From: Christensenellales bacterium
Lineage (GTDB): Bacteria; Bacillota; Clostridia; Christensenellales; UBA1242
Length of the DNA stretch: 64,000 bases
NCBI GenBank assembly: GCA_051889995.1
Contig: JBJFDL010000002.1
Span: 145,051 to 209,050, forward strand
Direction of reading: 5' to 3'
Shown: piece by piece, positions 1-64,000 of the stretch
How positions within the stretch are numbered: the stretch's first letter is position 1
Layout of the letters: every line of letters starts with the position of its first letter
Translations under genes and position numbers: made by a program
Notes under the pieces: generated by a model
What the model was told of the DNA's origin: nothing
Database searches by the model: none
The model's input: only the letters and a program-made list of their open reading frames with translations

Positions 1-213
1 AATTAAATAAAATGGAAAATTATTGAGCTTTAAAGAATAACCATCAATTATTATTAAATTCGGCTGTGTTTTTATAAACTTGTGAATTAAATTATAAAAA
101 TCGCTTTCGCAAAATAAATTATATTTTGTTCTTTTACAAATCTCCTTAATTCTTAAATATATTTCGTAATTGCTTTTAGTGTAAAATATTGCAGTTTTGT
201 TACAAATGCACAT
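1..213 (-). CDS. Partial CDS (first 71 codons, runs off the window start); hypothetical protein with a receiver-domain-like pattern
   Basis: ATG at 213-211 preceded by GGGAGA 8 nt upstream, with a stop just upstream in frame. Open to position 1 (MCICNKTAIFYTKSNYEIYLRIKEICKRTKYNLFCESDFYNLIHKFIKTQPNLIIIDGY...). The alternating beta/alpha pattern and LIIID resemble a receiver domain, but the N-terminal acidic pair is absent. Not in the ORF track because it has no stop in the window. Confidence 0.35.
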   Translation of the reverse strand, partial: MCICNKTAIFYTKSNYEIYLRIKEICKRTKYNLFCESDFYNLIHKFIKTQPNLIIIDGYSLKLNNFPFYLI

Positions 214-310
214 AAATTATTTCTCCCAAAGTTACCTTTAAGTCTATTATATACCATATTTTTGTAAAAAACAAGCGTTTTTTTAAAAAAATAATATTTT
301 TGTAAAAAAA

Positions 311-1528
311 TTAGTCAATCATCCAGTCTAAATAAAGCCCAAAACCTTTTGAACTGTCATTTATGAACACATGAGTTACAGCACCCACAATTTTACCATT
401 TTGAACAATAGGACTTCCACTCATACCCTGAACGATACCGCCAGTTTTATCTAAAAGCTCCTTATCAGTAACTTTTATAACCATACTTTTTTCTTTAGAA
501 GAGTTTTGATAATTAGTCTTTACAATTTCAATATCATATTCTTTGACTTCATTACCAGAAACACAACTTAAAATTTTAGCTTTTCCTGGACGCGCTGAAA
601 ACCTGCCACCAATTTTATATTCTCTAGTTTTTGCATCTTCAAGTAGTGAACTATTTTCTCCAATTTTACCATATATGCCCGTTTGAATATTTTGAGTTAT
701 TTCGCCTTGTATATTTTTTCCTTGTAAGAATAATCCTTTTAACTCGCCTGCTCGCCCCTTTTGTCCTTTATTTACGCCTATAATATTGCAAGCATATAAT
801 TTACCACCGGCAATATTATATGCTGATTTAGTTCCACTAACATTAATGGAATGCCCAAGAGCACCAAACTCGCCTTCTTTTGTAATGAAGGTTAGTGTTC
901 CAACACCACTTGCATCATTTTTAACCCATATTCCTAGTTTATATTCACCACTTTGCTCATCTAACGCTGGCATTAAACTTGTTTCATATTCCTTATTATT
1001 TCTTAAATATGTTATTTTAACACTATTTCCTTTATTTTCTTCACGATTTATTATTTCACTTATATCATCTATGTTATAAATAACTTCATCATTTAGTTTC
1101 ATTATAACATCTCCAACTTGTAAATCACTGTTTTCTAATGTGTTGACTAATCCATTTTTTGTTATAATACTATTTGACCCCATTAACATCACACCTTTTG
1201 TGTTCAAATATACTCCAACAGCATTACCACCTGCATAAACACTTTCTTCAACAGTCTTAACATAAAACGAGTTAATCGTTATTAAATTTAAAAATTTTAC
1301 ATTGACCTTTAATAAGTTATTATCAGCATAAACGCAATTTTTATCCAATGAAAGGGAATAAAAATCTCCCATTAATTTATTTTCATTAATATAATTTATA
1401 TCATCTAAACTAGCATAAGAATAGTATGAAATTGATGGATTAAAAAAAGGAATTATACTAAACCAAAAATTTAGCGACAAAACAAAAAATATTAAAAAAA
1501 CAAACTTTTTGCACTTAAATTTTGCCAT
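311..1528 (-). CDS. spoIVB: SpoIVB-type sporulation serine peptidase (S55)
   Basis: N-terminal membrane anchor, a PDZ-like stretch (LQVGDVIMKLNDEVI) and the C-terminal catalytic-serine context GMSGSPIVQNGKIVGAVTHVF. SD AAAGGAG upstream. Sits directly downstream of recN, as in Bacillus and Clostridium. Confidence 0.85.
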   Translation of the reverse strand: MAKFKCKKFVFLIFFVLSLNFWFSIIPFFNPSISYYSYASLDDINYINENKLMGDFYSLSLDKNCVYADNNLLKVNVKFLNLITINSFYVKTVEESVYAGGNAVGVYLNTKGVMLMGSNSIITKNGLVNTLENSDLQVGDVIMKLNDEVIYNIDDISEIINREENKGNSVKITYLRNNKEYETSLMPALDEQSGEYKLGIWVKNDASGVGTLTFITKEGEFGALGHSINVSGTKSAYNIAGGKLYACNIIGVNKGQKGRAGELKGLFLQGKNIQGEITQNIQTGIYGKIGENSSLLEDAKTREYKIGGRFSARPGKAKILSCVSGNEVKEYDIEIVKTNYQNSSKEKSMVIKVTDKELLDKTGGIVQGMSGSPIVQNGKIVGAVTHVFINDSSKGFGLYLDWMID

Positions 1529-1607
1529 TAAAAAACTCCTTTCAGTATGAAAGTAGTTTAATTAATTTTATTAATATTATTCTACAATAAAAATTTGACA
1601 ATTTTTA

Positions 1608-3290
1608 CTAAAGAGATTTTTTGTAATTTTCGCAAAACTCTACAACTTCTTTTGCGTGCTTTACAACGCTTTCAGTAATTGAACCAACTGACAAAAATCT
1701 GCACAACTCATTAATCTTTTCTTCGCTTTTAACCTCTAATATATTTGAAATTGTTTTTCCATTTTTTTCTATTTTTTTAACTAAGATATTTTTGTCAGCC
1801 ATAGCACAAATTTGGAATAAATGCGAAATTGCAATGATTTGATGATTACGTGAAATTTTAGCAAGTTTTTTACTTGTTGCAATTGAAGCCTCTCCACTAA
1901 TGCCAGTGTCTAACTCATCAAAAATCATGGCAGACAAGTTATCGTTTTCACTTGTAATTGTTTTAATTGCCAGCATCAAGCGTGATATTTCACCACCAGA
2001 AGCCACCAAATTTAATGGGTTTGGTTTTTCCCCCAAGTTTGCAGAAAATAATATTTGAACGTTATCTGCACCCTTGTTTGTTAAAAGATTTTCAAAATTT
2101 TGTTCAAAGTTTTCAAAAACGAACTTTATTTGTGCGTGTGGCATAGAAAGTTCTTTTAGTTCATCTAAAATTTTCGTTTCTAAAATCTTTGCGTTTTTTT
2201 GACGACTTTGAGAAATCTCGCAACTTAAATTATATAAATATTTCAACAATTCTTTCTTTTCTTTATTTAATTTTTCTAACTCATCAGCAAAATTAATAAG
2301 ATATTCTTTCTTTTCCTTTGCTTCGTCTAGAAATTTCATAATGTTTTCATATGAATCGCCATATTTTTTATGTAAACTCTTATATTTGTCTAACCTTTCA
2401 TCAATTTCATTAAGTCTTTCTTCATTAAATTCAATTGTGAAAAGACTTTCCAATTCTTCGAATACATCTTCAAGTTCAATTTCACAAGACGATATTCTGT
2501 TAGACAAACTTTCACAAGCGTTATCATATTTTAAAAGATTATCAACTTCATGGTTTAACTTTTTTATTAATGAAGAAATAGAATATGCTCCATTTTTATA
2601 ATACTCTTTAGCATTATTTAGCGAAACAGCTATTTTTTCAGCATTTTTCATCAATATTTTTTCATTTTCGAGCATTTCTTCTTCATTTTCGCTAATTTTT
2701 GCATTTTCTATTTCATCAATTTGATAAGTTAATAGGTCTAACTCTCTTTCTCTTATACTCTCATCTTTGTCAAGTTCGCTTATTTTCTTATTAATTTCTT
2801 GAAGTTCACAAAATTTTTCTTTAATATCTTTAAAATCCGTCTTACCAAATTTATCAATTAATTCCAATTGATTATTTTTATTTAAAATTGATAAGTTTTC
2901 ATTTTGAGAATGAATATCAATTAATTTTGCACCAAGTTTTTTCAAATACATTAAAGGAACAATTTGTCCGTTAATTTTTATTTCATTCTTATTGTCAGTG
3001 CTTATTTTGCGAGAAATAATTATTGTTTCATCATATTCTAAATCTAGTTCATTAAAAATTGCTTCAATCTCTTTTCTATTATCAATAAAACAGCCTTCAA
3101 CTTTTAAAAAGTCTTCGCCACTTTTAATTAAGGTTTTATCACTTTTTGCACCAAGTAACAAATTTATTGCGTCTAAGGTAATGCTCTTACCTGCACCCGT
3201 TTCGCCACTTATAATATTTAATTTATCATCAAAATCTAATTCTGCATCATTAATTAATGCAACATTTTTTATCTTTAAAGTTTTAATCAT
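1608..3290 (-). CDS. recN: DNA repair protein RecN
   Basis: N-terminal Walker A GETGAGKS, a long coiled-coil middle, and a C-terminal ASGGEISRLMLAIK signature followed by FDELDTGISGE. Confidence 0.9.
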   Translation of the reverse strand: MIKTLKIKNVALINDAELDFDDKLNIISGETGAGKSITLDAINLLLGAKSDKTLIKSGEDFLKVEGCFIDNRKEIEAIFNELDLEYDETIIISRKISTDNKNEIKINGQIVPLMYLKKLGAKLIDIHSQNENLSILNKNNQLELIDKFGKTDFKDIKEKFCELQEINKKISELDKDESIRERELDLLTYQIDEIENAKISENEEEMLENEKILMKNAEKIAVSLNNAKEYYKNGAYSISSLIKKLNHEVDNLLKYDNACESLSNRISSCEIELEDVFEELESLFTIEFNEERLNEIDERLDKYKSLHKKYGDSYENIMKFLDEAKEKKEYLINFADELEKLNKEKKELLKYLYNLSCEISQSRQKNAKILETKILDELKELSMPHAQIKFVFENFEQNFENLLTNKGADNVQILFSANLGEKPNPLNLVASGGEISRLMLAIKTITSENDNLSAMIFDELDTGISGEASIATSKKLAKISRNHQIIAISHLFQICAMADKNILVKKIEKNGKTISNILEVKSEEKINELCRFLSVGSITESVVKHAKEVVEFCENYKKSL

Positions 3291-3361
3291 ACAATAAAGT
3301 ATACTATAAAAAAATTAAAATTGCAAGCAATAAAAAAGCATAACAAATGTTATGCCTTAAA

Positions 3362-4750
3362 TTATATTTTTTCTAAATGTGAACCTTCTTTATTGTCAAC
3401 AACTTTATACCCTTTTGATAATATTAAATCTCTTAATTCATCACTCTTTTTGTAATCTTTGTTTCGTCTTGCCTCGGTTCTTTCATTTAATAGTTTTATC
3501 AATTCTTCTGGAACTTCGTCTACTTTATCTTCTTTTGCAGTCAATCCTAATCCCAAAACGCCATCAAACTCTTCAATTAAAGCAAGTTTTGATGCATCTG
3601 TCATATCACTCTTTAATGTATCATAAACAACTGTTAACGCCATTGGTGTGTTTAGATTGTTTTCTAATGCATCTTTGAAAGTTTTTCTATAATTTTCCAT
3701 CTTATCATTTTCTATTTGTCCATCTTCTTTTAATGCTTGAATTTTTTTAATTAACTTTTCATAAGCATTTTTAGCAATATCTAAATTTTCATAAGAGAAA
3801 ACCAAATTTTTTAGATAATGAGATTGCAGGCAAAAATATTTATATGCCAATGGATTGTAGCCTTTGTTTATCAAATCGTCAATAGTAACAAATTTTCCAC
3901 TACTTTTGCTCATTTTCCCATCACTCATATTCAAGTGTCTTGGATGGAACCAGTAATTACACCATTTATGACCTAAATAGCTTTCACTTTGAGCAATTTC
4001 ATTTGTGTGATGAGGAAATTTATTATCAATTCCTCCACAGTGAATGTCTAGATATTCGCCAAGATATTTTAATGATATTGCACTACATTCAATATGCCAA
4101 CCTGGATATCCAACTCCCCATGGACTATCCCATTTTAATGCTTGTGCTTCAAATTTAGATTTTGTGAACCATAAAACAAAATCTTGTGGATGTTTTTTGT
4201 TTACATCTTCTTCAACATCATCTCGAACACCAACCATTAAATCTTCATTTGATTGTTTAACAAGTGTGTAATAGTTTTTAAGTTTTGATGTGTCAAAATA
4301 TATATTACCATCTGAAAAATAAGCATAGCCTGTGTCAATCAACTTTTGAATCATCTTGATATATTCATCTATCATACTTGTTGCTGGAACAACAATATCA
4401 GGCCACTTTAGATTTAATTTTTTAAAATCGTTTTTAAATGCTTCAGTATAAAATTGTGCTATTTCCAAAATGCTTTTATGCTCTCTTAAAGCACCTTTTA
4501 GCATTTTATCTTCGCCTTCATCAGCATCAGATTCCAAGTGTCCCACATCTGTTATATTCATTGCTCTTTTAACATCATAGCCTAAATAAAGCAAAGTTTT
4601 TTCCAAAATGTCTTCATATATATAAGTTCTTAAATTACCAATGTGCGCAAAATAGTAAACAGTAGGACCACAAGTATACATTTTAACTTTGCCCTTTTCG
4701 TTAGGAATAAACTCTTCTCTTCTGTCGCCCAAACTATTGTATAAAATCAT
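3362..4750 (-). CDS. cysS: Cysteine--tRNA ligase
   Basis: Class I motifs HIGN (FAHIGNLRT) and KMSKS (GKMSKSSG). The GWHIECS zinc/cysteine-binding region is typical of CysRS. SD AGAGG upstream. Confidence 0.93.
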   Translation of the reverse strand: MILYNSLGDRREEFIPNEKGKVKMYTCGPTVYYFAHIGNLRTYIYEDILEKTLLYLGYDVKRAMNITDVGHLESDADEGEDKMLKGALREHKSILEIAQFYTEAFKNDFKKLNLKWPDIVVPATSMIDEYIKMIQKLIDTGYAYFSDGNIYFDTSKLKNYYTLVKQSNEDLMVGVRDDVEEDVNKKHPQDFVLWFTKSKFEAQALKWDSPWGVGYPGWHIECSAISLKYLGEYLDIHCGGIDNKFPHHTNEIAQSESYLGHKWCNYWFHPRHLNMSDGKMSKSSGKFVTIDDLINKGYNPLAYKYFCLQSHYLKNLVFSYENLDIAKNAYEKLIKKIQALKEDGQIENDKMENYRKTFKDALENNLNTPMALTVVYDTLKSDMTDASKLALIEEFDGVLGLGLTAKEDKVDEVPEELIKLLNERTEARRNKDYKKSDELRDLILSKGYKVVDNKEGSHLEKI

Positions 4751-4869
4751 AATAACCTCTATAAAATATTATCTATTCTTTTCTTGCTTTTTATGTTCTT
4801 TTAGATACGTTTATATTAGCACAAAAAAAGAAATATTGTCAATAAAATTATTCTTTTTGAATAACATTG

Positions 4870-7113
4870 TTATTTTGAATTAAAAATATTTATAAAACTC
4901 TCATCTTCTTGAATAAGAAATGTTTTTAAATAACTATATCTTTGTGCTTGATATGTGTTCCTAATCATTCTTCTCAAATTCACTTTATTACCTACTAAAA
5001 CAACCATTTTTTTTGCTCTTGTAACACCCGTGTAAAGCAAATTTCTTGTTAAAATTATGCTTGGACCTGCAATAATTGGCATAACAACAACATCAAACTC
5101 ACTACCTTGACTTTTATGAATCGTTATCGCATAACTCAATGTTAGTTGATTTAAATCTTGTTTTAAGTAAATGGCTTTTCTTCCATCTTCAAATAATACA
5201 GTTATTTCATTATCATTAAGATTAATATCTTCAATTTGACCAATATCTCCATTAAAAACACCAACGCCTTCTTCGATTAAGAAATCATTAATTTGTCTTT
5301 TCCAAGTTTGTTCATAATTATTTGAAGTTTGCATTACCTTGTCGCCCAACCTGTAAGTGCAGTGTTCAAGTGAAATTTCTGGTTTGTATTCATCTGGTGG
5401 ATTAATTTTTTCTTGCAATTCTTTGTTTAAGTTATCAACACCACAAACGGCATTTTTCATTGGAGCTAAAACTTGCACTTTTGTTGATTCAATATTTAAA
5501 AAATTAGGCAAACGATTAGTAACAAGTTCAATTATAGTTTTTGCAATTTCTTCGCTTTCTTGTTTGCTTTCAAAGAAGAAGTCTTTACTTGAATTATCTA
5601 AAACAGGCATTTCACCCGTGTTTATTGCATGAGCATTCGTTATTATTAAACTTTTGCTATCTTGTCTGTAAATTTCAGTCAACATTGTAACATCAACGAC
5701 ATTACTTTTTAAAATATCAGCTAAAACATTTCCTGCTCCAACACTAGGTAGTTGGTCTTTATCGCCAACCAATATAACCTGACTACCCTTTTTGATGGCC
5801 TTTAATAGATGATAGAAAATTGTTATATCTACCATTGAAACTTCGTCAACAATAATCGTATCAACATTAAGAGGATTAAGCTCGTTTCGATTGAATAATG
5901 ATGTTGAATTTTCTTTAAAATTAAGCTCCAAAGCTCTGTGAATTGTGCTCGCATCTTCAAAAGTGCTTTCGCTCAATCTTTTGCTTGCTCTTCCTGTTGG
6001 TGCCAAAAGACAAAATTTTTTATTTTGTAGTTTTAATAAATAAATTAAACATTTCACTATTGTTGTTTTACCTGTTCCCGGTCCACCAGTGATGACGGAA
6101 AAGCCTGAATTTATTGAATTTATAACAGCCTTAATTTGATTTTCGTGCAATTTAAAATTGTTTTGCCTTTCAAATTCTTTAATTTCAATTTCCGGGTTAA
6201 TTTTAGGCGTTAAAAATGTGTGTTTTAATGCTATAATTTTGTTTGCAACACTTTTTTCCATTTTGAAATAACGTGTTAGCATTATGTTTTGCTCATCTTC
6301 TTCATCTATTAGCGTGATAATATTATCTATAGATAATTCTGACAATATTTTTTCTAAACTTTTATCAATTAAAAACAGTGCAAGTTTTAACAACTTACTC
6401 GTTTCAATAAAAAGTTCTTTCTTAGGAAGATAAGTGTTTCCATTTTTATCACTATTTTCTTTCAAAATATGCAAAATTGCTGCACGAATTCTAAATTCGC
6501 TTTTTTCACTTAATCCTATTTTTTTAGCAATTCTATCGGCCGACAAAAATCCAACACCATCTATATCTTCAATTAGTTTATAAGGATTTTCAGTAACTAT
6601 TTTTTCAGTTTTTTCACCATATATATTGTAAATTTTAATTGCCATATTTGTTGAAATATCATAACTTTGCAAAAACATAATTGCATTTTGCATCTTTTTA
6701 AGTTCATCAAACGCTTCGTGAATTTGCACTGCTTTTGCTGGACTTATGCCCCTAACCTCAACAAGTCTTTGTGGGTTGTATTCAATTATGTCAAGTGTAT
6801 CTTCTTTAAATTTTGCAACAATATTCATGCTGGTAACAGGTCCAACGCCTTTAATTAATCCACTTCCTAAATATTTAATAATTCCATCTAAACTTTTTGG
6901 TTGCAAAACTTTTACGTCACTAACTTTAAATTGTTCACCGTATTTTTTATCTTTAATTAAGTTTCCCTGCATTTCAACATTTTGACCTTCTATAACTATT
7001 GGAAACTTACCAACACAAGTAAGCATTTCGCCATTGTCATCTACAATAGCAACAGTATAACCATTAACCTCATTTCTATAAATAATTTCTTCAATACTTC
7101 CCGTTATTCTCAT
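4870..7113 (-). CDS. recD2: RecD2-type (YrrC-like) SF1 5'-3' DNA helicase
   Basis: Walker A GGPGTGKTT, Walker B IIVDEVSMVD, VLVGDKDQLPSVG, and C-terminal TIHKSQGSEFDVV and YTGVTRAK motifs. HhH-like region in the N-terminal half. Confidence 0.85.
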   Translation of the reverse strand: MRITGSIEEIIYRNEVNGYTVAIVDDNGEMLTCVGKFPIVIEGQNVEMQGNLIKDKKYGEQFKVSDVKVLQPKSLDGIIKYLGSGLIKGVGPVTSMNIVAKFKEDTLDIIEYNPQRLVEVRGISPAKAVQIHEAFDELKKMQNAIMFLQSYDISTNMAIKIYNIYGEKTEKIVTENPYKLIEDIDGVGFLSADRIAKKIGLSEKSEFRIRAAILHILKENSDKNGNTYLPKKELFIETSKLLKLALFLIDKSLEKILSELSIDNIITLIDEEDEQNIMLTRYFKMEKSVANKIIALKHTFLTPKINPEIEIKEFERQNNFKLHENQIKAVINSINSGFSVITGGPGTGKTTIVKCLIYLLKLQNKKFCLLAPTGRASKRLSESTFEDASTIHRALELNFKENSTSLFNRNELNPLNVDTIIVDEVSMVDITIFYHLLKAIKKGSQVILVGDKDQLPSVGAGNVLADILKSNVVDVTMLTEIYRQDSKSLIITNAHAINTGEMPVLDNSSKDFFFESKQESEEIAKTIIELVTNRLPNFLNIESTKVQVLAPMKNAVCGVDNLNKELQEKINPPDEYKPEISLEHCTYRLGDKVMQTSNNYEQTWKRQINDFLIEEGVGVFNGDIGQIEDINLNDNEITVLFEDGRKAIYLKQDLNQLTLSYAITIHKSQGSEFDVVVMPIIAGPSIILTRNLLYTGVTRAKKMVVLVGNKVNLRRMIRNTYQAQRYSYLKTFLIQEDESFINIFNSK

Positions 7114-7171
7114 ATATTATAAGATAACAATTTTCTATTAAAAAGTCAATCTAATAAAAAACTTTTAACAA

Positions 7172-7198
7172 TAAAAAAGCAAGTGTTTTTCACTTGCT
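7172..7198 (-). terminator. Rho-independent terminator of the ATPase/vWA operon
   Basis: Hairpin AGCAAGTG-TTTTT-CACTTGCT (7178-7198) immediately after the stop at 7199. An A-run on the plus strand gives a U-run on the minus transcript. Confidence 0.75.
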
Positions 7199-8674
7199 TT
7201 ATGGCAAATATTCGTCATCGTTTTTTACAGCATTTTCTCCATTCATTATTTCAGATGTGGTAACATTTATCACTCTTCCACAAGATGGTTTAAAGTTTTT
7301 ATTATCATAAACTATCCAAATAATTTCATTGTCATCACCATTATAACTATCATAGCCATCTGTAAAAACAATTCTATTAACTTCTTTTTTTCTTGTAAAA
7401 AATGAGGTCGCATAATCAAAATTTGTCCCATACCCACCAGAAATTTTAAAATTGTCTACATCATTTTTATTGTTTATTTTTTGAAATCCGTAAAAATTAT
7501 TATCAAAACAAGCAACAGAAAGTTTTGTATTTTTTGCAAGAATTTTAATTTGTCTTAAGAAAGAAATTACTAATTCTCTCGAAACTGATGCAGAAGTATC
7601 AATTAAAACTTCTGTAAATCTTTCACTATCATCATCGATGTCTTCAAGTCTTGATGTTGTCGTTCTTCTTTTTGACCATATTGTTTCAAAATTGTCCATT
7701 TTGTCTTTTAAAATTTTTTTCCAGTCTAATATACTTTTTTCTGTCCCAATATCAATTTTTACATCATTTTTATTCTTATCATTATATATATGTTTCAATT
7801 TTTCAGTTTGTTTTTGTTTAAGTTCTTTGAAAAGTTTTTTCCTTAGTTGTCTGTTTTCTTCAAAAACTTGTTTTTCATTAATACCTATATTTTGAGCATC
7901 TAAACCATCATTTTCTCTTAAATTCTTTCCACCACCAGTTTTTCCTGCTTCTTTAGAATTAGAAGAAAATGAGTTATTAGAACTTTGATTTTGGTCAGAT
8001 GAAATTTTGGCATTGTTGTCTGATTTTTCTTGAGAATCAGCATTTTTTGATTGATTATTTTCTTTTTTGCTTGTTTCTTGTTCATTTTCTTTGGCTTGAT
8101 TTTTTTTGTTTTGCCAAATCTCATGGTTATCTACTAATTTTTTGCCTTCGGTAATGTTTGAATAGTCTTGATTTTCTTGAGAATAACTTATTTCATCACC
8201 AATCGATTGACTTTGAAACTTTTGTTCACTAAATTCTTTTCGATTAGCTTTATTTCTCTCGAGTTGTTGCTTTAATATTTCGTAATATTCTTCGGCTGTA
8301 TAGTTTATTGATTCTGGTTTATTAATGTAGTCTTCTCGAATCACAAAGCCATCTTTTTCTAAATTAGCATTAATTATTGCATCGGTAGCAATATTCCAAA
8401 GTTTTAAATCATCTATATTGTTTTTATTGTTTTCAAAACGATACATGTGTTTGAAAACTATATGTAAAATTTCATGGGCCATTAAAAAGGCTCGGTCGTT
8501 TTCGGTTAAACTAGCAAAATAATCTGGGTCGATGTAAATATTTTTTCCATCTGTTGCTGCTGTTTTAACACTTAAATCTTTTGCGCATATAAAATTTGCA
8601 TTGGCGATTTCTGCACCAAACACCGGATATTTTAACATAATAAATTTTTTTGTTTGTTCTATTAAATCTTCCAT
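7199..8674 (-). CDS. Predicted metallopeptidase fused to a vWA-like domain (DUF2201/COG3864-like architecture)
   Basis: N-terminal HExxH (MAHEILHIVFKH). Long N/Q/S/K/E-rich low-complexity linker. C-terminal MIDAS-like DxSxS (VLIDTSASVS), consistent with a vWA fold. Start lies 8 nt after the stop of the upstream small ORF. Confidence 0.7.
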   Translation of the reverse strand: MEDLIEQTKKFIMLKYPVFGAEIANANFICAKDLSVKTAATDGKNIYIDPDYFASLTENDRAFLMAHEILHIVFKHMYRFENNKNNIDDLKLWNIATDAIINANLEKDGFVIREDYINKPESINYTAEEYYEILKQQLERNKANRKEFSEQKFQSQSIGDEISYSQENQDYSNITEGKKLVDNHEIWQNKKNQAKENEQETSKKENNQSKNADSQEKSDNNAKISSDQNQSSNNSFSSNSKEAGKTGGGKNLRENDGLDAQNIGINEKQVFEENRQLRKKLFKELKQKQTEKLKHIYNDKNKNDVKIDIGTEKSILDWKKILKDKMDNFETIWSKRRTTTSRLEDIDDDSERFTEVLIDTSASVSRELVISFLRQIKILAKNTKLSVACFDNNFYGFQKINNKNDVDNFKISGGYGTNFDYATSFFTRKKEVNRIVFTDGYDSYNGDDNEIIWIVYDNKNFKPSCGRVINVTTSEIMNGENAVKNDDEYLP

Positions 8675-8682
8675 TCAAACAC

Positions 8683-9078
8683 CTACATACACATTAAAGC
8701 CAATTTTCTAATTTCATCTGATAATTTATTAAAATTATCTTCGTTTTCAATAGTTAAAGCAATAATGATATTTTCTGGTAATTTATAACCGTTAAATTCT
8801 CTATCTTTAATCAAGCCAACGAATCTATCTTGCATATCAAAATCTGCTTTATCCATATTATTAATAACAAGATAGCCTATTTCAACTCTTTCACTTAAAT
8901 TGTTTATTTTTTCTTCAAAAATTAATGTTCCATTATTAAATAAAAACTCATTAGAGATATTTGCTTGAATTGAAACTAATTTCTTTAAATTTTTAAAATT
9001 GTCTTCTTTCACAACTACGCATTGCCCTTTTGAGCAGTGTTTTAAAATAAATAAATTAATGTCAATACTTTTTTTCAT
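8683..9078 (-). CDS. Small hypothetical protein (131 aa) between the ATPase and the vWA-peptidase
   Basis: I prefer the ATG at 9078, which has GGTGGAG upstream and lies 1 nt after the ATPase stop at 9080-9082. The track start at 9114 overlaps the ATPase. The segment YLVINNMDKADFDMQDRFVGLIKDREFNGYKLPENIIIALT resembles the Walker-B-to-sensor-1 part of AAA_5 ATPases, but no P-loop is present. Confidence 0.6.
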   Translation of the reverse strand: MKKSIDINLFILKHCSKGQCVVVKEDNFKNLKKLVSIQANISNEFLFNNGTLIFEEKINNLSERVEIGYLVINNMDKADFDMQDRFVGLIKDREFNGYKLPENIIIALTIENEDNFNKLSDEIRKLALMCM

Positions 9079-9079
9079 A

Positions 9080-11392
9080 CTACTCCACCTTTTCAAATTC
9101 TCTTTTTTTAGCATTTAGTTCTTCAATTTTTAGATATCTTTCCTCATCTTTTGTCCAAATTAAATCAAATATTTCTAAAAATTCAGGAGAACATTTCTCT
9201 CTAATAAAATTTCTAACCTTTTCAACATTTTCAATGTCTACCGATAGAAGCGACATAGTGCATGCGACTTTCTCACTTATTGTTGTTGGTAAATCATTAG
9301 TTGTATAAGTATCATCAACAATTTCTTCTACAGTTATTGGTTCATTGTTATAAAAATCTGCAAAGGCAACTGCCCATTCTGGTCTTAACATTCTAAGCAA
9401 CATATTTTTAAAATTCATTTCAATATCTTCCGAATCGATTGCTCCATTAGAATATTCCTTTTCAAAGTGATATAACCAATTTGAAATATGTTCCCAGTTT
9501 CTTGGGTCATTTGTTCTTCCTGCATCTTCATATATTGTTGGGTTATTTTCACCAACGTCTGGTCCTTCAATAAAATACGACAAATTTTCATCTAAACCTT
9601 TATTTAAAGTTTTCATTTTTAAGCGATTTTGTTCATATTTTGATAAAATAAACCCTATTACCTTTGGATGTAATTCTCTTGGAATCGCGTATTCAAAAAT
9701 CCATTCTTGAACATTAGGTTCAACATCAATAATTGCAGAAAAACGTTTTTGAAGTGGAGATGATAGTTCTTCAGCTGATTGTGAAAACATTTTTGGATTT
9801 CCTGTTGCAACAACAACCATATTGTCTGGAAATTTAATACCACTTCCACACTCTAAAAATTTATCTAATACTAAACTAAAAACTAATGATTGAATTCTTG
9901 AATCTACATTCAATAGTTCATCTAAAAGCAAAACAGCTTTTTTATCACTAATTTTGGCTCTTTCGCTAATTATTGGAGCAAGTTCAAACAATTTTTGTGG
10001 GTCATCTCTCATTATCTTCTTTTCTTCTTCTGTTGCCCATGTTTCAAAAATTAATCTTGCATAGATTGGTGGAATTGATTTTCCTTTTGCTACGTCCGTT
10101 GACCCCATTATTAATTCTGGTAACATATTTCTAAATAATCTTAGATAAACCAAATTATATCCATATTCTTCGCACAAATCTCTAACTCTTTGTGTTTTAC
10201 CAATACCACTAGCTCCTCTAATCAAAACTGGTGCTCCAATATCAATTAACATTTTTAACTCATCTGTAACACTCATCTTGCCCATTTTAAAATCAGATTG
10301 TAATTTTTTTGGTGCTAGTTTTTGTAAACGTGTTTGCCTTGTTTTAGGCTCTTGTTTGGATTGATTTTCAATGTTTAACAAGATGCCGTCAAATGCTTCA
10401 TTCAAAAAGCCTTTGTTTTTAAAGTTGTAATTTATGTCAGTTTTGAACTGACTGTTTCCGTTACCTTGATTTAGTTCTTCATCCAAATCATAACTATTCA
10501 AAAATGCTCTAATTATGCTGTTTTGCCACATTGAACAATTTTTCATACTAAAGCTTGTATGAAATGGAATTCCAGCAATTATTGTGTCTTTGGCCTTTAC
10601 ATCAATATATTTTGCCTTTCCTGTTCCAATTGGATTTATTTCTTCTGGAAGCTCATTCCAATTTTTAATTTTCCACTCAATAGGCTCAACTTTTACCCAC
10701 AAAAAAGTTTCATCTTGGGGCGCCTTCGTTCCATCACAATATTCGCTATTATCATTTTTCTTTTTGGTTAAGACTCTAACATATTTTTGTCCTTCGTGTT
10801 CAAACTCAGAGTGTGATATCACTGCTCCATTTTGATCCATTCTTCCAGTGTATGTCTTGCCAGTCGAAGCAAGCTTATTTAAAGAATAAAGATTTTCAAG
10901 TTCTTTATTCTTCTTCTCTCCAACAAATGTTTTGGGATATTCACCAAATTGAATAATATATTCCTTTTTATTTTTATTATTTACAATATCATAAATTTTA
11001 AAAAATTTATTTGAAATTTTTTGCGCAGAAATAACAGATGAAACATTTAAGTGTAAAGAAGGACATAATCCTTCAATGTTTGTGCTTACATTGTAAGCAC
11101 CAAACTTACCTAAATGATCAATAATATTCACAAAAAATTGAGAGTAATCAGAAAAAGGCGCAGAACGAAGCCATTGATAACAAGATTTTCTATTTGAAAC
11201 ATCATCGCCTGTTTCGATCATACATGCTCCATTCATAACAGCATAGTCGGTTGGATATGCAATTCTTTCAATGTCTGAAAATTTTTCAACTTCATTTTTA
11301 GCATCTAAATAAACTAAATCTTGTGTTGAAATGTTTTTTCTCAAATATTCGTCATCTAGTTTAGTTGGTATAATAAATTTTGAAATATCCAT
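9080..11392 (-). CDS. AAA+ ATPase (MoxR/AAA_5-like) with a ~350 aa N-terminal non-ATPase domain
   Basis: Walker A GASGIGKT, Walker B AVLLLDELLNVD, sensor-1-like VVATGNP. The N-terminal half carries CYQWLRSAP, GLCPSLHLN, PIEWKIKNW and SIIRAFLNSY. I recognise these as the pattern of the DUF6273-type domain (from memory, unverified). Confidence 0.7.
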   Translation of the reverse strand: MDISKFIIPTKLDDEYLRKNISTQDLVYLDAKNEVEKFSDIERIAYPTDYAVMNGACMIETGDDVSNRKSCYQWLRSAPFSDYSQFFVNIIDHLGKFGAYNVSTNIEGLCPSLHLNVSSVISAQKISNKFFKIYDIVNNKNKKEYIIQFGEYPKTFVGEKKNKELENLYSLNKLASTGKTYTGRMDQNGAVISHSEFEHEGQKYVRVLTKKKNDNSEYCDGTKAPQDETFLWVKVEPIEWKIKNWNELPEEINPIGTGKAKYIDVKAKDTIIAGIPFHTSFSMKNCSMWQNSIIRAFLNSYDLDEELNQGNGNSQFKTDINYNFKNKGFLNEAFDGILLNIENQSKQEPKTRQTRLQKLAPKKLQSDFKMGKMSVTDELKMLIDIGAPVLIRGASGIGKTQRVRDLCEEYGYNLVYLRLFRNMLPELIMGSTDVAKGKSIPPIYARLIFETWATEEEKKIMRDDPQKLFELAPIISERAKISDKKAVLLLDELLNVDSRIQSLVFSLVLDKFLECGSGIKFPDNMVVVATGNPKMFSQSAEELSSPLQKRFSAIIDVEPNVQEWIFEYAIPRELHPKVIGFILSKYEQNRLKMKTLNKGLDENLSYFIEGPDVGENNPTIYEDAGRTNDPRNWEHISNWLYHFEKEYSNGAIDSEDIEMNFKNMLLRMLRPEWAVAFADFYNNEPITVEEIVDDTYTTNDLPTTISEKVACTMSLLSVDIENVEKVRNFIREKCSPEFLEIFDLIWTKDEERYLKIEELNAKKREFEKVE

Positions 11393-11825
11393 AATAGCTC
11401 CTTGTTGATAAAAAAATTATAACATATATAAAAAAAATTTTCAATACCCAATATAGATTTTATAATAATTTTATTATGTAGCATGAAATATCGTTATGAT
11501 TGGAGTGTTTGAGAGCATTTCTGCACATAATTAAAATCTTTTGTTTACGATTAACAAACTGCTATTTTCAAAGTAAATGAAAATTTTAACTTATTTAAAT
11601 TTTAAACAATACTTTTAAACCTTTCTTTTGCCATACATACTAAACAATTTATAATAGTCAATATGGCATAAACGCCCTTTATAAGCAGTTAATCTTTTGT
11701 TAATAAATTATTCATCAACGATATTAAGATGTTGCATAATCAAACAACACTAGTAATTGTTCAAGGAGTCCTTGCGAAATGATACTTAAAAATGATAAAA
11801 AGTATGTAGTACTCCAAGTGGCTAA

Positions 11826-12142
11826 ATCAAAAGAAATATTTAGGAGATAGACTTGGAGATACTGATAGATTATTCTGTACAGAAGATGGAAAAGATATAT
11901 CTCCTGGATTATTCAGAGTATGGCCACAAAAAACACTCGCAAAGGCAGGCTTGCCAAAGGTAACATTACACTCTCTAAGGCACACAAACATAACACTACA
12001 ACTAGTAGCAGGAGTAGACGTGAAAACAGTATCTGCCCGTGCAGGACACTCAAAAGCATCCACCACAAGCGACTTCTACAGCCACTTCATAAAGAACTCA
12101 GACATCCACGCAAGTGAGATATTAAATAAAATATTTGAGTGA
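11826..12142 (+). pseudogene. 3' remnant of a tyrosine recombinase (integrase) gene
   Basis: The frame opens after a TAA at ~11823 and encodes only the C-terminal catalytic part: ...LFCTEDGKDISPGLF...VTLHSLRHTNITLQLVAGVDVKTVSARAGHSKASTTSDFYSHF (HxxR, GH and catalytic Y). No N-terminal or core-binding domain and no proper start. Visibly more GC-rich than its surroundings. Confidence 0.75.
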
Positions 12143-12220
12143 AATTTGATAAATGAATGTTTTTTATCACAACCATATACATTTTGAAAAACTATATGTT
12201 ATAATTAATTAGAGGTGGTT

Positions 12221-13591
12221 ATGGATATTAAATTTAACGGATTTGCAAATAATGTTATTAAGGATGGAGATCAATATTCTTATTTCTTTGATGGAGAGAT
12301 TTTACATTTAAACCGTATAAAAGAAGTTTCTGGTGTAGAATATTCTTTTATTAATAAACAAATATCGGTATTACAAACGACAAAGCATGATGGTGGTAAT
12401 GTTGTATTATTTGATTGTATTGAAAGATGCATGGGTTTATCTAATGATGAATTAGAAATAAAACCTTCTTATATATTTGAATCAAAATATCAAAATTATC
12501 AATTCGATAAGTTTTCTGGGATTGTTTGTTACGGAAAATGGATAAACAAATTGTTTCCTCCAAGTCAAATTGTAGAATATGATAGTTTGAATTATGAGCA
12601 TAACAAAGAAACATTTTATCAATGTGCAAGAGATGGTTCAAAGACGATAAAACTAAAAAAGTGGGATGATGTGGATAAAAAATTTAAGTATAAGGTTAAT
12701 AGCGAAGAAATTGAAATATCCTTTAATATTTCATCTCCAGGAACAATAAGAGAAGAGGATGAAAACCTTGGTGAGATAAAATCCTTATTTGAATTAAAAT
12801 TATCTAATAGTCATAACATTACTGAAGTTAAAGATTATTACTTAATTATAAGAAAGTTTTTTCAATTTTTAACAAACAGACAAGACATTTTGTTTGATGA
12901 GATTCATATTTTACAATCATGTGAGGTAGGAAAATATGAAAGAATAGGATGTTTTTATGATTTAAATAATAAATCCTCAGAAATTCCTAAAAAGATGCAT
13001 CTTGCTAAACATTACTTTGGTAACATTACTAAATTATTCAAATATATTAGCAATGAAAAGATTAACTTTAATCATATTCCTAAAAACAATTTAGAACATA
13101 GATATGTAACACCAGAACAATATGTAAATTGTTGTGGTTCTTTTGAATATAACTATAAAAAAGTATTTAAAGATGAGCCATTAGATGAAAAAACTAATCA
13201 AATCATAAATGATTTATCTAAATTTTTAGAATCTCAAAGCAATTATAATAGCAAACAAAGAAAAATCATAAAAAAGATTATAGACGATTTAAACAAGACT
13301 TCTCAATCCGTAGAAAAGAAATATAACAAATGTTTAAAGCGATATAAAGATGTCGTTTCACCATTTATCAATGAATTAATAAATCATTATGAAATAGCAA
13401 AAACTCCACAATTACTAGGTTCTCATTTCTCTTCTTATAGAAACCATAAAGCCCATGGTGAGTTAACCCCATTTACAAAAGAAGCAGTTTGTGCCTATGT
13501 AGTTGCAAATGTGATAATAGAATGTTTAATTTTAGATGCCTGTGGATTTAGCATTGAAGAGATGAAAGAGATTGTTAAAAATAAATATTAA
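12221..13591 (+). CDS. HEPN-motif protein with a large N-terminal domain (ApeA-like architecture)
   Basis: ATG at 12221 preceded by AGAGGTGG. The C-terminal region contains an Rx4H HEPN signature in a typical context (SSYRNHKAHGELTPF). The ~400 aa N-terminal region has no motif I recognise. Confidence 0.55.
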   Translation: MDIKFNGFANNVIKDGDQYSYFFDGEILHLNRIKEVSGVEYSFINKQISVLQTTKHDGGNVVLFDCIERCMGLSNDELEIKPSYIFESKYQNYQFDKFSGIVCYGKWINKLFPPSQIVEYDSLNYEHNKETFYQCARDGSKTIKLKKWDDVDKKFKYKVNSEEIEISFNISSPGTIREEDENLGEIKSLFELKLSNSHNITEVKDYYLIIRKFFQFLTNRQDILFDEIHILQSCEVGKYERIGCFYDLNNKSSEIPKKMHLAKHYFGNITKLFKYISNEKINFNHIPKNNLEHRYVTPEQYVNCCGSFEYNYKKVFKDEPLDEKTNQIINDLSKFLESQSNYNSKQRKIIKKIIDDLNKTSQSVEKKYNKCLKRYKDVVSPFINELINHYEIAKTPQLLGSHFSSYRNHKAHGELTPFTKEAVCAYVVANVIIECLILDACGFSIEEMKEIVKNKY

Positions 13592-13592
13592 A

Positions 13593-13624
13593 AAGACGGC
13601 TAAATAAAGCCGTCTTTTTTCTTT
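13593..13624. terminator. Bidirectional rho-independent terminator
   Basis: AAGACGGC-TAAATAAA-GCCGTCTT hairpin with an A-run upstream and a T-run downstream. Lies between the HEPN gene stop and the tRNA 3' fragment. Confidence 0.8.
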
Positions 13625-13630
13625 GTTAAT

Positions 13631-13678
13631 TGGTACAACCGAGATGATTTGAACATCCGACCTATCGCTTAGGAGGCG
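13631..13678 (-). pseudogene. Detached 3' half of a tRNA-Arg(CCT) gene (anticodon loop to CCA)
   Basis: Minus strand reads CGCCTCCTAA-GCGAT-AGGTC-GGATG-TTCAAAT-CATCT-CGGTTGT-A-CCA. This is an anticodon loop and 3' stem arm, a variable loop, a T arm, a 3' acceptor arm and an encoded CCA. There is no 5' half upstream of it. Confidence 0.7.
13668..13678. repeat. att core copy (left junction)
   Basis: CTTAGGAGGCG, identical to 20994-21004. Corresponds to the anticodon loop plus stem arm of tRNA-Arg(CCT). Confidence 0.75.
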
Positions 13679-13845
13679 TTTGTCGGCTCACAAAATACTT
13701 CAAATAACTTGTGAAACTTGTAGTCTTATTAAATGTTAGAATAAAATTCATTTAGTATTGTTAAAAATGAAAGTTTTTTCAAATAAAATTAAAAATAAAA
13801 AGTTGGCTCACAGTATGGCGTGAGATGTCTAAACCATCTTTATAC

Positions 13846-13860
13846 CCTTTAACTTGTATA
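13846..13860. repeat. 15-bp inverted-repeat arm upstream of rep
   Basis: CCTTTAACTTGTATA is the perfect reverse complement of TATACAAGTTAAAGG at 14903-14917. Confidence 0.8.
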
Positions 13861-13900
13861 AAAAGTAAAACATCAGGTTGAAGTTAAAGGAGATAATGAT

Positions 13901-14767
13901 ATGGAAAAGAGCAATTTAATAAAAGATAATCATTTAGTTAAAGTAAAAATAATCGGCAACGATTTAGAACTTTATAACATAAACACTTGTAATTATAAAC
14001 CAACAATAAAAAAATTGCAAGGTAGAAAACATATAATTTTAAGAACAGGTGAAATTGTAGAAGAAAAGCAATCTCTTATAAGAGGCGAAAATGCTAGGAC
14101 TTTGTTAGAAAGTAATATACGGCTACGAGATTTAATAAAAGAAAATACGATTGAGTTATGGAAAACGCTTTTAATAACTCTAACCTACCGAGATAAAATA
14201 CTTGATATAAAGAAAATCAAACTTGATTTCAAACACTTTATAAACTATTTAAGAAAGCATTTTACACAATTTGGCAACATTGAATATATACAAGCCATTG
14301 AGCCATTTGACGATTTACAAGGTTATCATTTACACGCAATACTATTTTTCAATGATAGCAAAGCAAAAGTCTTTATGGGCTTTGAAGTGCTTGAAAAAGC
14401 GTGGAAAAATGGTTTTGCAAGTATCTGTCAGCCAAAAGATGAAAAATCAATGTATTTATATATTACGCCACATTTAGAAAATGAAGTCAGCGATAAAAAT
14501 ATAGATATGCACCAAAAAGCATTAAATCAAATGCAACTACCAGCAGGCACAAACTTATATAGTTATTCAAAAGGCATAAAAAAGCCACAAATTTGGACTG
14601 ATAACTATGCAGAAGTCAAAAAGTATTTAGTTGAAAACAAATATGTCTATCAGCGAGAAAACATTTATAAAAATGAAATGTCAACTCTAAAAGGCAACAA
14701 TCTTTATTATTGTAAAGAGTTTTATAAAAAAGAAATGGATGTTAAACCAACGAGAAAGCCGATTTAA
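13901..14767 (+). CDS. HUH-type rolling-circle replication initiator (Rep)
   Basis: Motif 1-like LLITLTY, HUH motif GYHLHAILFF, and downstream Tyr-containing MYLYITPHL. SD GGAG upstream (AAGGAGATAATGATATG). Confidence 0.7.
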   Translation: MEKSNLIKDNHLVKVKIIGNDLELYNINTCNYKPTIKKLQGRKHIILRTGEIVEEKQSLIRGENARTLLESNIRLRDLIKENTIELWKTLLITLTYRDKILDIKKIKLDFKHFINYLRKHFTQFGNIEYIQAIEPFDDLQGYHLHAILFFNDSKAKVFMGFEVLEKAWKNGFASICQPKDEKSMYLYITPHLENEVSDKNIDMHQKALNQMQLPAGTNLYSYSKGIKKPQIWTDNYAEVKKYLVENKYVYQRENIYKNEMSTLKGNNLYYCKEFYKKEMDVKPTRKPI

Positions 14768-14902
14768 GCAATGTTTTAAGTGGCTATGTAGTATTTAATA
14801 TAATGTCTTATATTAAACACAAATTGACCTAAAATTGTAGTTGAAAAAAGAAAAATGAAACAGAGGGAATATATGTCAAATTTGACCCAATGTTTCATTT
14901 TT

Positions 14903-14917
14903 TATACAAGTTAAAGG
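14903..14917. repeat. 15-bp inverted-repeat arm downstream of rep
   Basis: TATACAAGTTAAAGG, partner of 13846-13860. Confidence 0.8.
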
Positions 14918-14973
14918 AAAAATATTGAATGTCTTGTCTTTTGGCAAGTTTTAAGGAATAATTTTTATGTCAG

Positions 14974-15285
14974 TTAATTTTTAAGCAGGTTTATTATAGA
15001 GTCTTTTTTGACTTGATTTACATTTTTAAGCAAGTCAATTATCTCTTTATCTTTTTGATAATCATAGATATTGTAGTAAAAGAACTCTAACGGAGTTGAG
15101 CCACACGCTTCAATTATTTCAAGTAAGGCAGAAACGGACGGCTCAAAACTATCATTTTTAGACTCAAGGCGAGAGATATAAGCACCATTTTTACCAATAC
15201 GCAAACTTAAATCTCTGGCAGATAAGCCTGCTTTAATTCTTAACTGACTAATACGCTCAACAACTTCATTTTTATTCATAGGCAT
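14974..15285 (-). CDS. XRE-family helix-turn-helix transcriptional regulator
   Basis: RISQLRIKAGLSARDLSLRIGKNGAYISRLE is a typical Cro/CI-type HTH. Divergent from the cargo operon. Confidence 0.8.
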   Translation of the reverse strand: MPMNKNEVVERISQLRIKAGLSARDLSLRIGKNGAYISRLESKNDSFEPSVSALLEIIEACGSTPLEFFYYNIYDYQKDKEIIDLLKNVNQVKKDSIINLLKN

Positions 15286-15378
15286 ACCTCACATTTTTAA
15301 CTACTAAAATTATAAGGTATTATTGACCTACACTATCTTGATGATACTTGTAAAAATGACATATTGTGAAATTGTAAT

Positions 15379-15427
15379 GCACTTTTAAGTGCAAAATGTT
15401 GCTTTTAAGTTCATTTTATGCTATACT
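15379..15427 (+). promoter_or_regulatory. Cargo-operon promoter with a candidate operator
   Basis: Perfect 14-bp palindrome GCACTTTTAAGTGC (15379-15392) abuts -35 TTGCTT (15399-15404), a 17-bp spacer and -10 TATACT (15422-15427). Lies in the divergent region next to the XRE gene. Confidence 0.55.
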
Positions 15428-15449
15428 CTATTACATGAGAGGTATAGCT

Positions 15450-16307
15450 ATGAAAGTCGTGTTGAGCAGAAAAGGCGTAGATACTGGAAATAGTAAAATG
15501 TCAAATTTAGTTATAACAAATAATGGTAAAAGTGAAATTGTGATGATACCAATACCTAGTGAAAAAGATAAGGTATCATACAACGATTTAACATTTTCAA
15601 ATGATAAGAATGTAGATTTTTATACAAAGGAATACATAAGAGTTCATAATACTAGGTTGAATGAATTAAAAACAAAGTGCCATGCTGACCCAAATCTATC
15701 TAACTATTTTAATGATTCAAACTTTTTAGGTTCAATAGGTCAAGTTGGCATATCTTTATCACATTTAGAAAAACATAACATAAAAGTTGGAGATATATTT
15801 ATATTCTTTGGGCGTTTTTCATATATGGATTTAATAAACAACCAGCCAAAAATGAGAGAAAAAGATAAACATTTATTATTTGGTTATCTGCAAGTTGGCG
15901 AAATAATTTATCCTAATAAACTCACACCTAATCAAAGAAAAGAATACGAACATAAATATCCTTGGATTGTCAATCAACCACATTGGAATATGGACAAATA
16001 TAAAAATCAAAAAAATAACTGCATTTATGTAGCAAGTGAGAAATGCTCTTTTGATAATTCATTATGTGGTTATGGCACATTTAACTATGATGACGCTTTA
16101 ATTCTAACAAAAGAAAATGAGCCATTATCTCATTGGAGTTTATCGCGCGAAGTATTAAAAGAAGAATTGTCTTATCATAACAAAAACAATGTAAAAGATA
16201 ACTATTTTCAATCGGCACTTCGTGGGCAAGAATTTGTATTTACATATAATGAAAAAGTAAAAAGTTGGGCTGAAAATTTAATTAAAAAATATGGTAAGAG
16301 GGTTTAA
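15450..16307 (+). CDS. Hypothetical protein (286 aa), possibly Nmad3-like (putative nucleotide-modification-associated family)
   Basis: ATG at 15450 preceded by GAGAGG; the track start at 15396 lacks an SD. The N-terminus MKVVLSRKGVDTGNS and a later CHADPN resemble my recollection of Nmad3-family proteins. This is unverified. Confidence 0.45.
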   Translation: MKVVLSRKGVDTGNSKMSNLVITNNGKSEIVMIPIPSEKDKVSYNDLTFSNDKNVDFYTKEYIRVHNTRLNELKTKCHADPNLSNYFNDSNFLGSIGQVGISLSHLEKHNIKVGDIFIFFGRFSYMDLINNQPKMREKDKHLLFGYLQVGEIIYPNKLTPNQRKEYEHKYPWIVNQPHWNMDKYKNQKNNCIYVASEKCSFDNSLCGYGTFNYDDALILTKENEPLSHWSLSREVLKEELSYHNKNNVKDNYFQSALRGQEFVFTYNEKVKSWAENLIKKYGKRV

Positions 16308-16309
16308 TA

Positions 16310-16489
16310 ATGGGAAAAATAAAATGTCCTAAATGTAGTAGTAATAATGTTAAAGATTTGGGTGTAGTAAAGAATAATGATTTCATATCAAAAGCAATTG
16401 GTGCAATAAATTGGGCTGCAAGTGGTGGCAAAAGCAAACACAATTTTCAATGTATAAATTGTAACAATACATTTATAGCGGAAAAATAA
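16310..16489 (+). CDS. 59-aa zinc-ribbon protein (not in the ORF track)
   Basis: ATG 2 nt after the upstream stop. MGKIKCPKCSSNNVKDLG...HNFQCINCNNTFIAEK has CxxC...CxxC. Stop TAA at 16487-16489. Confidence 0.6.
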   Translation: MGKIKCPKCSSNNVKDLGVVKNNDFISKAIGAINWAASGGKSKHNFQCINCNNTFIAEK

Positions 16490-16505
16490 TTATTTGAGGT
16501 TAATT

Positions 16506-17705
16506 ATGAAAAAGCGAACAGGTTTAGCATTAGCAGGTGGAATACTTGAAATTATAGCAGGAACTTATCTTTTGATATATGCACTTTGGGCTTTATCATT
16601 TTATTTACAAATACCAAACGGACTGCAAATATATAATTGGGAAATGCTAATAGTTTTTGGCGTTTTAATCTTTTTTGGTATTATGGCAATTATAGGCAAA
16701 ACAAAGAAAGATTTAGCCACTTATGGCATATTAAATTTGTTATATGTTGGCATGCTTATTTTTAGAGCAATACAGACGAACGCAACAAATGTTATATGGG
16801 TATTTTCATTTGAAATGATTTTACTAGTCATAGCGTCAATGTTTTTCTTTTTTAGCAAAAAAAGTGAATATGAAATAGTTTATGAAGAAAAGTTAAAAGA
16901 ATATAAAGCAAACGAGCCACAAGAACACATAAAACTTAAAAATATATTTACATGGTTAAGTGCTGTAATTGTTATTTTAATTGGTTTATCAATGTTTTTA
17001 TGGCGAATAGGTATCATTATAGGTTTAGTGGCTATTATTGGCTTTATTTTAATGATTATACTTATACCTAGAAAAGATAAAAGCGAATATAGTTGGAATG
17101 CAAACATTGTATTTAGTAGCATAGCAATTTTTATATGTTTTGTTTGTTCTATATTTGTGCCAGCAGGATTTTATTCAGAAATAAGTGTGAATGTAAATAC
17201 TTCTATAATAACTTACCCCCTTATGCAAGATACATATATTTACTATAACAACGAAAGCAATCAATATGAAATTTTAATAGCTGAACAATATACTGATTAT
17301 GACGAACATAGCAATGAAATACAAACAACCATATATTTTGTTGACGGAAAAGAAGCATATGAAGAACTGCCATCAGGTGCAAATAAAGTTTTAGATAAAT
17401 TAAACTATTATGAGCCATCAACTGAAAGTAGAGTTATCGCATATAGTTTTCACGACAATGAACTAGACAGGGTTAGATTTTACTCAGAACTAGGCATTGT
17501 CTATGATACTTTACCACAACCAAAAATTTCTAAAACTCAATCAACTGATAAAACAATCTTTTATATAATAAGCGTCGCAGGTGCTGTCATAGGGTTAATC
17601 ATAATACTAGGCACTAAAAATGCACAACTAGGCATTGAAATAAACAAACGACTTAAAGAAGAAGAAAGGAAAAAGACATACGAAAAATATCAAAACAAAA
17701 ATTAA
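16506..17705 (+). CDS. Polytopic membrane protein (~8 predicted TM helices) of unknown function
   Basis: ATG at 16506 with GAGGT 5 nt upstream. Hydrophobic helices run through aa ~10-125 and ~155-235, followed by a ~140 aa polar segment, a final TM and a charged tail (EERKKTYEKYQNKN). Confidence 0.7.
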   Translation: MKKRTGLALAGGILEIIAGTYLLIYALWALSFYLQIPNGLQIYNWEMLIVFGVLIFFGIMAIIGKTKKDLATYGILNLLYVGMLIFRAIQTNATNVIWVFSFEMILLVIASMFFFFSKKSEYEIVYEEKLKEYKANEPQEHIKLKNIFTWLSAVIVILIGLSMFLWRIGIIIGLVAIIGFILMIILIPRKDKSEYSWNANIVFSSIAIFICFVCSIFVPAGFYSEISVNVNTSIITYPLMQDTYIYYNNESNQYEILIAEQYTDYDEHSNEIQTTIYFVDGKEAYEELPSGANKVLDKLNYYEPSTESRVIAYSFHDNELDRVRFYSELGIVYDTLPQPKISKTQSTDKTIFYIISVAGAVIGLIIILGTKNAQLGIEINKRLKEEERKKTYEKYQNKN

Positions 17706-17780
17706 ATAAGATATATAATTCTCGCCACTGAAAAGTGGTCTCAAATGGTTGAAATCTTATTTAACAATAAAATCCTAATA

Positions 17781-17811
17781 AAAAAATAAAATCGGCAAAA
17801 TCAAGCCGATT
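17781..17811 (-). terminator. Rho-independent terminator of the 17820-18455 gene
   Basis: AATCGGC-N8-GCCGATT hairpin with a plus-strand A-run upstream, giving a U-run on the minus transcript. Confidence 0.7.
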
Positions 17812-17819
17812 TCAATGGC

Positions 17820-18455
17820 TCACTTAGCAGTGGGCTTTTTTGTTGGGTTGCAATAAAATTCTAAAAAGTCATTTAAAAATTCAAATAATAGTTGTCTTAT
17901 TAACAATTTTTGGTCGTTCAATGGTTTTATAATTTGTTTTTTGTGTCCTGCATTGTCAACAGAATTTATATTTTCATCATTTATATATTCTTCAAGTTGT
18001 TTCTTTTTAAAATATAATTTTCTATATTTATCTATACTATTTTTAAATTCATTCAAAAACTCACTATATTTAGGGTAAGAATAAAGAATTCTATACATTG
18101 GCTGAGTATAATCAAAACAATCTTCAAATAGTCTTGCGTCAATATATTTCGGGTATTCGGCTACATTGTTCAATGCTAATTCAATAGTTTGATACTCTTC
18201 ATTCAAATTTACATTATCTATTTGATATAAAAAACTAAAAAAAGAAATTGGTTGGTCAAGTTTAGAAGGCTCTGCTACTTTAAGTTTTGATAAAGTGTTT
18301 ATAAATTTTATTACAAAATCAAACTTGAGTTCTACTTTACCTTGTTCAATTTTTTTATAGTTTTCAAGTGACATATTTAATTCTTGTGCCATTTCCCTTT
18401 GGGTTAACTTGTATACTTCATTTCTGTAATCTTGAATAACTTCTTGTGGTGTCAT
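17820..18455 (-). CDS. HTH (XRE-like) regulator with an uncharacterised ~140 aa C-terminal domain
   Basis: N-terminal LTQREMAQELNMSLENYKKIEQGK HTH. Divergent from the xis-orf-int module. Confidence 0.7.
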   Translation of the reverse strand: MTPQEVIQDYRNEVYKLTQREMAQELNMSLENYKKIEQGKVELKFDFVIKFINTLSKLKVAEPSKLDQPISFFSFLYQIDNVNLNEEYQTIELALNNVAEYPKYIDARLFEDCFDYTQPMYRILYSYPKYSEFLNEFKNSIDKYRKLYFKKKQLEEYINDENINSVDNAGHKKQIIKPLNDQKLLIRQLLFEFLNDFLEFYCNPTKKPTAK

Positions 18456-18745
18456 TTATGCTCCTTTAGGGAAAAATATTCCCCTTTAACAGTATGGATT
18501 TTATCGTTTTACTCTACTATTATACTAAAATTTGACCACAAAATCAATAAATATCATTAAAAGTTCCCCTATACCTAAAATTTTTATATTTTAGTGTAGA
18601 ATATAGGTGTTTCGAAACCAATATCGTGTAAGTTCACGGTAATACTCGGGGAATTTGTCTTGAACGATTGTCTTTTATGTCGTGAAAGAGTTTAATAGTT
18701 CTACTCAAATCTCTGAGACAAAAATAAATCAAGGAGGGTTAGCAA

Positions 18746-18937
18746 ATGGGCTACAGAACAATTAACGAATGTTATAAAATCTTACTAAAAAATGATAATG
18801 AAACTTGCATAACTCCATATTTTTTAAGAACACTTTGTAAAAACGGAGTTATAAAAACAATCAATGCAGGTGGCAAATATTTGATAAATATGAAAAGTCT
18901 TTTAGACTATTTAGAATTAGATTACAAGGAGATATAA
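18746..18937 (+). CDS. Excisionase-type small DNA-binding protein (Xis-like)
   Basis: 63 aa. YFLRTLCKNGVIKTINAGGKYLINMKSLLDYL resembles excisionase-family HTH proteins. SD AAGGAGG upstream. Lies upstream of int on the same strand. Confidence 0.6.
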   Translation: MGYRTINECYKILLKNDNETCITPYFLRTLCKNGVIKTINAGGKYLINMKSLLDYLELDYKEI

Positions 18938-18939
18938 AT

Positions 18940-19278
18940 ATGAATAATAATTATAAAATAATACGATTTGAAAGGGACCTTGACATATTCCCTGACTACA
19001 TAATAGTCAAAGTTATGGCAATAGAAAACAGCACAAACTTGATAAGGCTGTTTATTAGTAAGCCATTTATGATAAAAGAAAAATGGGATAAACAACAAGT
19101 GCAGACAAGAGTTGAAATCTTTGTTGATAAGTTTGTCGGTTCAATAGATATAAGGCAAGATTATGACCTTATAGATTTTGACGAGAACTTGAAGTTTACA
19201 CAATGTCAAAATGGCAGATTTTACAATCGCCATTTAATAGACAATAATGGAAAATTAAAAAAAGGAGTGTGGTTTTGA
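18940..19278 (+). CDS. Hypothetical protein (112 aa) in the xis-int module
   Basis: Starts 2 nt after the xis-like stop. Its TGA is separated from the int ATG by one nucleotide (TGATATG). No recognisable motif. Confidence 0.5.
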   Translation: MNNNYKIIRFERDLDIFPDYIIVKVMAIENSTNLIRLFISKPFMIKEKWDKQQVQTRVEIFVDKFVGSIDIRQDYDLIDFDENLKFTQCQNGRFYNRHLIDNNGKLKKGVWF

Positions 19279-19279
19279 T

Positions 19280-20683
19280 ATGGCAACATATAGTAAAAGA
19301 GTGTTACAAGACGGCACAATAAATTATTGTATTCAAACATATATAAGAGATGCAAATGGCAAGAGAATATATAAGTGCACCACTTATAAAAATGAAGATA
19401 ATTTGTCTGGTAAAAAACTAGACAAAGCACTTCATGCTTTTGGTGAAGCATGGGAAGAAAGAATTAAAACAGGTAAAAACAATAAGTATGAAGATTACAC
19501 TTTTAATCAAATGGCTGACTTATGGCTTGACACAAGAAAAGACAATATGTCTAAAAACTATTATGTTAGAGCAAGTGAGTGTTTGGTAAAACTTAAAGCA
19601 TTTTTTGGCAATACAAAATTTTCAGACATAAGAGCCATTCATGTGCAAGACTTTTTTAGAGAGTTGAGTAAATATGAATTTACTACAAAAAAGGCTCGTA
19701 TTAAACCAAATAAATTAGATTATGTAAATAACATTATACTAAAGTATGGTCTTAGAAAAGCCGACAAAGACGGCGAAACAACAAGAGCAACGCTTTATTA
19801 TGCACGAAAAGGCGAAGTCATAAATTATGAAAGTGCTGTTATCATTTGTAAAAAATTTGGTTTTAGATTAAATGAAACTTTTGACATAATAGAAGAAACA
19901 CATAGATATAAAAAAGAAACAATCTTAAAATATCAAAGAGTTTTAAGTGCCATTTTCGCCTATGCAATTAGGTCTGAATTGGTGAAAACAAACTACGCTG
20001 CTAAATACTACACAAAAGATAGTATCGGTGGCGAGAAAGCCAAAGAAATACCTATTTTAGATAATAGTGAGTATGACAGACTTATTGAAACTCTAAACAA
20101 TGATAATGATTTATTTCACACAATCCCCATATATTTACTGGCTACACTTGGTTTAAGAACCTGTGAGGTTTGTGGTTTGCAGTGGCGAGATATAAATTTT
20201 GATAAGAAAACCGTCAGCATAAAAAGAGATAGGACTTATGTCAATAAAGAATTTGGTTGTCAAGTTGATGATACAAAAACAAAGTATTCAAAACGAACTT
20301 TGACAATGTGTGATTTGTTATTAGATAAGTTAAAAGAGTTTAAATCAATTTATGATGAACTTAAAAATGGCGATAAAGAGTTTGACGCAACAAATGACGG
20401 CTTTATATTTTGTGATATAAAAGGTCAACCAGTATTCCCACATCACTTAAACGAAATACTAAAAAAGTATTTGATGATGGCAGATTGTAAAATTGTGTCG
20501 TGCCATAAAATAAGGCATAGTTGGATAACACGCCTTATAAGTAATGGTGCACCTGTAAACATTGTTTCAAAGTTAGCAGGTCATGCTGGAATAGATACGA
20601 CTTTGAAATTATACGCACATTATTACGGCGAATTAGATAACTCACTTGAAATGTTAAATGAGATATTTATAAGTCAAAAATAA
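19280..20683 (+). CDS. Tyrosine recombinase / integrase
   Basis: Catalytic residues in context: GLRTCEVCGLQWRDI (R), HKIRHSW (HxxR), AGHAGIDTTLKLYAHYY (H...Y). Adjacent to a tRNA gene. Confidence 0.88.
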   Translation: MATYSKRVLQDGTINYCIQTYIRDANGKRIYKCTTYKNEDNLSGKKLDKALHAFGEAWEERIKTGKNNKYEDYTFNQMADLWLDTRKDNMSKNYYVRASECLVKLKAFFGNTKFSDIRAIHVQDFFRELSKYEFTTKKARIKPNKLDYVNNIILKYGLRKADKDGETTRATLYYARKGEVINYESAVIICKKFGFRLNETFDIIEETHRYKKETILKYQRVLSAIFAYAIRSELVKTNYAAKYYTKDSIGGEKAKEIPILDNSEYDRLIETLNNDNDLFHTIPIYLLATLGLRTCEVCGLQWRDINFDKKTVSIKRDRTYVNKEFGCQVDDTKTKYSKRTLTMCDLLLDKLKEFKSIYDELKNGDKEFDATNDGFIFCDIKGQPVFPHHLNEILKKYLMMADCKIVSCHKIRHSWITRLISNGAPVNIVSKLAGHAGIDTTLKLYAHYYGELDNSLEMLNEIFISQK

Positions 20684-20720
20684 TAAGAAATTAAAATGTA
20701 AAAACATAAAATTAAAAAAA

Positions 20721-20760
20721 TGGTAGGTATCACATAAAGATAACCTACCATTGACTGTTT
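20721..20760 (+). terminator. Probable terminator downstream of int
   Basis: TGGTAGGT-N14-ACCTACCA hairpin followed by a T-rich tract. Confidence 0.5.
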
Positions 20761-20783
20761 TCTCTTATACAAGAAAACGATTG

Positions 20784-20858
20784 TGGTGTTCCCCGCGGTA
20801 ATCGAAACCACATCTAATCCTTAGGAGGGATTTGTTCTATCCGTTGAACTAGGGGAAC
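20784..20858 (-). tRNA. tRNA-Arg (anticodon CCT), intact, CCA encoded
   Basis: Hand-folded cloverleaf: GTTCCCC-TA-GTTC-AACGGATA-GAAC-A-AATCC-CTCCTAA-GGATT-AGAT-GTGGT-TTCGATT-ACCGC-GGGGAAC-A-CCA. All stems pair, with one G-U in the T stem. Confidence 0.85.
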
Positions 20859-20993
20859 ATATAAAAAGTTATAAAAATTTGGGTTAAAGATGGTAAAAAG
20901 ATGTTTTTTTTGAAAAATACTTTTTCGTCTCGCTACAAAATCGCTAGTAAAATCAATAGTTTTGAGAGATTTTTAGGGTGGATTTAAGGGCGC

Positions 20994-21033
<40 letters not shown>

Positions 21034-21494
21034 TTATTTAGTTTTTTATGTATTTGTTTTGTTTGATTTTGTGTTTAATTAGCTTTTTTCTATGAATTGG
21101 TGCCTTTTCGATTAGATTTGTCGGAAATTTGCCATATTGTTTGTTTTTTGTGAGTTTTGTTGTTCGCTTTAATTCAACAGTAATTCAAACCATATACGAT
21201 ATTGAAATTAATTGCTAAAATTTTTAAATGTTTTATTTTTGAGTAATTAGTAAGTTAATTTTAATTTAATTTTAGCTTAAATCACAAAATACTTTATTTA
21301 TTATATCATATTTTTATTATAAAATCAATTTTTTATTTAAGAGTAAAACATTTTATTTTATTATAAGTTAAAAAATATAAAACGCATTTAATGAAATAAA
21401 TATAAATTTATAAACTTGATAATTCTATTGGCTGATATTTTTTATTTTTATAACTAAATTTAACCTTTCTTAATGATAAATAAATCGATTTTGC

Positions 21495-21522
21495 TTGCAA
21501 AAATTTTATAAAAAAATATAAT
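21495..21522 (+). promoter_or_regulatory. Promoter placed for a leaderless or near-leaderless transcript of the pseudouridine synthase gene
   Basis: -35 TTGCAA, 16-bp spacer, -10 TATAAT ending 6 nt before the ATG at 21529. No SD in between. Confidence 0.45.
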
Positions 21523-21528
21523 TAAAAT

Positions 21529-22245
21529 ATGAGTAAAATGAGATTGGATAAATTTTTATCAAATGCAAAAATTTGCACTAGAAGTGAATGTGTTAATCTG
21601 GTTAAAAAACATTTAATAACGGTTAATGATATATTAGTTAAAAAAAAAGATATATTGATAGATGTCGACAACGATGTTGTTAAAGTTAAAGGTGAAATTG
21701 TTAAAAAAGTGAATTTTATATATTTAATGCTTAACAAACCAAGTGGTTATGTTTCGTCAACAAACGACCCTAGAGATAAAACAGTGCTAGACTTGTTAAG
21801 TGAAGATTACAGAAAATTTAAACTTTTTCCTTGCGGAAGACTAGATAAAGACACTGTAGGTTTAATTATTCTAACAAATGATGGAAAAGCCACTCATGCT
21901 TTACTTTCTCCAAAACATCACGTGAAAAAAGTCTACTATTTTGAGCTTGCAGATGAAATTTCGGAAGAAAAAGCAAAAAGTTTAGAAAAAGGTGTGAAAC
22001 TTGCAGATGGATATATAACAAAACCTTGCGAGGTTAAAATGGAAGGTAAAACATCTGGTTACATAACTTTAACAGAAGGTAAATACCACGAAATAAAAAG
22101 AATGTTTGCCACTTTATCCAACAAAGTAATATATCTTAAAAGAATATCATTTTCTTCAATTATTTTAGATAAAAATCTAAAAGAAGGCGAATATCGAAAA
22201 CTAACCGATGTTGAAGAATCAGTTTTTAAAAACATTATAAAATAA
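21529..22245 (+). CDS. RsuA/RluB-family rRNA pseudouridine synthase
   Basis: S4-like N-terminus (MRLDKFLSN...) and the catalytic-Asp motif GRLDKDTVGLIILTNDG. Confidence 0.85.
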   Translation: MSKMRLDKFLSNAKICTRSECVNLVKKHLITVNDILVKKKDILIDVDNDVVKVKGEIVKKVNFIYLMLNKPSGYVSSTNDPRDKTVLDLLSEDYRKFKLFPCGRLDKDTVGLIILTNDGKATHALLSPKHHVKKVYYFELADEISEEKAKSLEKGVKLADGYITKPCEVKMEGKTSGYITLTEGKYHEIKRMFATLSNKVIYLKRISFSSIILDKNLKEGEYRKLTDVEESVFKNIIK

Positions 22246-22330
22246 TTTTCTTGATAATTAATGTTACCATAAAATCTAATACATTTTAAGAAAAAGGCAT
22301 AATTTTTAATATTATTGCCTTTATTTTTGT

Positions 22331-23533
22331 TTATTTTTTGATTAAAGGTGGTCTATCAAACGAAGATGCAATATCTTTATCGAGTAAATTATTTGCTTTA
22401 AAAACTGCTTTTTTACCTAATTTTTCATTTATGTTTAACACTGCTTTGTCAATATCAAAAATTTCACTTTTCTTTTGAAAAATGTTATAACCTTTAATTC
22501 TATCAAAATTCGTTAGGCTTATTCCCAATTGCCTAACAGCATCTAAATTAAAAAAATTATAAAAAACCTCAACTGCCTTATTCGTAATAACATTTGCGCT
22601 TCTTGTTGGATATTCAAATGATACTTGTTTGGAAAATGTTTGTAATGTTTTATCTTTCGCAAAAACTGTCATAGTGCTAGCATTAATGAGATTATATTTA
22701 ATCATTCTTTTAACTATGCTTTCACTAATAACATTAAACGCTAAAATAATGTCATCTTTTTTAATCAAATCACGTTTAAATGTTGTGCTATTACTAACTG
22801 ATTTTGGTTTTATATAATTTTCATATAATTCTACTTCCCTGTTATCATTTCCATTGGCAAATTCGTATAAATCTCTCCCAACTTTTCCTAAAAGGTTTGA
22901 TAAAAATTCTTTGTTTGCTAATGCTAAATCTTTAATTTTTATTATTCCATATTTTTCAAACTTTTCTTTTAATCTATCCCCTACCCCCACCATTTTATCA
23001 ATACTCAAATCCCAAATCTTTGATTTATAATCATCTTTTGTAACAACACTGATAGCATCTGGTTTCTTAAATTCACTTGCGATTTTAGCAAAAGTCTTAT
23101 TATAACTAATTCCTATCGATAAAGTTAAATTTAATTTATCTTTCACTTCACTTTTTATTTTCTCAGCAATTTCAATTGGAGAACCAAATATTTTGCTATT
23201 AGTTACATCCAAATAGCATTCGTCAATGGAAAATGGTTCAACCCTATCAGTGTATTTTAAATATATTTCTCTGACTTTTCTGGAGTAATCGTTATATAAC
23301 CCAAAATTGGTTTCAAAAACAACTAAATTTGGACATTTTTGTTTTGCTTCAAAAACTAAATCTCCAACATCAACTCCATATGATTTTGCTAGATAGTTTT
23401 TCGCAATAACAACACCCTTCCTTTCTTCTACACTTCCTGCAATGGCAACTGGTAAATTTTTTAAATTTTCGCTTTGTGCTATCTCGCAACTTGCATAAAA
23501 ATTATTTAAATCACATAATAAAATATCTCTCAT
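22331..23533 (-). CDS. dinB: Y-family DNA polymerase IV
   Basis: N-terminal ILLCDLNNFYASCE, SIDECYLDVT, and a little-finger-length C-terminus. Confidence 0.85.
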   Translation of the reverse strand: MRDILLCDLNNFYASCEIAQSENLKNLPVAIAGSVEERKGVVIAKNYLAKSYGVDVGDLVFEAKQKCPNLVVFETNFGLYNDYSRKVREIYLKYTDRVEPFSIDECYLDVTNSKIFGSPIEIAEKIKSEVKDKLNLTLSIGISYNKTFAKIASEFKKPDAISVVTKDDYKSKIWDLSIDKMVGVGDRLKEKFEKYGIIKIKDLALANKEFLSNLLGKVGRDLYEFANGNDNREVELYENYIKPKSVSNSTTFKRDLIKKDDIILAFNVISESIVKRMIKYNLINASTMTVFAKDKTLQTFSKQVSFEYPTRSANVITNKAVEVFYNFFNLDAVRQLGISLTNFDRIKGYNIFQKKSEIFDIDKAVLNINEKLGKKAVFKANNLLDKDIASSFDRPPLIKK

Positions 23534-23569
23534 CTAATATATTTTGTGAAAATTATATTTTTATATTAC

Positions 23570-23606
23570 AAAAAAACTCTAACCTTTTATTTAAGATTAG
23601 AGTTTT
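23570..23606 (-). terminator. Rho-independent terminator of the giant gene
   Basis: AACTCTAA / TTAGAGTT hairpin (23575-23604). A plus-strand A-run at 23570-23576 gives a U-run on the minus transcript. Lies just downstream of the stop at 23622. Confidence 0.7.
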
Positions 23607-23621
23607 CTTTATTAGTTATTC

Positions 23622-26600
23622 TTAAATAATAACACTTGCAGTATATCCTGTTTTGGCAGATTTACTTACATAAATTGAAATTTGTATGTCTGCTCCATTG
23701 TCTTCATTAATTTCAACCGTTGTGGTGCAATTTGTTACAATTGAATTTTGAATTAATGATGAGAAACGCAATTGATATTTTCCTGTTGGAATATTTTCTA
23801 GTCCTACAACTAATTGTTTTTGAGTGGCAACTAGACAATAATTTTTCAAGATGCTTTCATCAATAAATTCAATAACTAAAATCTGCTTATCACTTTCAAT
23901 ATTAGTATCAAACGCAACATTAAATGTTACTTTCGCTCTAAATTCATAAACCTTTTGAAGTCTTGGCAATCCAATTTGTAGGAATGTCCAAACACTTACA
24001 AAATTCCATGTTGAGTAAATGGCATTATTACTATCAATCATATCAGAATATGTCAAACCTACGCCTCGAATTGTTTCGATATCACCCAAAATATTTCGTT
24101 CGTAATAGATATCTTCACTTGTTCCAGTGGCCAAATTGTATGTTGTTCCACAAACAATTAAATTTTCAAAATTTGTTGCATAGATATTTGAATAGTTATA
24201 ACCAAATTGAATTTTTCCACTATTTTTTGCAGAAATACCAGCCACAACATATTCTTCACTATATGCAGTGTTAAGTTTTAGCGTTCCTGTGTTATAAATA
24301 TTTTCAATTTCACCATCGTTTATAGCCGAAATACCAGCTGTTAAAACGGCATTGGAAGTTATTTTTCCTGCATTATATGAACGTAAAATTTTGCCCTTAT
24401 TAATCGCACAAATTCCACCGACGATATTTTCATCGTCATAATTTAGATTCGTTGTAGTGATTGATATATTTGTTGAACAACCAATAATTGTTCCTTTATT
24501 AGTTCCACAAATCGAACCAACTATACTATATCCCATTACGCTTCCGCCAAAGCTAATTGATTGAAGTTTAGCTTTTTCTCCTAAAGTTCTAAACACGCCA
24601 ACATTAGTTTTGCCTAAAATTTGAATATTGCTTAAAGTTAAATCCTCACCAATAATAATTCCATCGAATTCTGTTTCATCAGTTCCAATTGGCATAAAGT
24701 AATGGTCTTTAAAATTGAATTCTGCGTTCTTTTTGCTTAATTTAAAGTATACGTTAGAATAGCTCATTTTCATCACATTAACATTAAATGCCATTGTCAA
24801 GAAGTCATTTCTTGATGTAATCACATAAGGATTTTGTTCTGTTCCTTTACCACTAAATTCTTGCAATGTAAAATATTTAGGTTTATATGTTGTTGTATCA
24901 TCTTCATTAGTTATAATGTCATAATCTAACCAAGTGTCTAATCCACTAAATGTTACCATTATTGTTAAATCACTAGTTAACTTACTAAATACTAATTGAT
25001 TTTTGCTAGATTTATATGTTGAATTATTATAGGTTATCATTATTTCTTTTACTTGGTAATTATCTTCTGCAAGCAAAGTTAATTCAAAACTATCTTCATA
25101 GTTTTTTGTTATTGTGTAAAGTTTACTATAATCTTCATAATCGCTAACAGCTTCTTGCAATTCTTCTGTTGTTTCAAAGCTTCCACCTTGAGTTAAGTAA
25201 ACATTCACTGCAAATTGTTTTTCTTTAATGGTTATAATTATTTTAGCATTTTGATTAGCTCTATATAGATAATAACCATTAATTAAAATAATTTCTTGTT
25301 CTACTTCTTGCCCAAAAACATCTAAAACAACGAAATTTTCAATTTCCAAGTTTTCAGGTAAACCACTTAATTTAAAGTAAACATCGCTGTTAACTTTTGT
25401 TGTTAAAACACCACTTTCAAATTCATAATCTTTTAAACTAATTCCATAACTATATTCTCCGTTAAACTCAAATGTTGTAGTAACTTGAATTTCGGCAGTG
25501 TTAATAGTTATTGTTTTATCAGAATTACAAAGTATAGTGAATTCAATTGTGTTATCTTCATTAATCGTGTAAGTGATATCAATTCCACCTTGTTTTATAC
25601 TAGTTAAAGTTGAACCATTTAAATTAAATTTAACAGTTAAATTATAGTTTCTTAAAACTGCAATATTATTTGTATCTTCTGTGTTGTTTATTACTGAAAT
25701 TTCTGGATTTGTGTTAGAAATTTCAAAATCTGGGAGAAGACTGATTAAACTTACTTCATTTTGATTATATTCAAAACTTATATTTACATAATCAATATCA
25801 AATATTGCTGTAACTTTATATTCTGTTTCGCTTTCAGATTCAACATTATAACTGTTAAACTTATAATCTACAACACTTATCGTTTGAGGTAATATGTTAT
25901 ATAACTCACTCATAACGTTGTCAGTATCTGGTAATTGTATTTCGTAACCATATTCTTTCTTAGTAACATTCGTATAAGATAATAATACGCTATCTAAATT
26001 GATTTCCGTTTCAAATTTAAATGTAATTAAATGCTTAAATATTGCAGTAATATCTATATCGCTTAAAACTTCAATTTCAGCTGTTACATCAGTTACACCA
26101 TTGCTATAACCTTCAAACGAGAAGCCATTGTTCGCTTGCGCTTTAATTTTAAAGACGGTTCCACTTAAAACATCAGAGTAAATTTTGCTTGTTAAAACAT
26201 CTTCGTTTACATCAATACCATTAATTGAAAGAATTGTTATTTTTCCACCATTAATATCATTAACATTAAACATAACGGTATATTGCTTCAATTCTGTAAT
26301 TACTTTGATTTCGTTATAGTTTTTAGTGATATCAGCAGAATTAAGAACAACTTTTGTTATTGAAGAAATAGCAATATCATTTAATTGAATTTCTGCTAAT
26401 TTATATTGAGATGTTTCTTCATTAATTATTGCTACACTTACAGCAATTTGCGCTGGAGTTTTAACAATAATCAAGTTATTATTTACAATATAATTACTTA
26501 AATTTATTTCTTTGATTTCAACAATGCTGTCATCATAAATAAGTTTATAAACATAATTACCAATATTAATTAAAGCAGGTAAAACAAATTGTTCATTCAT

Positions 26601-29600
26601 AATATTTGCATTATCGATAAACCAAATCTCTGCAGAAATATTTTCATTAGACATAAATGCTTCAACTTGACTATTCAATTCAGCACTAGATAAATCAAAT
26701 TTTGTTAAGTTAATGCAACTTGAATTGTTAACATTAATTAAATCTAAACCAATAGTGTATAAATTTTTGATTACACCGTTGTTTTCGAATATTAATGTTC
26801 CGTTGTTTGCAATAAAGTAAGCATTTGACAAAATTGTTTCATTTAACACCTTATCTATTACATATTTTGCTGTTGTTATATCAATTTGTATGTAGAACTT
26901 ATCTCCGGAAATGTTTGTGATTATTCTTGTTTCATTATTTGTTAAGTTAATATATACAAGGTTTTCGAAAGCAACATTATTTATTTCTAGGTTGTTAAAA
27001 ATTTTATCTTTATTTATTACAACCATATTAGAAATTATATAACCATTTCCATTAATTTTTATTGAATTTGTTAAGGCAACATCTAATATGTAACCTTTCA
27101 TATCAATGTTATCTGTTAAATTAATTGTAATATCTTCATTTAAAGATAGTAAATAATTTAATTCTTCAACGCTTGAAGCTGGATAGATATCTCCATCCTT
27201 TGTAACAACGCTAGTGTTTTTAGAAATAAGGTGCTTATCTTGGCAAGCATTAAAGGTTAATGCATTTCCATTAAGTATTAATTTACTTTCTAAAATACTA
27301 ATGTTATTTGTATTTTCTGTTGTTTGGTCTTTGCAAATTAAATATAAATCATAGTTATCTTCGCTAATTTCAAGGTTAATATCAACAATAAAGTGTAATA
27401 TTATGTTTTCAATTATACCTGTGTTTTGTAGTGCAACTGCACTTAAAACGAATTTATCGACTTTAATAGCATTATCTAGTGCCGTTAATTTTTCAACAAC
27501 AGTTAAATTTTTAATTGTTCCATTATTGTTTCCAAATAATGAAAGAGTTCTTTCAACTAAACCGTTACTATTTATTAGATTATTGCTTGAAATGCAATTA
27601 TCAAGATAAATTACATAACCATTGCCATCAAACACCCCATTAAAGTTCTCTAAATAAATATCTTTATCTTCAATTTTAATGTTTTTAGTTAATTTATAAT
27701 AAGTTTTTCTTGTTGCATTCTTTTCTATTATTGTGAATAGCTTAAATTCTTCTGCATTTGAAATTTGGTATGGATTTGCTAAAGTTCCAAATCCGTTAAG
27801 TGTAGCCACTTCAAGTCTTTCATAATAAGCGTATAAATCTATACTTGTTGTATATGTAAATAAACTGTTCTTATTTAACATATAACCTTGTCTATCTTTT
27901 TGCGTGAAGAATCCAACAAAGTTGTATCCATTCACTGCGTCAAGCATGATTAAATTTGAAAGCACTTCGTTATATGTGCAATCTATTGTTTTTACAACGT
28001 TAGAATACTCATCTAAATTATGATATATTCTTGCTTGTAATTTTGATGGAGATAATTTTACATATAACTTTAAGTCGCCAGATGAATTTGTCTTTATTTC
28101 TTCGATTTTATTTACAAATTTTTCATCTAAATACCAGCCTTCAAACTCGTAGCCTAATTCTTGATAATGTTGAAGTGTTATTGTTTCACTTTCATAAGTA
28201 TATGTTTTTGGATACTTTGCAGGATTTAGTTGCGATGTAATTTCGTTTATTTCATTAGAAATGTTTGTATAATACTGAATATTATATTCTTTGCATTCAA
28301 TATTTGCTATTATTATTGCATCATTAATATATTTACTTATAAGTATTGTTGTATCCGTGTTGCAAGAAATTTCTAATGTTGTGTCATTAGTTGAATATTC
28401 TTTAAAGTTTGCAAATGAATTTACAACAGTTGAAACTTTGATTATTTGGCCTTCTTTGGCAAATAATGTATAGCCTAAAATATTACCATTAATATCTTTA
28501 TATTCTTCGTATGAAATATTACTATTATCTGCCAAGTATTTAAAGTTATTATTTATATATCCAAGTTTTGTATTATTAACAATAACTGATAATTTGACAA
28601 TATGATATTCAAATTTTGCAACAATAGTCTTTTGTGTTAAATCATCAAAGTATATATTAGTTAAATATTTATAATCATCTATTAACACACCATTTTCATC
28701 ACTAATTTGAAGATCTGTGTTCGTATCAAGTAAAACACTATTGTTTGTTGATAAATAATATCCTTTAAATAAGAAGTTTTCCAATTTTACGATAGGCAAA
28801 TTACCAATTATGCTATTAAATTGGATTGATTTTGTTAATGTGTTTGTTTCTGTAACTTCAATAAATCCTTCATAATTATCTATTATTCCATCACTAATAA
28901 CAAGAGTAAAGTCAATGTTATTAAATTCAAATTTTTGAATTAATGTGATATTAGCTTGATATATAAAATCTTCAGTTTTTTGTCCGTATCTGTCGATAAC
29001 CAATATACCACTATCTTCGTTGTTAATTTGCAATGTATATCCCACAAATGTAGCAAATCTTAAGTCTTTTTGAGTTATCGTTGGAACAGGTATTACAAAA
29101 TTATCAATATCACTAATAGTTAAACTAGCACTTGAATTAAATGTTTCAGGATTTGTCCAGAAATCTTGAATTCCAACATATGATTGAGGATATACAAACG
29201 CACTGTCTACATTGGATTTTATTATAACATCTATTTGATTTAAATATAATGCATAAACATCTAATGTATATGTGCTACCATTTTTGTAATAAGTATCATA
29301 ATTTCTAACATCAGGCATAGATAATGGCAATTCAAATTTAATTGTGTAACTTTCATCTAAATATAATCCGACGAATTTATTTCCACCATCTGCATAAAGG
29401 CTAGCATCAAACGTGTAGTCTTCAACTGTTAATGTTTTAACACTATTTGTTCCTTTAAAGATGTTTATTTTATATGTATTTGCTTCTTTAATAGGAGTAA
29501 TAGTGCCATTTTTTGTGATTGTAGTTTGATTTTCAGTGTCATCAAAACTATACCCCATAAATGTGTAATCGCCATCTATTGTTAACACAGGTAATGCATC

Positions 29601-32600
29601 TTTAATGCTTTCAGTTATTGTTCCAGCATAAACTTTAAATTCGATTACTTTTGTTACATCATTTATTTCATATGAAATTATGTATTCACTTCTATTTATT
29701 TGTTCAGGCACATTAAAGTCGCCTAATGGTAATGTTAGCGTATAAATATCTGCAGTATATGTAAATTCCACAACTGTATAACTAGTAATTGTAATTTGTG
29801 TTTCAGTTGTTTCAACACCATTAACCTTGAATTTATTTGCTAAAGTTCTATTTTGAATAGAAACATCATCAGAAGTTGGCAATGTAATTATTGTTCCATT
29901 TTCAACATAAGTGTAATATCCAATGAAATTACTTTCTTCAGTTAGCGTGTTCATTGTTGTGTTTACTAATGTTCCACCATAGGTTATGTATTCAACTTTA
30001 TATCCAATAACAACATTTAAAATAACATCGGTTGTAAATATATAGTCAGAAGTATAAGTTACACCATTAACTAAATATCTAATAACATTTAATTGAGCAT
30101 TATTGAATGTTATATCTGGTAAATTCAAGCTAGTAGAATTTATAGGAATAAGGAAAATGATTTTATCATCTCTTGTTTCATATTCTATATTTTCTAAATC
30201 ATTTAGATTTTCTATTGTGAAATCAGTTCTGTTTAAATTTATTTCAACAGTTATGTTCAAACGATTCATTTTTGCATATAATGTTTTATTACCATAACTT
30301 CCTTTTTCAATACTTTCAATTTTTGTTTCGAAAATTTCTTCTAAATACCAACCATCAAAAGTATATAATTTTTCATCATATTCTGTTGGAACAGGTAAAT
30401 TAAATTCATCTTTTACATCATACGAGTTTGGAGTTAAGTTTTGCTCTTCCCCAAGCATAATGTAAGTTAAATTAAAGTTTATAGCTGTAAAGTTTGCTAC
30501 AATTATTAAATCGTTTGTAACATTTTCAAGTTTAACTTGTTTTAATTGTTTATTAGTTTCATTAAATAATCCATCAACATCACTTGTCCATTCAAAAGTT
30601 GAAACATTTGTGTTATAGTTGGCTTCAATTACAACATTACTTCCCTTAATTACTTTAACTTCATAACCACCAGACACTGCTTCATTTGTTAGAACTTGCT
30701 CATCATCTGTCTTAATTTCTAACACATTACCTAATTCTTCATCATTAGACACAACCTTAATTGTTACATAATCATAAGAGTATTTTGCAACAATTTGTTT
30801 TTGTGTTACTTCACAATTATATGTATTTAGTAAGTAGTTGAAATAATTAGTCGTTAAAGAAGTGTAACCTTCAAGCATTTGTCCTTCATTGTTTGCAATT
30901 TGGACATCATCTTCACTTAATAATACATTAGTATTTAATGAAATGTAATATCCTTCAAACATACAATTAATTAAGTCAAGTTTTGGTAGATTATTTAAAA
31001 CTCCATTTAAGGAAATTTCACTTTCGCTTACAAATCCATTTTCTGCTTTAACATATCCAACTAATGTTGATGTGTTTGAATATGTGGCAAATATTTTTAA
31101 TTGATATGTATTATCTTCAAAGTATGGAACTAATGTGTAAGTGTTTTTATTTTCAAAGTTTTCAGTGATTTTTCCATCTTTATCAATAATTAATGTTTTG
31201 CTTAAATCATCTTCTTCATAATATCCTTTAAAGGTTTTGAACAACATTTCATTTTTGAATGCTGTTGGCACTAAATATGTTTTTTCATTTGGATTTACAA
31301 CATCAAATTCTACTTTGCTAAATGTAATATAACCTTCTGCATCTTCTTCATAATTAGTTGAATTTGTAATATTAGTAAATTCTTCAGTGTATGCACTGTT
31401 TAAAACGCCTTTAATTGTTATATGTGATTTTAAATCATAGAATGAATATAAAACTAATGTATATTCATTATTGTCTTTTTGAACATATTCATCAAACACT
31501 TCATCTAATGCTCTCATCACGCTTGACCACGTGAATTCGATTAATTCAGTGCTTCTTAAACTTAAAACTTTAAATTCTCTGTATGGAACTTCTAAGTTTG
31601 GTGTTTCTATTGTTTCACCATATTTTGCTGTTACAGAATATTGTTCTTCGTTTGTTTCAAAATTTAAAATTTTAATTGTATAAGAATTTTCACTAAAGAC
31701 TGCTTCAGCATTACCACTATTTGCAATTATATCTTCATTGATAACATTACTAAAGTCATAACCTATAAATGTATATTTTTTATTTATTTCTGTTTTTGTA
31801 AGTGTTGGCAATGCACTAATAATTGTGTTAACTGATGAACCATAATATACTTTAATTTCAAGACTCGTTTTTTCATCATCAAATTTTGCTTCTTTAATTA
31901 GTGTTCCATCTGCCAAGAAAATGAACTCATCTGCACCATTTAAATTAATATTAATTGTTAATAAGGCAGCATCATAATCTAAAACTATTTCGGTTGGCTC
32001 TGATATTAAAATATCGCTTCCAATTTCCCTTTCGACACTATTAACTAAAATTTTCACTAGGCTAGAATTTGTTCTTACTACTTGCGCTGTTGTTGGTAAA
32101 GTTAACGACGTGTTATAATTTACAAATAAATAATAGTTGTCATTTTCATCTTTTGTTAAATCTAAATAATAATTGTTAAAACTTCCACCATTTGTAACAA
32201 AGTTTACCTTATATTCATACTTAACAGTTATTTCAGTGTTTTCTTCAAATTTATATCCTATATTATATTCAACATCATTTATATAATATTTAACTATATA
32301 ATTATCATTTTCATAAGTTAATCGTGGTAATTCTACATTATCAGCACCCATTTCAACATTAAATGAAATTTGTTTTAATCCACTTGAATCTTTTATAATT
32401 GTGAACTTTTCTTCATCTTCAATTTGTGCATTGTAATATTTATTACATTCCTTATCTTGATAATCTATGTTTATAGTTATTGTCTTTCTAGTTGTTTTAG
32501 CAAATAGAACTAAATCACCATAACTTCCTTTTTCAATACTTTCAACTTTTGTCGTATAACTATTTTCTAAATACCAGCCATCAAAAGTATAATAAGTTTT

Positions 32601-35600
32601 TTCATAATCAGGTAACATAAATGTTTCAGTTTGACAGTTATAAGAACTTGGTTCTAACATTAACTGATTTTCATTATCATAATAAGTAATATTAAATTGA
32701 ATTGGCACAAAAGCAATTGTTATTTCACAATTTGAATATATCTGTGAAGTTTTTATTGTTTTGTCATTTATATTTTCAAATTCAATTCCCAAATTATTTG
32801 GCAGACTCACACTGAATTTTTCAACATCATATTCAGTTAAAATATAAATTTCGCTGTATCTAGGCAAATTAACTTTATAACCTATAACATTGTTATTTTC
32901 ATCTAAAATGTTTGTTTTAGAAATTTCTTCTTGGTTTTTAGATAGAATATTAAGGATTCTTCCGTTTGCATAATTGCTTGTGTTAACCTCTATTTCAATT
33001 AAATCTTCTTCAAAGTAAGCAGAAACTTCTCTCATTGAATTCATAGCATCATAATTTATGTAATATACATCTTTTTCGTAAACAAAATAATTACTATTTA
33101 AAGTGTTGTATTTACTAATTATTTTGCCATCTTCACTTGCAATTAGTTCTGGAGTAATTTCAGTTGAATTAATAGTGTAACCACTAATGATATATCCTTT
33201 AAAGATATTGCTATTATATGCAACAACTGGTAAATCTAATAAAGTCTCACCAAAGGCAACTTGTTTAATAAAGCCTACACCAACATATTCATCATAATTT
33301 CCTGCATTCAATGTAATGTTGTCATAATCAGCATTTATTACAAAATCAAATAATATATTTTCGAAGAATGGAACTAATGTATATGTGTTTTTGCTTTCAA
33401 AACTTGAAGTAATTTTTCCTGTTTTGTCAATAATTATTGTTTTGCTATCATCCGACTCTTCATAATAACCTTTAAATGCTTTAAATAGCATTTCATTTTT
33501 AAACGCTGTAGGCACTAAATATATCATCTCTTGAGGATTAACAACATCAATTTCAATAGTGCTAAATGTAATATAGCCGTTTGCATCAATCTCATAATTT
33601 AATGAACTAACAATACCAGTAAATTCTTCCGTATATGCACTATTTAAAACGCCTTTAATTGTTATGTTAGCTTTTAAATTATAGAAAGAATATAACGTTA
33701 ATGAATATTCATTATTATTTTGCACTATATATTCTTTAATTGTTTCATTTTCAAATAATGAAAAAACTTCGCCATTCCAGGTTATCTCAACAAATTCATC
33801 AATAATTAAACTTAAGCCAATAAATTCTCTATAATCAATTTCTAGATTAGGTTCGCTAAATATTTCGCCATATTTCTTTGTTTCAGAATATTGTTCATTA
33901 CCCTTTTCTGCATTCACTATAACTACTGTGTATTCATTTTCTTCAAATATTACATTAGCATTACCATTTGCAACAAGTTTGCCGTCACTTATAACACTGC
34001 TGTCAAATAGATATTCAATAGAAGTATATTTTTTACCATCTTTAAATTTCGTAAGAGTTGGTAAATTGTTAATTACAGAATTTAATGTTGTTGCATAGTC
34101 AACTTTTATTTCTAATGTATCCACGCCAAGAATTGCTTCTTTAACAACATAGCCGTCAGCTGTGTAACTAAACTCATCAGCACCATTTAAATTTATTATA
34201 ATACTAATTAATTGTGTTTCAAATGCGAAATTAATTATTGTTGCATGATTAATTGACAATGTTTCGCCATAATTTGTTGATGTGCCATTAATTGTTATGC
34301 CAACAAATTCAGCATTGGTTTTAGTAACCTGTGCTTTAACAGGCAAAGTTAAAGAGTAAGTTATGCCGCTATTAAATGGAACATAAACATAATAATTTCC
34401 ATCTTCATCTAAAACATAATCATTAATACTATCGATAATAATACTACCATTATAAGCAACAAGAGATTTATTGTAATCAGAATCAAAATTACCACCATTC
34501 ATGATAAAGGCAACTTTATATTTTAAGTTAATATGAAATTCTAAGTTATTTTTGATATTTTCTATAACATCGCCCACATTATACTCGCTTCCATCATTAC
34601 TATTAGTGAATGAAGAAACAATATAATTTTCATTTTCAAAGGTTATTTTGGGGAAAGTAAAATTAGAACCTTTATCTATTTTAATAGTTAGATAGTTATT
34701 TTCTGCATCAAGTTCATAATCATAGTTTTCTAAACTTTGAATATAAATATCAGAAAGTGTATCATAGTATTCATTAAGATAAATAGTAATTGTTTGTTGT
34801 TCAATTAATTGAGAGAAACATGCGTAATAAGGACGTTCATGGTTATTCTTTAACATCTCTTTATATTCATCTCTAAAACTATAACTTCCATTTAAATAAG
34901 ATATTAAAGGATTCGTCTCAGTTTTGTTTTCATCAAAACCTATAAATTTATACTTATGATATTCACTATTAGATTCTTTTACACCAACAATATGACCTAA
35001 ATATTCGTTGATGTCTTGTGTATCAATTTGATATAAAGATAATTCTATTGAATAAGGTTCATCTACTCTTACTCCATTAACAAGAAGATATTCTTCAGTA
35101 TCATCAGGAACAGCTTCAAAGGTATAAACATAAGTTATTAATTCGAAAACTGGTTCCAAAATTATTTCTCTATTATTAGCATATTGGAAATAGTTTTCTA
35201 TCATATATGCATATTCGCTTAATGGATTTACGCCATTACTTACAAGTATATCTAAATTTTTAATTTTGTATCCAACTAGATTATAGTATTCATTTAATTC
35301 TAATAATTTAATTGTTGGATAAGAAATTATTTCAAAAACTGAGAAAGTATGATATGCATATCCATCTTCATCTTCGCTGTATGAATTATAATCACTTATG
35401 TAACAAATATCATCTGGTTCATTAACTAAATTATCAATTTTAATAGTAAAAGTTTTTGATTGCCATTTTGCAGTCAACTCTAAATTGTCATCTAAAATGA
35501 CAGTTTCACTAACTACTCTATCAAAATTATTATTATAATACATCACATCATTGCAATATAATCCAAGTAATTCAAAATAACTACCAGAATTTTCATCTGT

Positions 35601-38600
35601 TATTAAATTTGATAATTTGCTTGGCAATATGTATTCATAAATACTATTTTGAGTTTGAGCAAGCGAAATGATTATTTGATTATTATCTACATCATATTCA
35701 GCATTGTTACTTAAATTATTATAGAAATTTTCGTTAAATTCTATAGCTTCAATTACTTGATTTTTTTCTATATCTACACTGGTTGTTCCATTTGATTTTT
35801 CTAGTCCTAAATCTATTGTCATTGCAAAAATATTAGATTCAAGATATGCTCTAAATTCGTAAGGTGTATTTTTAAATCTATTTGCCGTTTTAGTATAACT
35901 AAAATCAGTTTGTTTATAGGAATTTTGAATTACGGCACCATCTAGCGTTAATCCATAAGTTTTAGAAAGTCTTGCAACTTTAGGAAGATTAATATCAATT
36001 TTATAATCACTATAAAGCCTTATTTCTTTGTTAAAATCTATATTGATGTATTTTGCATAAGCAATATTGTTTGTTGTTGTTCCAGAAACAGTTTTGTAGG
36101 AAATTGAATATTGACTTGATAAAATTTCTTCTTCATTAATATATAACACTACTGATTTTTCAATTAATGCTTTTTCTTCATCAGTAAATGTTGAAACACT
36201 ATCTAAAACATAAGAAAAACTTAATGAAATTGATTTAATATCATAAACAATAATTAGGTTATCTGTTTGTGAAATTCTGCGTGTTTGAACATAACTTTGT
36301 GAAAGTTCTGTTGCGTTCAATATGTAAACAATTTCAAAATTATGTGTTATGTCTGTTATATTGTTTTCCTTAAAATATAACGCTACAGATTTTTCTTCTA
36401 AAGATGAAACATAATCTACACTATTTATTTTTAAACAATTACTTAATGGAAGATATATTAAAATATTTTTATTATCTTCGACTGGAACATTATAGTTACC
36501 AATTGTTTTAGTGATTCCTTCAATAACTGGACATTCTTCTTCTTTTTCAACTTTAACATTAATTAAATGTAAATTTAATCCATTTTTAATTATGTAATGT
36601 GCTGTTCCAGATAATAAATTGTATGCAACATCAAAATTAGCTGTTGTTAGCGAGAATTCATAAGATGTATCTGTTCCATCAATAAGTTTTAATAATGTGT
36701 CATAATTGTTTGAACTAATATAACCAATTGTTGATAAATATTCTTCATTAAAATCATCGTTTGAAGAAATTTTTGGTGTCAATTTATTATTTTCAAATAC
36801 GATATTTGAAATCATAATATATTTTGAATAATTAGTTGTGTTAAATTCAGTATAACCTGCGACATAAGCGTAAGTTAAACTATCAATATCATCAATAGCA
36901 ATATCTTCATTTGTCAATCTTACAACTATGCTATCAATAGTAATATTTTTTTCAGTTGATTGATACATTATTGTTCCAACAACTTGTGAAATGAACGATT
37001 TATTTTGTAGTTCAGTAATTTGATTTGGATTTTTAATTGTTAATTTGCCATCAATAACAGTATTTGAAATTATACTTGAACTGCTAACAGAAGCAAGCTT
37101 TCCGGCAACCATACCAAAACTAATTGGTGCGTTGTTTTCAATAATTACATCAGCATTGATAGTAACAAAATCTATTTCACCAAAGTTTTCTGAAGAAATA
37201 ACACCAGCGTAGATTGTTTTATCAATAACACCTTCTTGGACTAAATTAACATTATATATTGCATTTAAAATATTTACATTATTAACTTTTCCAAAATTTT
37301 GTCCTATAATTGCAAAATTACTTGAATTATTTTCAAGATTGAATATAACATTATCAAAATTCAAATCATAAATTTCGCCATTGTTTTTATTGATAAAAGA
37401 TTTTGCATCATCGTTGTTAGATAAATTAGATATTGTTAAGCCATTAATTGCATAACCATTACCGTATAGTTTTCCTTTAAACTCTTTGATATATAGGTTA
37501 TAACCAGTGATATTAATATTACCATTTAAAACAACATCATCTGCGATAATTCCATTATTAATTTTAATTAATGAATACAAATCGTTTTCATTATTTATTT
37601 TATAACCATTAATGATTGTGTCATTATAATGAATATTTTCTTTTGTTAGCTGAACATCAGTTAGTTTTGTTACGGAAATTGTAACAGAATGGTGTTGCAT
37701 AACATTGAAGTTAATATTGTTTAAATTTCCAATTCCCTCACTATAATCACTTAATGTTGAAATAGTGTTTGCAAAAGTATATAAATTTTCGCTGTCTTTG
37801 GCAATATTATTAACTCTAACGCCAAGTGATACGATTGGAATTATTGTTACATTTTGTCCGTATAAAACTTTAATTAAATTATATCCATTTTCAGTTGTCA
37901 AATAATCACTAAAACTCTCGTATGTGTTTTGTCCAATTTTTGCAACTTTAGTATTTTTAATTTCGAAACTGTTAAATTGTGTAATTTTACCCACTTTAAC
38001 ATAATATTTTTGAATATTAGAATCTTCATTGGCTGGTGTTGTTGTTGAAACAGTGTAATAATTTCTTGAATAATAACATCTTAAGTAAATATTATGTGAG
38101 AATAAGAAAGTTACATTTGCCCCTGGATAATAATCGCTTTGAGTAACCAATTGTGTTGTTCCACTTAACATATTATAGATTTCAAAATATTCAAGAGTAA
38201 AACCTGTTGTGTGTCCGTTTGGATTATATGTATCCAATAATGTAAGCGTTTCACCATATTTTACTTCTTGATAAAAACCATCTGTATAATAATTACCATT
38301 TTCTAGTTCTAATGAATAATAAACTCTAAAATTAACTGGCACTAATTTTGGATAAATATTAAGTTCGTATTTAACAATTTTATTACCTAATTCATCAGTA
38401 ATTTCAACTTCATTATAATCGTAATATCTTAAATCTGGGAACGCACTTGTTCCATTTGTTGGAACTCCAAAATCATTAGAATTGAAAATTTTTATATTTG
38501 TTTGTTCGTCGTCCAAGTAGTAATACCAATTATCTTCTTTATTAATAAATGTATCATAACCACTAATTTGCAATTTGTCTGTATCAAGAAGTGAAATATC

Positions 38601-41600
38601 AATTTTTTCTTGGTCACCATAATATCTGTCGAAATAAGGTTCAATTGTTTGATATCCTAAAACTTCTTGTTCAGCTCCAAACTCTAACGAAGAAGGCGCC
38701 ATAAAGTTTACACGATAACCTATTTGGCGTGCACAGTTAAATTCAATTTCCTTATCATTTTCTTTGTCAAGTAATTGAATAATAATGTTGTAACTATAAT
38801 CGTTGTTACTGTAATCTATTTTAAATGAGTGAACAGGAATTTCTGTTTCCTGGCTCTCGTTTCCTAATGAATAGAATGCTTTCGTTGTTGCAATTTCCAC
38901 GAATGGACTACTATTTTTTAAGTTTAAGTTGTAATTATTAGATAAATACAAATAGAAATTATGTATTTCATAACCTTGTGATTTAATTTTATCTTCATCA
39001 CTAAGATTCTTCCATGATAAATCATTTTCTGTTTTTGTTATATAAGTTGAATTATATTCTACTGTCTCTTCTAAATCACTTAATTCTTGTTCTCCAAAAT
39101 AATATTTTATTGATATTGTTTTAGGAGTAAAATATAGGTTCACTTTAATATCATTAGAAAATAACATTTTATTCAAATTCGCAGTATTAGTTTTAGAAAC
39201 AGAATAATCAATTGTGCCATTTTCATTAATATATTGATATTCAACAAAGTCATAACCTAATAATGAATTAAAATTATAAATTGTGTTATCAATAATTATT
39301 TGTAAATTTTCTAATACAGAATCATAAGTGTAATCATCAAAAATAAAATAAGATTTAACTATTTCTCTGCTTGTAATATCAAATGTTGAACTATCTTTAA
39401 CAATGCTACCATTGTTATTTACGCATTCAGTAAAGATATATTCATCGCTTATTGAGTATGTAATATTAGTTATTCCAACATTAACTAAATAAGGTAATCC
39501 ATTGTTTATCTCACTATTTTGTGTCCATACTGTGTTGTATGGATATGTCTTATTTAAAAATCCTTCTTGAATAACTTTCCACTCATCAGATGCATTATTA
39601 TTGTAAGATTTAACAATATTGTTTACAGTGCCAGAAAAATGCGCATTACAGTCTGAACTTGCAAAGTTTTTAGCACTATTATCAACAATAACATAAATGT
39701 TTTGTCCATAATACAAACCATTTGAAGAAGAATTTACATCATATAATTTTCCATTTGTGTAATAACTTGTAGCAAAATTATACCCATTCAATCCTTGATT
39801 GTCATCATTAACTTCTTTTAAATATGCAAAAACATTTACAAATCTAATATTTGTTGTGTTAGTTTCAGTTGTGCTAATAATTGAAAAATTTATTAAATTG
39901 TTTGTTTGAATTTCAACTTTTAATGCACATTCGCTAATTTCTGTGTATTGTGCCAATCCCACAACTCCACCAACAAATGTTTTTTGACAATCATAATTAA
40001 CACTATTTAATTCCAATTTTCCCTTTACTGATATTTTTGAAATATATGTTCCTGTTAAATTACCAGCAACAAATCCTACAAAATTTTTGTTTGATGAATA
40101 ATTATCACTATCGACTTTTAATATAATGTCAAATAAATTAAAATTAGAAATTAAATTTAAATGATTACCGCTAACATAACCAAATAATCCAACACAAACA
40201 TTTGAGTTAGAATAATCTGTTTTTATTACTTTTCCTAAATTTTGGTATTTCCAATAACACTCACCTAACTCTTCACTATATAAATACTTATCTTCTTTGC
40301 TTCCATCATTCGCCGTCTTTATATATGAAGTTAAACTTTCAACATATTTTTTTGCCTCTATCGTTAAATTAGAAATTGTGTATGATTGTCCATTAAAATT
40401 TCCATAAAATACACTACCCTCTCTTCCTATTGGCGCAAAATTTGCGTAACCGCTCATATCAATGTTATTTTTCAATATATAAGATGCTTTTGCATAGGTC
40501 GTGCTATTGTTCACCATATAACTCATTTTGATTAAATCTTCTGGTGAGTTTACTTCATAACAATTAGTATTGCTATCAAAATTTAACACTTTATCATTAT
40601 CAAAGTCTACATTTAAACCTTTAATATTTTGTTCATTGTAGGTAACAAAATTTGGATATAGGTCAATTTCAAAAGAATCACCTTTTTCAATTAAAACTTT
40701 TAATTTTGAATTTCCTAAAATATTTGCAGAAAAATTATCATAATCTGTATATGTGGTAGTTTCTGATGCACCAATATAAACCCCTTCCACATTTGATATA
40801 ATTGAATAAGTATAAGACCAGTCAACAAAAGTCGCAGAATTCTTTAATTCATCATTTGCAACATCACTATATGTTTTTATATTTATGCCGTTAATGTCTG
40901 GAGTGTAAAGCTTTATAGTTGTCTTAATATTTTCATAATTCACTGCATAAGTGTTCAAAGATGAATCTTTGATTATTACGCTTCCTTCAATATATTCATA
41001 TTCTTCACTACCCACTTCAATCATATTATTAAAATCGTAGAATTCGGTAGTGGAAATACTGCCGTCGCTGTTATGGTATCTAACAATTAATCCTTTTTCT
41101 TTAAGGTATGTAGTGTATAAGTAAGAGTTGTCTAATGCATCTTTAAGTGTTAATTGCAAGACAACTGAAGAATCATCAGAAGATAGAATTGTAGTCCCAT
41201 TATTCAACTTATCATTATTTGATAAAACTAATCCATTTAATGGAGAATAAACAGTTTTAGATGTTGAAGAATCAACAAGATAAGGGAATAGATGCTTCTC
41301 ATTTAATTCTGCAATTCTTTCATTTTGTGGTAACTCATGTAACAAGGTTTGCTCTTCACCTTCTAAATCACCCAATAATATATTAAATTTTATTGGCGAA
41401 GAAGAATAGTTTGGAAGAGTATAATCACCATTATCACTTGTTACATTTGCATAATAACGATTACCATCATTTTCGCCATCAATATAGTTTAAAGTCATCT
41501 CTTTAAACACAGTTACATAGTATGTATAGCCTATTTCTAATTTATCGACACTATTGTCCTTTGTAATCTTATTTGTTGAATCAATGTAGTTTTGATCTAG

Positions 41601-44552
41601 TTTAAATTCAGTTTCATAGAAACTTTTATTATCATTCCCATTATACTCATTTGTTATATCTTTATAAACCATTGAATCACTAACGAAACAATTAACAGTC
41701 GCTTCAATTGATACTAAATCATTAAACAAGACACCTTCAATTTTATCTATGTTCCCAACAATTAGGTAGCAATACTTGTAAACATCACCCCATCCATCAA
41801 GATCGCTTGCGTCAGTTGAAATACAATAAAGTTCTAAATACTTATCTCCATTTGTATATTTGTAGTGATTTTCGTTGAATTCATCTTGACTCCAACTATC
41901 CCCTAGTGATAATTTAGTCGGTGAATACATTATGTATTCATTGAAAAGAGGATAAGCAATTTGACCAACTTTATAGTGGAAAATATCTCTATTTTCTATT
42001 TCCGTTCCGATTTTAATGTCAACTCTCTTTTTATCTTTATCAAGGGAATAAAGAGCGACATTATACATATTTCCAGAAATTATTGTGTTATCATAGTAAT
42101 ATCCACTATTATAGCAACAAGTTACACTGGTTTGATTATCTGTTTTGTTTGTTTGATTATTCCACCAAGTATAGGAAATAAGAGCGTATCTTTTAATGCC
42201 GGCTAAATTTATGCCTTGTCCAGGACAGCTATCTGATGTGCTATCATATCTAATATTCTTATCACTATTCTGATCATTAGAAGAATAATCTACATTAACG
42301 GCACTATAGGAATAAACTTTATAGTCACTTAACAAAAATGGATAACAATTCTCTCTTATCATTATATGCTCTTCATAAGTGTTATAAGTAATAGATGAAT
42401 AACCTGTTCCTTTTCCAAATTCAAGACCAATTTTTTTCGCACCAATTTTTTCCGCATTTTGTATTGAAGAGTTTAACATAAAAACTGGGATGATAACATA
42501 ATTATTAATATCAACATTTTTTGTATCTTCGACGAAATCATTATCTTCAGAAGAATATTTGTAAATTATTTCAGTTAATTCGCCGTTATTTAAATATGCC
42601 TTTTCGGTTAACCTTAATAAAGCTTCAACAGTTGTCATAGAATATGTTGGTAAATTCCAAAGCGCACTTCTACTATCATCAGTTGGATAAGCAACATAAC
42701 TATCAACTAAAGTATCACTATCATCAACAGCAGAAACTCCACCTTCTTTTACCGTATCAGAAAATGAAATATTGGCAACAATACAATAGCAATATTTATA
42801 TCTTATGTATGGAGACTCAACATTAGCAGTTTTAAGTTTAATGTAATCCGTATCACCAAATAAAGTTAGTCTTCCTGTGTATAATTTTAATCCACCTTGG
42901 TCATCATTTAATGATATATTATCTGTGCAAACAGCGACTTTTGTAATTTGAGTTTGAATTCCTGTTGCATCAATCATAAAATAGAATTGACCAGTCATAC
43001 CCCCAACGTAAATGTTAATATTGCATTGATCAGCCTTACTGCTCGCTAACATTGTTTTATGAATTTTATATCCAACCGACAAACTTGCTTCAGCCCTGAT
43101 ATTACTTAAGCTCAATTTAGGCGATGAAATATATACAACTCCTACTACTCCACCACAAAACATTCTTCGCTCTCCATCTTCACAATAAGGAGCCAAGTCA
43201 TCTTGTCGAGCAGCATCATCAATATTACTAGTTAATTTATCAAAAGCATTTTCAATTACCATTTTTCCTGAAACAAAACAATGAGAAATTTGTCCAGTAG
43301 TAAACCCAACTAGTCCACCCATGTAAAAATCTTTATAAACAGGATTATATAAATTAAACTGAACATCAACTTCACAGTTTTTGATATCACCTGTCATATG
43401 TCCAACCACGCCACCTAAGTAAAAGTCAGCACCATTATATCCCATGCAAATGCTACCGCCGTCTTCTTGATGGTCATTAGCATTATAAACAAATCTACCT
43501 ATGTTAATGTTATTAATTTCACCTTGATACTTTCCAGCAATTCCACCAACGTAACAACCACATCTAAAATACTTATACCAATCTTCGTTGTATGCAGAAA
43601 CAGATTTTTGCTCTTCAATGCCCAACGATTCAATTGAACAATCTTTTATATAGCTTTCATCACCTTCGCCTCTGCCAACTAGTCCACCAATATAAATACT
43701 ATTGGCATTCCAACTACCAAGATTTATTGTAGACAAAAAATTTAATAAAGTATCTTGATTTTGGAATTTTTGAACTTTTACGTTTTCAATTTTTGTGTTT
43801 TCAGCATAACCAATTAATGTGCCATAATTATACTCTGTGACATCATTATTTCCAATTATATTACCCAAAAGGCCACCTGAAACATCACTTGTGTTTCCAA
43901 TAGAAAAGGAAAGGTGGCAGTAATCACCACTAAATGCATAAATCTTGTTAAAATCATCTATATAATTTCCAGAACTTTTTGTTTCAGTATAATTATATAT
44001 CTTTTCAAGTTTAACATTTAAATCTTGTATTTTAGCACCACTAGTATATCCAAATAATCCAAAATTTTGACCAAGTATTAATGAATCATATACATCAACA
44101 CTGGCTCCACCATAATTAAAATCATAACTATACATACAGTAAAATGGAATTAGTTTGCAAGAAATAGTGTGCTTTTGTCCATCAAAGGTTCCATTAAAAG
44201 AAGAATCTTCTGACCAACCAATAGGATAGCCTCTATAAGAAATATCAACTTCTAGTTTAACCTTTATTTGTGGTGATGTTGCCAAAACAGTCTCTGTTGC
44301 CAAAACAGTCTCTATAGTCTTATTTGTGTTCACGGCATCAGCAAAGGCAAGTAGTTGTTCTTCATTATAAATATGAATATATCCATCAGCTGATATAGTT
44401 AAATTTGTGTCTCCTTCAACTTTATCCATATTTTGCATAAAGCCCAAAAATGGAATTATTGCAAAACTAAAAATTAGTAATATAACTCCAATAGTAATGC
44501 TTTTATAAAAATTTTTGAATGGATTTTTAACTTTGTTAACCATAGCTTGCAT
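23622..44552 (-). CDS. Giant (6976 aa) N-terminally anchored surface repeat protein with GLUG-like and Listeria-Bacteroides-type (Flg_new-like) repeats
   Basis: Uninterrupted 20.9 kb ORF with SD AGGAG. N-terminal signal-anchor ITIGVILLIFSFAIIPFLGF. Several blocks of G-rich beta-helix-like repeats (GLFGYTSG, IGGLVGRGEG, VGGIAGKYQG, LGGVVGHMTG, VGGICAINKG...). These follow head motifs such as YEVNSPEDLIKMSYMVNN...FYGNFNGQSYTISNL. Recurrent YTFDGWYLE motifs. No LPXTG-like C-terminus seen. Confidence 0.85.
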   Translation of the reverse strand: MQAMVNKVKNPFKNFYKSITIGVILLIFSFAIIPFLGFMQNMDKVEGDTNLTISADGYIHIYNEEQLLAFADAVNTNKTIETVLATETVLATSPQIKVKLEVDISYRGYPIGWSEDSSFNGTFDGQKHTISCKLIPFYCMYSYDFNYGGASVDVYDSLILGQNFGLFGYTSGAKIQDLNVKLEKIYNYTETKSSGNYIDDFNKIYAFSGDYCHLSFSIGNTSDVSGGLLGNIIGNNDVTEYNYGTLIGYAENTKIENVKVQKFQNQDTLLNFLSTINLGSWNANSIYIGGLVGRGEGDESYIKDCSIESLGIEEQKSVSAYNEDWYKYFRCGCYVGGIAGKYQGEINNINIGRFVYNANDHQEDGGSICMGYNGADFYLGGVVGHMTGDIKNCEVDVQFNLYNPVYKDFYMGGLVGFTTGQISHCFVSGKMVIENAFDKLTSNIDDAARQDDLAPYCEDGERRMFCGGVVGVVYISSPKLSLSNIRAEASLSVGYKIHKTMLASSKADQCNINIYVGGMTGQFYFMIDATGIQTQITKVAVCTDNISLNDDQGGLKLYTGRLTLFGDTDYIKLKTANVESPYIRYKYCYCIVANISFSDTVKEGGVSAVDDSDTLVDSYVAYPTDDSRSALWNLPTYSMTTVEALLRLTEKAYLNNGELTEIIYKYSSEDNDFVEDTKNVDINNYVIIPVFMLNSSIQNAEKIGAKKIGLEFGKGTGYSSITYNTYEEHIMIRENCYPFLLSDYKVYSYSAVNVDYSSNDQNSDKNIRYDSTSDSCPGQGINLAGIKRYALISYTWWNNQTNKTDNQTSVTCCYNSGYYYDNTIISGNMYNVALYSLDKDKKRVDIKIGTEIENRDIFHYKVGQIAYPLFNEYIMYSPTKLSLGDSWSQDEFNENHYKYTNGDKYLELYCISTDASDLDGWGDVYKYCYLIVGNIDKIEGVLFNDLVSIEATVNCFVSDSMVYKDITNEYNGNDNKSFYETEFKLDQNYIDSTNKITKDNSVDKLEIGYTYYVTVFKEMTLNYIDGENDGNRYYANVTSDNGDYTLPNYSSSPIKFNILLGDLEGEEQTLLHELPQNERIAELNEKHLFPYLVDSSTSKTVYSPLNGLVLSNNDKLNNGTTILSSDDSSVVLQLTLKDALDNSYLYTTYLKEKGLIVRYHNSDGSISTTEFYDFNNMIEVGSEEYEYIEGSVIIKDSSLNTYAVNYENIKTTIKLYTPDINGINIKTYSDVANDELKNSATFVDWSYTYSIISNVEGVYIGASETTTYTDYDNFSANILGNSKLKVLIEKGDSFEIDLYPNFVTYNEQNIKGLNVDFDNDKVLNFDSNTNCYEVNSPEDLIKMSYMVNNSTTYAKASYILKNNIDMSGYANFAPIGREGSVFYGNFNGQSYTISNLTIEAKKYVESLTSYIKTANDGSKEDKYLYSEELGECYWKYQNLGKVIKTDYSNSNVCVGLFGYVSGNHLNLISNFNLFDIILKVDSDNYSSNKNFVGFVAGNLTGTYISKISVKGKLELNSVNYDCQKTFVGGVVGLAQYTEISECALKVEIQTNNLINFSIISTTETNTTNIRFVNVFAYLKEVNDDNQGLNGYNFATSYYTNGKLYDVNSSSNGLYYGQNIYVIVDNSAKNFASSDCNAHFSGTVNNIVKSYNNNASDEWKVIQEGFLNKTYPYNTVWTQNSEINNGLPYLVNVGITNITYSISDEYIFTECVNNNGSIVKDSSTFDITSREIVKSYFIFDDYTYDSVLENLQIIIDNTIYNFNSLLGYDFVEYQYINENGTIDYSVSKTNTANLNKMLFSNDIKVNLYFTPKTISIKYYFGEQELSDLEETVEYNSTYITKTENDLSWKNLSDEDKIKSQGYEIHNFYLYLSNNYNLNLKNSSPFVEIATTKAFYSLGNESQETEIPVHSFKIDYSNNDYSYNIIIQLLDKENDKEIEFNCARQIGYRVNFMAPSSLEFGAEQEVLGYQTIEPYFDRYYGDQEKIDISLLDTDKLQISGYDTFINKEDNWYYYLDDEQTNIKIFNSNDFGVPTNGTSAFPDLRYYDYNEVEITDELGNKIVKYELNIYPKLVPVNFRVYYSLELENGNYYTDGFYQEVKYGETLTLLDTYNPNGHTTGFTLEYFEIYNMLSGTTQLVTQSDYYPGANVTFLFSHNIYLRCYYSRNYYTVSTTTPANEDSNIQKYYVKVGKITQFNSFEIKNTKVAKIGQNTYESFSDYLTTENGYNLIKVLYGQNVTIIPIVSLGVRVNNIAKDSENLYTFANTISTLSDYSEGIGNLNNINFNVMQHHSVTISVTKLTDVQLTKENIHYNDTIINGYKINNENDLYSLIKINNGIIADDVVLNGNINITGYNLYIKEFKGKLYGNGYAINGLTISNLSNNDDAKSFINKNNGEIYDLNFDNVIFNLENNSSNFAIIGQNFGKVNNVNILNAIYNVNLVQEGVIDKTIYAGVISSENFGEIDFVTINADVIIENNAPISFGMVAGKLASVSSSSIISNTVIDGKLTIKNPNQITELQNKSFISQVVGTIMYQSTEKNITIDSIVVRLTNEDIAIDDIDSLTYAYVAGYTEFNTTNYSKYIMISNIVFENNKLTPKISSNDDFNEEYLSTIGYISSNNYDTLLKLIDGTDTSYEFSLTTANFDVAYNLLSGTAHYIIKNGLNLHLINVKVEKEEECPVIEGITKTIGNYNVPVEDNKNILIYLPLSNCLKINSVDYVSSLEEKSVALYFKENNITDITHNFEIVYILNATELSQSYVQTRRISQTDNLIIVYDIKSISLSFSYVLDSVSTFTDEEKALIEKSVVLYINEEEILSSQYSISYKTVSGTTTNNIAYAKYINIDFNKEIRLYSDYKIDINLPKVARLSKTYGLTLDGAVIQNSYKQTDFSYTKTANRFKNTPYEFRAYLESNIFAMTIDLGLEKSNGTTSVDIEKNQVIEAIEFNENFYNNLSNNAEYDVDNNQIIISLAQTQNSIYEYILPSKLSNLITDENSGSYFELLGLYCNDVMYYNNNFDRVVSETVILDDNLELTAKWQSKTFTIKIDNLVNEPDDICYISDYNSYSEDEDGYAYHTFSVFEIISYPTIKLLELNEYYNLVGYKIKNLDILVSNGVNPLSEYAYMIENYFQYANNREIILEPVFELITYVYTFEAVPDDTEEYLLVNGVRVDEPYSIELSLYQIDTQDINEYLGHIVGVKESNSEYHKYKFIGFDENKTETNPLISYLNGSYSFRDEYKEMLKNNHERPYYACFSQLIEQQTITIYLNEYYDTLSDIYIQSLENYDYELDAENNYLTIKIDKGSNFTFPKITFENENYIVSSFTNSNDGSEYNVGDVIENIKNNLEFHINLKYKVAFIMNGGNFDSDYNKSLVAYNGSIIIDSINDYVLDEDGNYYVYVPFNSGITYSLTLPVKAQVTKTNAEFVGITINGTSTNYGETLSINHATIINFAFETQLISIIINLNGADEFSYTADGYVVKEAILGVDTLEIKVDYATTLNSVINNLPTLTKFKDGKKYTSIEYLFDSSVISDGKLVANGNANVIFEENEYTVVIVNAEKGNEQYSETKKYGEIFSEPNLEIDYREFIGLSLIIDEFVEITWNGEVFSLFENETIKEYIVQNNNEYSLTLYSFYNLKANITIKGVLNSAYTEEFTGIVSSLNYEIDANGYITFSTIEIDVVNPQEMIYLVPTAFKNEMLFKAFKGYYEESDDSKTIIIDKTGKITSSFESKNTYTLVPFFENILFDFVINADYDNITLNAGNYDEYVGVGFIKQVAFGETLLDLPVVAYNSNIFKGYIISGYTINSTEITPELIASEDGKIISKYNTLNSNYFVYEKDVYYINYDAMNSMREVSAYFEEDLIEIEVNTSNYANGRILNILSKNQEEISKTNILDENNNVIGYKVNLPRYSEIYILTEYDVEKFSVSLPNNLGIEFENINDKTIKTSQIYSNCEITIAFVPIQFNITYYDNENQLMLEPSSYNCQTETFMLPDYEKTYYTFDGWYLENSYTTKVESIEKGSYGDLVLFAKTTRKTITINIDYQDKECNKYYNAQIEDEEKFTIIKDSSGLKQISFNVEMGADNVELPRLTYENDNYIVKYYINDVEYNIGYKFEENTEITVKYEYKVNFVTNGGSFNNYYLDLTKDENDNYYLFVNYNTSLTLPTTAQVVRTNSSLVKILVNSVEREIGSDILISEPTEIVLDYDAALLTININLNGADEFIFLADGTLIKEAKFDDEKTSLEIKVYYGSSVNTIISALPTLTKTEINKKYTFIGYDFSNVINEDIIANSGNAEAVFSENSYTIKILNFETNEEQYSVTAKYGETIETPNLEVPYREFKVLSLRSTELIEFTWSSVMRALDEVFDEYVQKDNNEYTLVLYSFYDLKSHITIKGVLNSAYTEEFTNITNSTNYEEDAEGYITFSKVEFDVVNPNEKTYLVPTAFKNEMLFKTFKGYYEEDDLSKTLIIDKDGKITENFENKNTYTLVPYFEDNTYQLKIFATYSNTSTLVGYVKAENGFVSESEISLNGVLNNLPKLDLINCMFEGYYISLNTNVLLSEDDVQIANNEGQMLEGYTSLTTNYFNYLLNTYNCEVTQKQIVAKYSYDYVTIKVVSNDEELGNVLEIKTDDEQVLTNEAVSGGYEVKVIKGSNVVIEANYNTNVSTFEWTSDVDGLFNETNKQLKQVKLENVTNDLIIVANFTAINFNLTYIMLGEEQNLTPNSYDVKDEFNLPVPTEYDEKLYTFDGWYLEEIFETKIESIEKGSYGNKTLYAKMNRLNITVEINLNRTDFTIENLNDLENIEYETRDDKIIFLIPINSTSLNLPDITFNNAQLNVIRYLVNGVTYTSDYIFTTDVILNVVIGYKVEYITYGGTLVNTTMNTLTEESNFIGYYTYVENGTIITLPTSDDVSIQNRTLANKFKVNGVETTETQITITSYTVVEFTYTADIYTLTLPLGDFNVPEQINRSEYIISYEINDVTKVIEFKVYAGTITESIKDALPVLTIDGDYTFMGYSFDDTENQTTITKNGTITPIKEANTYKINIFKGTNSVKTLTVEDYTFDASLYADGGNKFVGLYLDESYTIKFELPLSMPDVRNYDTYYKNGSTYTLDVYALYLNQIDVIIKSNVDSAFVYPQSYVGIQDFWTNPETFNSSASLTISDIDNFVIPVPTITQKDLRFATFVGYTLQINNEDSGILVIDRYGQKTEDFIYQANITLIQKFEFNNIDFTLVISDGIIDNYEGFIEVTETNTLTKSIQFNSIIGNLPIVKLENFLFKGYYLSTNNSVLLDTNTDLQISDENGVLIDDYKYLTNIYFDDLTQKTIVAKFEYHIVKLSVIVNNTKLGYINNNFKYLADNSNISYEEYKDINGNILGYTLFAKEGQIIKVSTVVNSFANFKEYSTNDTTLEISCNTDTTILISKYINDAIIIANIECKEYNIQYYTNISNEINEITSQLNPAKYPKTYTYESETITLQHYQELGYEFEGWYLDEKFVNKIEEIKTNSSGDLKLYVKLSPSKLQARIYHNLDEYSNVVKTIDCTYNEVLSNLIMLDAVNGYNFVGFFTQKDRQGYMLNKNSLFTYTTSIDLYAYYERLEVATLNGFGTLANPYQISNAEEFKLFTIIEKNATRKTYYKLTKNIKIEDKDIYLENFNGVFDGNGYVIYLDNCISSNNLINSNGLVERTLSLFGNNNGTIKNLTVVEKLTALDNAIKVDKFVLSAVALQNTGIIENIILHFIVDINLEISEDNYDLYLICKDQTTENTNNISILESKLILNGNALTFNACQDKHLISKNTSVVTKDGDIYPASSVEELNYLLSLNEDITINLTDNIDMKGYILDVALTNSIKINGNGYIISNMVVINKDKIFNNLEINNVAFENLVYINLTNNETRIITNISGDKFYIQIDITTAKYVIDKVLNETILSNAYFIANNGTLIFENNGVIKNLYTIGLDLINVNNSSCINLTKFDLSSAELNSQVEAFMSNENISAEIWFIDNANIMNEQFVLPALINIGNYVYKLIYDDSIVEIKEINLSNYIVNNNLIIVKTPAQIAVSVAIINEETSQYKLAEIQLNDIAISSITKVVLNSADITKNYNEIKVITELKQYTVMFNVNDINGGKITILSINGIDVNEDVLTSKIYSDVLSGTVFKIKAQANNGFSFEGYSNGVTDVTAEIEVLSDIDITAIFKHLITFKFETEINLDSVLLSYTNVTKKEYGYEIQLPDTDNVMSELYNILPQTISVVDYKFNSYNVESESETEYKVTAIFDIDYVNISFEYNQNEVSLISLLPDFEISNTNPEISVINNTEDTNNIAVLRNYNLTVKFNLNGSTLTSIKQGGIDITYTINEDNTIEFTILCNSDKTITINTAEIQVTTTFEFNGEYSYGISLKDYEFESGVLTTKVNSDVYFKLSGLPENLEIENFVVLDVFGQEVEQEIILINGYYLYRANQNAKIIITIKEKQFAVNVYLTQGGSFETTEELQEAVSDYEDYSKLYTITKNYEDSFELTLLAEDNYQVKEIMITYNNSTYKSSKNQLVFSKLTSDLTIMVTFSGLDTWLDYDIITNEDDTTTYKPKYFTLQEFSGKGTEQNPYVITSRNDFLTMAFNVNVMKMSYSNVYFKLSKKNAEFNFKDHYFMPIGTDETEFDGIIIGEDLTLSNIQILGKTNVGVFRTLGEKAKLQSISFGGSVMGYSIVGSICGTNKGTIIGCSTNISITTTNLNYDDENIVGGICAINKGKILRSYNAGKITSNAVLTAGISAINDGEIENIYNTGTLKLNTAYSEEYVVAGISAKNSGKIQFGYNYSNIYATNFENLIVCGTTYNLATGTSEDIYYERNILGDIETIRGVGLTYSDMIDSNNAIYSTWNFVSVWTFLQIGLPRLQKVYEFRAKVTFNVAFDTNIESDKQILVIEFIDESILKNYCLVATQKQLVVGLENIPTGKYQLRFSSLIQNSIVTNCTTTVEINEDNGADIQISIYVSKSAKTGYTASVII
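28040..34800. repeat. Three diverged tandem copies of a ~2.2 kb (~740 aa) unit inside the giant gene (boundaries approximate)
   Basis: The YTFDGWY/YEFEGWY landmark recurs at 32574, 30348 and 28134 (periods 2226 and 2214 nt). Long collinear protein matches include HITIKGVLNSAYTEEFT...YLVPTAFKNEMLFKAFKGYYEE (~33.4-33.7 kb) against the near-identical stretch at ~31.2-31.5 kb, with a more diverged third copy at ~29.0-29.3 kb. Confidence 0.8.
44278..44313. repeat. Perfect 18-bp tandem duplication inside the giant gene
   Basis: GTTGCCAAAACAGTCTCT occurs twice back to back, giving the in-frame ETVLAT-ETVLAT near the N-terminus. Confidence 0.9.
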
Positions 44553-44589
44553 ACTCCTATTTTTACCTAAAAAAACTTATTTATATATT

Positions 44590-44618
44590 ATTATATATAA
44601 TTTCTCTTTTTTTTCCAA
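44590..44618 (-). promoter_or_regulatory. Sigma-70-like promoter of the giant gene
   Basis: Minus strand reads TTGGAA, a 17-bp spacer, then TATAAT. Located between the upstream terminator and the AGGAG SD. Confidence 0.55.
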
Positions 44619-44627
44619 ATAAATAGC

Positions 44628-44652
44628 TAAAAAAAATGAGCGTGACGCTCAT
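44628..44652 (-). terminator. Rho-independent terminator of the 412-aa gene
   Basis: ATGAGCG-TGA-CGCTCAT hairpin right after the stop (44654-44656), followed by a U-run on the minus transcript (plus-strand A-run 44628-44635). Confidence 0.75.
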
Positions 44653-44653
44653 T

Positions 44654-45892
44654 TTATATTGTTTTTGTTTTATCAGCATCTGGTAACTTAAAATTAAAAT
44701 TACCATCTCTCATTTCAATAAAGCCATCTAGGATATTGGCTCTTTCAAAAGTAACTGTTTTTATTTGAATATCACTTTTTGTTTTTTCACCGTTTAGATA
44801 TCTTAGAACATCTTTACCTAATGTATTATACCACGCAAAATCATAAAAACTATCAACCGAACTTGAAAGTTCAAACACTCTATAATATGCCTTAACATGA
44901 TTAGAATCATAATTGTCACTTGTCATAACAAGACCATCACCATTTTCAATAATATCATAATTTTCACTTTTTGTTTCGCAATAACTAATTCCACCAATTC
45001 TTATTGTATAATCTACTCTTCCAGTTTCTTCATCTATATTATAAATTAAATCTTCTAAGCTGTCTATTACTTCTGTTGGCAAAAATCCTATTTGTCTAAT
45101 GATGTCCTCATCTTCAATATCTAATGCAAATAAATCATTAATCTTATCTTGATTCTCTTTTGTATCTTCAATTTTTCCAGCATACGAACTGGACTCTACT
45201 AGATTTACTCTTTCGTTTACTAATGCCATAGTTTCAAAAATTTCATTAAGACAAGAAATGTATGAAAGCATATCTCCACTTTCTTCGGCGTTAACCAAAG
45301 AGTTGTAATATTTTACTTGCGTTTCATAGGTGTCAACATAACTTCTTTTTTGAACCGATGATGAAAAAGGATTAAAAGAATCCCCACTATAATATACAAA
45401 CACATTAGTAACATCAGCATCCTCTTTAGGATCCTGAATTCTAATCATATCAACATTGGCCTTTATAAAGGTTGAGTGATTATCAAATATTTTATCCTTT
45501 ATTGTTTTGTCTGCTTCCTTATAAACTTTTTCAATTTGTCGATTATATTTATAAGTTTCTATTTTGTCAGAATTTTTAGCAAGGAAAAGGCCACCAACGG
45601 CCGCACTTGCAATCATAGCGCCTAGTGCTGACCATAAAAGCACTTTGTTTTTTGTTTTTTTAGGTTTTTGAGATTTTGCAAAATTAGAAATATTATCTCT
45701 CGACAACTTTCTACTTTCTTCTTGCGCCCTAATTTCCTTATCTAATTTCTCGTAAGGAATTCCATCATTTTTTTCTAATGTTTTTAAGTCTTTTGATTTT
45801 TTCAAATTATTGTTTAAATCAGTTTCAATTTCATTGCTTGGAATTTCAATGGTATAATCATCATAAATCTTGATTTCTTCTTCCATACCCAC
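44654..45892 (-). CDS. Single-pass membrane-anchored hypothetical protein (412 aa)
   Basis: Charged N-terminal ~85 aa, one TM (VLLWSALGAMIASAAVGGLFLA), and a ~300 aa C-terminal domain with no recognisable motif. Confidence 0.65.
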   Translation of the reverse strand: MGMEEEIKIYDDYTIEIPSNEIETDLNNNLKKSKDLKTLEKNDGIPYEKLDKEIRAQEESRKLSRDNISNFAKSQKPKKTKNKVLLWSALGAMIASAAVGGLFLAKNSDKIETYKYNRQIEKVYKEADKTIKDKIFDNHSTFIKANVDMIRIQDPKEDADVTNVFVYYSGDSFNPFSSSVQKRSYVDTYETQVKYYNSLVNAEESGDMLSYISCLNEIFETMALVNERVNLVESSSYAGKIEDTKENQDKINDLFALDIEDEDIIRQIGFLPTEVIDSLEDLIYNIDEETGRVDYTIRIGGISYCETKSENYDIIENGDGLVMTSDNYDSNHVKAYYRVFELSSSVDSFYDFAWYNTLGKDVLRYLNGEKTKSDIQIKTVTFERANILDGFIEMRDGNFNFKLPDADKTKTI

Positions 45893-46142
45893 ACTCCTTA
45901 AACTTTAAGTTAAATCAATTGTATCACAATATAAGACATTTTTCAACCCCTTTTTAAAAATATTTTAACAATCAAAAAATCTTGAAATTTAATAAATATT
46001 TTGTATTATTAGCTAATTGCCTTATTTGGTTACTCAAAGATAAGATTACAAAATTTGCTTGAAGTTTTTATTTAATGTGGATTGAATTTTCTTTGAAAAA
46101 AAATACACAAAACTTGCTAAAATCTTATATTTTCAATTTTTA

Positions 46143-46172
46143 TTGACCGATTTTTAATATTTGTGGTATAAT
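46143..46172 (+). promoter_or_regulatory. Strong promoter positioned for a leaderless mnmE transcript
   Basis: -35 TTGACC (46143-46148), 18-bp spacer containing an extended -10 TG, and -10 TATAAT (46167-46172). This ends 7 nt before the ATG at 46180, with no SD. Confidence 0.5.
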
Positions 46173-46179
46173 AAAAAGT

Positions 46180-47514
46180 ATGGAAAAAACAATTTGTGCA
46201 ATTTCAACGCCAATTGGAGTTGGTGGAATAAGTATTATTAGAGTTAGTGGTAAGGAAAGTTTAAAAATAGTTAATAATTTGTTGGAAAATCCTATTTTAA
46301 ACCCACAGCCAAGAAAATTAATATTAAAAAAAATTAAGACAAAAACTTTTACAGACAATGCCATGATTGTATATTTTAAAGCACCTTTTTCATTTACGGG
46401 AGAAGATGTTGTTGAAGTACACTGCCATGGTGGAGTTTTTATTACAAATGAAATTTTGAATGAACTTTTACATTTTGGTGCAACTCTTGCAGAAAATGGA
46501 GAATTTACAAAACGAGCATTTATGAATGGAAAATTAACATTAGATAAAGCTGAAGGCATTATTGATATGATTAACAGCGAAAGTGAGATGGAAGCAAAAT
46601 CTGCATCTAATTTAATGAATGGCAAATTGACAACTTTGGTTCATAATATGCAAGATGTCTTAACCGATATTTTAGCAGAACTAGAAGTAAGTTTGGATTA
46701 TCCAGAACAAGATATTGAATATGCAAAAACTCAAAAATTTACCCAAAAAATAGAAACTTTAAGAAATGAAATTATTACCATAAAAAATACTACTTCCACA
46801 GGAATGCTAATCAAAAATGGTATAAATGTTGCTATTTTGGGCGCTCCAAATGTTGGAAAAAGCAGTTTGATGAATGCAATGCTTGGCTTCAAGCGTGCAA
46901 TTGTTACCGACATTGCTGGAACAACAAGAGATAGTATCGAAGAAAGTTTTGTTGTAAATGGCATTAAAATTAACTTAATTGACACTGCTGGAATTAGAGA
47001 GAGTGACAATGTTGTTGAAAAAATTGGTATTGATATTGCAAAGGAAAAATTAAACACTTGTGATTTAATATTGTTTGTCGTTGACCTTTCAAGAGAAATA
47101 ACAGAGGAAGAAAAAACTTTGCTTGATTCAGTAAAAAATAAAAAAGTTTTACTTGTAAAAAATAAATCTGACAATAAAAAATATGACTATGATTTACCTT
47201 TTAATTTTGTTGAAACAAACACTGTTAATTACAAAAACATTGACAAATTAAAGGAAGAAATTTATAATAGCATAATCAATAAAAATATTATCGGTAGTGG
47301 TTTAATCATAACAAATATACGACATAAAAACGCATTGGAAAACGCAGAAAAAAGTTTAAATGATGCACTTAAAACTTTAAATGTTACCAATAGTTTTGAA
47401 TTACTTTCAATTGATTTAAACAATGCATACTCATATTTGGGAGAAATAACTGGCGAAAGTAATAAGGAAAACATTATTGATAGAATTTTTGCAAAATTTT
47501 GTTTAGGAAAATAA
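46180..47514 (+). CDS. mnmE: tRNA modification GTPase MnmE
   Basis: N-terminal ICAISTPIGVGGISIIRVSG, G1 GAPNVGKSSLMN, G3 DTAGIRE, and the C-terminal CxGK motif (FCLGK). Confidence 0.92.
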   Translation: MEKTICAISTPIGVGGISIIRVSGKESLKIVNNLLENPILNPQPRKLILKKIKTKTFTDNAMIVYFKAPFSFTGEDVVEVHCHGGVFITNEILNELLHFGATLAENGEFTKRAFMNGKLTLDKAEGIIDMINSESEMEAKSASNLMNGKLTTLVHNMQDVLTDILAELEVSLDYPEQDIEYAKTQKFTQKIETLRNEIITIKNTTSTGMLIKNGINVAILGAPNVGKSSLMNAMLGFKRAIVTDIAGTTRDSIEESFVVNGIKINLIDTAGIRESDNVVEKIGIDIAKEKLNTCDLILFVVDLSREITEEEKTLLDSVKNKKVLLVKNKSDNKKYDYDLPFNFVETNTVNYKNIDKLKEEIYNSIINKNIIGSGLIITNIRHKNALENAEKSLNDALKTLNVTNSFELLSIDLNNAYSYLGEITGESNKENIIDRIFAKFCLGK

Positions 47515-47516
47515 TT

Positions 47517-49382
47517 ATGAAAAAATATGACGCAATTGTAATAGGTGCTGGTCACGCAGGAGTTGAAGCAGCTTTAAGTTTAGCACGAACAAATCAAAAA
47601 ACATTGCTTTTAACATTAAGTTTAGATGCAATTGGTTTTTTAGCATGCAATCCAAGCATCGGTGGAACAGCAAAAGGACAATTAGTTAGTGAGATTGATG
47701 CACTTGGTGGAGAAATGGGCATTAATGCCGATAAAGCAACAATTCAAATAAGAATGTTAAATCGTGGTAAAGGTATTGCCGTTCAAAGTTTAAGAGCACA
47801 AACAGATAAAAATAAATATCATATATTTATGAAACAAACGCTTGAAAATACTGAAAATCTAGACATAAAACAAGCAGAGGCAAGTGAAATTTTAGTTGAA
47901 AATAATAAAGTTTATGGCTTAAAAACAACAATGGGAGAAGAGTTTTCATGTAAAGCAGTTATCGTATGCAGTGGGGTTTATCTTAAAAGCAAAATTTTTA
48001 TTGGAAATTACACCGAAAACATTGGTCCTAATGGATTTAAAGCAAGTAATAATTTAACGCAAAACTTGCTTGATTTGGGCATTGAAATTAGAAGATTTAA
48101 AACAGGAACACCTATGCGCGTTCATTCTGACAGCATAGATTATTCAGCATTAGAAATTCAAAAAGGTGAAGATTACATACAAAATTTTTCCTTTTTAAAC
48201 GAAGGTAAACATCCAAACAATGAGAAAGATTGTTATTTAGCATACACAAATCAGTCAACACACGATATTATTAGAAATAATTTAACCAAATTTCCAATGT
48301 ATTCTGGTGAAATTATTGGCGTTGGACCTAGATACTGCCCTTCTATTGAAACAAAGGTTATGCGTTTTAGTGATAAAGAAAGACATCAACTTTTTATTGA
48401 ACCCGAAGCATTAAATACAAAAGAAATGTATATTCAAGGTTTTTCAACAAGTGCACCAGTTGAAATTCAAGAAGAAATGCTACATAGCTTAAAAGGTTTT
48501 GAAAATGCAAAAATCATGCGTGATGCATACGCAATTGAATATGATTGCATAAACAGTTTGGAATTATTACCAACACTAGAACATAAAAAAATATCTGGAC
48601 TATATTTTGCCGGTCAAGTTAATGGAACAAGTGGATACGAAGAAGCAGGCGCACAAGGTTTGTTAGCGGGAATTAACGCAAGTTTAAAATTAAGAAGTTT
48701 AGAACCTTTGATTTTAAAAAGAAGTGAAGCATACATTGGCGTATTAATTGACGATTTAGTTACAAAAGGAACTAATGAGCCATACAGAATGATGACTTCT
48801 CGTGCTGAATATAGATTGATTTTAAGACAAGATAATGCCGATTTAAGATTAACTGAAATAGGACGAAAAGTTGGCCTAGTTACAGATGAAAGATATGAAA
48901 AATATTTAAACAAAAAAACACAAATAGAAAATTTAATTAAAGAACTTAATATTGCTTTAAAACCTGAAGTATTAAATCCATATCTTTTAAGTATTAATGA
49001 AAACCCAATTGAATTTTCAACATCAATCTATAACTTAATTAAAAGAAATAATGTCGATTTAAAAAGCATAATTAATTACTTTGATATTTTTAAAAACTAT
49101 CCTCAAAGTGTTGTTGATGAAGTTAACACAATGATAAAATATGAAGGATATATTAAAAAACAAAATGAGCAAATTGAAAGTATGAAAAAACAAGAAGATT
49201 TAAAATTATCAACTTCTTTCGACTATGAAAAAATACAAGGGTTGCGTTTAGAAGCAAGACAAAAATTAAATGAAATTAAGCCATTAAACATTGGACAAGC
49301 AAGTAGAATTTCAGGAATAAGTCCTGCCGACATTAATGTTTTAATAGTTTATTTCAAAGCAAATCCACAAAAAGCTTTATAA
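47517..49382 (+). CDS. mnmG: tRNA uridine 5-carboxymethylaminomethyl modification enzyme MnmG (GidA)
   Basis: Start taken at MKKYDAIVIGAGHAGVEAA (FAD-binding GxGxxG), 2 nt after the mnmE stop. Length and synteny with mnmE fit. Confidence 0.92.
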   Translation: MKKYDAIVIGAGHAGVEAALSLARTNQKTLLLTLSLDAIGFLACNPSIGGTAKGQLVSEIDALGGEMGINADKATIQIRMLNRGKGIAVQSLRAQTDKNKYHIFMKQTLENTENLDIKQAEASEILVENNKVYGLKTTMGEEFSCKAVIVCSGVYLKSKIFIGNYTENIGPNGFKASNNLTQNLLDLGIEIRRFKTGTPMRVHSDSIDYSALEIQKGEDYIQNFSFLNEGKHPNNEKDCYLAYTNQSTHDIIRNNLTKFPMYSGEIIGVGPRYCPSIETKVMRFSDKERHQLFIEPEALNTKEMYIQGFSTSAPVEIQEEMLHSLKGFENAKIMRDAYAIEYDCINSLELLPTLEHKKISGLYFAGQVNGTSGYEEAGAQGLLAGINASLKLRSLEPLILKRSEAYIGVLIDDLVTKGTNEPYRMMTSRAEYRLILRQDNADLRLTEIGRKVGLVTDERYEKYLNKKTQIENLIKELNIALKPEVLNPYLLSINENPIEFSTSIYNLIKRNNVDLKSIINYFDIFKNYPQSVVDEVNTMIKYEGYIKKQNEQIESMKKQEDLKLSTSFDYEKIQGLRLEARQKLNEIKPLNIGQASRISGISPADINVLIVYFKANPQKAL

Positions 49383-49597
49383 AATTATGAATTTTTATTA
49401 AAAAAATCAATAAATTCTTTTAAAAAATAAATAATTAATGATGGTATATTGGTTTTTATGGTATGTTTTTATTTGTGAAAATAAAACAATTTAATATTCA
49501 ATTTAAAACAATTAAAGCAAAATTAGTTCGAATATTAGAAATTAAACAGACAACATTAAAGTTTTATTCTTAACTTTATGTTTACTAAAATTTAAAT

Positions 49598-49638
49598 AAA
49601 AAACTCTAACAAAATTAATTGTTAGAGTTTTATTTTTT
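49598..49638. terminator. Bidirectional terminator between convergent genes
   Basis: ACTCTAACA-N8-TGTTAGAGT hairpin flanked by an A-run and a T-run. Confidence 0.75.
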
Positions 49639-49649
49639 AATTAGTTTTC

Positions 49650-50093
49650 TTATTTTTTATAAGATAAATATAAACTAATTAATGCTGACAATCCTATTAA
49701 TACTGCCCCTAAAATAGCGCCAATACCAATAATCAATGTCCCGTTGAAAATAGCAAGTTTAGTTATTAATGCAATAAACACGGTTGCTACAACACCTGAA
49801 GTTCCAGCAACTAAATTTAGTAGTTTATTATTAAATATAGGTAAAACACCACAAAGGAATGATAATATTAAACTAATAAATAAAACTGTGGAAAATTCAA
49901 AATAAGTAACCATAATACCTAATCCAACATCTTTTTGGTAGCCAAAAATTGCTTTTATGCCATTATATGTTGTTGTATTATCACCTACCTTATATACAAC
50001 TGCAGGTAATAATAGCAATAAAACAATACCAACAATAACTAACAAAATAGGTAAAAATTGTAATAATGCATTTTTCTTTGTCTTTTTAGCCAT
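49650..50093 (-). CDS. Small integral membrane protein (about 4 TM helices)
   Basis: 147 aa and almost entirely hydrophobic helices. SD GGAGGAG upstream. Confidence 0.6.
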   Translation of the reverse strand: MAKKTKKNALLQFLPILLVIVGIVLLLLLPAVVYKVGDNTTTYNGIKAIFGYQKDVGLGIMVTYFEFSTVLFISLILSFLCGVLPIFNNKLLNLVAGTSGVVATVFIALITKLAIFNGTLIIGIGAILGAVLIGLSALISLYLSYKK

Positions 50094-50368
50094 TTCAACT
50101 CCTCCTTTTTTATTTTTTAATCATAAACTAATTATATTATTTAAAAATTTTTTTGTCAAATTTTTATATTCATAATTTTAAATAGATATTATTTTTTTAA
50201 AACTTGTAACAAAAATAAAGCAAACAAAAATATCTTTTAAATTACAGTTTTTAAAAGATATTTTAATTTATATATTAAAATTTTAATTTTTTTGCAACTA
50301 ATTAATTCATAAATTATATAATTTTGTTTTTCATTAATGCATCATTTAATCATAAGAATAAAATATTA

Positions 50369-51637
50369 TTATTCAATGTATTCAAATTCGTATGAACCAA
50401 TACGAACTGTGTCGCCTTCTTGAAGGCCTTTTTCTAATAACTTATCAATAATTCCGTTTTGTCTTAATCTTCTTTGGAAATAAGCAAAACTTTCAGGGTC
50501 ACTTAAAATAATTCCCCTACTCATTCTGTCAATCAATCCACCACTAACAATAAATGTTCCAGTATCATCACGATTTATTTCAACTGAAGTGTAATCTCTA
50601 ACATCAAGTTCAAAGATTTCTTCTTGTATTTTTTCTTTTTCAGGTAAGTTTTTTATTTCTTCAATAATTGTGTTTAATAATTCATCAACGCCTTGTCTTG
50701 TTGCTGCAGAAAATTCAATTATTTTATATTGTTTTCCATATTTTTTCTCGAATTCATCAACTACGCTTCTATCTTCAAATATTAAATCCATTTTATTTAA
50801 AACAATAATTTGTGGACTTTTTGCAACTTCTTCGTTATATTTTTTTAGTTCGTTATTTATGATTTCAAAATCTTCTATTGGATTTCTACCATCTACGCTC
50901 GCAATATCAATAATGTGTAATAAAATTTTTGTTCTTTCTATATGTTTTAAAAATTCTAATCCTAGTCCCTTCCCTTCGCTTGCGCCCTCAATTATTCCAG
51001 GTATATCTGCAATAACAAAACTGTTATCATAATATTTAACGACGCCTAAATTTGGAGAGAGAGTTGTAAAATGATAAGCCGCAATTTTAGGCTTGGCACT
51101 GGTCAAAACGCTTAATATTTTGCTCTTTCCAACACTTGGAAAACCAATCAACCCAACATCAGCAATTGTTTTTAATTCCAAATCAACTGCATATTCTTTT
51201 GTTTTTTCTCCCGTTTCGCTAAAAGTTGGAGTTTGTCTTCTTGAATTAGCAAATTTGCTATTACCACGACCACCGCTACCCCCTCTAAGCAAAATTTTCT
51301 TCTCGCCATGCTTTGTCATATCTGCAATTACTTTGCCAGTTGTTGCATCTTTAAAAATTGTGCCACAAGGAACTTTTAAGATTAAGTCAGCGCCACTCTT
51401 ACCATAACTATTGCTTTTGCCACCATTTTCACCATCGCCAGCTTTGAAATGTTTAGTAAAATAAAAATCTACTAGGTTATTTAATCCTTCATCAGCAACG
51501 GCAATAACATCTCCACCTTTTCCACCATCACCGCCATCTGGACCACCATGCATTGTTATTGTGTCATGATAAAAATTAACTTTCCCATCGCCACCATTAC
51601 CTGCTTTTATATAAATTCGTGTCTTGTCTACAAACAT
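50369..51637 (-). CDS. obg: GTPase Obg/CgtA
   Basis: Gly-rich Obg fold (GGDGGKGGDV, GGSGGRGN), G1 GFPSVGKS, DIPGIIEGA, and a C-terminal OCT-like domain. Confidence 0.92.
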   Translation of the reverse strand: MFVDKTRIYIKAGNGGDGKVNFYHDTITMHGGPDGGDGGKGGDVIAVADEGLNNLVDFYFTKHFKAGDGENGGKSNSYGKSGADLILKVPCGTIFKDATTGKVIADMTKHGEKKILLRGGSGGRGNSKFANSRRQTPTFSETGEKTKEYAVDLELKTIADVGLIGFPSVGKSKILSVLTSAKPKIAAYHFTTLSPNLGVVKYYDNSFVIADIPGIIEGASEGKGLGLEFLKHIERTKILLHIIDIASVDGRNPIEDFEIINNELKKYNEEVAKSPQIIVLNKMDLIFEDRSVVDEFEKKYGKQYKIIEFSAATRQGVDELLNTIIEEIKNLPEKEKIQEEIFELDVRDYTSVEINRDDTGTFIVSGGLIDRMSRGIILSDPESFAYFQRRLRQNGIIDKLLEKGLQEGDTVRIGSYEFEYIE

Positions 51638-51661
51638 ATTATCTCCTAAATTATTATATTT

Positions 51662-52336
51662 TTATTTTTTATTATAAGTGCAAAATTCTTTCAATGGACA
51701 ATTTTCACATAAAGGTTTTTGACTTTTGCAAACATATCTACCGAATGTTACAAAATACAAATGAGTTTTTCCCCACAATTCTTCATCAAACAAGTTTTTT
51801 AATTCTATTTCAGTTTTGTCTGCTGTCCTTGCACTTGACAAGTTTAATCTGTGACTCACTCTAAAAACGTGAGTATCAACTGCAAGACCTGCCTTTTTAA
51901 ACCCCTCACTTAAAACAACATTTGCCGTTTTTCTCCCAACCCCAGCGAGTTTTGTTAGTTCTTCCAGTGTTGGAGGAATTTTTCCGTTATATTTTTCAAC
52001 TAAATCCTTGCATAAAGCAATAATATTTTTGGCTTTATTATGATAAAAACCACAAGAATAAATTTTTTGTTCTAATTTTTCTTGACCTAAGTTTATAAAG
52101 TCTTGGGGTGTTTTACATTCTTTAAAAAGCTCTTTTGTTACAGCATTTACTCTTTTATCTGTGCATTGAGCTGATAAAATAACACTTATGAGTAATTGAA
52201 ATATATTCTCATAAACCAATTCACATTTTGGTTCGCCATAAATATTACTTAAAATTTTATATATATCAGAACATTTTTTGTCCATACATATATTATTACA
52301 CAAATATTTAAAAAAAGCAAATATTTTATCTTCCAT
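51662..52336 (-). CDS. nth: Endonuclease III
   Basis: HhH-GPD region LTKLAGVGRKTANVVL and a C-terminal 4Fe-4S cluster loop CKSQKPLCENCPLKEFC. Confidence 0.88.
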   Translation of the reverse strand: MEDKIFAFFKYLCNNICMDKKCSDIYKILSNIYGEPKCELVYENIFQLLISVILSAQCTDKRVNAVTKELFKECKTPQDFINLGQEKLEQKIYSCGFYHNKAKNIIALCKDLVEKYNGKIPPTLEELTKLAGVGRKTANVVLSEGFKKAGLAVDTHVFRVSHRLNLSSARTADKTEIELKNLFDEELWGKTHLYFVTFGRYVCKSQKPLCENCPLKEFCTYNKK

Positions 52337-52383
52337 AAAAACAAAAACTCTCGCTATTAAGCGAGAGTTTAATAATTAATTTA

Positions 52384-52977
52384 TTATGCAAAATTTTCTT
52401 TTAGATATTCATATAAAGCACTTTGATTTGCTTTAACCTTATAGCTATAGTAAATATATGAACTTGAAGTGTTTATGTTTTTAACATAAATATTAATATC
52501 TTCTAAAGAATCTAATGAGTTTACTTTAACATATAGAGTTTTATATTGAATATTTGTTTCAGTTGTTCCACTAGCAAAAGTGTAAGTATATGTTTTTCCA
52601 TTTAATTTTAAGGTTTGGTTTTCATAGTAATGGAATGCAATTACAACTCCACTTGTAGTTACTGAACTTTCAGATATGCTATTTCTTTCGATTGTTACTT
52701 TATTTCCTAAAGTTCCTTGGAAAATCGCACTCATAATTTTTTGTTTATAACTTTCATTATATAATTTCATTACTTTGCCATAAACTTCTTTGTTAGCGCT
52801 AATTTCATCATCTTTAAAATAACTTTGGCTTTCTGCGCCATTATTCATAATTATTTCAATATAATCTGGATTTTTTAAGTTTAAATTATAGTCTTTATCT
52901 ACACAAGAAAAGACAATTATTGTTCCTGCTATTATTGCTATTAAGCATAATGCTACGATTGATAGTATTTTTTTCAT
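52384..52977 (-). CDS. Putative lipoprotein / membrane-anchored hypothetical protein
   Basis: Signal-like N-terminus MKKILSIVALCLIAIIAGTIIVFSC with a possible lipobox Cys. No other motif. Confidence 0.5.
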   Translation of the reverse strand: MKKILSIVALCLIAIIAGTIIVFSCVDKDYNLNLKNPDYIEIIMNNGAESQSYFKDDEISANKEVYGKVMKLYNESYKQKIMSAIFQGTLGNKVTIERNSISESSVTTSGVVIAFHYYENQTLKLNGKTYTYTFASGTTETNIQYKTLYVKVNSLDSLEDINIYVKNINTSSSYIYYSYKVKANQSALYEYLKENFA

Positions 52978-53030
52978 AATTTCTCCTACGAATTAGTTTA
53001 CAAAATTTTATTGTTTTAGTCAATAAATTT

Positions 53031-55103
53031 TTAATCTTTTTTACCATTATCATCTGGTTTTGTGTTACTTTTTTCTTTATTTTGAATCTCATCAGAAGCT
53101 TTTTCTTTATTATCAACGATATAGCCACTATTTTTTAATGCTTCCAATGTGCGTTTTTTAATTTCTTCGGCACGTGCTTTTTCTAATTCTTCTTTTTCTT
53201 TCCTTTCTTTTTCTTGTTGTATTCTTTTTTCTTCTTCTTTTTCTTCCATTGCTTTAATTATGCTATCAACATCTTCTCCGTTCATAATAGCATCTAATTC
53301 TTCTTTGTAAGCAACATTCTTCTTCAAAAGCAAATTAGATAATGCTACAACTTTATCCCAATTCTCTTTTAATATCTTTTCACAACGAGCATAGTTATAA
53401 TTTAATATTTTTAAAATTTCTTCATCAATTTTATTTGCAGTATTATCAGAATATAAAACTTGTGTTTGATAATCTCTTCCAATAAACACTTCGCTAGAAC
53501 TTCCAAGGTTAATAAAACCAAGGGAAGCACTCATACCAAATTGTGTTACCATTTTTCTAGCAATTTTGGTCGCTTGTTCAATATCGTTACTTGCACCAGT
53601 TGTGATATCTTTAAATTTAATAGCTTCAGCAACTCTGCCACCCATAAAACTTGCAATCATATCATTCAATTTGTTTAATGTTGCATAGTTATCGTCTGTT
53701 TCGGGTCTTGATAGTGTGTATCCACCGGCCATTCCACGTGGTATTATTGAAACTTCTTGAACTTCATCGCAAAATTCCAACATTTTATGCAAAATTGCGT
53801 GACCACTTTCGTGATATGCTGTAATTTCTCTATCCCTTTCAGTAACAAGTCTGCTTTTCTTTTGTGGTCCCATCATAACCTTATTAACTGCTTCTTGAAT
53901 ATCTATCATATTAATTTTTAAACGATTATCTCTTCCAGCAAATATTGCTGCTTCATTAAGCAAGTTTTCCAAATCAGCACCACTAAAACCTGTTGTTAAT
54001 TTTGCAATATTTTCTAAATCTACATCATCAGTAAATTTCTTATTTCTAGCGTGGACTTCTAGTATTTTTTGTCTACCTTTAACGTCAGGCATACTAATAT
54101 AAATTTGTCTATCAAATCTTCCCGGTCTTAAAAGTGCTGGATCCAAAACATCTGGTCTGTTTGTTGCAGCCATAACAATTATACCTTCATTACCTTCAAA
54201 TCCATCCATTTGAACAAGTAACTGATTTAATGTTTGTTCTCTTTCATCATTTCCACCACCAAGTCCTGCACCCCTTTGACGGCCGACTGCATCAATTTCA
54301 TCTATAAAAATAATACAAGGTGCATTTTTCTTTGCTTGGTCAAATAAATCTCTTACCCTGCTGGCGCCAACACCAACAAACATTTCAACAAAGTCAGAGC
54401 CCGAAATACTAAAGAAAGGAGCGTTACATTCACCTGCTACAGCTTTAGCAAGTAATGTTTTACCCGTCCCTGGAGGGCCTACCAGCAACACTCCTTTGGG
54501 AATTCTCGCACCAAGTTCCGTGTATTTCCTTGGATTTTTTAAGAAATCTACAATTTCTTTTAATTCTTCTTTTTCTTCTTCGCTTCCTGCTACATCATTA
54601 AATTTTACTTTACTTCTTTCACCTGTTCTGGCATTACTTTTACCAAATGCCATATTTTTATTACCCGTATCTAAAATTGCTTTAATAACAAAAAAGCCCA
54701 ATCCAAGCATTAATATTCCAGACAAGTATGGCAATATTTGACTAAAGAAACTTTCACCTTCTAAATCATAATCTGCACTTATAGGTGTTTCTGCAGTGCT
54801 ATTATATTCATCAATAAATTCTACTAACTTTTGAGAATTTATAAATGTGCAATAAAAATCACCAGTTTTCCCCTTTTTAAATTTTGCCTCGCTAATTTCA
54901 CTATCAACTACACGAATATAAATAACATTACCGATTGTTTTAATGTTTGCAACCTCTTTTGCAACAACTTTATCTTGAAATTCTGTATAGTCTATTTTTT
55001 TAGCCCCACTCGGACTATTGTTTAATGTTATAAAAAGAAATACTAACAAAATTAATATTAGTATTAGATATAAACTTGAAAATCCTCTCTTCTTGTTTTC
55101 CAT
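53031..55103 (-). CDS. ftsH: ATP-dependent zinc metalloprotease FtsH
   Basis: Two N-terminal TM helices, Walker A GPPGTGKT, Walker [13 protein letters not shown], and zinc site HESGHAI. Long E/K-rich tail. Confidence 0.95.
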
Positions 55104-55421
55104 ATTTTCCCTCGCTAAACAAGTATATCATAAAACTACAAAAAGTCAAAATGAATGTTGTTGTTTTATTAAATAAAAATGCTATATTTACAAAAATATT
55201 GTATTAACAATTTACCAATTTTTATACTAATAATATAACACTAATTTTTATAAAATTATATTGAAAAGATTAAATTATTCTCATAATGAGAAACAAATAA
55301 ATTATTGTTTTACTAAAACTTTTCTTTATTTTTGATTAATTTTATATAAAAAACGTAGCAAAATCAATTAATTTGTTTTAATTTTAAATTAAATATTAGT
55401 TTTTATGGTATATAAATCTTC

Positions 55422-55458
55422 AAAAAAGCACTATCAAATTGATAATGCTTATTTTTTT
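55422..55458. terminator. Bidirectional rho-independent terminator in the secA-ftsH spacer
   Basis: AAGCACTATCA-AAT-TGATAATGCTT hairpin (one mismatch or G-U) flanked by A- and T-runs. Confidence 0.65.
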
Positions 55459-55941
55459 ATTATATTAATATGTTAGAAAATTTATGATTTAATGGTCTAT
55501 TCAAAAAATTCAATTATAAAACTTGTTGCATCTCACTCTGGGCACTTATCAATACTCCTTTCATATTTCGTTCCACAATAATCACAATTTTTGTTTGTTA
55601 CCTTTTTAATCAATTATTCACTATTAATTTTTTTAACAACATTTAATTTATGTTTTTATGCTTTTTTATAACCAAATAAATAAAAGTAGTATCTAATTCA
55701 AATAAACTTATAATAGAAAATATTTCACCCATTAATACGTAAACCAGTTGAAGTATGTGTTACACCACCACTATGGCTTGAAGTATGACTTCTGGTAGAA
55801 ACAGTTTTTGAAATATGACTTCCCGTCCTTCTGACACATCTGTGTCAATTAGGCATAATCTACCTTCTCATTTTACAAACATAGTTTTATTACAATTAAC
55901 TTGTGGAACAAAATATTTTTTAAAATTTTGAATTAAACTTC

Positions 55942-58641
55942 TTATTTTCCACAGCAGTTTTTATATTTCTTACCCGAGCCACATGGACAAGGTTCATTAC
56001 GTCCAACTGTCTTTTCTTTGTGAGCTATTTTTGCTTTTTTAGCTTTTTCACTTTGTTCAACCGCAATTTGAAGTTTTGCTAAAATCTTTTTAGAATCTTC
56101 AGGAGATAAAATCAATTTCATTTCTCTTTTTAACAAATATTTAGCAGTATTTTCACGAATGCTTGCAGTCATATTATTAAACATATCTGTGCTTTCGTTT
56201 TTATATGCAGTTAATGGGTCTTGCCTTGTAGAAATTTCCCTACGCAAGTTACTCATATTGTCAATATGTTCAACCCAAGACTTATCGACATAACGAAGAA
56301 GTGCGTTTCTTTCGATGTTACCAAAGTCAATACCTAAATTTTCTTGAGTGGCCTTAACTTTGCTTTCATAATTTTTATGAACTGCCTCTAAAACTTTTTG
56401 AACAATTTCATCAACTTCTAATTCATCACACATATCTTGAGTTATAAAATTTGTGTCAGGCATAAACACTTCTTCTTGTTCTAAAATTTTATTAAGTTTA
56501 TTTACATCCCATTTTTCACTTGGAATATCATCACTAATAACTTCGTTCACCAATGATGTTACATAATCATCAATCATGTCAACAACTTCTTCATGAACAC
56601 TTTCTCCGTTAATAACTCTATTTCTTTCAGTGTAAATAATCTTTCTTTGTTCATTTAAAACATCATCATAACTAATTAAATTTCTACGGATTGCAAAATA
56701 ATCACCTTCAACTTTCTTTTGTGCTCTTTCAATCATTTTAGAAGTTGATTTCATAGAAAATAATAATTCATCTTTATTAATGTTAAAACGTTCTACTAGC
56801 GCTTTCATTCTATCGCCACCAAAAATTCTAACTAGATTATCTTCAAGTGATACATAGAATGTGCTTTCACCTTTATCGCCCTGACGTCCACTTCTACCAC
56901 GAAGTTGGTTATCTATACGACGACTTTCATGACGTTCTGTTCCTAAAACGAACAATCCACCAGCCTCTATAACTTTTTCTTTCTCTGCATCAGTTTCTAG
57001 CTTAAATTTTTCATAGTAGTCTCTATAAACTTTTTTAGCATTATTGATTTCTTCGTCATCAGTGTCAACAAATGATGTGCTAGCGTTAATTAATTCTTCA
57101 CTAAAACCTTCATTTTTCATTTTTTGTTTAGCTAAAAATTCAGGATTACCACCAAGCAAAATATCTGTTCCACGGCCAGCCATATTTGTTGCAATGGTAA
57201 CAGCACCAAGTCTTCCTGCTTGAGCAATAATTTCACTTTCTTTTAAGTGATTTTTTGCATTTAAAACATTGTGTTTAATGCCATATTGAACAAGCAATTT
57301 GCTAATTAATTCACTTTTATCAACTGTTGTTGTTCCAATTAAAACTGGTTGACCTTTCTCATGTCTTGCTTGAACTTCTTTAGCAATTGCTTTGAATTTT
57401 GATTCAGTATCAACAAAAACTTGGTCATTATTATCTATTCTTTGAATAGGTTTATTCGTTGGAATTGTAACAACGTCTAAATCATATATTTTATTAAATT
57501 CAGTTTCTTCTGTTTTTGCCGTTCCTGTCATACCTGACAATTTTTTGTATAATCTAAAGTAGTTTTGATAAGTTATTGTTGCAACAGTTAAGTTGTCTTC
57601 ATTGATTTCAACTCCTTCTTTAGCTTCAATAGCTTGATGCAAACCATCGCTATATCTTCTTCCTTTTAAAACACGTCCAGTAAATTCATCAACGATTAAA
57701 ATTTTTCCATCATCAACAATATATTGACTATCTAATTCAAATAAATAATTGGCTTTTAATGCATTTGAAATATAGTGGTTTAATTCCATGTTTTCGGCAC
57801 TAGATAGGTTATCTATTTTAAAATATTTTTCAGCTTTATCAATACCTTTTTCAGTAAGTCTTATAATTTTCTTTTCTTCATCAACATCGAAATCCTCATC
57901 TCTTTTTAAAGACCTAACAAATTTCTGGCAAGTGTAGTAAATTTCGCCACCTTTAATCCCTTGCCCACCACTAATGATTAATGGAGTTCTTGCTTCATCA
58001 ATTAAAATGCTATCAACTTCGTCGACAATGGCAAAGTTAAGACCTCTTTGACAGAAATCTTCCTTTCTTTGCAACATATTATCTCTTAAATAGTCAAATC
58101 CCATTTCACTGTTAGTTCCATAAGTTATATCAGCGCTGTATGCTTTTCTCTTATCGGCTTGACTCATTCCAGAAAGAGTTATTCCAACTGTTAATCCTAA
58201 AAAGTTGAAAATTTTTCCCATCCACTCACTATCACGGCTTGCTAAATATTCATTAACCGTTATGATATGAACTCCATCTCCTGTTAAGGCATTTAAATAT
58301 GCTGGCAAAGTTTCGACCAAAGTTTTACCTTCACCCGTTCTCATTTCAGCAATACGTCCTTGATGTAAAGCAATTCCACCCAAAATTTGAACATAGAAAT
58401 GTTTCATTTTCAAAACTCTGTAACTTGCTTCTCTTACAGTTGCATAGGCTTCTGGTAAAATATGATTTAAACTTTCACCATTTTTAATTCTTTCTTTAAA
58501 TTCATTTGTTTTGTTTTTTAATTCATCATCAGTAAGGCGTGAATATTCTTCTTCAAGAGCAACAACCTTATCTGCAATGACTTTTAATCCTTTTATGCTT
58601 CGTGCGTTATCACTAGCAAATAAATATGAAAATAGTCCCAT
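55942..58641 (-). CDS. secA: Preprotein translocase ATPase SecA
   Basis: MRTGEGKT, DEVDSILIDEARTPLIISG, and the C-terminal zinc-binding tail CPCGSGKKYKNCCGK. Confidence 0.95.
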   Translation of the reverse strand: MGLFSYLFASDNARSIKGLKVIADKVVALEEEYSRLTDDELKNKTNEFKERIKNGESLNHILPEAYATVREASYRVLKMKHFYVQILGGIALHQGRIAEMRTGEGKTLVETLPAYLNALTGDGVHIITVNEYLASRDSEWMGKIFNFLGLTVGITLSGMSQADKRKAYSADITYGTNSEMGFDYLRDNMLQRKEDFCQRGLNFAIVDEVDSILIDEARTPLIISGGQGIKGGEIYYTCQKFVRSLKRDEDFDVDEEKKIIRLTEKGIDKAEKYFKIDNLSSAENMELNHYISNALKANYLFELDSQYIVDDGKILIVDEFTGRVLKGRRYSDGLHQAIEAKEGVEINEDNLTVATITYQNYFRLYKKLSGMTGTAKTEETEFNKIYDLDVVTIPTNKPIQRIDNNDQVFVDTESKFKAIAKEVQARHEKGQPVLIGTTTVDKSELISKLLVQYGIKHNVLNAKNHLKESEIIAQAGRLGAVTIATNMAGRGTDILLGGNPEFLAKQKMKNEGFSEELINASTSFVDTDDEEINNAKKVYRDYYEKFKLETDAEKEKVIEAGGLFVLGTERHESRRIDNQLRGRSGRQGDKGESTFYVSLEDNLVRIFGGDRMKALVERFNINKDELLFSMKSTSKMIERAQKKVEGDYFAIRRNLISYDDVLNEQRKIIYTERNRVINGESVHEEVVDMIDDYVTSLVNEVISDDIPSEKWDVNKLNKILEQEEVFMPDTNFITQDMCDELEVDEIVQKVLEAVHKNYESKVKATQENLGIDFGNIERNALLRYVDKSWVEHIDNMSNLRREISTRQDPLTAYKNESTDMFNNMTASIRENTAKYLLKREMKLILSPEDSKKILAKLQIAVEQSEKAKKAKIAHKEKTVGRNEPCPCGSGKKYKNCCGK

Positions 58642-58741
58642 AGTATAATAATCTCCTAATATTAACTATACTAAATATTAAAAAAAAAGTAAAGCAAATT
58701 GAAGACAAATTGCTTTATTTTTCGTTAATTTGATGTTTATT

Positions 58742-59776
58742 TTACACTCTTTGCGTATAATCATAAATTTTTGTTGTATCAATTATGGGTAAAAGTTGTT
58801 TTCGATATTTCAACATACTTCCGCCGTCTAAAACATGCCTTTTCAAAAACAAACAATCTTGCTCCCACATTTCTTGTTTATCTAAGCCAACACAAAGAAA
58901 AATGTTATATCCTGCATTCTTTAAAATATTTAATTTATACTCATTCAAAGTATACTTTCCACAAGGAAAACTATAGATATTAGTTTCACCAATAACACTT
59001 AAAATTTCTTTAGTGTATTTATCGGTATCTTTTTTTAATTCTTCGCTACTCACACAAGCAACTTGAATATGATTGAATGTATGACTAGCAAATCGATAAT
59101 TTAACTCTTTCAGTTTCGCAACTAACGGCCTAATTTTTTCAATTTCACTTTTTGAGTTTGGATTATCACTATTAATTCTATAACCTAAAATACCATTATA
59201 GCCTGTAGGACAAATTATTCCCCTAGCATTATTAAAAGAAAAATCTTTATGATTTTTAATAAAGTTTTCTAGAATGGGAATTGCTTCCTTATTATATTCA
59301 ATTTGGATTTCATTATTTTTAGTATAACTTGCGACTTCACCATTGTTATCCAAAATTAATTTGTCACTCATACCCTTATTTCTTGTATCAAAACTCATAT
59401 CATCAAAAGATAACAAAAATGGTTTTTTGCCTTTTGGTAAATACAAATCTTTTTTATACACTTTACCATCAATTGATTTATAACAATCATAAATATCAAC
59501 TAGAACATAGTTATTTGAATACATTTCTTCTAAAAAACGTTCAAATTCTGTGTATGTTACACAATCACGATAAAAATTATAACGATATTTGTTTTGACTG
59601 TTAAACGCTATTTCTGGTCGATTAATTATTTGATGAGTAAAAAAATGTTCAATGTTTCCTTCAAATTTATAAAAATTAAAGTCACTTATCGGTAACTCTT
59701 CTGCAAAAACACCATTTGAAACAATTGGAAAACATATAGCAATTAATGAAATTAATATTAAGATGAACTTTTTCAT
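58742..59776 (-). CDS. Secreted polysaccharide deacetylase-family (NodB-like) protein
   Basis: Signal peptide. LSFDDMSFD (Asp-Asp motif) and SHTFNH (His-His motif) are spaced as in NodB-homology domains. Confidence 0.6.
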   Translation of the reverse strand: MKKFILILISLIAICFPIVSNGVFAEELPISDFNFYKFEGNIEHFFTHQIINRPEIAFNSQNKYRYNFYRDCVTYTEFERFLEEMYSNNYVLVDIYDCYKSIDGKVYKKDLYLPKGKKPFLLSFDDMSFDTRNKGMSDKLILDNNGEVASYTKNNEIQIEYNKEAIPILENFIKNHKDFSFNNARGIICPTGYNGILGYRINSDNPNSKSEIEKIRPLVAKLKELNYRFASHTFNHIQVACVSSEELKKDTDKYTKEILSVIGETNIYSFPCGKYTLNEYKLNILKNAGYNIFLCVGLDKQEMWEQDCLFLKRHVLDGGSMLKYRKQLLPIIDTTKIYDYTQRV

Positions 59777-59863
59777 AATTTTATTGTTTTAAATATTACA
59801 AATTTTATACAGAACCGTAAGAACATAAAAAAAGCAGTTTATTTAACTGCCTTTAAAATTTTT

Positions 59864-60418
59864 TTATTTTCTACTATTTTTTATATCTTCTAAAATAAAT
59901 TTCATTGCCTCTTCACAATTATCAACCACCTTAACAATGCTTTCAAACAAACCTTTAATAATAAAGCCAGTTTTTTCCATAACTTCTAATTGTTTAAAGA
60001 AATTATCATAAAAGCCATTAATATTAACTAAAATTAATTTTGCATTATGTTCTTTTCCTCTTGATGTTTCAACAAAATTTGTAATTTCATCAAGCGTTCC
60101 AAATCCACCAGGAATAACAATTATATATTTACAAATTCTTGTAATTAACATTAATCTTTCATTGATTGTATCTACCAAATGTAATTTTTTGTAAACCATA
60201 TCAACTATATCGCTTTGATAAGCTAGTGGAATAATTAATTCTACGTCATCGCTTTTAGCCAAAAATTCGCCATAAGTTGCCCCCATCATTCCTTTATCAC
60301 AACCACCTTGAACGTATGTAAATTTATTATCTGCTAACAATCTCCCCAATTTTTTTGCTTCTTCAATATAAAGTTCGTTTGATGGTTTATACGCACCCGC
60401 TGCTACAAATACTTTCAT
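59864..60418 (-). CDS. LOG-family (TIGR00730 / lysine-decarboxylase-like) protein
   Basis: Start at MKVFVAAGAY with AAAGGAG SD; the track start at 60469 is rejected. PGGFGTLDEI signature. Confidence 0.75.
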   Translation of the reverse strand: MKVFVAAGAYKPSNELYIEEAKKLGRLLADNKFTYVQGGCDKGMMGATYGEFLAKSDDVELIIPLAYQSDIVDMVYKKLHLVDTINERLMLITRICKYIIVIPGGFGTLDEITNFVETSRGKEHNAKLILVNINGFYDNFFKQLEVMEKTGFIIKGLFESIVKVVDNCEEAMKFILEDIKNSRK

Positions 60419-60932
60419 AATTTCTCCTTTTTGTCTGTAATGTATTATATTATGAAAAATATTTGACAATTGTTATTTGTTAAAAATTATCGTAATATTT
60501 TTCTAAACTTAATTATACATACTTTTTTTATAAATTTCAATCATTTTCTTCTTTTCATCAATAATTTATTTTTTTCTTTTAAATCTATAATATGCCTATC
60601 AAACATTGCTTTATAACATATTTTTTATTAAATAATCATCTCATTTAGGTGTAATTTATGTTACTACTATTAATTCAAATTAAAAAGCAACTCTTAGGCA
60701 AACACAAAAGAAGCTTCAAAAGACGCAGTTTTCCATTTTAATCATCCTTTAAAGACTATAAATAAAAATTAATTTTCATTTGTTTGTTATTTAAAACATC
60801 AAAAATTGAAATTCGTTTTATATATATAATATTATTTCATTCTCAATTTATCAATAATGAATAAAAAATTAAAATTTCGACAATGTTTTCAAAACATTTT
60901 TATTTTCATCGGATTTATAATATAATATTATT

Positions 60933-63530
60933 ATGGAAAAAAGTATTAAACAAAAAGATAAGAAAGAAATAATAACAAATAGTCAAAAAAAACAAAAGGC
61001 TAAAGTTGTTAATGCTGAAGAAATCAAAAATAAAATTAGTGAAGACAACATTGAAAAAGTAAAAAATAAAACTAGTGTTGAAAATAGTGTTGAAAATATA
61101 GAAATTATAGATAACGACACACAGAATCAAGACGAAACAATAATCAATCTTGATAAAAAAGCACTTAAAAAAATTAAGAAACTTAAAAAGAATAAAAAAT
61201 ATAGTTTAAATAATGCGCCGCGATATGAGGTTGACCTTAAAAAGGGCCTTAGCACTTCACAAGTTAATGAAAGAATAAGAAATGGCTATGTGAATTATTA
61301 TGAAACAAACACGACCAAAAGTTATGGAAATATTTTTTTCACAAACATTTGCACATTTTTCAATTTACTTTGTTTTGTGATTGCCTTTGCTTTAATATAT
61401 GTTGGTTCATTTTCAAATCTTTCATTCATGATAATTTTGATTTGCAATGTTGCAATTGGAATTAGTCAAGAAATTAAAGCAAAGAAAACTGTTGAAAAAA
61501 TAACATTAGTTACAAGTCCAGTTGCCAAAGTTGTTAGAAATGGAACAGTAATGGAAATTAAAACTAATGAGGTTGTTTTAGATGATTTGTTAATTTTTGA
61601 ATTTGGCAATCAAATTTGCACAGACTCAATAGTTGTTAAAGGCGAAATAGAAGTTAATGAAAGTTTACTGACTGGCGAAAGTGTTTCTATAAAAAAGAAA
61701 AAGGGCGATTTAATTCTTGCTGGTAGTTATGTTACAAGTGGAAGTTGTTACGCAATTAGCGAAAAGGTTGCAGAAGAAAACTACACTAGCAAATTAACAC
61801 TTAAAGCAAAGAAATATAAAAAACCTGAAAGCGAACTTTTAAATAGTTTAAGAATAATAATTAAAATAATCGGCATCGTCATTATTCCATTAGCAATTTT
61901 AATTTTTAAAAACAATCAAGATGTTTTAGGAAATAATTTTCCCGCAATAATTACAAAAACGGCCGGCTCAATCATTGGAATGATTCCAGCAGGACTTTTC
62001 TTCCTTACAAGTTTAGCACTTGCAGTTGGCGTTATTAAACTTGCCAGAAAGAAAACACTTGTTCAAGATTTATATGGAATTGAAATGTTAAGTAGAACAA
62101 ATGTCCTATGTTTAGATAAAACTGGAACAATCACAGATGGAACAATGGCAGTAAAACTTATTAAAATGCTAGTTAAGGAAGAAAACTTAAACAATATAAT
62201 GAGTTCATATCTTTCAAGTATGAAAACACAAAACCAGACTTTTGTTGCTTTAAAAAACTATTTTGGTGAAGAAAAAGTTTACAAAGAAAAAAACATTCTA
62301 GAATTTAATTCTGCAAAAAAATACAGTGGTGTTGAATTTGAAAACGGAAAAACATATTACTTAGGTGCTCCAGAATTTTTGTTTAAAGGAAAAGATAAAA
62401 AAATAAACTCACTTGTTTCTGACTATGCAAAACAAGGTTACAGAGTTTTGATATTAATTGAAAGCAATGAAAAATTAAATAAAAACTCAGTGCCTAAAGA
62501 TGCATCTCCAATTTGTCTGCTTGCTATTGAAGAACGAATTAGAAAAGAAGCAAAAGAAACCCTTGCTTGGTTTAACAATAATGGAGTTAAAATAAAAATT
62601 ATTAGTGGAGATAACCCCGTTACAGTAAGTGAAATTAGTAAAAAGGTTGGCGTCGTTGGGGCTGAAAAATATATCAGTCTTGAAGGTATGACTAAACAAC
62701 AAGTTGTAGAATGTGCCAGCGAATATAATATTTTTGGGAGAGTTAGTCCAGAACAAAAACAAATTTTAGTTAAAGCCTTAAAAAATCAAGGAAATAAAGT
62801 TGCAATGACAGGCGATGGCGTTAATGATATTTTAGCGCTAAAAGAAGCAGATTGTTCAATTTCTGTTAGCAGTGGTAGTGAGGCAGCAAGAAATGTTAGC
62901 CACTTAGTGCTGTTAGATAATAATTTCTTAAATTTACCAGCCGTTGTTCAAGAAGGAAGAAGAGTTGTTAATAACATTGTTAATTCAGCAAGTTTATATC
63001 TTATGAAAACTATATTTACTTTCCTACTTACAATTTGCAGTTTATTATTAAACATTAACTATCCTTTTATGCCAAATCAAGTTTTATTATTAGAGTTTTT
63101 CATAATTGGTTTGCCTTCGTGCTTCCTTGCACTACAACCAAATTCAAAACGAATAGAAGGAAGTTTTATAAGCAAAGTTGCAGTTAAAAGTATAGCGTAT
63201 GGTTTAATTCTGTTCGCCACATTCTTAAGTTGTTATTTGTTTGATACTAAACTTCAATTAGGAATTAATTACGAAACAATGGCATCAATTGCAGTAACAT
63301 TTGTTGGATTTATAATTCTATTAAAAATTTGTCGTCCACTTAATTTATATCGTGGAATACTTTGTTTTGTATCCATCTTTGGAATTTTCTTGGCATTAAA
63401 CGTTTTACCTATGGCATTCTTCCAATACGTTCCACTAGATTTAACTTCAAAAATTTATATAATAACAAACGTATTTGCAAGTTTTATAATATTATTTTTT
63501 CCACTGATATTGACAAATAAAAAAGGATAA
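60933..63530 (+). CDS. Cation-transporting P-type ATPase with a Lys-rich N-terminal extension
   Basis: TGES (LTGESVS), phosphorylation site DKTGTIT, hinge TGDGVNDILALK, and multiple TM helices. Ion specificity is not determinable by eye. Confidence 0.85.
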   Translation: MEKSIKQKDKKEIITNSQKKQKAKVVNAEEIKNKISEDNIEKVKNKTSVENSVENIEIIDNDTQNQDETIINLDKKALKKIKKLKKNKKYSLNNAPRYEVDLKKGLSTSQVNERIRNGYVNYYETNTTKSYGNIFFTNICTFFNLLCFVIAFALIYVGSFSNLSFMIILICNVAIGISQEIKAKKTVEKITLVTSPVAKVVRNGTVMEIKTNEVVLDDLLIFEFGNQICTDSIVVKGEIEVNESLLTGESVSIKKKKGDLILAGSYVTSGSCYAISEKVAEENYTSKLTLKAKKYKKPESELLNSLRIIIKIIGIVIIPLAILIFKNNQDVLGNNFPAIITKTAGSIIGMIPAGLFFLTSLALAVGVIKLARKKTLVQDLYGIEMLSRTNVLCLDKTGTITDGTMAVKLIKMLVKEENLNNIMSSYLSSMKTQNQTFVALKNYFGEEKVYKEKNILEFNSAKKYSGVEFENGKTYYLGAPEFLFKGKDKKINSLVSDYAKQGYRVLILIESNEKLNKNSVPKDASPICLLAIEERIRKEAKETLAWFNNNGVKIKIISGDNPVTVSEISKKVGVVGAEKYISLEGMTKQQVVECASEYNIFGRVSPEQKQILVKALKNQGNKVAMTGDGVNDILALKEADCSISVSSGSEAARNVSHLVLLDNNFLNLPAVVQEGRRVVNNIVNSASLYLMKTIFTFLLTICSLLLNINYPFMPNQVLLLEFFIIGLPSCFLALQPNSKRIEGSFISKVAVKSIAYGLILFATFLSCYLFDTKLQLGINYETMASIAVTFVGFIILLKICRPLNLYRGILCFVSIFGIFLALNVLPMAFFQYVPLDLTSKIYIITNVFASFIILFFPLILTNKKG

Positions 63531-63544
63531 GTTATACTCGTTAT

Positions 63545-64000
63545 ATGAAGCAAGTAGAAAAATCATTAATTCAAAAATACTTAAAAGAATATAAGGATAA
63601 AATTTTTAGTAACAATTTTAAGTTATATGGATATTATCCTCTAAACAGAAAAGATACATTAAAATGTGGAATTTATAATAAAAACATTCCATATCTAAAG
63701 AATGTTGTTTTTCAAAATGCTCTTAAAAATTTGGGTTATGATATTAACGAAAATTTTGGCGTTGGCGACCAAACAAAAATTGAACATTTACCAAAACACG
63801 TCCCAACAAGAGATAAGCAACAAAGTTATCCTTTCCCATTGAATAATGATTTTAGACAACAATTATTGTATTCCGTAAAATTTAAGATGCATCAAGAAGA
63901 ATGCATTGGAACAATGAATAATTTAAGCACTCCTATTAACTATCGTTCAGTTGCAGAATACTATGTTACTGAAATAAAGCATCGCGGAAGAAAACAGCCC
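63545..64000 (+). CDS. Partial CDS (N-terminal 152 codons; runs off the window end), hypothetical protein
   Basis: ATG at 63545 and open to position 64000 in frame (MKQVEKSLIQKYLKEYKDKIF...). No motif recognised. Confidence 0.45.
   Translation, partial: MKQVEKSLIQKYLKEYKDKIFSNNFKLYGYYPLNRKDTLKCGIYNKNIPYLKNVVFQNALKNLGYDINENFGVGDQTKIEHLPKHVPTRDKQQSYPFPLNNDFRQQLLYSVKFKMHQEECIGTMNNLSTPINYRSVAEYYVTEIKHRGRKQP

What the first reader, a model, noticed from the sequence alone, without database searches (positions are those of the whole stretch)
7199..11392. Tightly coupled ATPase, small protein and vWA-metallopeptidase operon with an unusual N-terminal sensor-like domain on the AAA+ ATPase
The three ORFs are separated by 1 nt and 8 nt and share one terminator. 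ORF1 fuses a ~350 aa domain to a MoxR/AAA_5-type ATPase (GASGIGKT, LLLDELLNVD). That domain carries motifs I associate with DUF6273-type domains usually seen in secreted Firmicute proteins (YQWLRS, GLCPSLHLN, PIEWKIKNW, IRAFLNSY). ORF3 combines an HExxH peptidase domain with a MIDAS-bearing vWA domain, joined by a long N/Q/S/K-rich linker. AAA_5/MoxR plus vWA pairs are known chaperone-like or conflict modules, including the NTP-dependent vWA-MoxR conflict systems proposed by Aravind and colleagues. I do not recognise this particular domain fusion or the three-gene layout. The operon sits in the accessory hotspot between recD2 and the tRNA islands.
Basis: partly seen in the sequence, partly recalled or inferred. 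Interest (0 to 1): 0.65.

Follow-up and report, generated by a model that had tools for sequence, protein, structure and literature searches.

The report
Retroelement-diversified sensor ATPase operon, now frozen
This three-gene operon belongs to a family in gut Firmicutes in which a mutagenic retroelement rewrites a lectin-like binding domain fused to an AAA+ ATPase that partners a protease-vWA protein; in this genome the retroelement has decayed, so the binding site is fixed.

Summary
The operon is real: three translationally coupled minus-strand genes with one promoter-like site and one terminator. ORF1 (770 aa) joins a ~345-aa N-terminal module to an AAA_5/MoxR-like ATPase. ORF2 (131 aa) models as an AAA+ core without a P-loop. 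ORF3 (491 aa) is a DUF2201_N HExxH peptidase joined to a MIDAS vWA domain.

DUF6273 is the C-type-lectin-like target domain of diversity-generating retroelements (DGRs). In 32 of 65 species-level relatives a DGR reverse transcriptase sits directly upstream of the ATPase gene. In 25 of them a template repeat differs from codons ~75-115 of the ATPase almost only at template adenines. The sensor module on the ATPase is therefore a DGR target.

In this window the DGR is gone. Only the last ~40 RT codons remain (11630-11737, with an in-frame stop), no template repeat is present, and the variable region is invariant across 14 near-identical proteins.

Most likely function (inferred): a ligand-triggered, ATP-driven proteolytic conflict system. 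It is a new variant of the DGR-linked MoxR-vWA systems known from cyanobacteria and gammaproteobacteria. I found no description of it in the papers I could search.

The parts
11416..11444 (-). Promoter-like site for the operon (TTGAAA, 17 nt, TGnTATAAT)
   Evidence: 11 of 12 matches with an extended -10. It lies between the RT remnant and the ORF1 start and is conserved in the 94% relative L001.
11630..11737 (-). Remnant of a DGR reverse transcriptase gene: the last ~40 codons, with an in-frame stop
   Evidence: tblastn with RTs from relatives matches RT aa ~299-339 at 45-52% identity, E 5e-5. L001 shares the remnant. Homology to L001 ends near 11765.
9080..11392 (-). ORF1: sensor-ATPase, 770 aa
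   Evidence: It is identical to NCBI MGN1222731.1, 'AAA family ATPase [Christensenellales bacterium]'.
10358..11392 (-). N-terminal ~345-aa module of ORF1; residues ~3-120 are DUF6273-like
   Evidence: The AF2 model has pLDDT 88.9 and pTM 0.87. Homologues hit PF19789 at aa 3-120. The best BFVD fold matches are DUF6273 phage proteins, though weak. The module also occurs alone or fused to LRR_5.
11063..11164 (-). Equivalent of the DGR variable region (aa ~77-110, between WLRSA and GLCPSLHLN), frozen in this genome
   Evidence: It aligns with the VRs of relatives. Family entropy here is 2.72 bits against 1.34 overall. The window holds no TR copy. The stretch is almost invariant in 14 cluster members.
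9740..10231 (-). AAA_5 (MoxR-like) ATPase core of ORF1
   Evidence: Pfam AAA_5 scores 34.8 bits against a cut-off of 22. Walker A G393-T400, Walker B D491/E492, N532 and R550 are invariant or nearly so in 59 homologues. phrog_1297 matches at E 2e-37.
8683..9078 (-). ORF2: 131-aa AAA+ alpha/beta core without a P-loop (pseudo-ATPase subunit)
   Evidence: The AF2 model has pLDDT 87.8. The top 50 Foldseek PDB hits are all AAA+ cores, E from 5e-4 and prob ~1.0. The only hhalign match to ORF1 covers Walker B to sensor 1, and it is weak. There is no Pfam, NCBIfam or PADLOC hit.
7199..8674 (-). ORF3: zincin peptidase, low-complexity linker, vWA protein; 491 aa
   Evidence: Pfam DUF2201_N plus DUF2201. 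phrog_1314 matches at E 7e-53.
8084..8656 (-). DUF2201_N metallopeptidase domain of ORF3 (HEILH at aa 67-71)
   Evidence: H67, E68, H71, D98, D182 and H184 are at least 95% conserved in 60 family members.
7262..7609 (-). vWA-like domain of ORF3 with a MIDAS motif (D359-x-S361-x-S363, T438-D439)
   Evidence: for the domain; for MIDAS conservation.
7176..7200 (-). Intrinsic terminator closing the operon
   Evidence: 10-bp stem, 5-nt loop and a T-run, overlapping the ORF3 stop codon.

Best explanation
The locus is a self-contained, cytoplasmic three-protein system from a family common in gut and rumen Clostridia and Bacilli.

Component 1 is an AAA_5/MoxR-like ATPase that carries its own receptor. 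This is a ~345-aa N-terminal module whose DUF6273 (C-type-lectin-like) part ends in a hairpin of ~30 hypervariable residues. Component 2 is an AAA+ core paralogue with no P-loop and no arginine finger, so it is catalytically dead. It probably joins or caps the ATPase ring as a regulator or adaptor. Component 3 is an HExxH zincin peptidase tethered by a long disordered linker to a MIDAS vWA domain, the usual docking partner of MoxR-type rings.

In about half of the relatives an Avd-TR-RT diversity-generating retroelement sits directly upstream and rewrites the hairpin by adenine-specific mutagenic retrohoming. Cells of those lineages thus carry a programmable receptor.

Proposed mechanism, which is inferred and not shown: the receptor binds an intracellular ligand, most plausibly a protein of a phage or other invader. 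ATP-driven remodelling by the ring is passed to the vWA-peptidase, whose protease is then released or activated to cut host or invader proteins.

In this window the retroelement has been destroyed. Only an RT tail remains, there is no TR, and the flanks of the variable region have drifted to host-like AT-rich codons. The operon keeps its own promoter, intact reading frames and catalytic motifs, so it now works with one fixed specificity.
For: Shown by tool results:
- The operon anatomy is confirmed.
- Domain identities are established.
- The triad is conserved. Among 62 species-level loci with enough downstream sequence, 58 have an ORF3 homologue and 51 have both ORF2 and ORF3 homologues.
- An RT lies directly upstream on the same strand in 32 of 65 loci. 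TR/VR pairs in 25 loci have mismatches almost only at TR adenines: L003 19/19, L012 18/18, L018 16/16, L019 16/16.
- The TRs encode AAY-rich WLRSAxSKNNVN...GLCP.
- The RT is of the DGR type, related to RTs of phage nd12, Faecalibacterium phages and Bordetella phages. Weak bAvd hits lie upstream of the TR in 3 loci.
- In closely related species the VR, 8.5% of the compared length, holds 20-42% of the nucleotide differences.
- The family shows an entropy peak at aa 79-108.
- None of the three proteins has a TM segment or signal peptide.
- Loss in the window is documented by the RT remnant, the missing TR and the invariant VR in 14 cluster members.

From the literature:
- DUF6273 is a C-lec-like DGR target with the VR at its C-terminal end (PMC10743442, PMC11792537, bioRxiv 10.1101/2024.10.15.618418).
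- DGR-diversified C-lec domains are proposed as sensors in MoxR-vWA conflict systems (PMC7159879, PMC10907252).
Against: No experiment bears on function. PADLOC recognises no known defence system. A census of 149 flanking ORFs from 36 loci shows no recurrent partner and only scattered defence genes among housekeeping genes, so defence-island enrichment is not demonstrated. The core pair of ATPase plus zincin-vWA also occurs in lytic Vequintavirinae phages, so it is not intrinsically an anti-phage device. The ATPase has no sequence-detectable relative in the PDB, and its placement within MoxR was not tested phylogenetically. The role of ORF2 rests on a predicted fold with TM ~0.5. The whole N-module has no significant PDB fold match. 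The window protein does not itself reach Pfam's DUF6273 threshold. A trans-acting DGR elsewhere in this genome could not be excluded, because only 64 kb are available.
Confidence: 0.55

Rival explanations
1. It is a programmable degradation machine rather than a signalling system. The hypervariable lectin-like module captures a target protein. The AAA+ ring and the tethered zincin then unfold and degrade that same target, working like a split FtsH-type protease whose substrate receptor is diversified by the DGR.
For: The receptor is fused to the motor itself, not to the vWA or effector protein as in the VMAP systems. An AAA+ ATPase and an HExxH zincin are always co-encoded. All parts are cytoplasmic. 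Some loci carry two tandem sensor-ATPase paralogues, which would suit mixed rings with two specificities.
Against: To my knowledge MoxR/AAA_5 ATPases remodel partners rather than act as processive unfoldases. No pore-loop analysis was done. The peptidase sits on a separate polypeptide behind a ~150-residue low-complexity linker. There are no data on substrates.
Confidence: 0.2
2. It is a module that serves a mobile element or phage, for example superinfection exclusion, counter-defence or host takeover. It would have been captured from phages together with a phage-type DGR and would not be host immunity.
For: ORF1's ATPase part and ORF3 match phage families phrog_1297 and phrog_1314. Homologous pairs sit in lytic Vequintavirinae phages. 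The RT is closest to gut-phage DGR RTs. In the window the operon abuts an integrated element with Rep and integrase at tRNA-Arg.
Against: It is also absent from 50,697 phage records. Its neighbours are mostly chromosomal housekeeping genes with no virion genes. In the window it lies outside the integrated element, next to recD2 and cysS.
Confidence: 0.12
3. It is a housekeeping MoxR-vWA chaperone or maturase in the manner of CbbQ/CbbO, NorQ/NorD or RavA/ViaA. The N-module would merely bind a fixed cellular client, and the DGR association in relatives would be incidental.
For: AAA_5 plus MIDAS-vWA is the classical chaperone pair, to my knowledge. The window copy has a fixed N-module and lies next to core genes.
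Against: No NCBIfam equivalog matches. No client operon is conserved nearby. The family is patchy and sits in different contexts in different genomes. A hypermutated client-binding site makes no sense for a fixed client. Between the window and its 94% relative, the N-module shows 36 nonsynonymous and 25 synonymous codon differences, against 2 and 21 in recD2.
Confidence: 0.08

Closest known systems
DGR-diversified MoxR-vWA ternary conflict systems (VMAP and iSTAND types; Kaur et al. 2020, PMC7159879; Dore et al. 2024, PMC10907252)
   Same: [quoted passage not shown] In both, the lectin domain is read as the sensor of a regulated conflict system.
   Different: In the known systems the lectin (FGS-type) domain sits at the C-terminus of the vWA component. 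The third protein is a VMAP or iSTAND protein with trypsin, caspase or TIR effectors, and the hosts are mainly multicellular cyanobacteria, actinobacteria and gammaproteobacteria. Here the lectin domain is DUF6273-type and sits at the N-terminus of the ATPase itself. The peptidase is a zincin fused to the vWA protein. The third protein is a P-loop-less AAA+ core. The hosts are gut and rumen Clostridia and Bacilli, which to my knowledge are not multicellular.
Phage DGR targets with DUF6273 (tentaclins and Mtd-like proteins of gut phages; PMC10743442, PMC11792537, bioRxiv 10.1101/2024.10.15.618418)
   Same: They share the Pfam domain, with the VR at its C-terminal end forming a beta-hairpin, and the cassette order Avd-TR-RT. 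The RTs are 40% identical. As here, DGR loss with retention of the target is reported for phages.
   Different: The phage proteins are extracellular virion receptor-binding or decoration proteins fused to Ig-like domains. This protein is cytoplasmic and fused to an ATPase. [quoted passage not shown]
MoxR-like ATPase plus DUF2201 zincin-vWA gene pairs of Vequintavirinae phages (phrog_1297 and phrog_1314; e.g. Pectobacterium phage CB7 genes 108 and 110)
   Same: The ATPase core is homologous (~25% identity). The partner is homologous in both its peptidase and vWA parts. The gene order is the same.
   Different: The phage ATPase is 412 aa and has no N-terminal sensor module. There is no ORF2 homologue; the gene between the pair is unrelated. 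There is no DGR. The function of the phage pair is also unknown.
CbbQ/CbbO, NorQ/NorD and RavA/ViaA MoxR-vWA chaperone pairs
   Same: An AAA+ ring of the AAA_5/MoxR type works with a MIDAS-bearing vWA adaptor encoded next to it.
   Different: Those pairs have fixed metabolic clients encoded nearby, no peptidase domain, no hypervariable receptor and no DGR. No NCBIfam model for them matches these proteins.

Membership tests
DGR target gene (active) | A template repeat (TR) homologous to the variable region, with differences confined to TR adenines | tested here: not met
   The window has no second copy of 10988-11227. The feature is met in 25 relatives, for example L003 with 19 of 19 mismatches at TR adenines.
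DGR target gene (active) | A DGR-type reverse transcriptase, with an Avd-like accessory gene, in the locus | tested here: not met
   The window keeps only an RT tail at 11630-11737, with an in-frame stop. An RT is present in 32 of 65 relatives. bAvd-like genes give weak hits in 3 loci.
DGR target gene (active) | Variation of the VR among close relatives | tested here: not met
   In 14 members of the 90% cluster, aa 79-108 are invariant except positions 82, 83 and 86. DGR-positive relatives do show VR-concentrated differences.
DUF6273 (PF19789) / C-type-lectin-fold DGR target domain | A match to the Pfam model above its gathering score | tested here: inconclusive
   The window protein gives no hit at E<=1. 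Homologues at 43-48% identity hit at aa 3-120 with 27.8-40.9 bits against a cut-off of 23.5, covering only profile positions 53-171. Residues 125-345 give no hit.
DUF6273 (PF19789) / C-type-lectin-fold DGR target domain | A C-type-lectin-like fold | tested here: inconclusive
   The AF2 model is confident. Foldseek finds nothing significant in the PDB. In BFVD the best hits are DUF6273 phage proteins at E 4e-3 with prob 0.80-0.93.
MoxR-type AAA+ ATPase (AAA_5) | An AAA_5 Pfam match with intact Walker A, Walker B, sensor 1 and arginine finger | tested here: met
   AAA_5 scores 34.8 bits against a cut-off of 22. G393/K399/T400, D491/E492, N532 and R550 are conserved in 59 sequences.
MoxR-type AAA+ ATPase (AAA_5) | An adjacent gene for a vWA protein with a MIDAS motif | tested here: met
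   ORF3 has a DUF2201 vWA domain with D359-x-S-x-S and T438-D439, at least 95% conserved.
MoxR-type AAA+ ATPase (AAA_5) | Phylogenetic placement in a named MoxR subfamily (MRP, RavA, CGN, TM0930 and others) | not tested
   No reference set was at hand. The profile finds no PDB relative. AAA_3 matches only partially, E 0.008.
VMAP/iSTAND ternary conflict system (Kaur et al. 2020) | A third component that is a VMAP or iSTAND protein | tested here: not met
   ORF2 has no Pfam hit at E<=0.01 and folds as a bare AAA+ core.
VMAP/iSTAND ternary conflict system (Kaur et al. 2020) | Effector or lectin (FGS) domains fused C-terminally to the vWA component | tested here: not met
   ORF3 ends with the vWA domain and its extra domain is an N-terminal zincin. 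The lectin-like domain is on the ATPase.
DUF2201 zincin-vWA proteins (PF13203 + PF09967) | Both Pfam domains above threshold, with HExxH and MIDAS motifs intact | tested here: met
   The domains score 83.5 and 37.2 bits against cut-offs of 23.2 and 26.4. Both motifs are conserved.
NorQ/NorD or CbbQ/CbbO activases | A match to curated family models, with the client operon nearby | tested here: not met
   NCBIfam gives no relevant hit for any of the three proteins. The neighbours are recD2, cysS and a mobile element.
Known anti-phage defence systems (PADLOC-DB 2.0) | A match to a system's protein models | tested here: not met
   The only hit is a P-loop-level match of ORF1 to PDC-S01, E 6e-4 over 35 residues.

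The most novel reading that the evidence does not exclude
Gut Firmicutes that are not multicellular carry a cytoplasmic, antibody-like recognition system. A retroelement continually rewrites the ligand-binding hairpin of a receptor built directly into an AAA+ motor. With a pseudo-ATPase subunit and a tethered metalloprotease, the motor destroys or responds to whatever the receptor catches. This would be anticipatory, protein-level innate immunity of a new architecture. Lineages such as the one in this window would have fixed a useful specificity and discarded the diversifier.
Probability: 0.3. Interest if true: 0.85.

Novelty: new variant of a known kind. Interest (0 to 1): 0.62.

Why it matters
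DGR-diversified MoxR-vWA systems have been tied to multicellular bacteria and taken as a parallel to metazoan antigen receptors. This family would extend the principle to abundant gut and rumen anaerobes. It also uses a different wiring: the receptor sits on the ATPase, the effector is a zincin on the vWA protein, and the third subunit is a dead AAA+ core.

The family offers natural paired states. About half of the species keep the diversifier and half have lost it, and the window shows a decay intermediate. These pairs make the cost and benefit of programmable versus fixed specificity directly comparable.

The compact three-gene core could be tested by heterologous expression. If the mechanism holds, it could be re-programmed as a targeted protein-recognition or degradation tool.

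Tried and rejected
1. ORF2 as the DGR accessory protein Avd. Rejected: its model is an alpha/beta AAA+ core, and relatives have a separate bAvd-like gene upstream of the TR.

2. Circular permutation of DUF6273, with PIEWKIKNW and IRAFLNSY as the missing N-half of the domain. This was recalled from memory. It is not supported: aa 125-345 of the window protein and of four homologues give no DUF6273 hit even at E<=10.

3. PDB sequence searches with ORF3 and with the ORF1 family profile found nothing usable.

4. Foldseek of the whole N-module against the PDB found nothing significant.

5. A search for VR variants or a trans TR of the window's own VR in JGI metagenomes, using its conserved flanks, gave 0 matches. 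This is uninformative, because the organism may not be in that collection.

6. A census of flanking genes for a fourth conserved component or defence-island enrichment found no family in more than 3 of 149 ORFs.

7. The small gene between the phage MoxR and vWA genes is unrelated to ORF2.

8. RT remnants were sought upstream of 35 RT-less relatives. Only L040 has one, so most losses are old or clean.

9. Literature searches for this architecture found no description. The queries were DGR with AAA_5, AAA ATPase, MoxR and von Willebrand, plus DUF2201 alone. PF13203 and PF09967 appear only in a supplementary list of Pfam sets near DGRs in PMC10053308.

Full report
**Observation.** The region holds three minus-strand ORFs: ORF1 at 9080-11392 (770 aa), ORF2 at 8683-9078 (131 aa) and ORF3 at 7199-8674 (491 aa). 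The mechanical list starts ORF2 at 9114. ORF3 starts 8 nt after the ORF2 stop, behind AGGTG. An 11/12 sigma-70-like promoter with an extended -10 lies at 11444..11416. A 10-bp-stem terminator at 7200..7176 overlaps the ORF3 stop. All quoted motifs are present. The only wrong detail is the 'tRNA islands': the window has a single tRNA, tRNA-Arg(CCT) at 20784-20858.

**Domains.** Pfam finds AAA_5 in ORF1 at aa 388-551 (E 1.9e-8). It finds DUF2201_N at aa 7-197 (E 2.4e-23) and the vWA-like DUF2201 at aa 356-471 (E 3.6e-9) in ORF3. It finds nothing for ORF2 or for the first 350 residues of ORF1. NCBIfam and PADLOC recognise none of the three proteins. PHROGs match the ATPase part (phrog_1297, E 2e-37) and all of ORF3 (phrog_1314, E 7e-53). 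In 59 ORF1 homologues the Walker A, Walker B (D491/E492), N532 and R550 positions are conserved. In 60 ORF3 homologues the HExxH motif (H67/E68/H71) and the MIDAS motif (D359-x-S-x-S, T438-D439) are at least 95% conserved. None of the three proteins has a hydrophobic segment or a signal-like N-terminus, so the system is cytoplasmic.

**The N-terminal module and the DGR link.** A search of 5.8 billion proteins gave 163 clusters. Most are ~770 aa and 37-50% identical over the full length, and many are pre-annotated PF19789 (DUF6273) plus PF07728. Re-scanning four of them places DUF6273 at residues 3-120, matching profile positions 53-171 of 172.

Papers in the library describe DUF6273 as a C-type-lectin-like domain. 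It is the target of diversity-generating retroelements in gut phages, with the variable region at its C-terminal end (PMC10743442, PMC11792537, bioRxiv 10.1101/2024.10.15.618418).

The first long homologous locus, L003, has an RVT_1 gene directly upstream of the ATPase gene. It also has a 108-nt repeat between a site upstream of that RT and codons ~79-115 of the ATPase. All 19 differences between the two copies fall on adenines of the upstream copy. This is the signature of DGR mutagenic retrohoming.

**Survey.** One scan of species-representative genomes returned 76 loci. They come from MAGs of Clostridia, Christensenella, Bacilli and 'Tenericutes', with single Alistipes, Fusobacteriales and Lachnospiraceae records.
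- Of 65 loci with at least 1.5 kb upstream, 32 have an RT homologue directly upstream on the same strand. The gap is typically under ~150 nt, and ~3.2 kb in two loci (L036, L046) where a second ATPase gene lies between.
- 25 of those RTs are near full length, and 25 loci have an adenine-biased TR/VR pair.
- Of 62 loci with at least 2.2 kb downstream, 58 have an ORF3 homologue and 51 have both ORF2 and ORF3 homologues.

The TRs encode WLRSAxSKNNVNxVNNDGxLNNNNANK..GLCP with AAY codons, and the VRs differ at exactly those codons. Weak bAvd-like hits lie upstream of the TR in three independent loci. The RT is 35-40% identical to DGR RTs of phage nd12 and Faecalibacterium phage FP_Brigit, and Bordetella phage records are also among the matches.

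Among four closely related species the 108-nt VR holds 24 of 57, 25 of 124 and 27 of 122 nucleotide differences within the first 1272 nt. In the protein family, entropy peaks at aa 79-108 at 2.72 bits against 1.34 overall, between the conserved WLRS and GLCPxLHLN flanks.

**State of the window copy.** tblastn with 26 RTs finds only the last ~40 RT codons at 11630-11737, on the same strand as the operon and interrupted by a stop. No second copy of the VR-equivalent exists in the 64 kb. The flanks that are GC-rich and identical to the TR in active loci are AT-rich here.

The 94%-identical relative L001 shares the remnant and the promoter, and homology ends near 11765. In 14 members of the same 90% cluster, from different samples, aa 79-108 are invariant except at three positions. 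The DGR was therefore lost before these strains diverged, and the receptor is frozen.

The genes remain intact. Codon differences from L001, counted as nonsynonymous/synonymous, are 36/25 in the N-module, 10/26 in the ATPase part, 5/11 in ORF2, 9/8 in ORF3 and 2/21 in recD2. The sensor part is thus the fastest-evolving piece, yet it is not a pseudogene. Beyond the remnant lie an integrase C-terminal fragment (11951-12142) and an integrated element with Rep, Nmad3 and an integrase next to tRNA-Arg. Insertions there plausibly destroyed the RT.

**ORF2.** Its family (about 120-131 aa) has the conserved pattern YFVIxxID-x6-QNRYxxLVKDREFxGYxLPxNxIIVFTV. This parallels the Walker B to sensor 1 stretch of ORF1. 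hhalign finds exactly that pairing as its only hit, but it is weak (prob 7%, E 0.005). An AlphaFold2 model built from 48 sequences is confident (pLDDT 87.8, pTM 0.83). Its 50 best Foldseek matches in the PDB are all AAA+ cores, including FlrC, NtrC1, HslU, PspF, dynein and RFC, with E from 5e-4, probability ~1.0 and TM ~0.5. It has no GxxGxGK[ST] motif, no acidic Walker B pair and no conserved arginine after sensor 1. I read it as a dead AAA+ paralogue that associates with the ATPase ring. It is absent from the phage versions of the pair.

**The N-module as a unit.** The AF2 model of residues 1-370 is confident (pLDDT 88.9, pTM 0.87), with the VR as a beta-hairpin at 87-101. Foldseek finds no significant PDB match. 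In BFVD the best matches are DUF6273 phage proteins (E 4e-3, prob 0.80; another at prob 0.93 with rmsd 3.1 over 106 columns).

A full HMMER pass over 1.84 billion representatives finds 831 clusters. The whole 1-335 unit occurs alone (~345-450 aa), fused to ATPases (~700-800 aa), fused to BspA-type LRRs (~900-1050 aa) and inside giant proteins. It is a portable binding module.

**Context and mobility.** The triad sits among different neighbours in different genomes. A census of 149 flanking ORFs from 36 loci shows no recurrent family. It is a mix of housekeeping genes, a few defence-type hits (mad3/mad8, PD-T4-6, PDC-S) and two integrases. One locus has ToxN right after the vWA gene. The fused family is essentially absent from IMG/VR and from GenBank phages. 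The core pair of ATPase plus zincin-vWA, without sensor module, ORF2 or DGR, is present in Vequintavirinae phages.

**Mechanism.** The anatomy, the DGR targeting of the ATPase's receptor in relatives and its loss here are shown by the results above. The following steps are inferred:
- The receptor binds a variable, probably foreign, intracellular ligand.
- The ring, modulated by ORF2, acts on the MIDAS-docked ORF3.
- The zincin is the output.

This follows the logic proposed for DGR-linked MoxR-vWA systems (PMC7159879, PMC10907252) and the general MoxR-vWA partnership, which I cite from my own knowledge. I put about 0.9 on the structural and evolutionary statement and about 0.5 on the conflict-system mechanism. 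Three rivals remain open: direct targeted degradation, a mobile-element function, and a housekeeping chaperone. They are ranked in the Rival explanations section.

**Novelty.** The known DGR-MoxR-vWA systems carry the lectin domain on the vWA protein, use VMAP or iSTAND partners with trypsin, caspase or TIR effectors, and are reported from multicellular bacteria. Here the receptor is on the ATPase, the effector is a zincin on the vWA protein, the third component is a pseudo-AAA+ core, and the hosts are gut anaerobes. I found no description of this in the searchable literature. DUF2201 Pfams appear only in a supplementary list of DGR neighbourhoods. I rate it a new variant of a known kind. The window's own copy is a DGR-less, fixed-specificity member.

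Noticed in passing
window 11951-12142 (+) and 12215-20858: An integrase C-terminal fragment sits beside the RT remnant. It is followed by an integrated element carrying a rolling-circle Rep (13901-14767), HTH regulators, an Nmad3 protein (15396-16307) and a tyrosine integrase (19280-20683), which abuts tRNA-Arg(CCT) at 20784-20858. Insertions here plausibly truncated the DGR.
   Followed up: partly
window 23622-44552 (-): A single ORF of 6976 aa lies in this 28% GC genome. It was not analysed.
   Followed up: no
L036 6819-12136 and L047 9911-15217: Some relatives carry two tandem full-length sensor-ATPase paralogues (~740 aa). Their first ~1.2 kb, which encodes the N-module, is 84-89% identical. 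A ~157-aa ORF and the ORF2 homologue lie between them, behind one Avd-TR-RT cassette. L045 and L048 have 99-100% identical duplicates. This suggests two DGR targets or mixed rings.
   Followed up: partly
L036 13938-15041: A ToxN (type III toxin-antitoxin / AbiQ-like) gene lies immediately downstream of the vWA-peptidase gene. It is one of the few clear defence neighbours.
   Followed up: no
L019 4802-4909; L018 10219-10325: The VR of L019 contains an in-frame stop and that of L018 a frameshift. Such variants are expected as by-products of mutagenic retrohoming, but they could also be consensus artefacts of mixed populations in MAG assemblies.
   Followed up: no
P0287, P0304, P0313; P0283, P0347: The same ~335-aa N-module is fused to BspA-type leucine-rich repeats in ~900-1050-aa proteins. 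It also occurs inside proteins of more than 4000 aa and as stand-alone ~350-450-aa proteins. It is a portable module.
   Followed up: partly
phrog_1314; L085 4783-5295: phrog_1314 is labelled 'HNH endonuclease', but its profile matches the zincin-vWA protein end to end. In phage CB7 a separate small HNH gene sits between the MoxR and vWA genes, which may explain a mislabel.
   Followed up: partly
L001 1-30: In the 94% relative, the sequence upstream of the shared RT remnant differs from the window, and the contig ends in what looks like the 3' end of a tRNA gene (GGCAGTTCAAATCTGCC...ACCA). That sequence is absent from the window. The flank of the operon therefore varies between close strains.
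   Followed up: partly
L040 ~3589-3723: This is the only other RT-less relative, 1 of 35, with an RT C-terminal remnant upstream of the ATPase gene (45 aa, 80% identical to a full RT). It is an independent example of DGR decay.
   Followed up: no
window 22331-23533 (-): A DinB/IMS-family Y-polymerase gene lies next to the tRNA-Arg region. It is ordinary and is noted only as context.
   Followed up: no

Follow-up and report, generated by a model that had tools for sequence, protein, structure and literature searches.

A probably composite, putatively repressor-gated accessory unit with an Nmad3-family gene, a zinc ribbon, and a membrane protein on a tRNA-Arg integrative element of a Christensenellales bacterium

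Three tightly packed genes of a small mobile element, lying behind a promoter that is putatively under repressor control, raise the question of whether they constitute a single functional system or an assembly of parts with separate roles. Such a set lies in a 64,000-nucleotide stretch of a Christensenellales bacterium genome (contig JBJFDL010000002.1; here called the window), and the original prediction, made from the letters of the window, was that a soluble enzyme-like sensor and a membrane effector could be paired there in an abortive-infection logic. The features referred to below, in coordinates of the window, are the following.

13631-13685, minus strand: left end of the element, tRNA-like 3' fragment TGGTACAACCGAGATGATTTGAACATCCGACC...CTTAGGAGG, read from the sequence
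13901-14767, plus strand: rolling-circle replication initiator or relaxase-like protein (Pfam REP_ORF2-G2P, E = 3.5e-10; PHROG 3419, E = 6e-9)
14974-15285, minus strand: XRE-family HTH regulator, 103 aa (Pfam HTH_3, E = 6.5e-8), divergent from the cassette
15341-15370, minus strand: promoter-like site for the XRE gene, TTCACA-18-TATCAT, enclosing the nearly invariant block ACTTGTAAAAATGACAT (15346-15362)
15378-15393, no strand: operator-like inverted repeat O1, TGCACTTTTAAGTGCA, with 7-bp arms and a 2-nt nonpalindromic TT center
15399-15413, no strand: degenerate operator-like site O2, TTGCTTTTAAGTTCA, 20 nt downstream of O1 and overlapping the rightward -35 box
15399-15427, plus strand: rightward promoter TTGCTT-17-TATACT, by sequence inspection, with its position kept in nine aligned loci
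15450-16307, plus strand: gene 1, Nmad3-family protein, 285 aa, PF18754 over its full length
16310-16489, plus strand: gene 2, CxxC...CxxC zinc ribbon, 59 aa, starting 2 nt past gene 1
16506-17705, plus strand: gene 3, membrane protein with eight transmembrane (TM) helices, 399 aa, starting 16 nt past gene 2
17787-17836, no strand: back-to-back terminator-like hairpins that close the operon and the convergent HTH gene
17820-18455, minus strand: second HTH protein, 211 aa (HTH_3, E = 1.3e-4), divergent from the xis-like gene, orf112, and int
18746-20683, plus strand: recombination module of a 63-aa Xis-like protein, a 112-aa protein, and a tyrosine integrase (integrase Pfam domains recorded in siblings)
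20784-20858, minus strand: tRNA-Arg(CCU), target and right end (ARAGORN)

The three same-strand ORFs were found at the predicted coordinates with gaps of 2 nt and 16 nt, and their position behind a TTGCTT-17-TATACT promoter and divergent from an XRE gene was borne out as well. In comparison with three near-identical relatives, all parts of the three genes showed dN/dS ratios of 0.08 to 0.37, indicating that they are real genes under purifying selection, and the base composition showed no break at the cassette. Gene 1 is preceded by the ribosome-binding site GAGAGG (15437 to 15442). A longer alternative ORF for gene 1 begins at 15396, a start that is probably not real because the conserved N terminus MK(V/I)(V/I)LSRKG begins at 15450. 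The rightward promoter consists of the -35 box TTGCTT (15399 to 15404) and the -10 box TATACT (15422 to 15427), separated by a 17-nt spacer. Because just three of the six nucleotides of the -35 box agree with the consensus, the promoter fell below the threshold of a consensus scanner and was not listed by it; its position is nonetheless kept in nine aligned relatives, in the majority of which the -10 box reads TATAAT.

The palindrome described earlier as perfect and as abutting the -35 box is indeed an inverted repeat (O1), but its TT center is not palindromic and it ends 5 nt upstream of the -35. O1 and O2 carry a direct repeat (CTTTTAAGTGCA and CTTTTAAGTTCA, respectively), and O2 reads TTGCTTTTAAGTGCA in the loci in which gene 3 is the only cargo. 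One O1-like site per 64 kb is not unusual by chance, so that the significance of O1 comes from its conservation across related loci and not from rarity: it is conserved as TGCAY-N6-RTGCA in every related locus examined, those with different cargo included, and is exact in loci whose cargo consists of only gene 3 or of a GT4-conflict glycosyltransferase cluster. The XRE regulator, whose family comprises 133 clusters at ≥60% identity, has orthologues with 74% to 100% identity in every related locus. An HTH_3 protein encoded beside the conserved inverted repeats O1 and O2, with a promoter overlapping O2, has the layout of an XRE repressor and its operators, and we infer from this geometry and conservation that XRE is a putative repressor of the rightward unit. 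An XRE dimer would bind O1 and O2, block the -35 box, and hold the unit low until a relieving signal arrives. According to an intergenic alignment of nine loci, the XRE gene, its own promoter, the two operator-like sites, and the rightward promoter with its -35 inside O2 form a platform that is conserved regardless of cargo, and at another locus the same platform drives a glycosyltransferase cluster.

The cassette was also predicted to lie between the replication and integration modules of an integrative element, and this was confirmed, its neighbors on the two sides being a rolling-circle Rep gene and the Xis/Int module. The element is ~7.2 kb in size, is integrated at tRNA-Arg, and has a gene order that includes Rep, regulators, Xis, and Int. 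It is identified as an integrative element by the Rep gene (PHROG 3419 is annotated as "rolling circle DNA replication initiation"), by the 467-aa tyrosine integrase (19280 to 20683) beside tRNA-Arg, and by the tRNA 3'-like fragment at 13631 to 13685, which probably represents the 3' portion of the tRNA-Arg target that was displaced (attL side). The element of locus L087 is flanked on the left by a 45-nt copy of the 3' part of the tRNA. Because no exact att repeats were detected in the window with an 11-nt seed, the boundaries were set by the tRNA-like fragment and sibling homology: DNA homology to L085, L091, and L092 begins at 13628 to 13668, and sibling homology ends at 20827 to 20842. The second HTH protein, whose position is also filled in sibling elements, is probably a regulator of excision and integration. 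An inovirus or prophage origin was rejected, as the element has no morphogenesis ATPase or coat gene, gene 3 had no relatives in 2.9 million viral contigs, and Nmad3 had none in 50,697 phage genomes.

The element belongs to a family of ~7- to 9-kb integrative elements of gut Clostridia with two exchangeable cargo slots. Slot A, the interval between Rep and XRE, is either empty or occupied by PifA, OLD-like, STAND, or unknown genes, and the sibling defense genes found there encode a full-length PifA-like protein (E of ~6e-72), OLD/AriA/GajA-like ATPases, and a STAND NTPase. Slot B, the interval between the XRE promoter and gene 3, contains Nmad3 and the zinc ribbon or nothing, and siblings that have the platform without the cassette are natural "minus" controls. 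In hotspots of the P2/P4 type, variable cargo is located among the conserved core genes of small mobile elements. The elements studied here are similar in this respect, with two slots, but they have a rolling-circle Rep and a tyrosine integrase at tRNA-Arg and are found in spore-forming Firmicutes. Moreover, the cargo of slot B, unlike that of P2/P4-type hotspots, is driven by the putatively repressor-controlled promoter of the element and not by its own.

Co-occurrence of homologues of the three genes elsewhere was found in part. The triad recurs in L085/86, L091/92, and L003/L090 (where Nmad3 and gene 3 are 54% and 36% identical, respectively, to those of the window) and is decayed in L005, but it was found only inside one element lineage, and its parts also occur apart. 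XRE and gene 3 are present without Nmad3 in four lineages (L087, L088/89, L093, L094/95, and L111 to L118), L001 has XRE and Nmad3 but no gene 3, whose place is taken by other small genes, and L006 has Nmad3 and the zinc ribbon without XRE or gene 3. In most relatives, the platform transcribes gene 3 directly via a leader of ~70 nt, which in the gene-3-only loci contains a hairpin and, after it, a T-run. Up to the ribosome-binding site of Nmad3, the window and these gene-3-only leaders have ...ACATGAGA in common, and ATTTATTTG, just upstream of the gene 3 start, is likewise present in both. This shared sequence on both sides indicates that the ~1.05-kb cassette of Nmad3 and the zinc ribbon sits inside the leader of gene 3, apparently by insertion, and with the cassette in that position all three genes share a single promoter and a single terminator. 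Given that the triad has persisted at such low identity in L003/L090, Nmad3 and gene 3 may cooperate functionally to some extent when together.

The predicted architecture of gene 3, ~8 TM helices plus a polar domain, was upheld: hydropathy gives eight TM helices with the N terminus inside, and an acidic, beta-rich ectodomain of ~125 aa lies between TM7 and TM8 (hydropathy; AlphaFold2 pLDDT, 77). A conserved N-terminal 4-TM module (residues 1 to 140) is followed by a swappable C-terminal module of three TM helices, the ectodomain, and one TM helix. Between the window and L091, residues 1 to 140 are 98% identical, whereas residues 141 to 348 are 36% to 47% identical, and the dS values are 0.15 for the N-terminal module and 0.96 to 2.5 for the C-terminal module (dN/dS, 0.08 to 0.37). 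Positive selection on the ectodomain was rejected (dN/dS, 0.19 to 0.37); its divergence is due to an imported distant allele (dS, 1 to 2.5) and not to faster amino acid change, so that the outer domain of this membrane protein is exchanged by recombination. The family is ~20 times rarer than Nmad3, with 22 to 33 clusters (33 among 1.84 billion representatives). Gene 3 had no match in Pfam, PADLOC, or PHROG and nothing significant in a PDB search, in which the best Foldseek match of the model had an E value of 0.34, among Whirly/SSB-like noise. Assignment to a housekeeping transporter family, which would speak against the original prediction, was likewise not found for gene 3, the only NCBIfam match being a local one of 17 bits.

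From its distribution, gene 3 is a backbone gene of the element family and not an Nmad3-specific partner. Its product would act at the envelope by itself, not as an effector of Nmad3, and the exchangeable ectodomain and the retention of the gene in decayed elements would be in keeping with a role in exclusion or surface recognition. Temperate phages and integrative elements encode proteins for superinfection or entry exclusion, such as those of the Sie/Ltp type, beside their repressor. Gene 3 resembles them as a membrane protein with an outward variable domain that is encoded beside a regulatory module and kept when the element decays, but it has eight TM helices whereas they typically have one or two TM helices or a lipid anchor, and no homology to exclusion proteins was detected among the PHROG and Pfam families.

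Gene 1 had been likened to the Nmad3 family in the original prediction, and correctly so: its product matches PF18754 with an E value of 5.9e-45 and 154.3 bits (gathering cut-off, 27) over profile positions 1 to 246 of 247. An alignment of 32 sequences, with identities as low as 30%, has 24 family-invariant columns, and the protein carries the invariant residue at every one of them. The invariant residues include S6, K8, G9, D11, H78-x-D80-P81, Q98, D115, H178, N190, and Q260-E261; C77, the Cys of Cys-His-x-Asp-Pro, is nearly invariant, and H141 and H178 are invariant or near-invariant. The dN/dS ratio of gene 1 is 0.22 to 0.25. The Pfam name Nmad3 (nucleotide modification associated domain 3) is a family annotation that denotes association with nucleotide-modification genes. 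The AlphaFold2 model has a pLDDT of 92.9, and Foldseek searches with it returned nothing at E ≤ 0.001 from the PDB or a viral library. Among the subthreshold matches, the best in the viral library was an ASCH protein (E = 0.014; probability, 0.92; TM-score, 0.21 to 0.33), with DUF3850 and SRA also represented there, and the top ones in the PDB were EVE/THYN1, PH1033, and ASCH (E = 0.25 to 1.2 for the EVE and ASCH proteins). The Nmad3 profile retrieved one spurious thioredoxin match from PDB sequences and nothing else. The model is that of a compact alpha/beta enzyme-like protein, with a faint resemblance to PUA-like/ASCH barrels. In the literature searched, neither Nmad3 nor PF18754 was named and no Nmad3 protein with a reported function was found; the polyvalent-protein paper does not name Nmad domains, and Nmad5 is described as an anti-Tmn protein.

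At least 520 Nmad3 loci, from more than 500 species, were found in Bacteria and Archaea, and Nmad3 is almost never accompanied by gene 3. None of 76 distant loci had a multi-TM neighbor of Nmad3, and a general pairing of Nmad3 with a membrane effector was rejected on this ground. The commonest partner is Nmad2, detected in 25 of 80 loci with a profile made from 21 loci and confirmed as Nmad2 by Pfam; the Nmad2 (PF18753) profile had no match in the window, L001 to L006, or L013. Homology between Nmad3 and Nmad2 was rejected (hhalign probability, 0.1%). Three or four Nmad3 proteins bear C-terminal extensions of 120 to 150 aa, but these had no Pfam match and gave no clue to function as domain fusions. 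Nmad3 was absent from 50,697 phage genomes and present in 13 of 2.9 million viral contigs. Among its neighbors at distant loci are type I methylases, KAP/PifA, MADS genes, Schlafen-type helicases, and RT-proteases, and many are housekeeping genes (such as glyoxalase, OsmC, and acyl coenzyme A dehydrogenase). In Clostridium butyricum, a megaplasmid has Nmad3 adjoining AbiJ-NTD4 and ABC-3C genes.

The zinc ribbon predicted for gene 2 is real, with cysteines in the pattern C6xxC9...C48xxC51. Gene 2 is 100% identical in L085, L091, and L092, and homologues lie directly 3' of Nmad3 in L003/L090, L005, and L006. Of 76 loci, 5 have a zinc-ribbon-like ORF after Nmad3, compared with 6 of 621 control gene ends. 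The zinc ribbon is the sole operon partner that tracks Nmad3, within this subclade only.

The reading that we favor, at a probability of roughly 60%, is that of a composite repressor-gated accessory unit on the ~7.2-kb tRNA-Arg element, whose parts are independent elsewhere, with Nmad3 and the zinc ribbon likely being of the defense type and gene 3 being separate from them. Nmad3 and the zinc ribbon would act jointly as a self-contained module on a nucleotide or a (modified) nucleic acid base, most likely in a defense-type conflict with phages or rival elements. Such a role for the cassette is plausible through guilt by association, because siblings carry defense genes in the adjacent slot and the Nmad3 family avoids phage genomes. 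The earlier suggestion of mobile-element cargo, possibly for defense, was supported by the location on the element, and its defense part receives indirect support from the sibling PifA, OLD/AriA/GajA, and STAND genes. That the locus matches no named defense, toxin-antitoxin, or transport system also held in Pfam, PADLOC-DB, NCBIfam, and PHROG searches. In Pfam, gene 1 matched PF18754, XRE matched HTH_3, and gene 3 was unmatched; no system component model of PADLOC-DB 2.0.0 matched genes 1 to 3 at E ≤ 0.1, the regulators giving generic HTH matches only; and Pfam, NCBIfam, and PADLOC gave no toxin family for genes 1 to 3. The layout is not that of type II toxin-antitoxin loci, as the XRE gene is divergent and not cotranscribed.

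If the triad were an abortive-infection system, Nmad3 and the zinc ribbon would sense, gene 3 would be a membrane-damaging effector, and XRE would silence the unit. The shared promoter and terminator and the short gaps are consistent with this, as are the maintenance of the triad in L091/92 despite the swapped C terminus of gene 3 and in L003/L090 and the retention of the unit in elements now devoid of Rep and Int. However, a single sensor-effector triad did not hold up, since gene 3 is intact without Nmad3 behind the same promoter in at least four lineages, and Nmad3 is found without gene 3 in its >500 species and without a multi-TM neighbor in the 76 distant loci. The replacement of gene 3 by small genes in L001, the rarity of the gene 3 family, and the lack of a PADLOC match also count against it, and the large ectodomain points to an outward-facing role and not to an internally triggered pore; we regard this explanation as quite unlikely. 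An addiction or stabilization pair, in which XRE would be the repressor over a toxic membrane protein and Nmad3 and the ribbon would be passengers, is very improbable. The XRE/gene 3 pair is invariant in all gene 3 contexts and survives in decayed elements fixed in a common gut species, and the hairpin and T-run of the gene-3-only leaders suggest tight control. Yet the two genes are divergent, XRE has no antitoxin-type features beyond the HTH, and its platform also drives glycosyltransferase genes, while gene 3, with its large, folded ectodomain and recombining C terminus, is unlike small holin-like toxins.

Alternatively, the cassette could act in nucleotide or nucleic acid metabolism, to the benefit of the element or of the host, and not in immunity, for example by modifying or repairing the DNA or RNA of the element (as antirestriction or self-marking) or by salvage of an unusual nucleotide. 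The association behind the Nmad name, the frequent Nmad3-Nmad2 operon, the many metabolic neighbors at distant loci, and the PUA-like/ASCH resemblance, weak as it is, which fits base recognition or processing, all argue for this. DNA hypermodification pathways are concentrated in phage genomes, where Nmad3 is nearly absent, the element is devoid of methylases, glycosylases, kinases, and other modification enzymes that could accompany Nmad3, and the cassette occupies a facultative slot in an element whose siblings have defense genes, so that we consider this alternative unlikely.

More specifically than in the favored reading of a composite unit, Nmad3 and the zinc ribbon could be a new, self-contained mobile-element immunity module that recognizes or processes a nucleotide or a modified base in invading DNA or RNA and has the Nmad2-Nmad3 operon as its commoner sister form, the XRE-gated slot ahead of gene 3 being a hitherto unrecognized cargo-expression site in a family of small tRNA-Arg integrative elements; we put this forward tentatively, as a possibility well short of even odds. 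The locus is similar to the Nmad2-Nmad3 operon in its full-length Nmad3 member and in a neighborhood that is variable and rich in mobile-element or defense genes, but it has no Nmad2, and its Nmad3 is followed by a zinc ribbon, controlled by an XRE-linked promoter, and cotranscribed with a membrane gene. DS-4 of DefensePredictor (PMC13092281), an experimentally validated antiphage system with thymidylate synthase-like, dNMP kinase, 5-hmdU DNA kinase, TIR, and Nmad2 components, was the only validated defense system found that includes a nucleotide modification associated domain, and it makes clear that members of this naming group can be part of immunity systems. The difference is that DS-4 has Nmad2, which is not homologous to Nmad3, and none of the DS-4 components was found in the window.

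XRE, the promoter, Nmad3, and the zinc ribbon make up a compact, naturally regulated unit of ~1.6 kb. Recognition or processing of a nucleotide or modified base by the Nmad3 module would be the first function for a widespread family whose confidently modeled fold has no match. Should the cassette prove protective against phages or rival elements, bacterial immunity would gain a new enzyme family; if it does not, the locus would be ordinary mosaic mobile-element cargo.

A mosaic of accessory cargo under repressor control, carried by a small integrative element, is the best description of the locus; arrangements of this kind are familiar. The cargo unit and its control region consist of the following features.

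14974-15285, minus strand: XRE-type regulator gene (HTH_3, E 6.5e-8)
15378-15393: operator-like inverted repeat O1, TGCACTTTTAAGTGCA
15399-15427: promoter, TTGCTT-17-TATACT
15450-16307, plus strand: gene 1, Nmad3-family protein
16310-16489, plus strand: gene 2, zinc ribbon, 2 nt past gene 1
16506-17705, plus strand: gene 3, membrane protein, 16 nt past gene 2
17787-17836: terminator-like hairpins, closing the unit

The three closely packed same-strand ORFs of the original prediction were confirmed by the ORF list and the sequence. The palindrome that it had called perfect is present as O1 with 7-bp arms but has a TT centre, which makes it imperfect in the strict sense. A second copy (O2), which is degenerate, is located 20 nt downstream and overlaps the -35 element. 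One O1-type site per 64 kb is within chance expectation, and the significance of O1 comes from its conservation among relatives and not from its single occurrence in the window. Based on the operator geometry, XRE would repress the unit.

Gene order also placed genes 1 to 3 where they had been predicted to be, on an integrative element between the genes for the rolling-circle Rep and the Xis-like protein and integrase. The extent of the element, ~7.2 kb, is based on the position of the integrase and tRNA-Arg, on the ends of DNA homology to near-identical sibling elements (from 13628-13668 to 20827-20842), and on a tRNA-like fragment.

13631-13685: tRNA-like 3' fragment, with the anticodon-loop stretch CTTAGGAGG in common
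19280-20683: tyrosine integrase gene, beside tRNA-Arg(CCU)
20784-20858: tRNA-Arg(CCU)

The nine genes of the element encode Rep, XRE, Nmad3, the zinc ribbon, gene 3 protein, a second HTH protein, the Xis-like protein, a 112-aa protein, and the integrase. SpoIVB, RecN, CysS, RecD2, and DinB are encoded near the element, whose host is a spore-forming Firmicute.

Genomic contexts were fetched for homologues of Nmad3, gene 3, and XRE, and five arrangements were found among these loci (L numbers).

XRE, Nmad3, zinc ribbon, and gene 3: L085/86, L091/92, L003/L090, and L005
XRE and gene 3, without Nmad3: L087; L088/89; L093 and L111-118; L094/95
XRE and Nmad3, without gene 3: L001
Nmad3 and zinc ribbon, without XRE and gene 3: L006
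XRE (75% identical) divergent from a GT4-conflict glycosyltransferase gene: L119-122

Among the loci with the complete set, gene 3 of L085/86 is 93% identical to that of the window, and L091/92 have 94-95% identity in Nmad3 and 64% in gene 3. In L003/L090 these values are 54% and 36%, respectively, with the zinc ribbon present as a small ORF that had not been called. L005 has a decayed gene 3, with XRE, Nmad3, and the zinc ribbon in place. In L001, Nmad3 is followed by genes for a 106-aa protein, two zinc-ribbon/TM peptides, and a lipoprotein, of which the peptides and the lipoprotein occupy the place of gene 3; the soluble 106-aa protein, which belongs to no family, has a 125-aa counterpart after Nmad3 in L013 (L001 6855-8137; L013 7731-8108). 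The XRE gene of L119-122 is followed on its strand by a second glycosyltransferase gene and heptose-nucleotide genes (e.g., L119 3629-9470; glycosyltransferase, GHMP-kinase, nucleotidyltransferase/HAD, and SIS, resembling a heptose-nucleotide pathway).

The intergenic region is alignable across all of these arrangements, with a conserved block ACTTGTAAAAATKACAT, O1 as TGCAY-N6-RTGCA, O2 over the -35, and a -10 element reading TATAAT in most cases. L119-122 also have an exact O1, and the presence of the same O1 and an XRE orthologue there indicates that the platform (XRE gene, operator-like sites, and rightward promoter) serves surface-glycosylation cargo too. That this conserved platform drives exchangeable cargo is well supported. 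The loci with gene 3 only have a leader with ~50 nt extra, containing a hairpin and then a T-run. The leader of the window matches these leaders up to ...ACATGAGA and again directly before the gene 3 start; the leader is thus common to both sides of Nmad3 and the zinc ribbon, which means that these two genes sit inside the gene 3 leader. Accordingly, there is good support for the insertion of Nmad3 and the zinc ribbon as a facultative cassette ahead of gene 3, and equally for gene 3 being the usual cargo of the platform and part of the element backbone. The hairpin and T-run upstream of gene 3, TGACATGAGATGTCAGTTTTT, are conserved in the leaders of L088 (4930-5000), L094, and L093 and could form an attenuator, which the Nmad3 cassette interrupts in the window.

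The pair of XRE and gene 3 in L093 and L111-118 is a decayed remnant fixed in one common gut species. It occurs without Rep or integrase at a single chromosomal locus in many gut metagenome samples, flanked by a glycosyltransferase gene on one side and an HTH/RelA-SpoT-like pair on the other. The DNA 3' of XRE differs among the samples, the variants including genes for an 83-aa HTH protein with a 177-aa protein and for a 698-aa SEC-C motif protein. The pair appears to be a domesticated remnant and to have remained a hotspot.

Sibling elements also differ in the slot between Rep and XRE, a cargo hotspot with the following contents.

L087 2065-4257 and L001 3196-5376: full-length PifA-like KAP NTPase (PADLOC, E ~6e-72)
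L088 2586-4394 and L091 2328-4277: OLD/AriA/GajA-like ATPases
L013 3757-6390: STAND (NB-ARC) NTPase
L085 and L005: 283- to 290-aa proteins of unknown kind
Window and L092: empty

The dN/dS values against near-identical siblings were 0.09-0.12 for Rep, 0-0.09 for XRE, 0.22-0.25 for Nmad3, and 0.08-0.37 for gene 3, and the zinc ribbon had no amino acid changes. Gene 3 itself is mosaic. In a comparison of the window with L091, identity is 98% over residues 1-140 but only 36-47% over residues 141-348, and dS, at 0.15 for the N-terminal part, reaches 0.96-2.5 for the C-terminal part. This indicates that recombination has put the C-terminal module (TM5-7 and the ectodomain) of a distant allele in place of the original one, an exchange of the protein's outer half. 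The divergent region corresponds to window 16926-17550 and L091 6421-7080, the elements being otherwise 94-100% identical. In L003, gene 3 is split into two ORFs at the same module boundary.

The assignments made for the three proteins from the sequence were largely upheld. The gene 1 product, likened to Nmad3 in the original prediction, is a full-length member of this known Pfam family of unknown function (PF18754, E 5.9e-45, profile positions 1-246 of 247); it had no match in PADLOC, NCBIfam, or PHROG. An alignment of 32 homologues with identities down to 30% revealed 24 invariant positions, including S6/K8/G9/D11, H78-x-D80-P81, Q98, D115, H178, N190, and Q260-E261, and C77 is nearly invariant. 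As judged from the alignment, this pattern is enzyme-like. The AlphaFold2 model is confident (pLDDT 92.9, pTM 0.91). No PDB or viral-library structure matched it at E <= 0.001, nor did a profile search against PDB sequences yield a match; the top-ranked PDB structures, all above this threshold, were the PUA-like barrels EVE/THYN1, PH1033, and ASCH, and those of the viral library were ASCH (E 0.014), DUF3850, and SRA. The resemblance of the model to PUA-like barrels is consistent across both lists and statistically weak, and may be taken as a hint. The gene 2 product is, as proposed, a CxxC...CxxC zinc ribbon (59 aa) with generic zinc-ribbon matches only. The gene 3 product is predicted to have eight TM helices with the N terminus inside, and the polar domain noted earlier corresponds to a predicted acidic, beta-rich ectodomain of ~125 aa between TM7 and TM8. 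It has no Pfam family, the best Foldseek match in the PDB had an E value of 0.34, and we found no relatives of known function. The family is tiny (22 clusters in a collection of 5.8 billion proteins and 33 representative clusters in one of 1.84 billion). No PADLOC model matched any of the three proteins, in line with the earlier failure to assign them to a named system.

When one genome per species was scanned, at least 520 relatives of Nmad3 were detected in Bacteria and Archaea. Among the best 80 of these loci, the only recurrent partner was Nmad2 (25 of 80; Pfam E 7e-40), mostly encoded immediately upstream with a 1- to 4-nt overlap; homology between Nmad2 and Nmad3 is undetectable. No multi-TM neighbour recurred among these loci. 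A small zinc-ribbon-like ORF followed Nmad3 in 5/76 loci, mostly in the subclade of the window, compared to 6/621 control gene ends. The 150 neighbour proteins included type I methylases, KAP/PifA, MADS components, Schlafen-type helicases, RT-proteases, and radical-SAM/viperin-like proteins, and also plainly metabolic ones. On a Clostridium butyricum megaplasmid, Nmad3 is located between serine recombinases and AbiJ-NTD4 and ABC-3C genes. Nmad3 was found in none of 50,697 phage genomes, and of 2.9 million viral contigs only 13 had it. In some Nmad3 proteins (L098 4462-5661, L104 758-2068, and L058 7001-8221), the C terminus is extended by 120-150 aa that match no Pfam family; these uncharacterised fusion partners might give a clue to function.

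Nmad3 and the zinc ribbon could have a nucleotide- or nucleic-acid-directed role of the defence type, as suggested by the enzyme-like pattern of conservation, the weak resemblance to PUA-like barrels, the defence genes carried by the siblings, and the avoidance of phage genomes. It is reasonable to regard Nmad3 in the window as a candidate for defence from an uncharacterised enzyme family. For gene 3 protein, an envelope-level role, which may be exclusion or recognition, is suggested by its topology, by the recombination of its ectodomain, and by the fact that decayed elements have retained it. The original prediction had instead combined the three genes into a soluble sensor and a membrane effector acting in abortive infection. 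Because the triad has persisted over considerable divergence, this model keeps some probability, but the parts of the triad are separable among the relatives: the neighbourhood comparison shows loci with gene 3 only and loci with Nmad3 but no gene 3 (L001 and L006), and the fixed set and the joint mechanism are therefore disfavoured. The only validated defence system that we found with a domain of the Nmad naming group is DS-4 (PMC13092281), which contains Nmad2 and other enzymes. However, Nmad2 is unrelated to Nmad3, and the other enzymes of DS-4 are absent from the window. No paper mentioning Nmad3 was found in the literature searched.

Outside the element, just beyond its left end, there is a 458-aa ORF (12215-13591, plus strand) accompanied by an integrase C-terminal remnant (11951-12142). 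The ORF has an R-x4-H motif (RNHKAH) near its C terminus and a weak PADLOC CARF/HEPN match (E 0.011), and is possibly a HEPN-type abortive-infection gene; together, the two look like the remnant of an older island in the same tRNA-Arg hotspot. A MoxR/VWA-type unit of three codirectional genes (7199-11392, minus strand) also adjoins the hotspot, encoding a 770-aa AAA_5 (MoxR-like) ATPase, a 143-aa protein, and a 491-aa DUF2201 protein with a putative metallopeptidase and a VWA-like domain. A few kilobases to the right of the element, one ORF of 6976 aa (23622-44552, minus strand) presumably encodes a giant surface protein.
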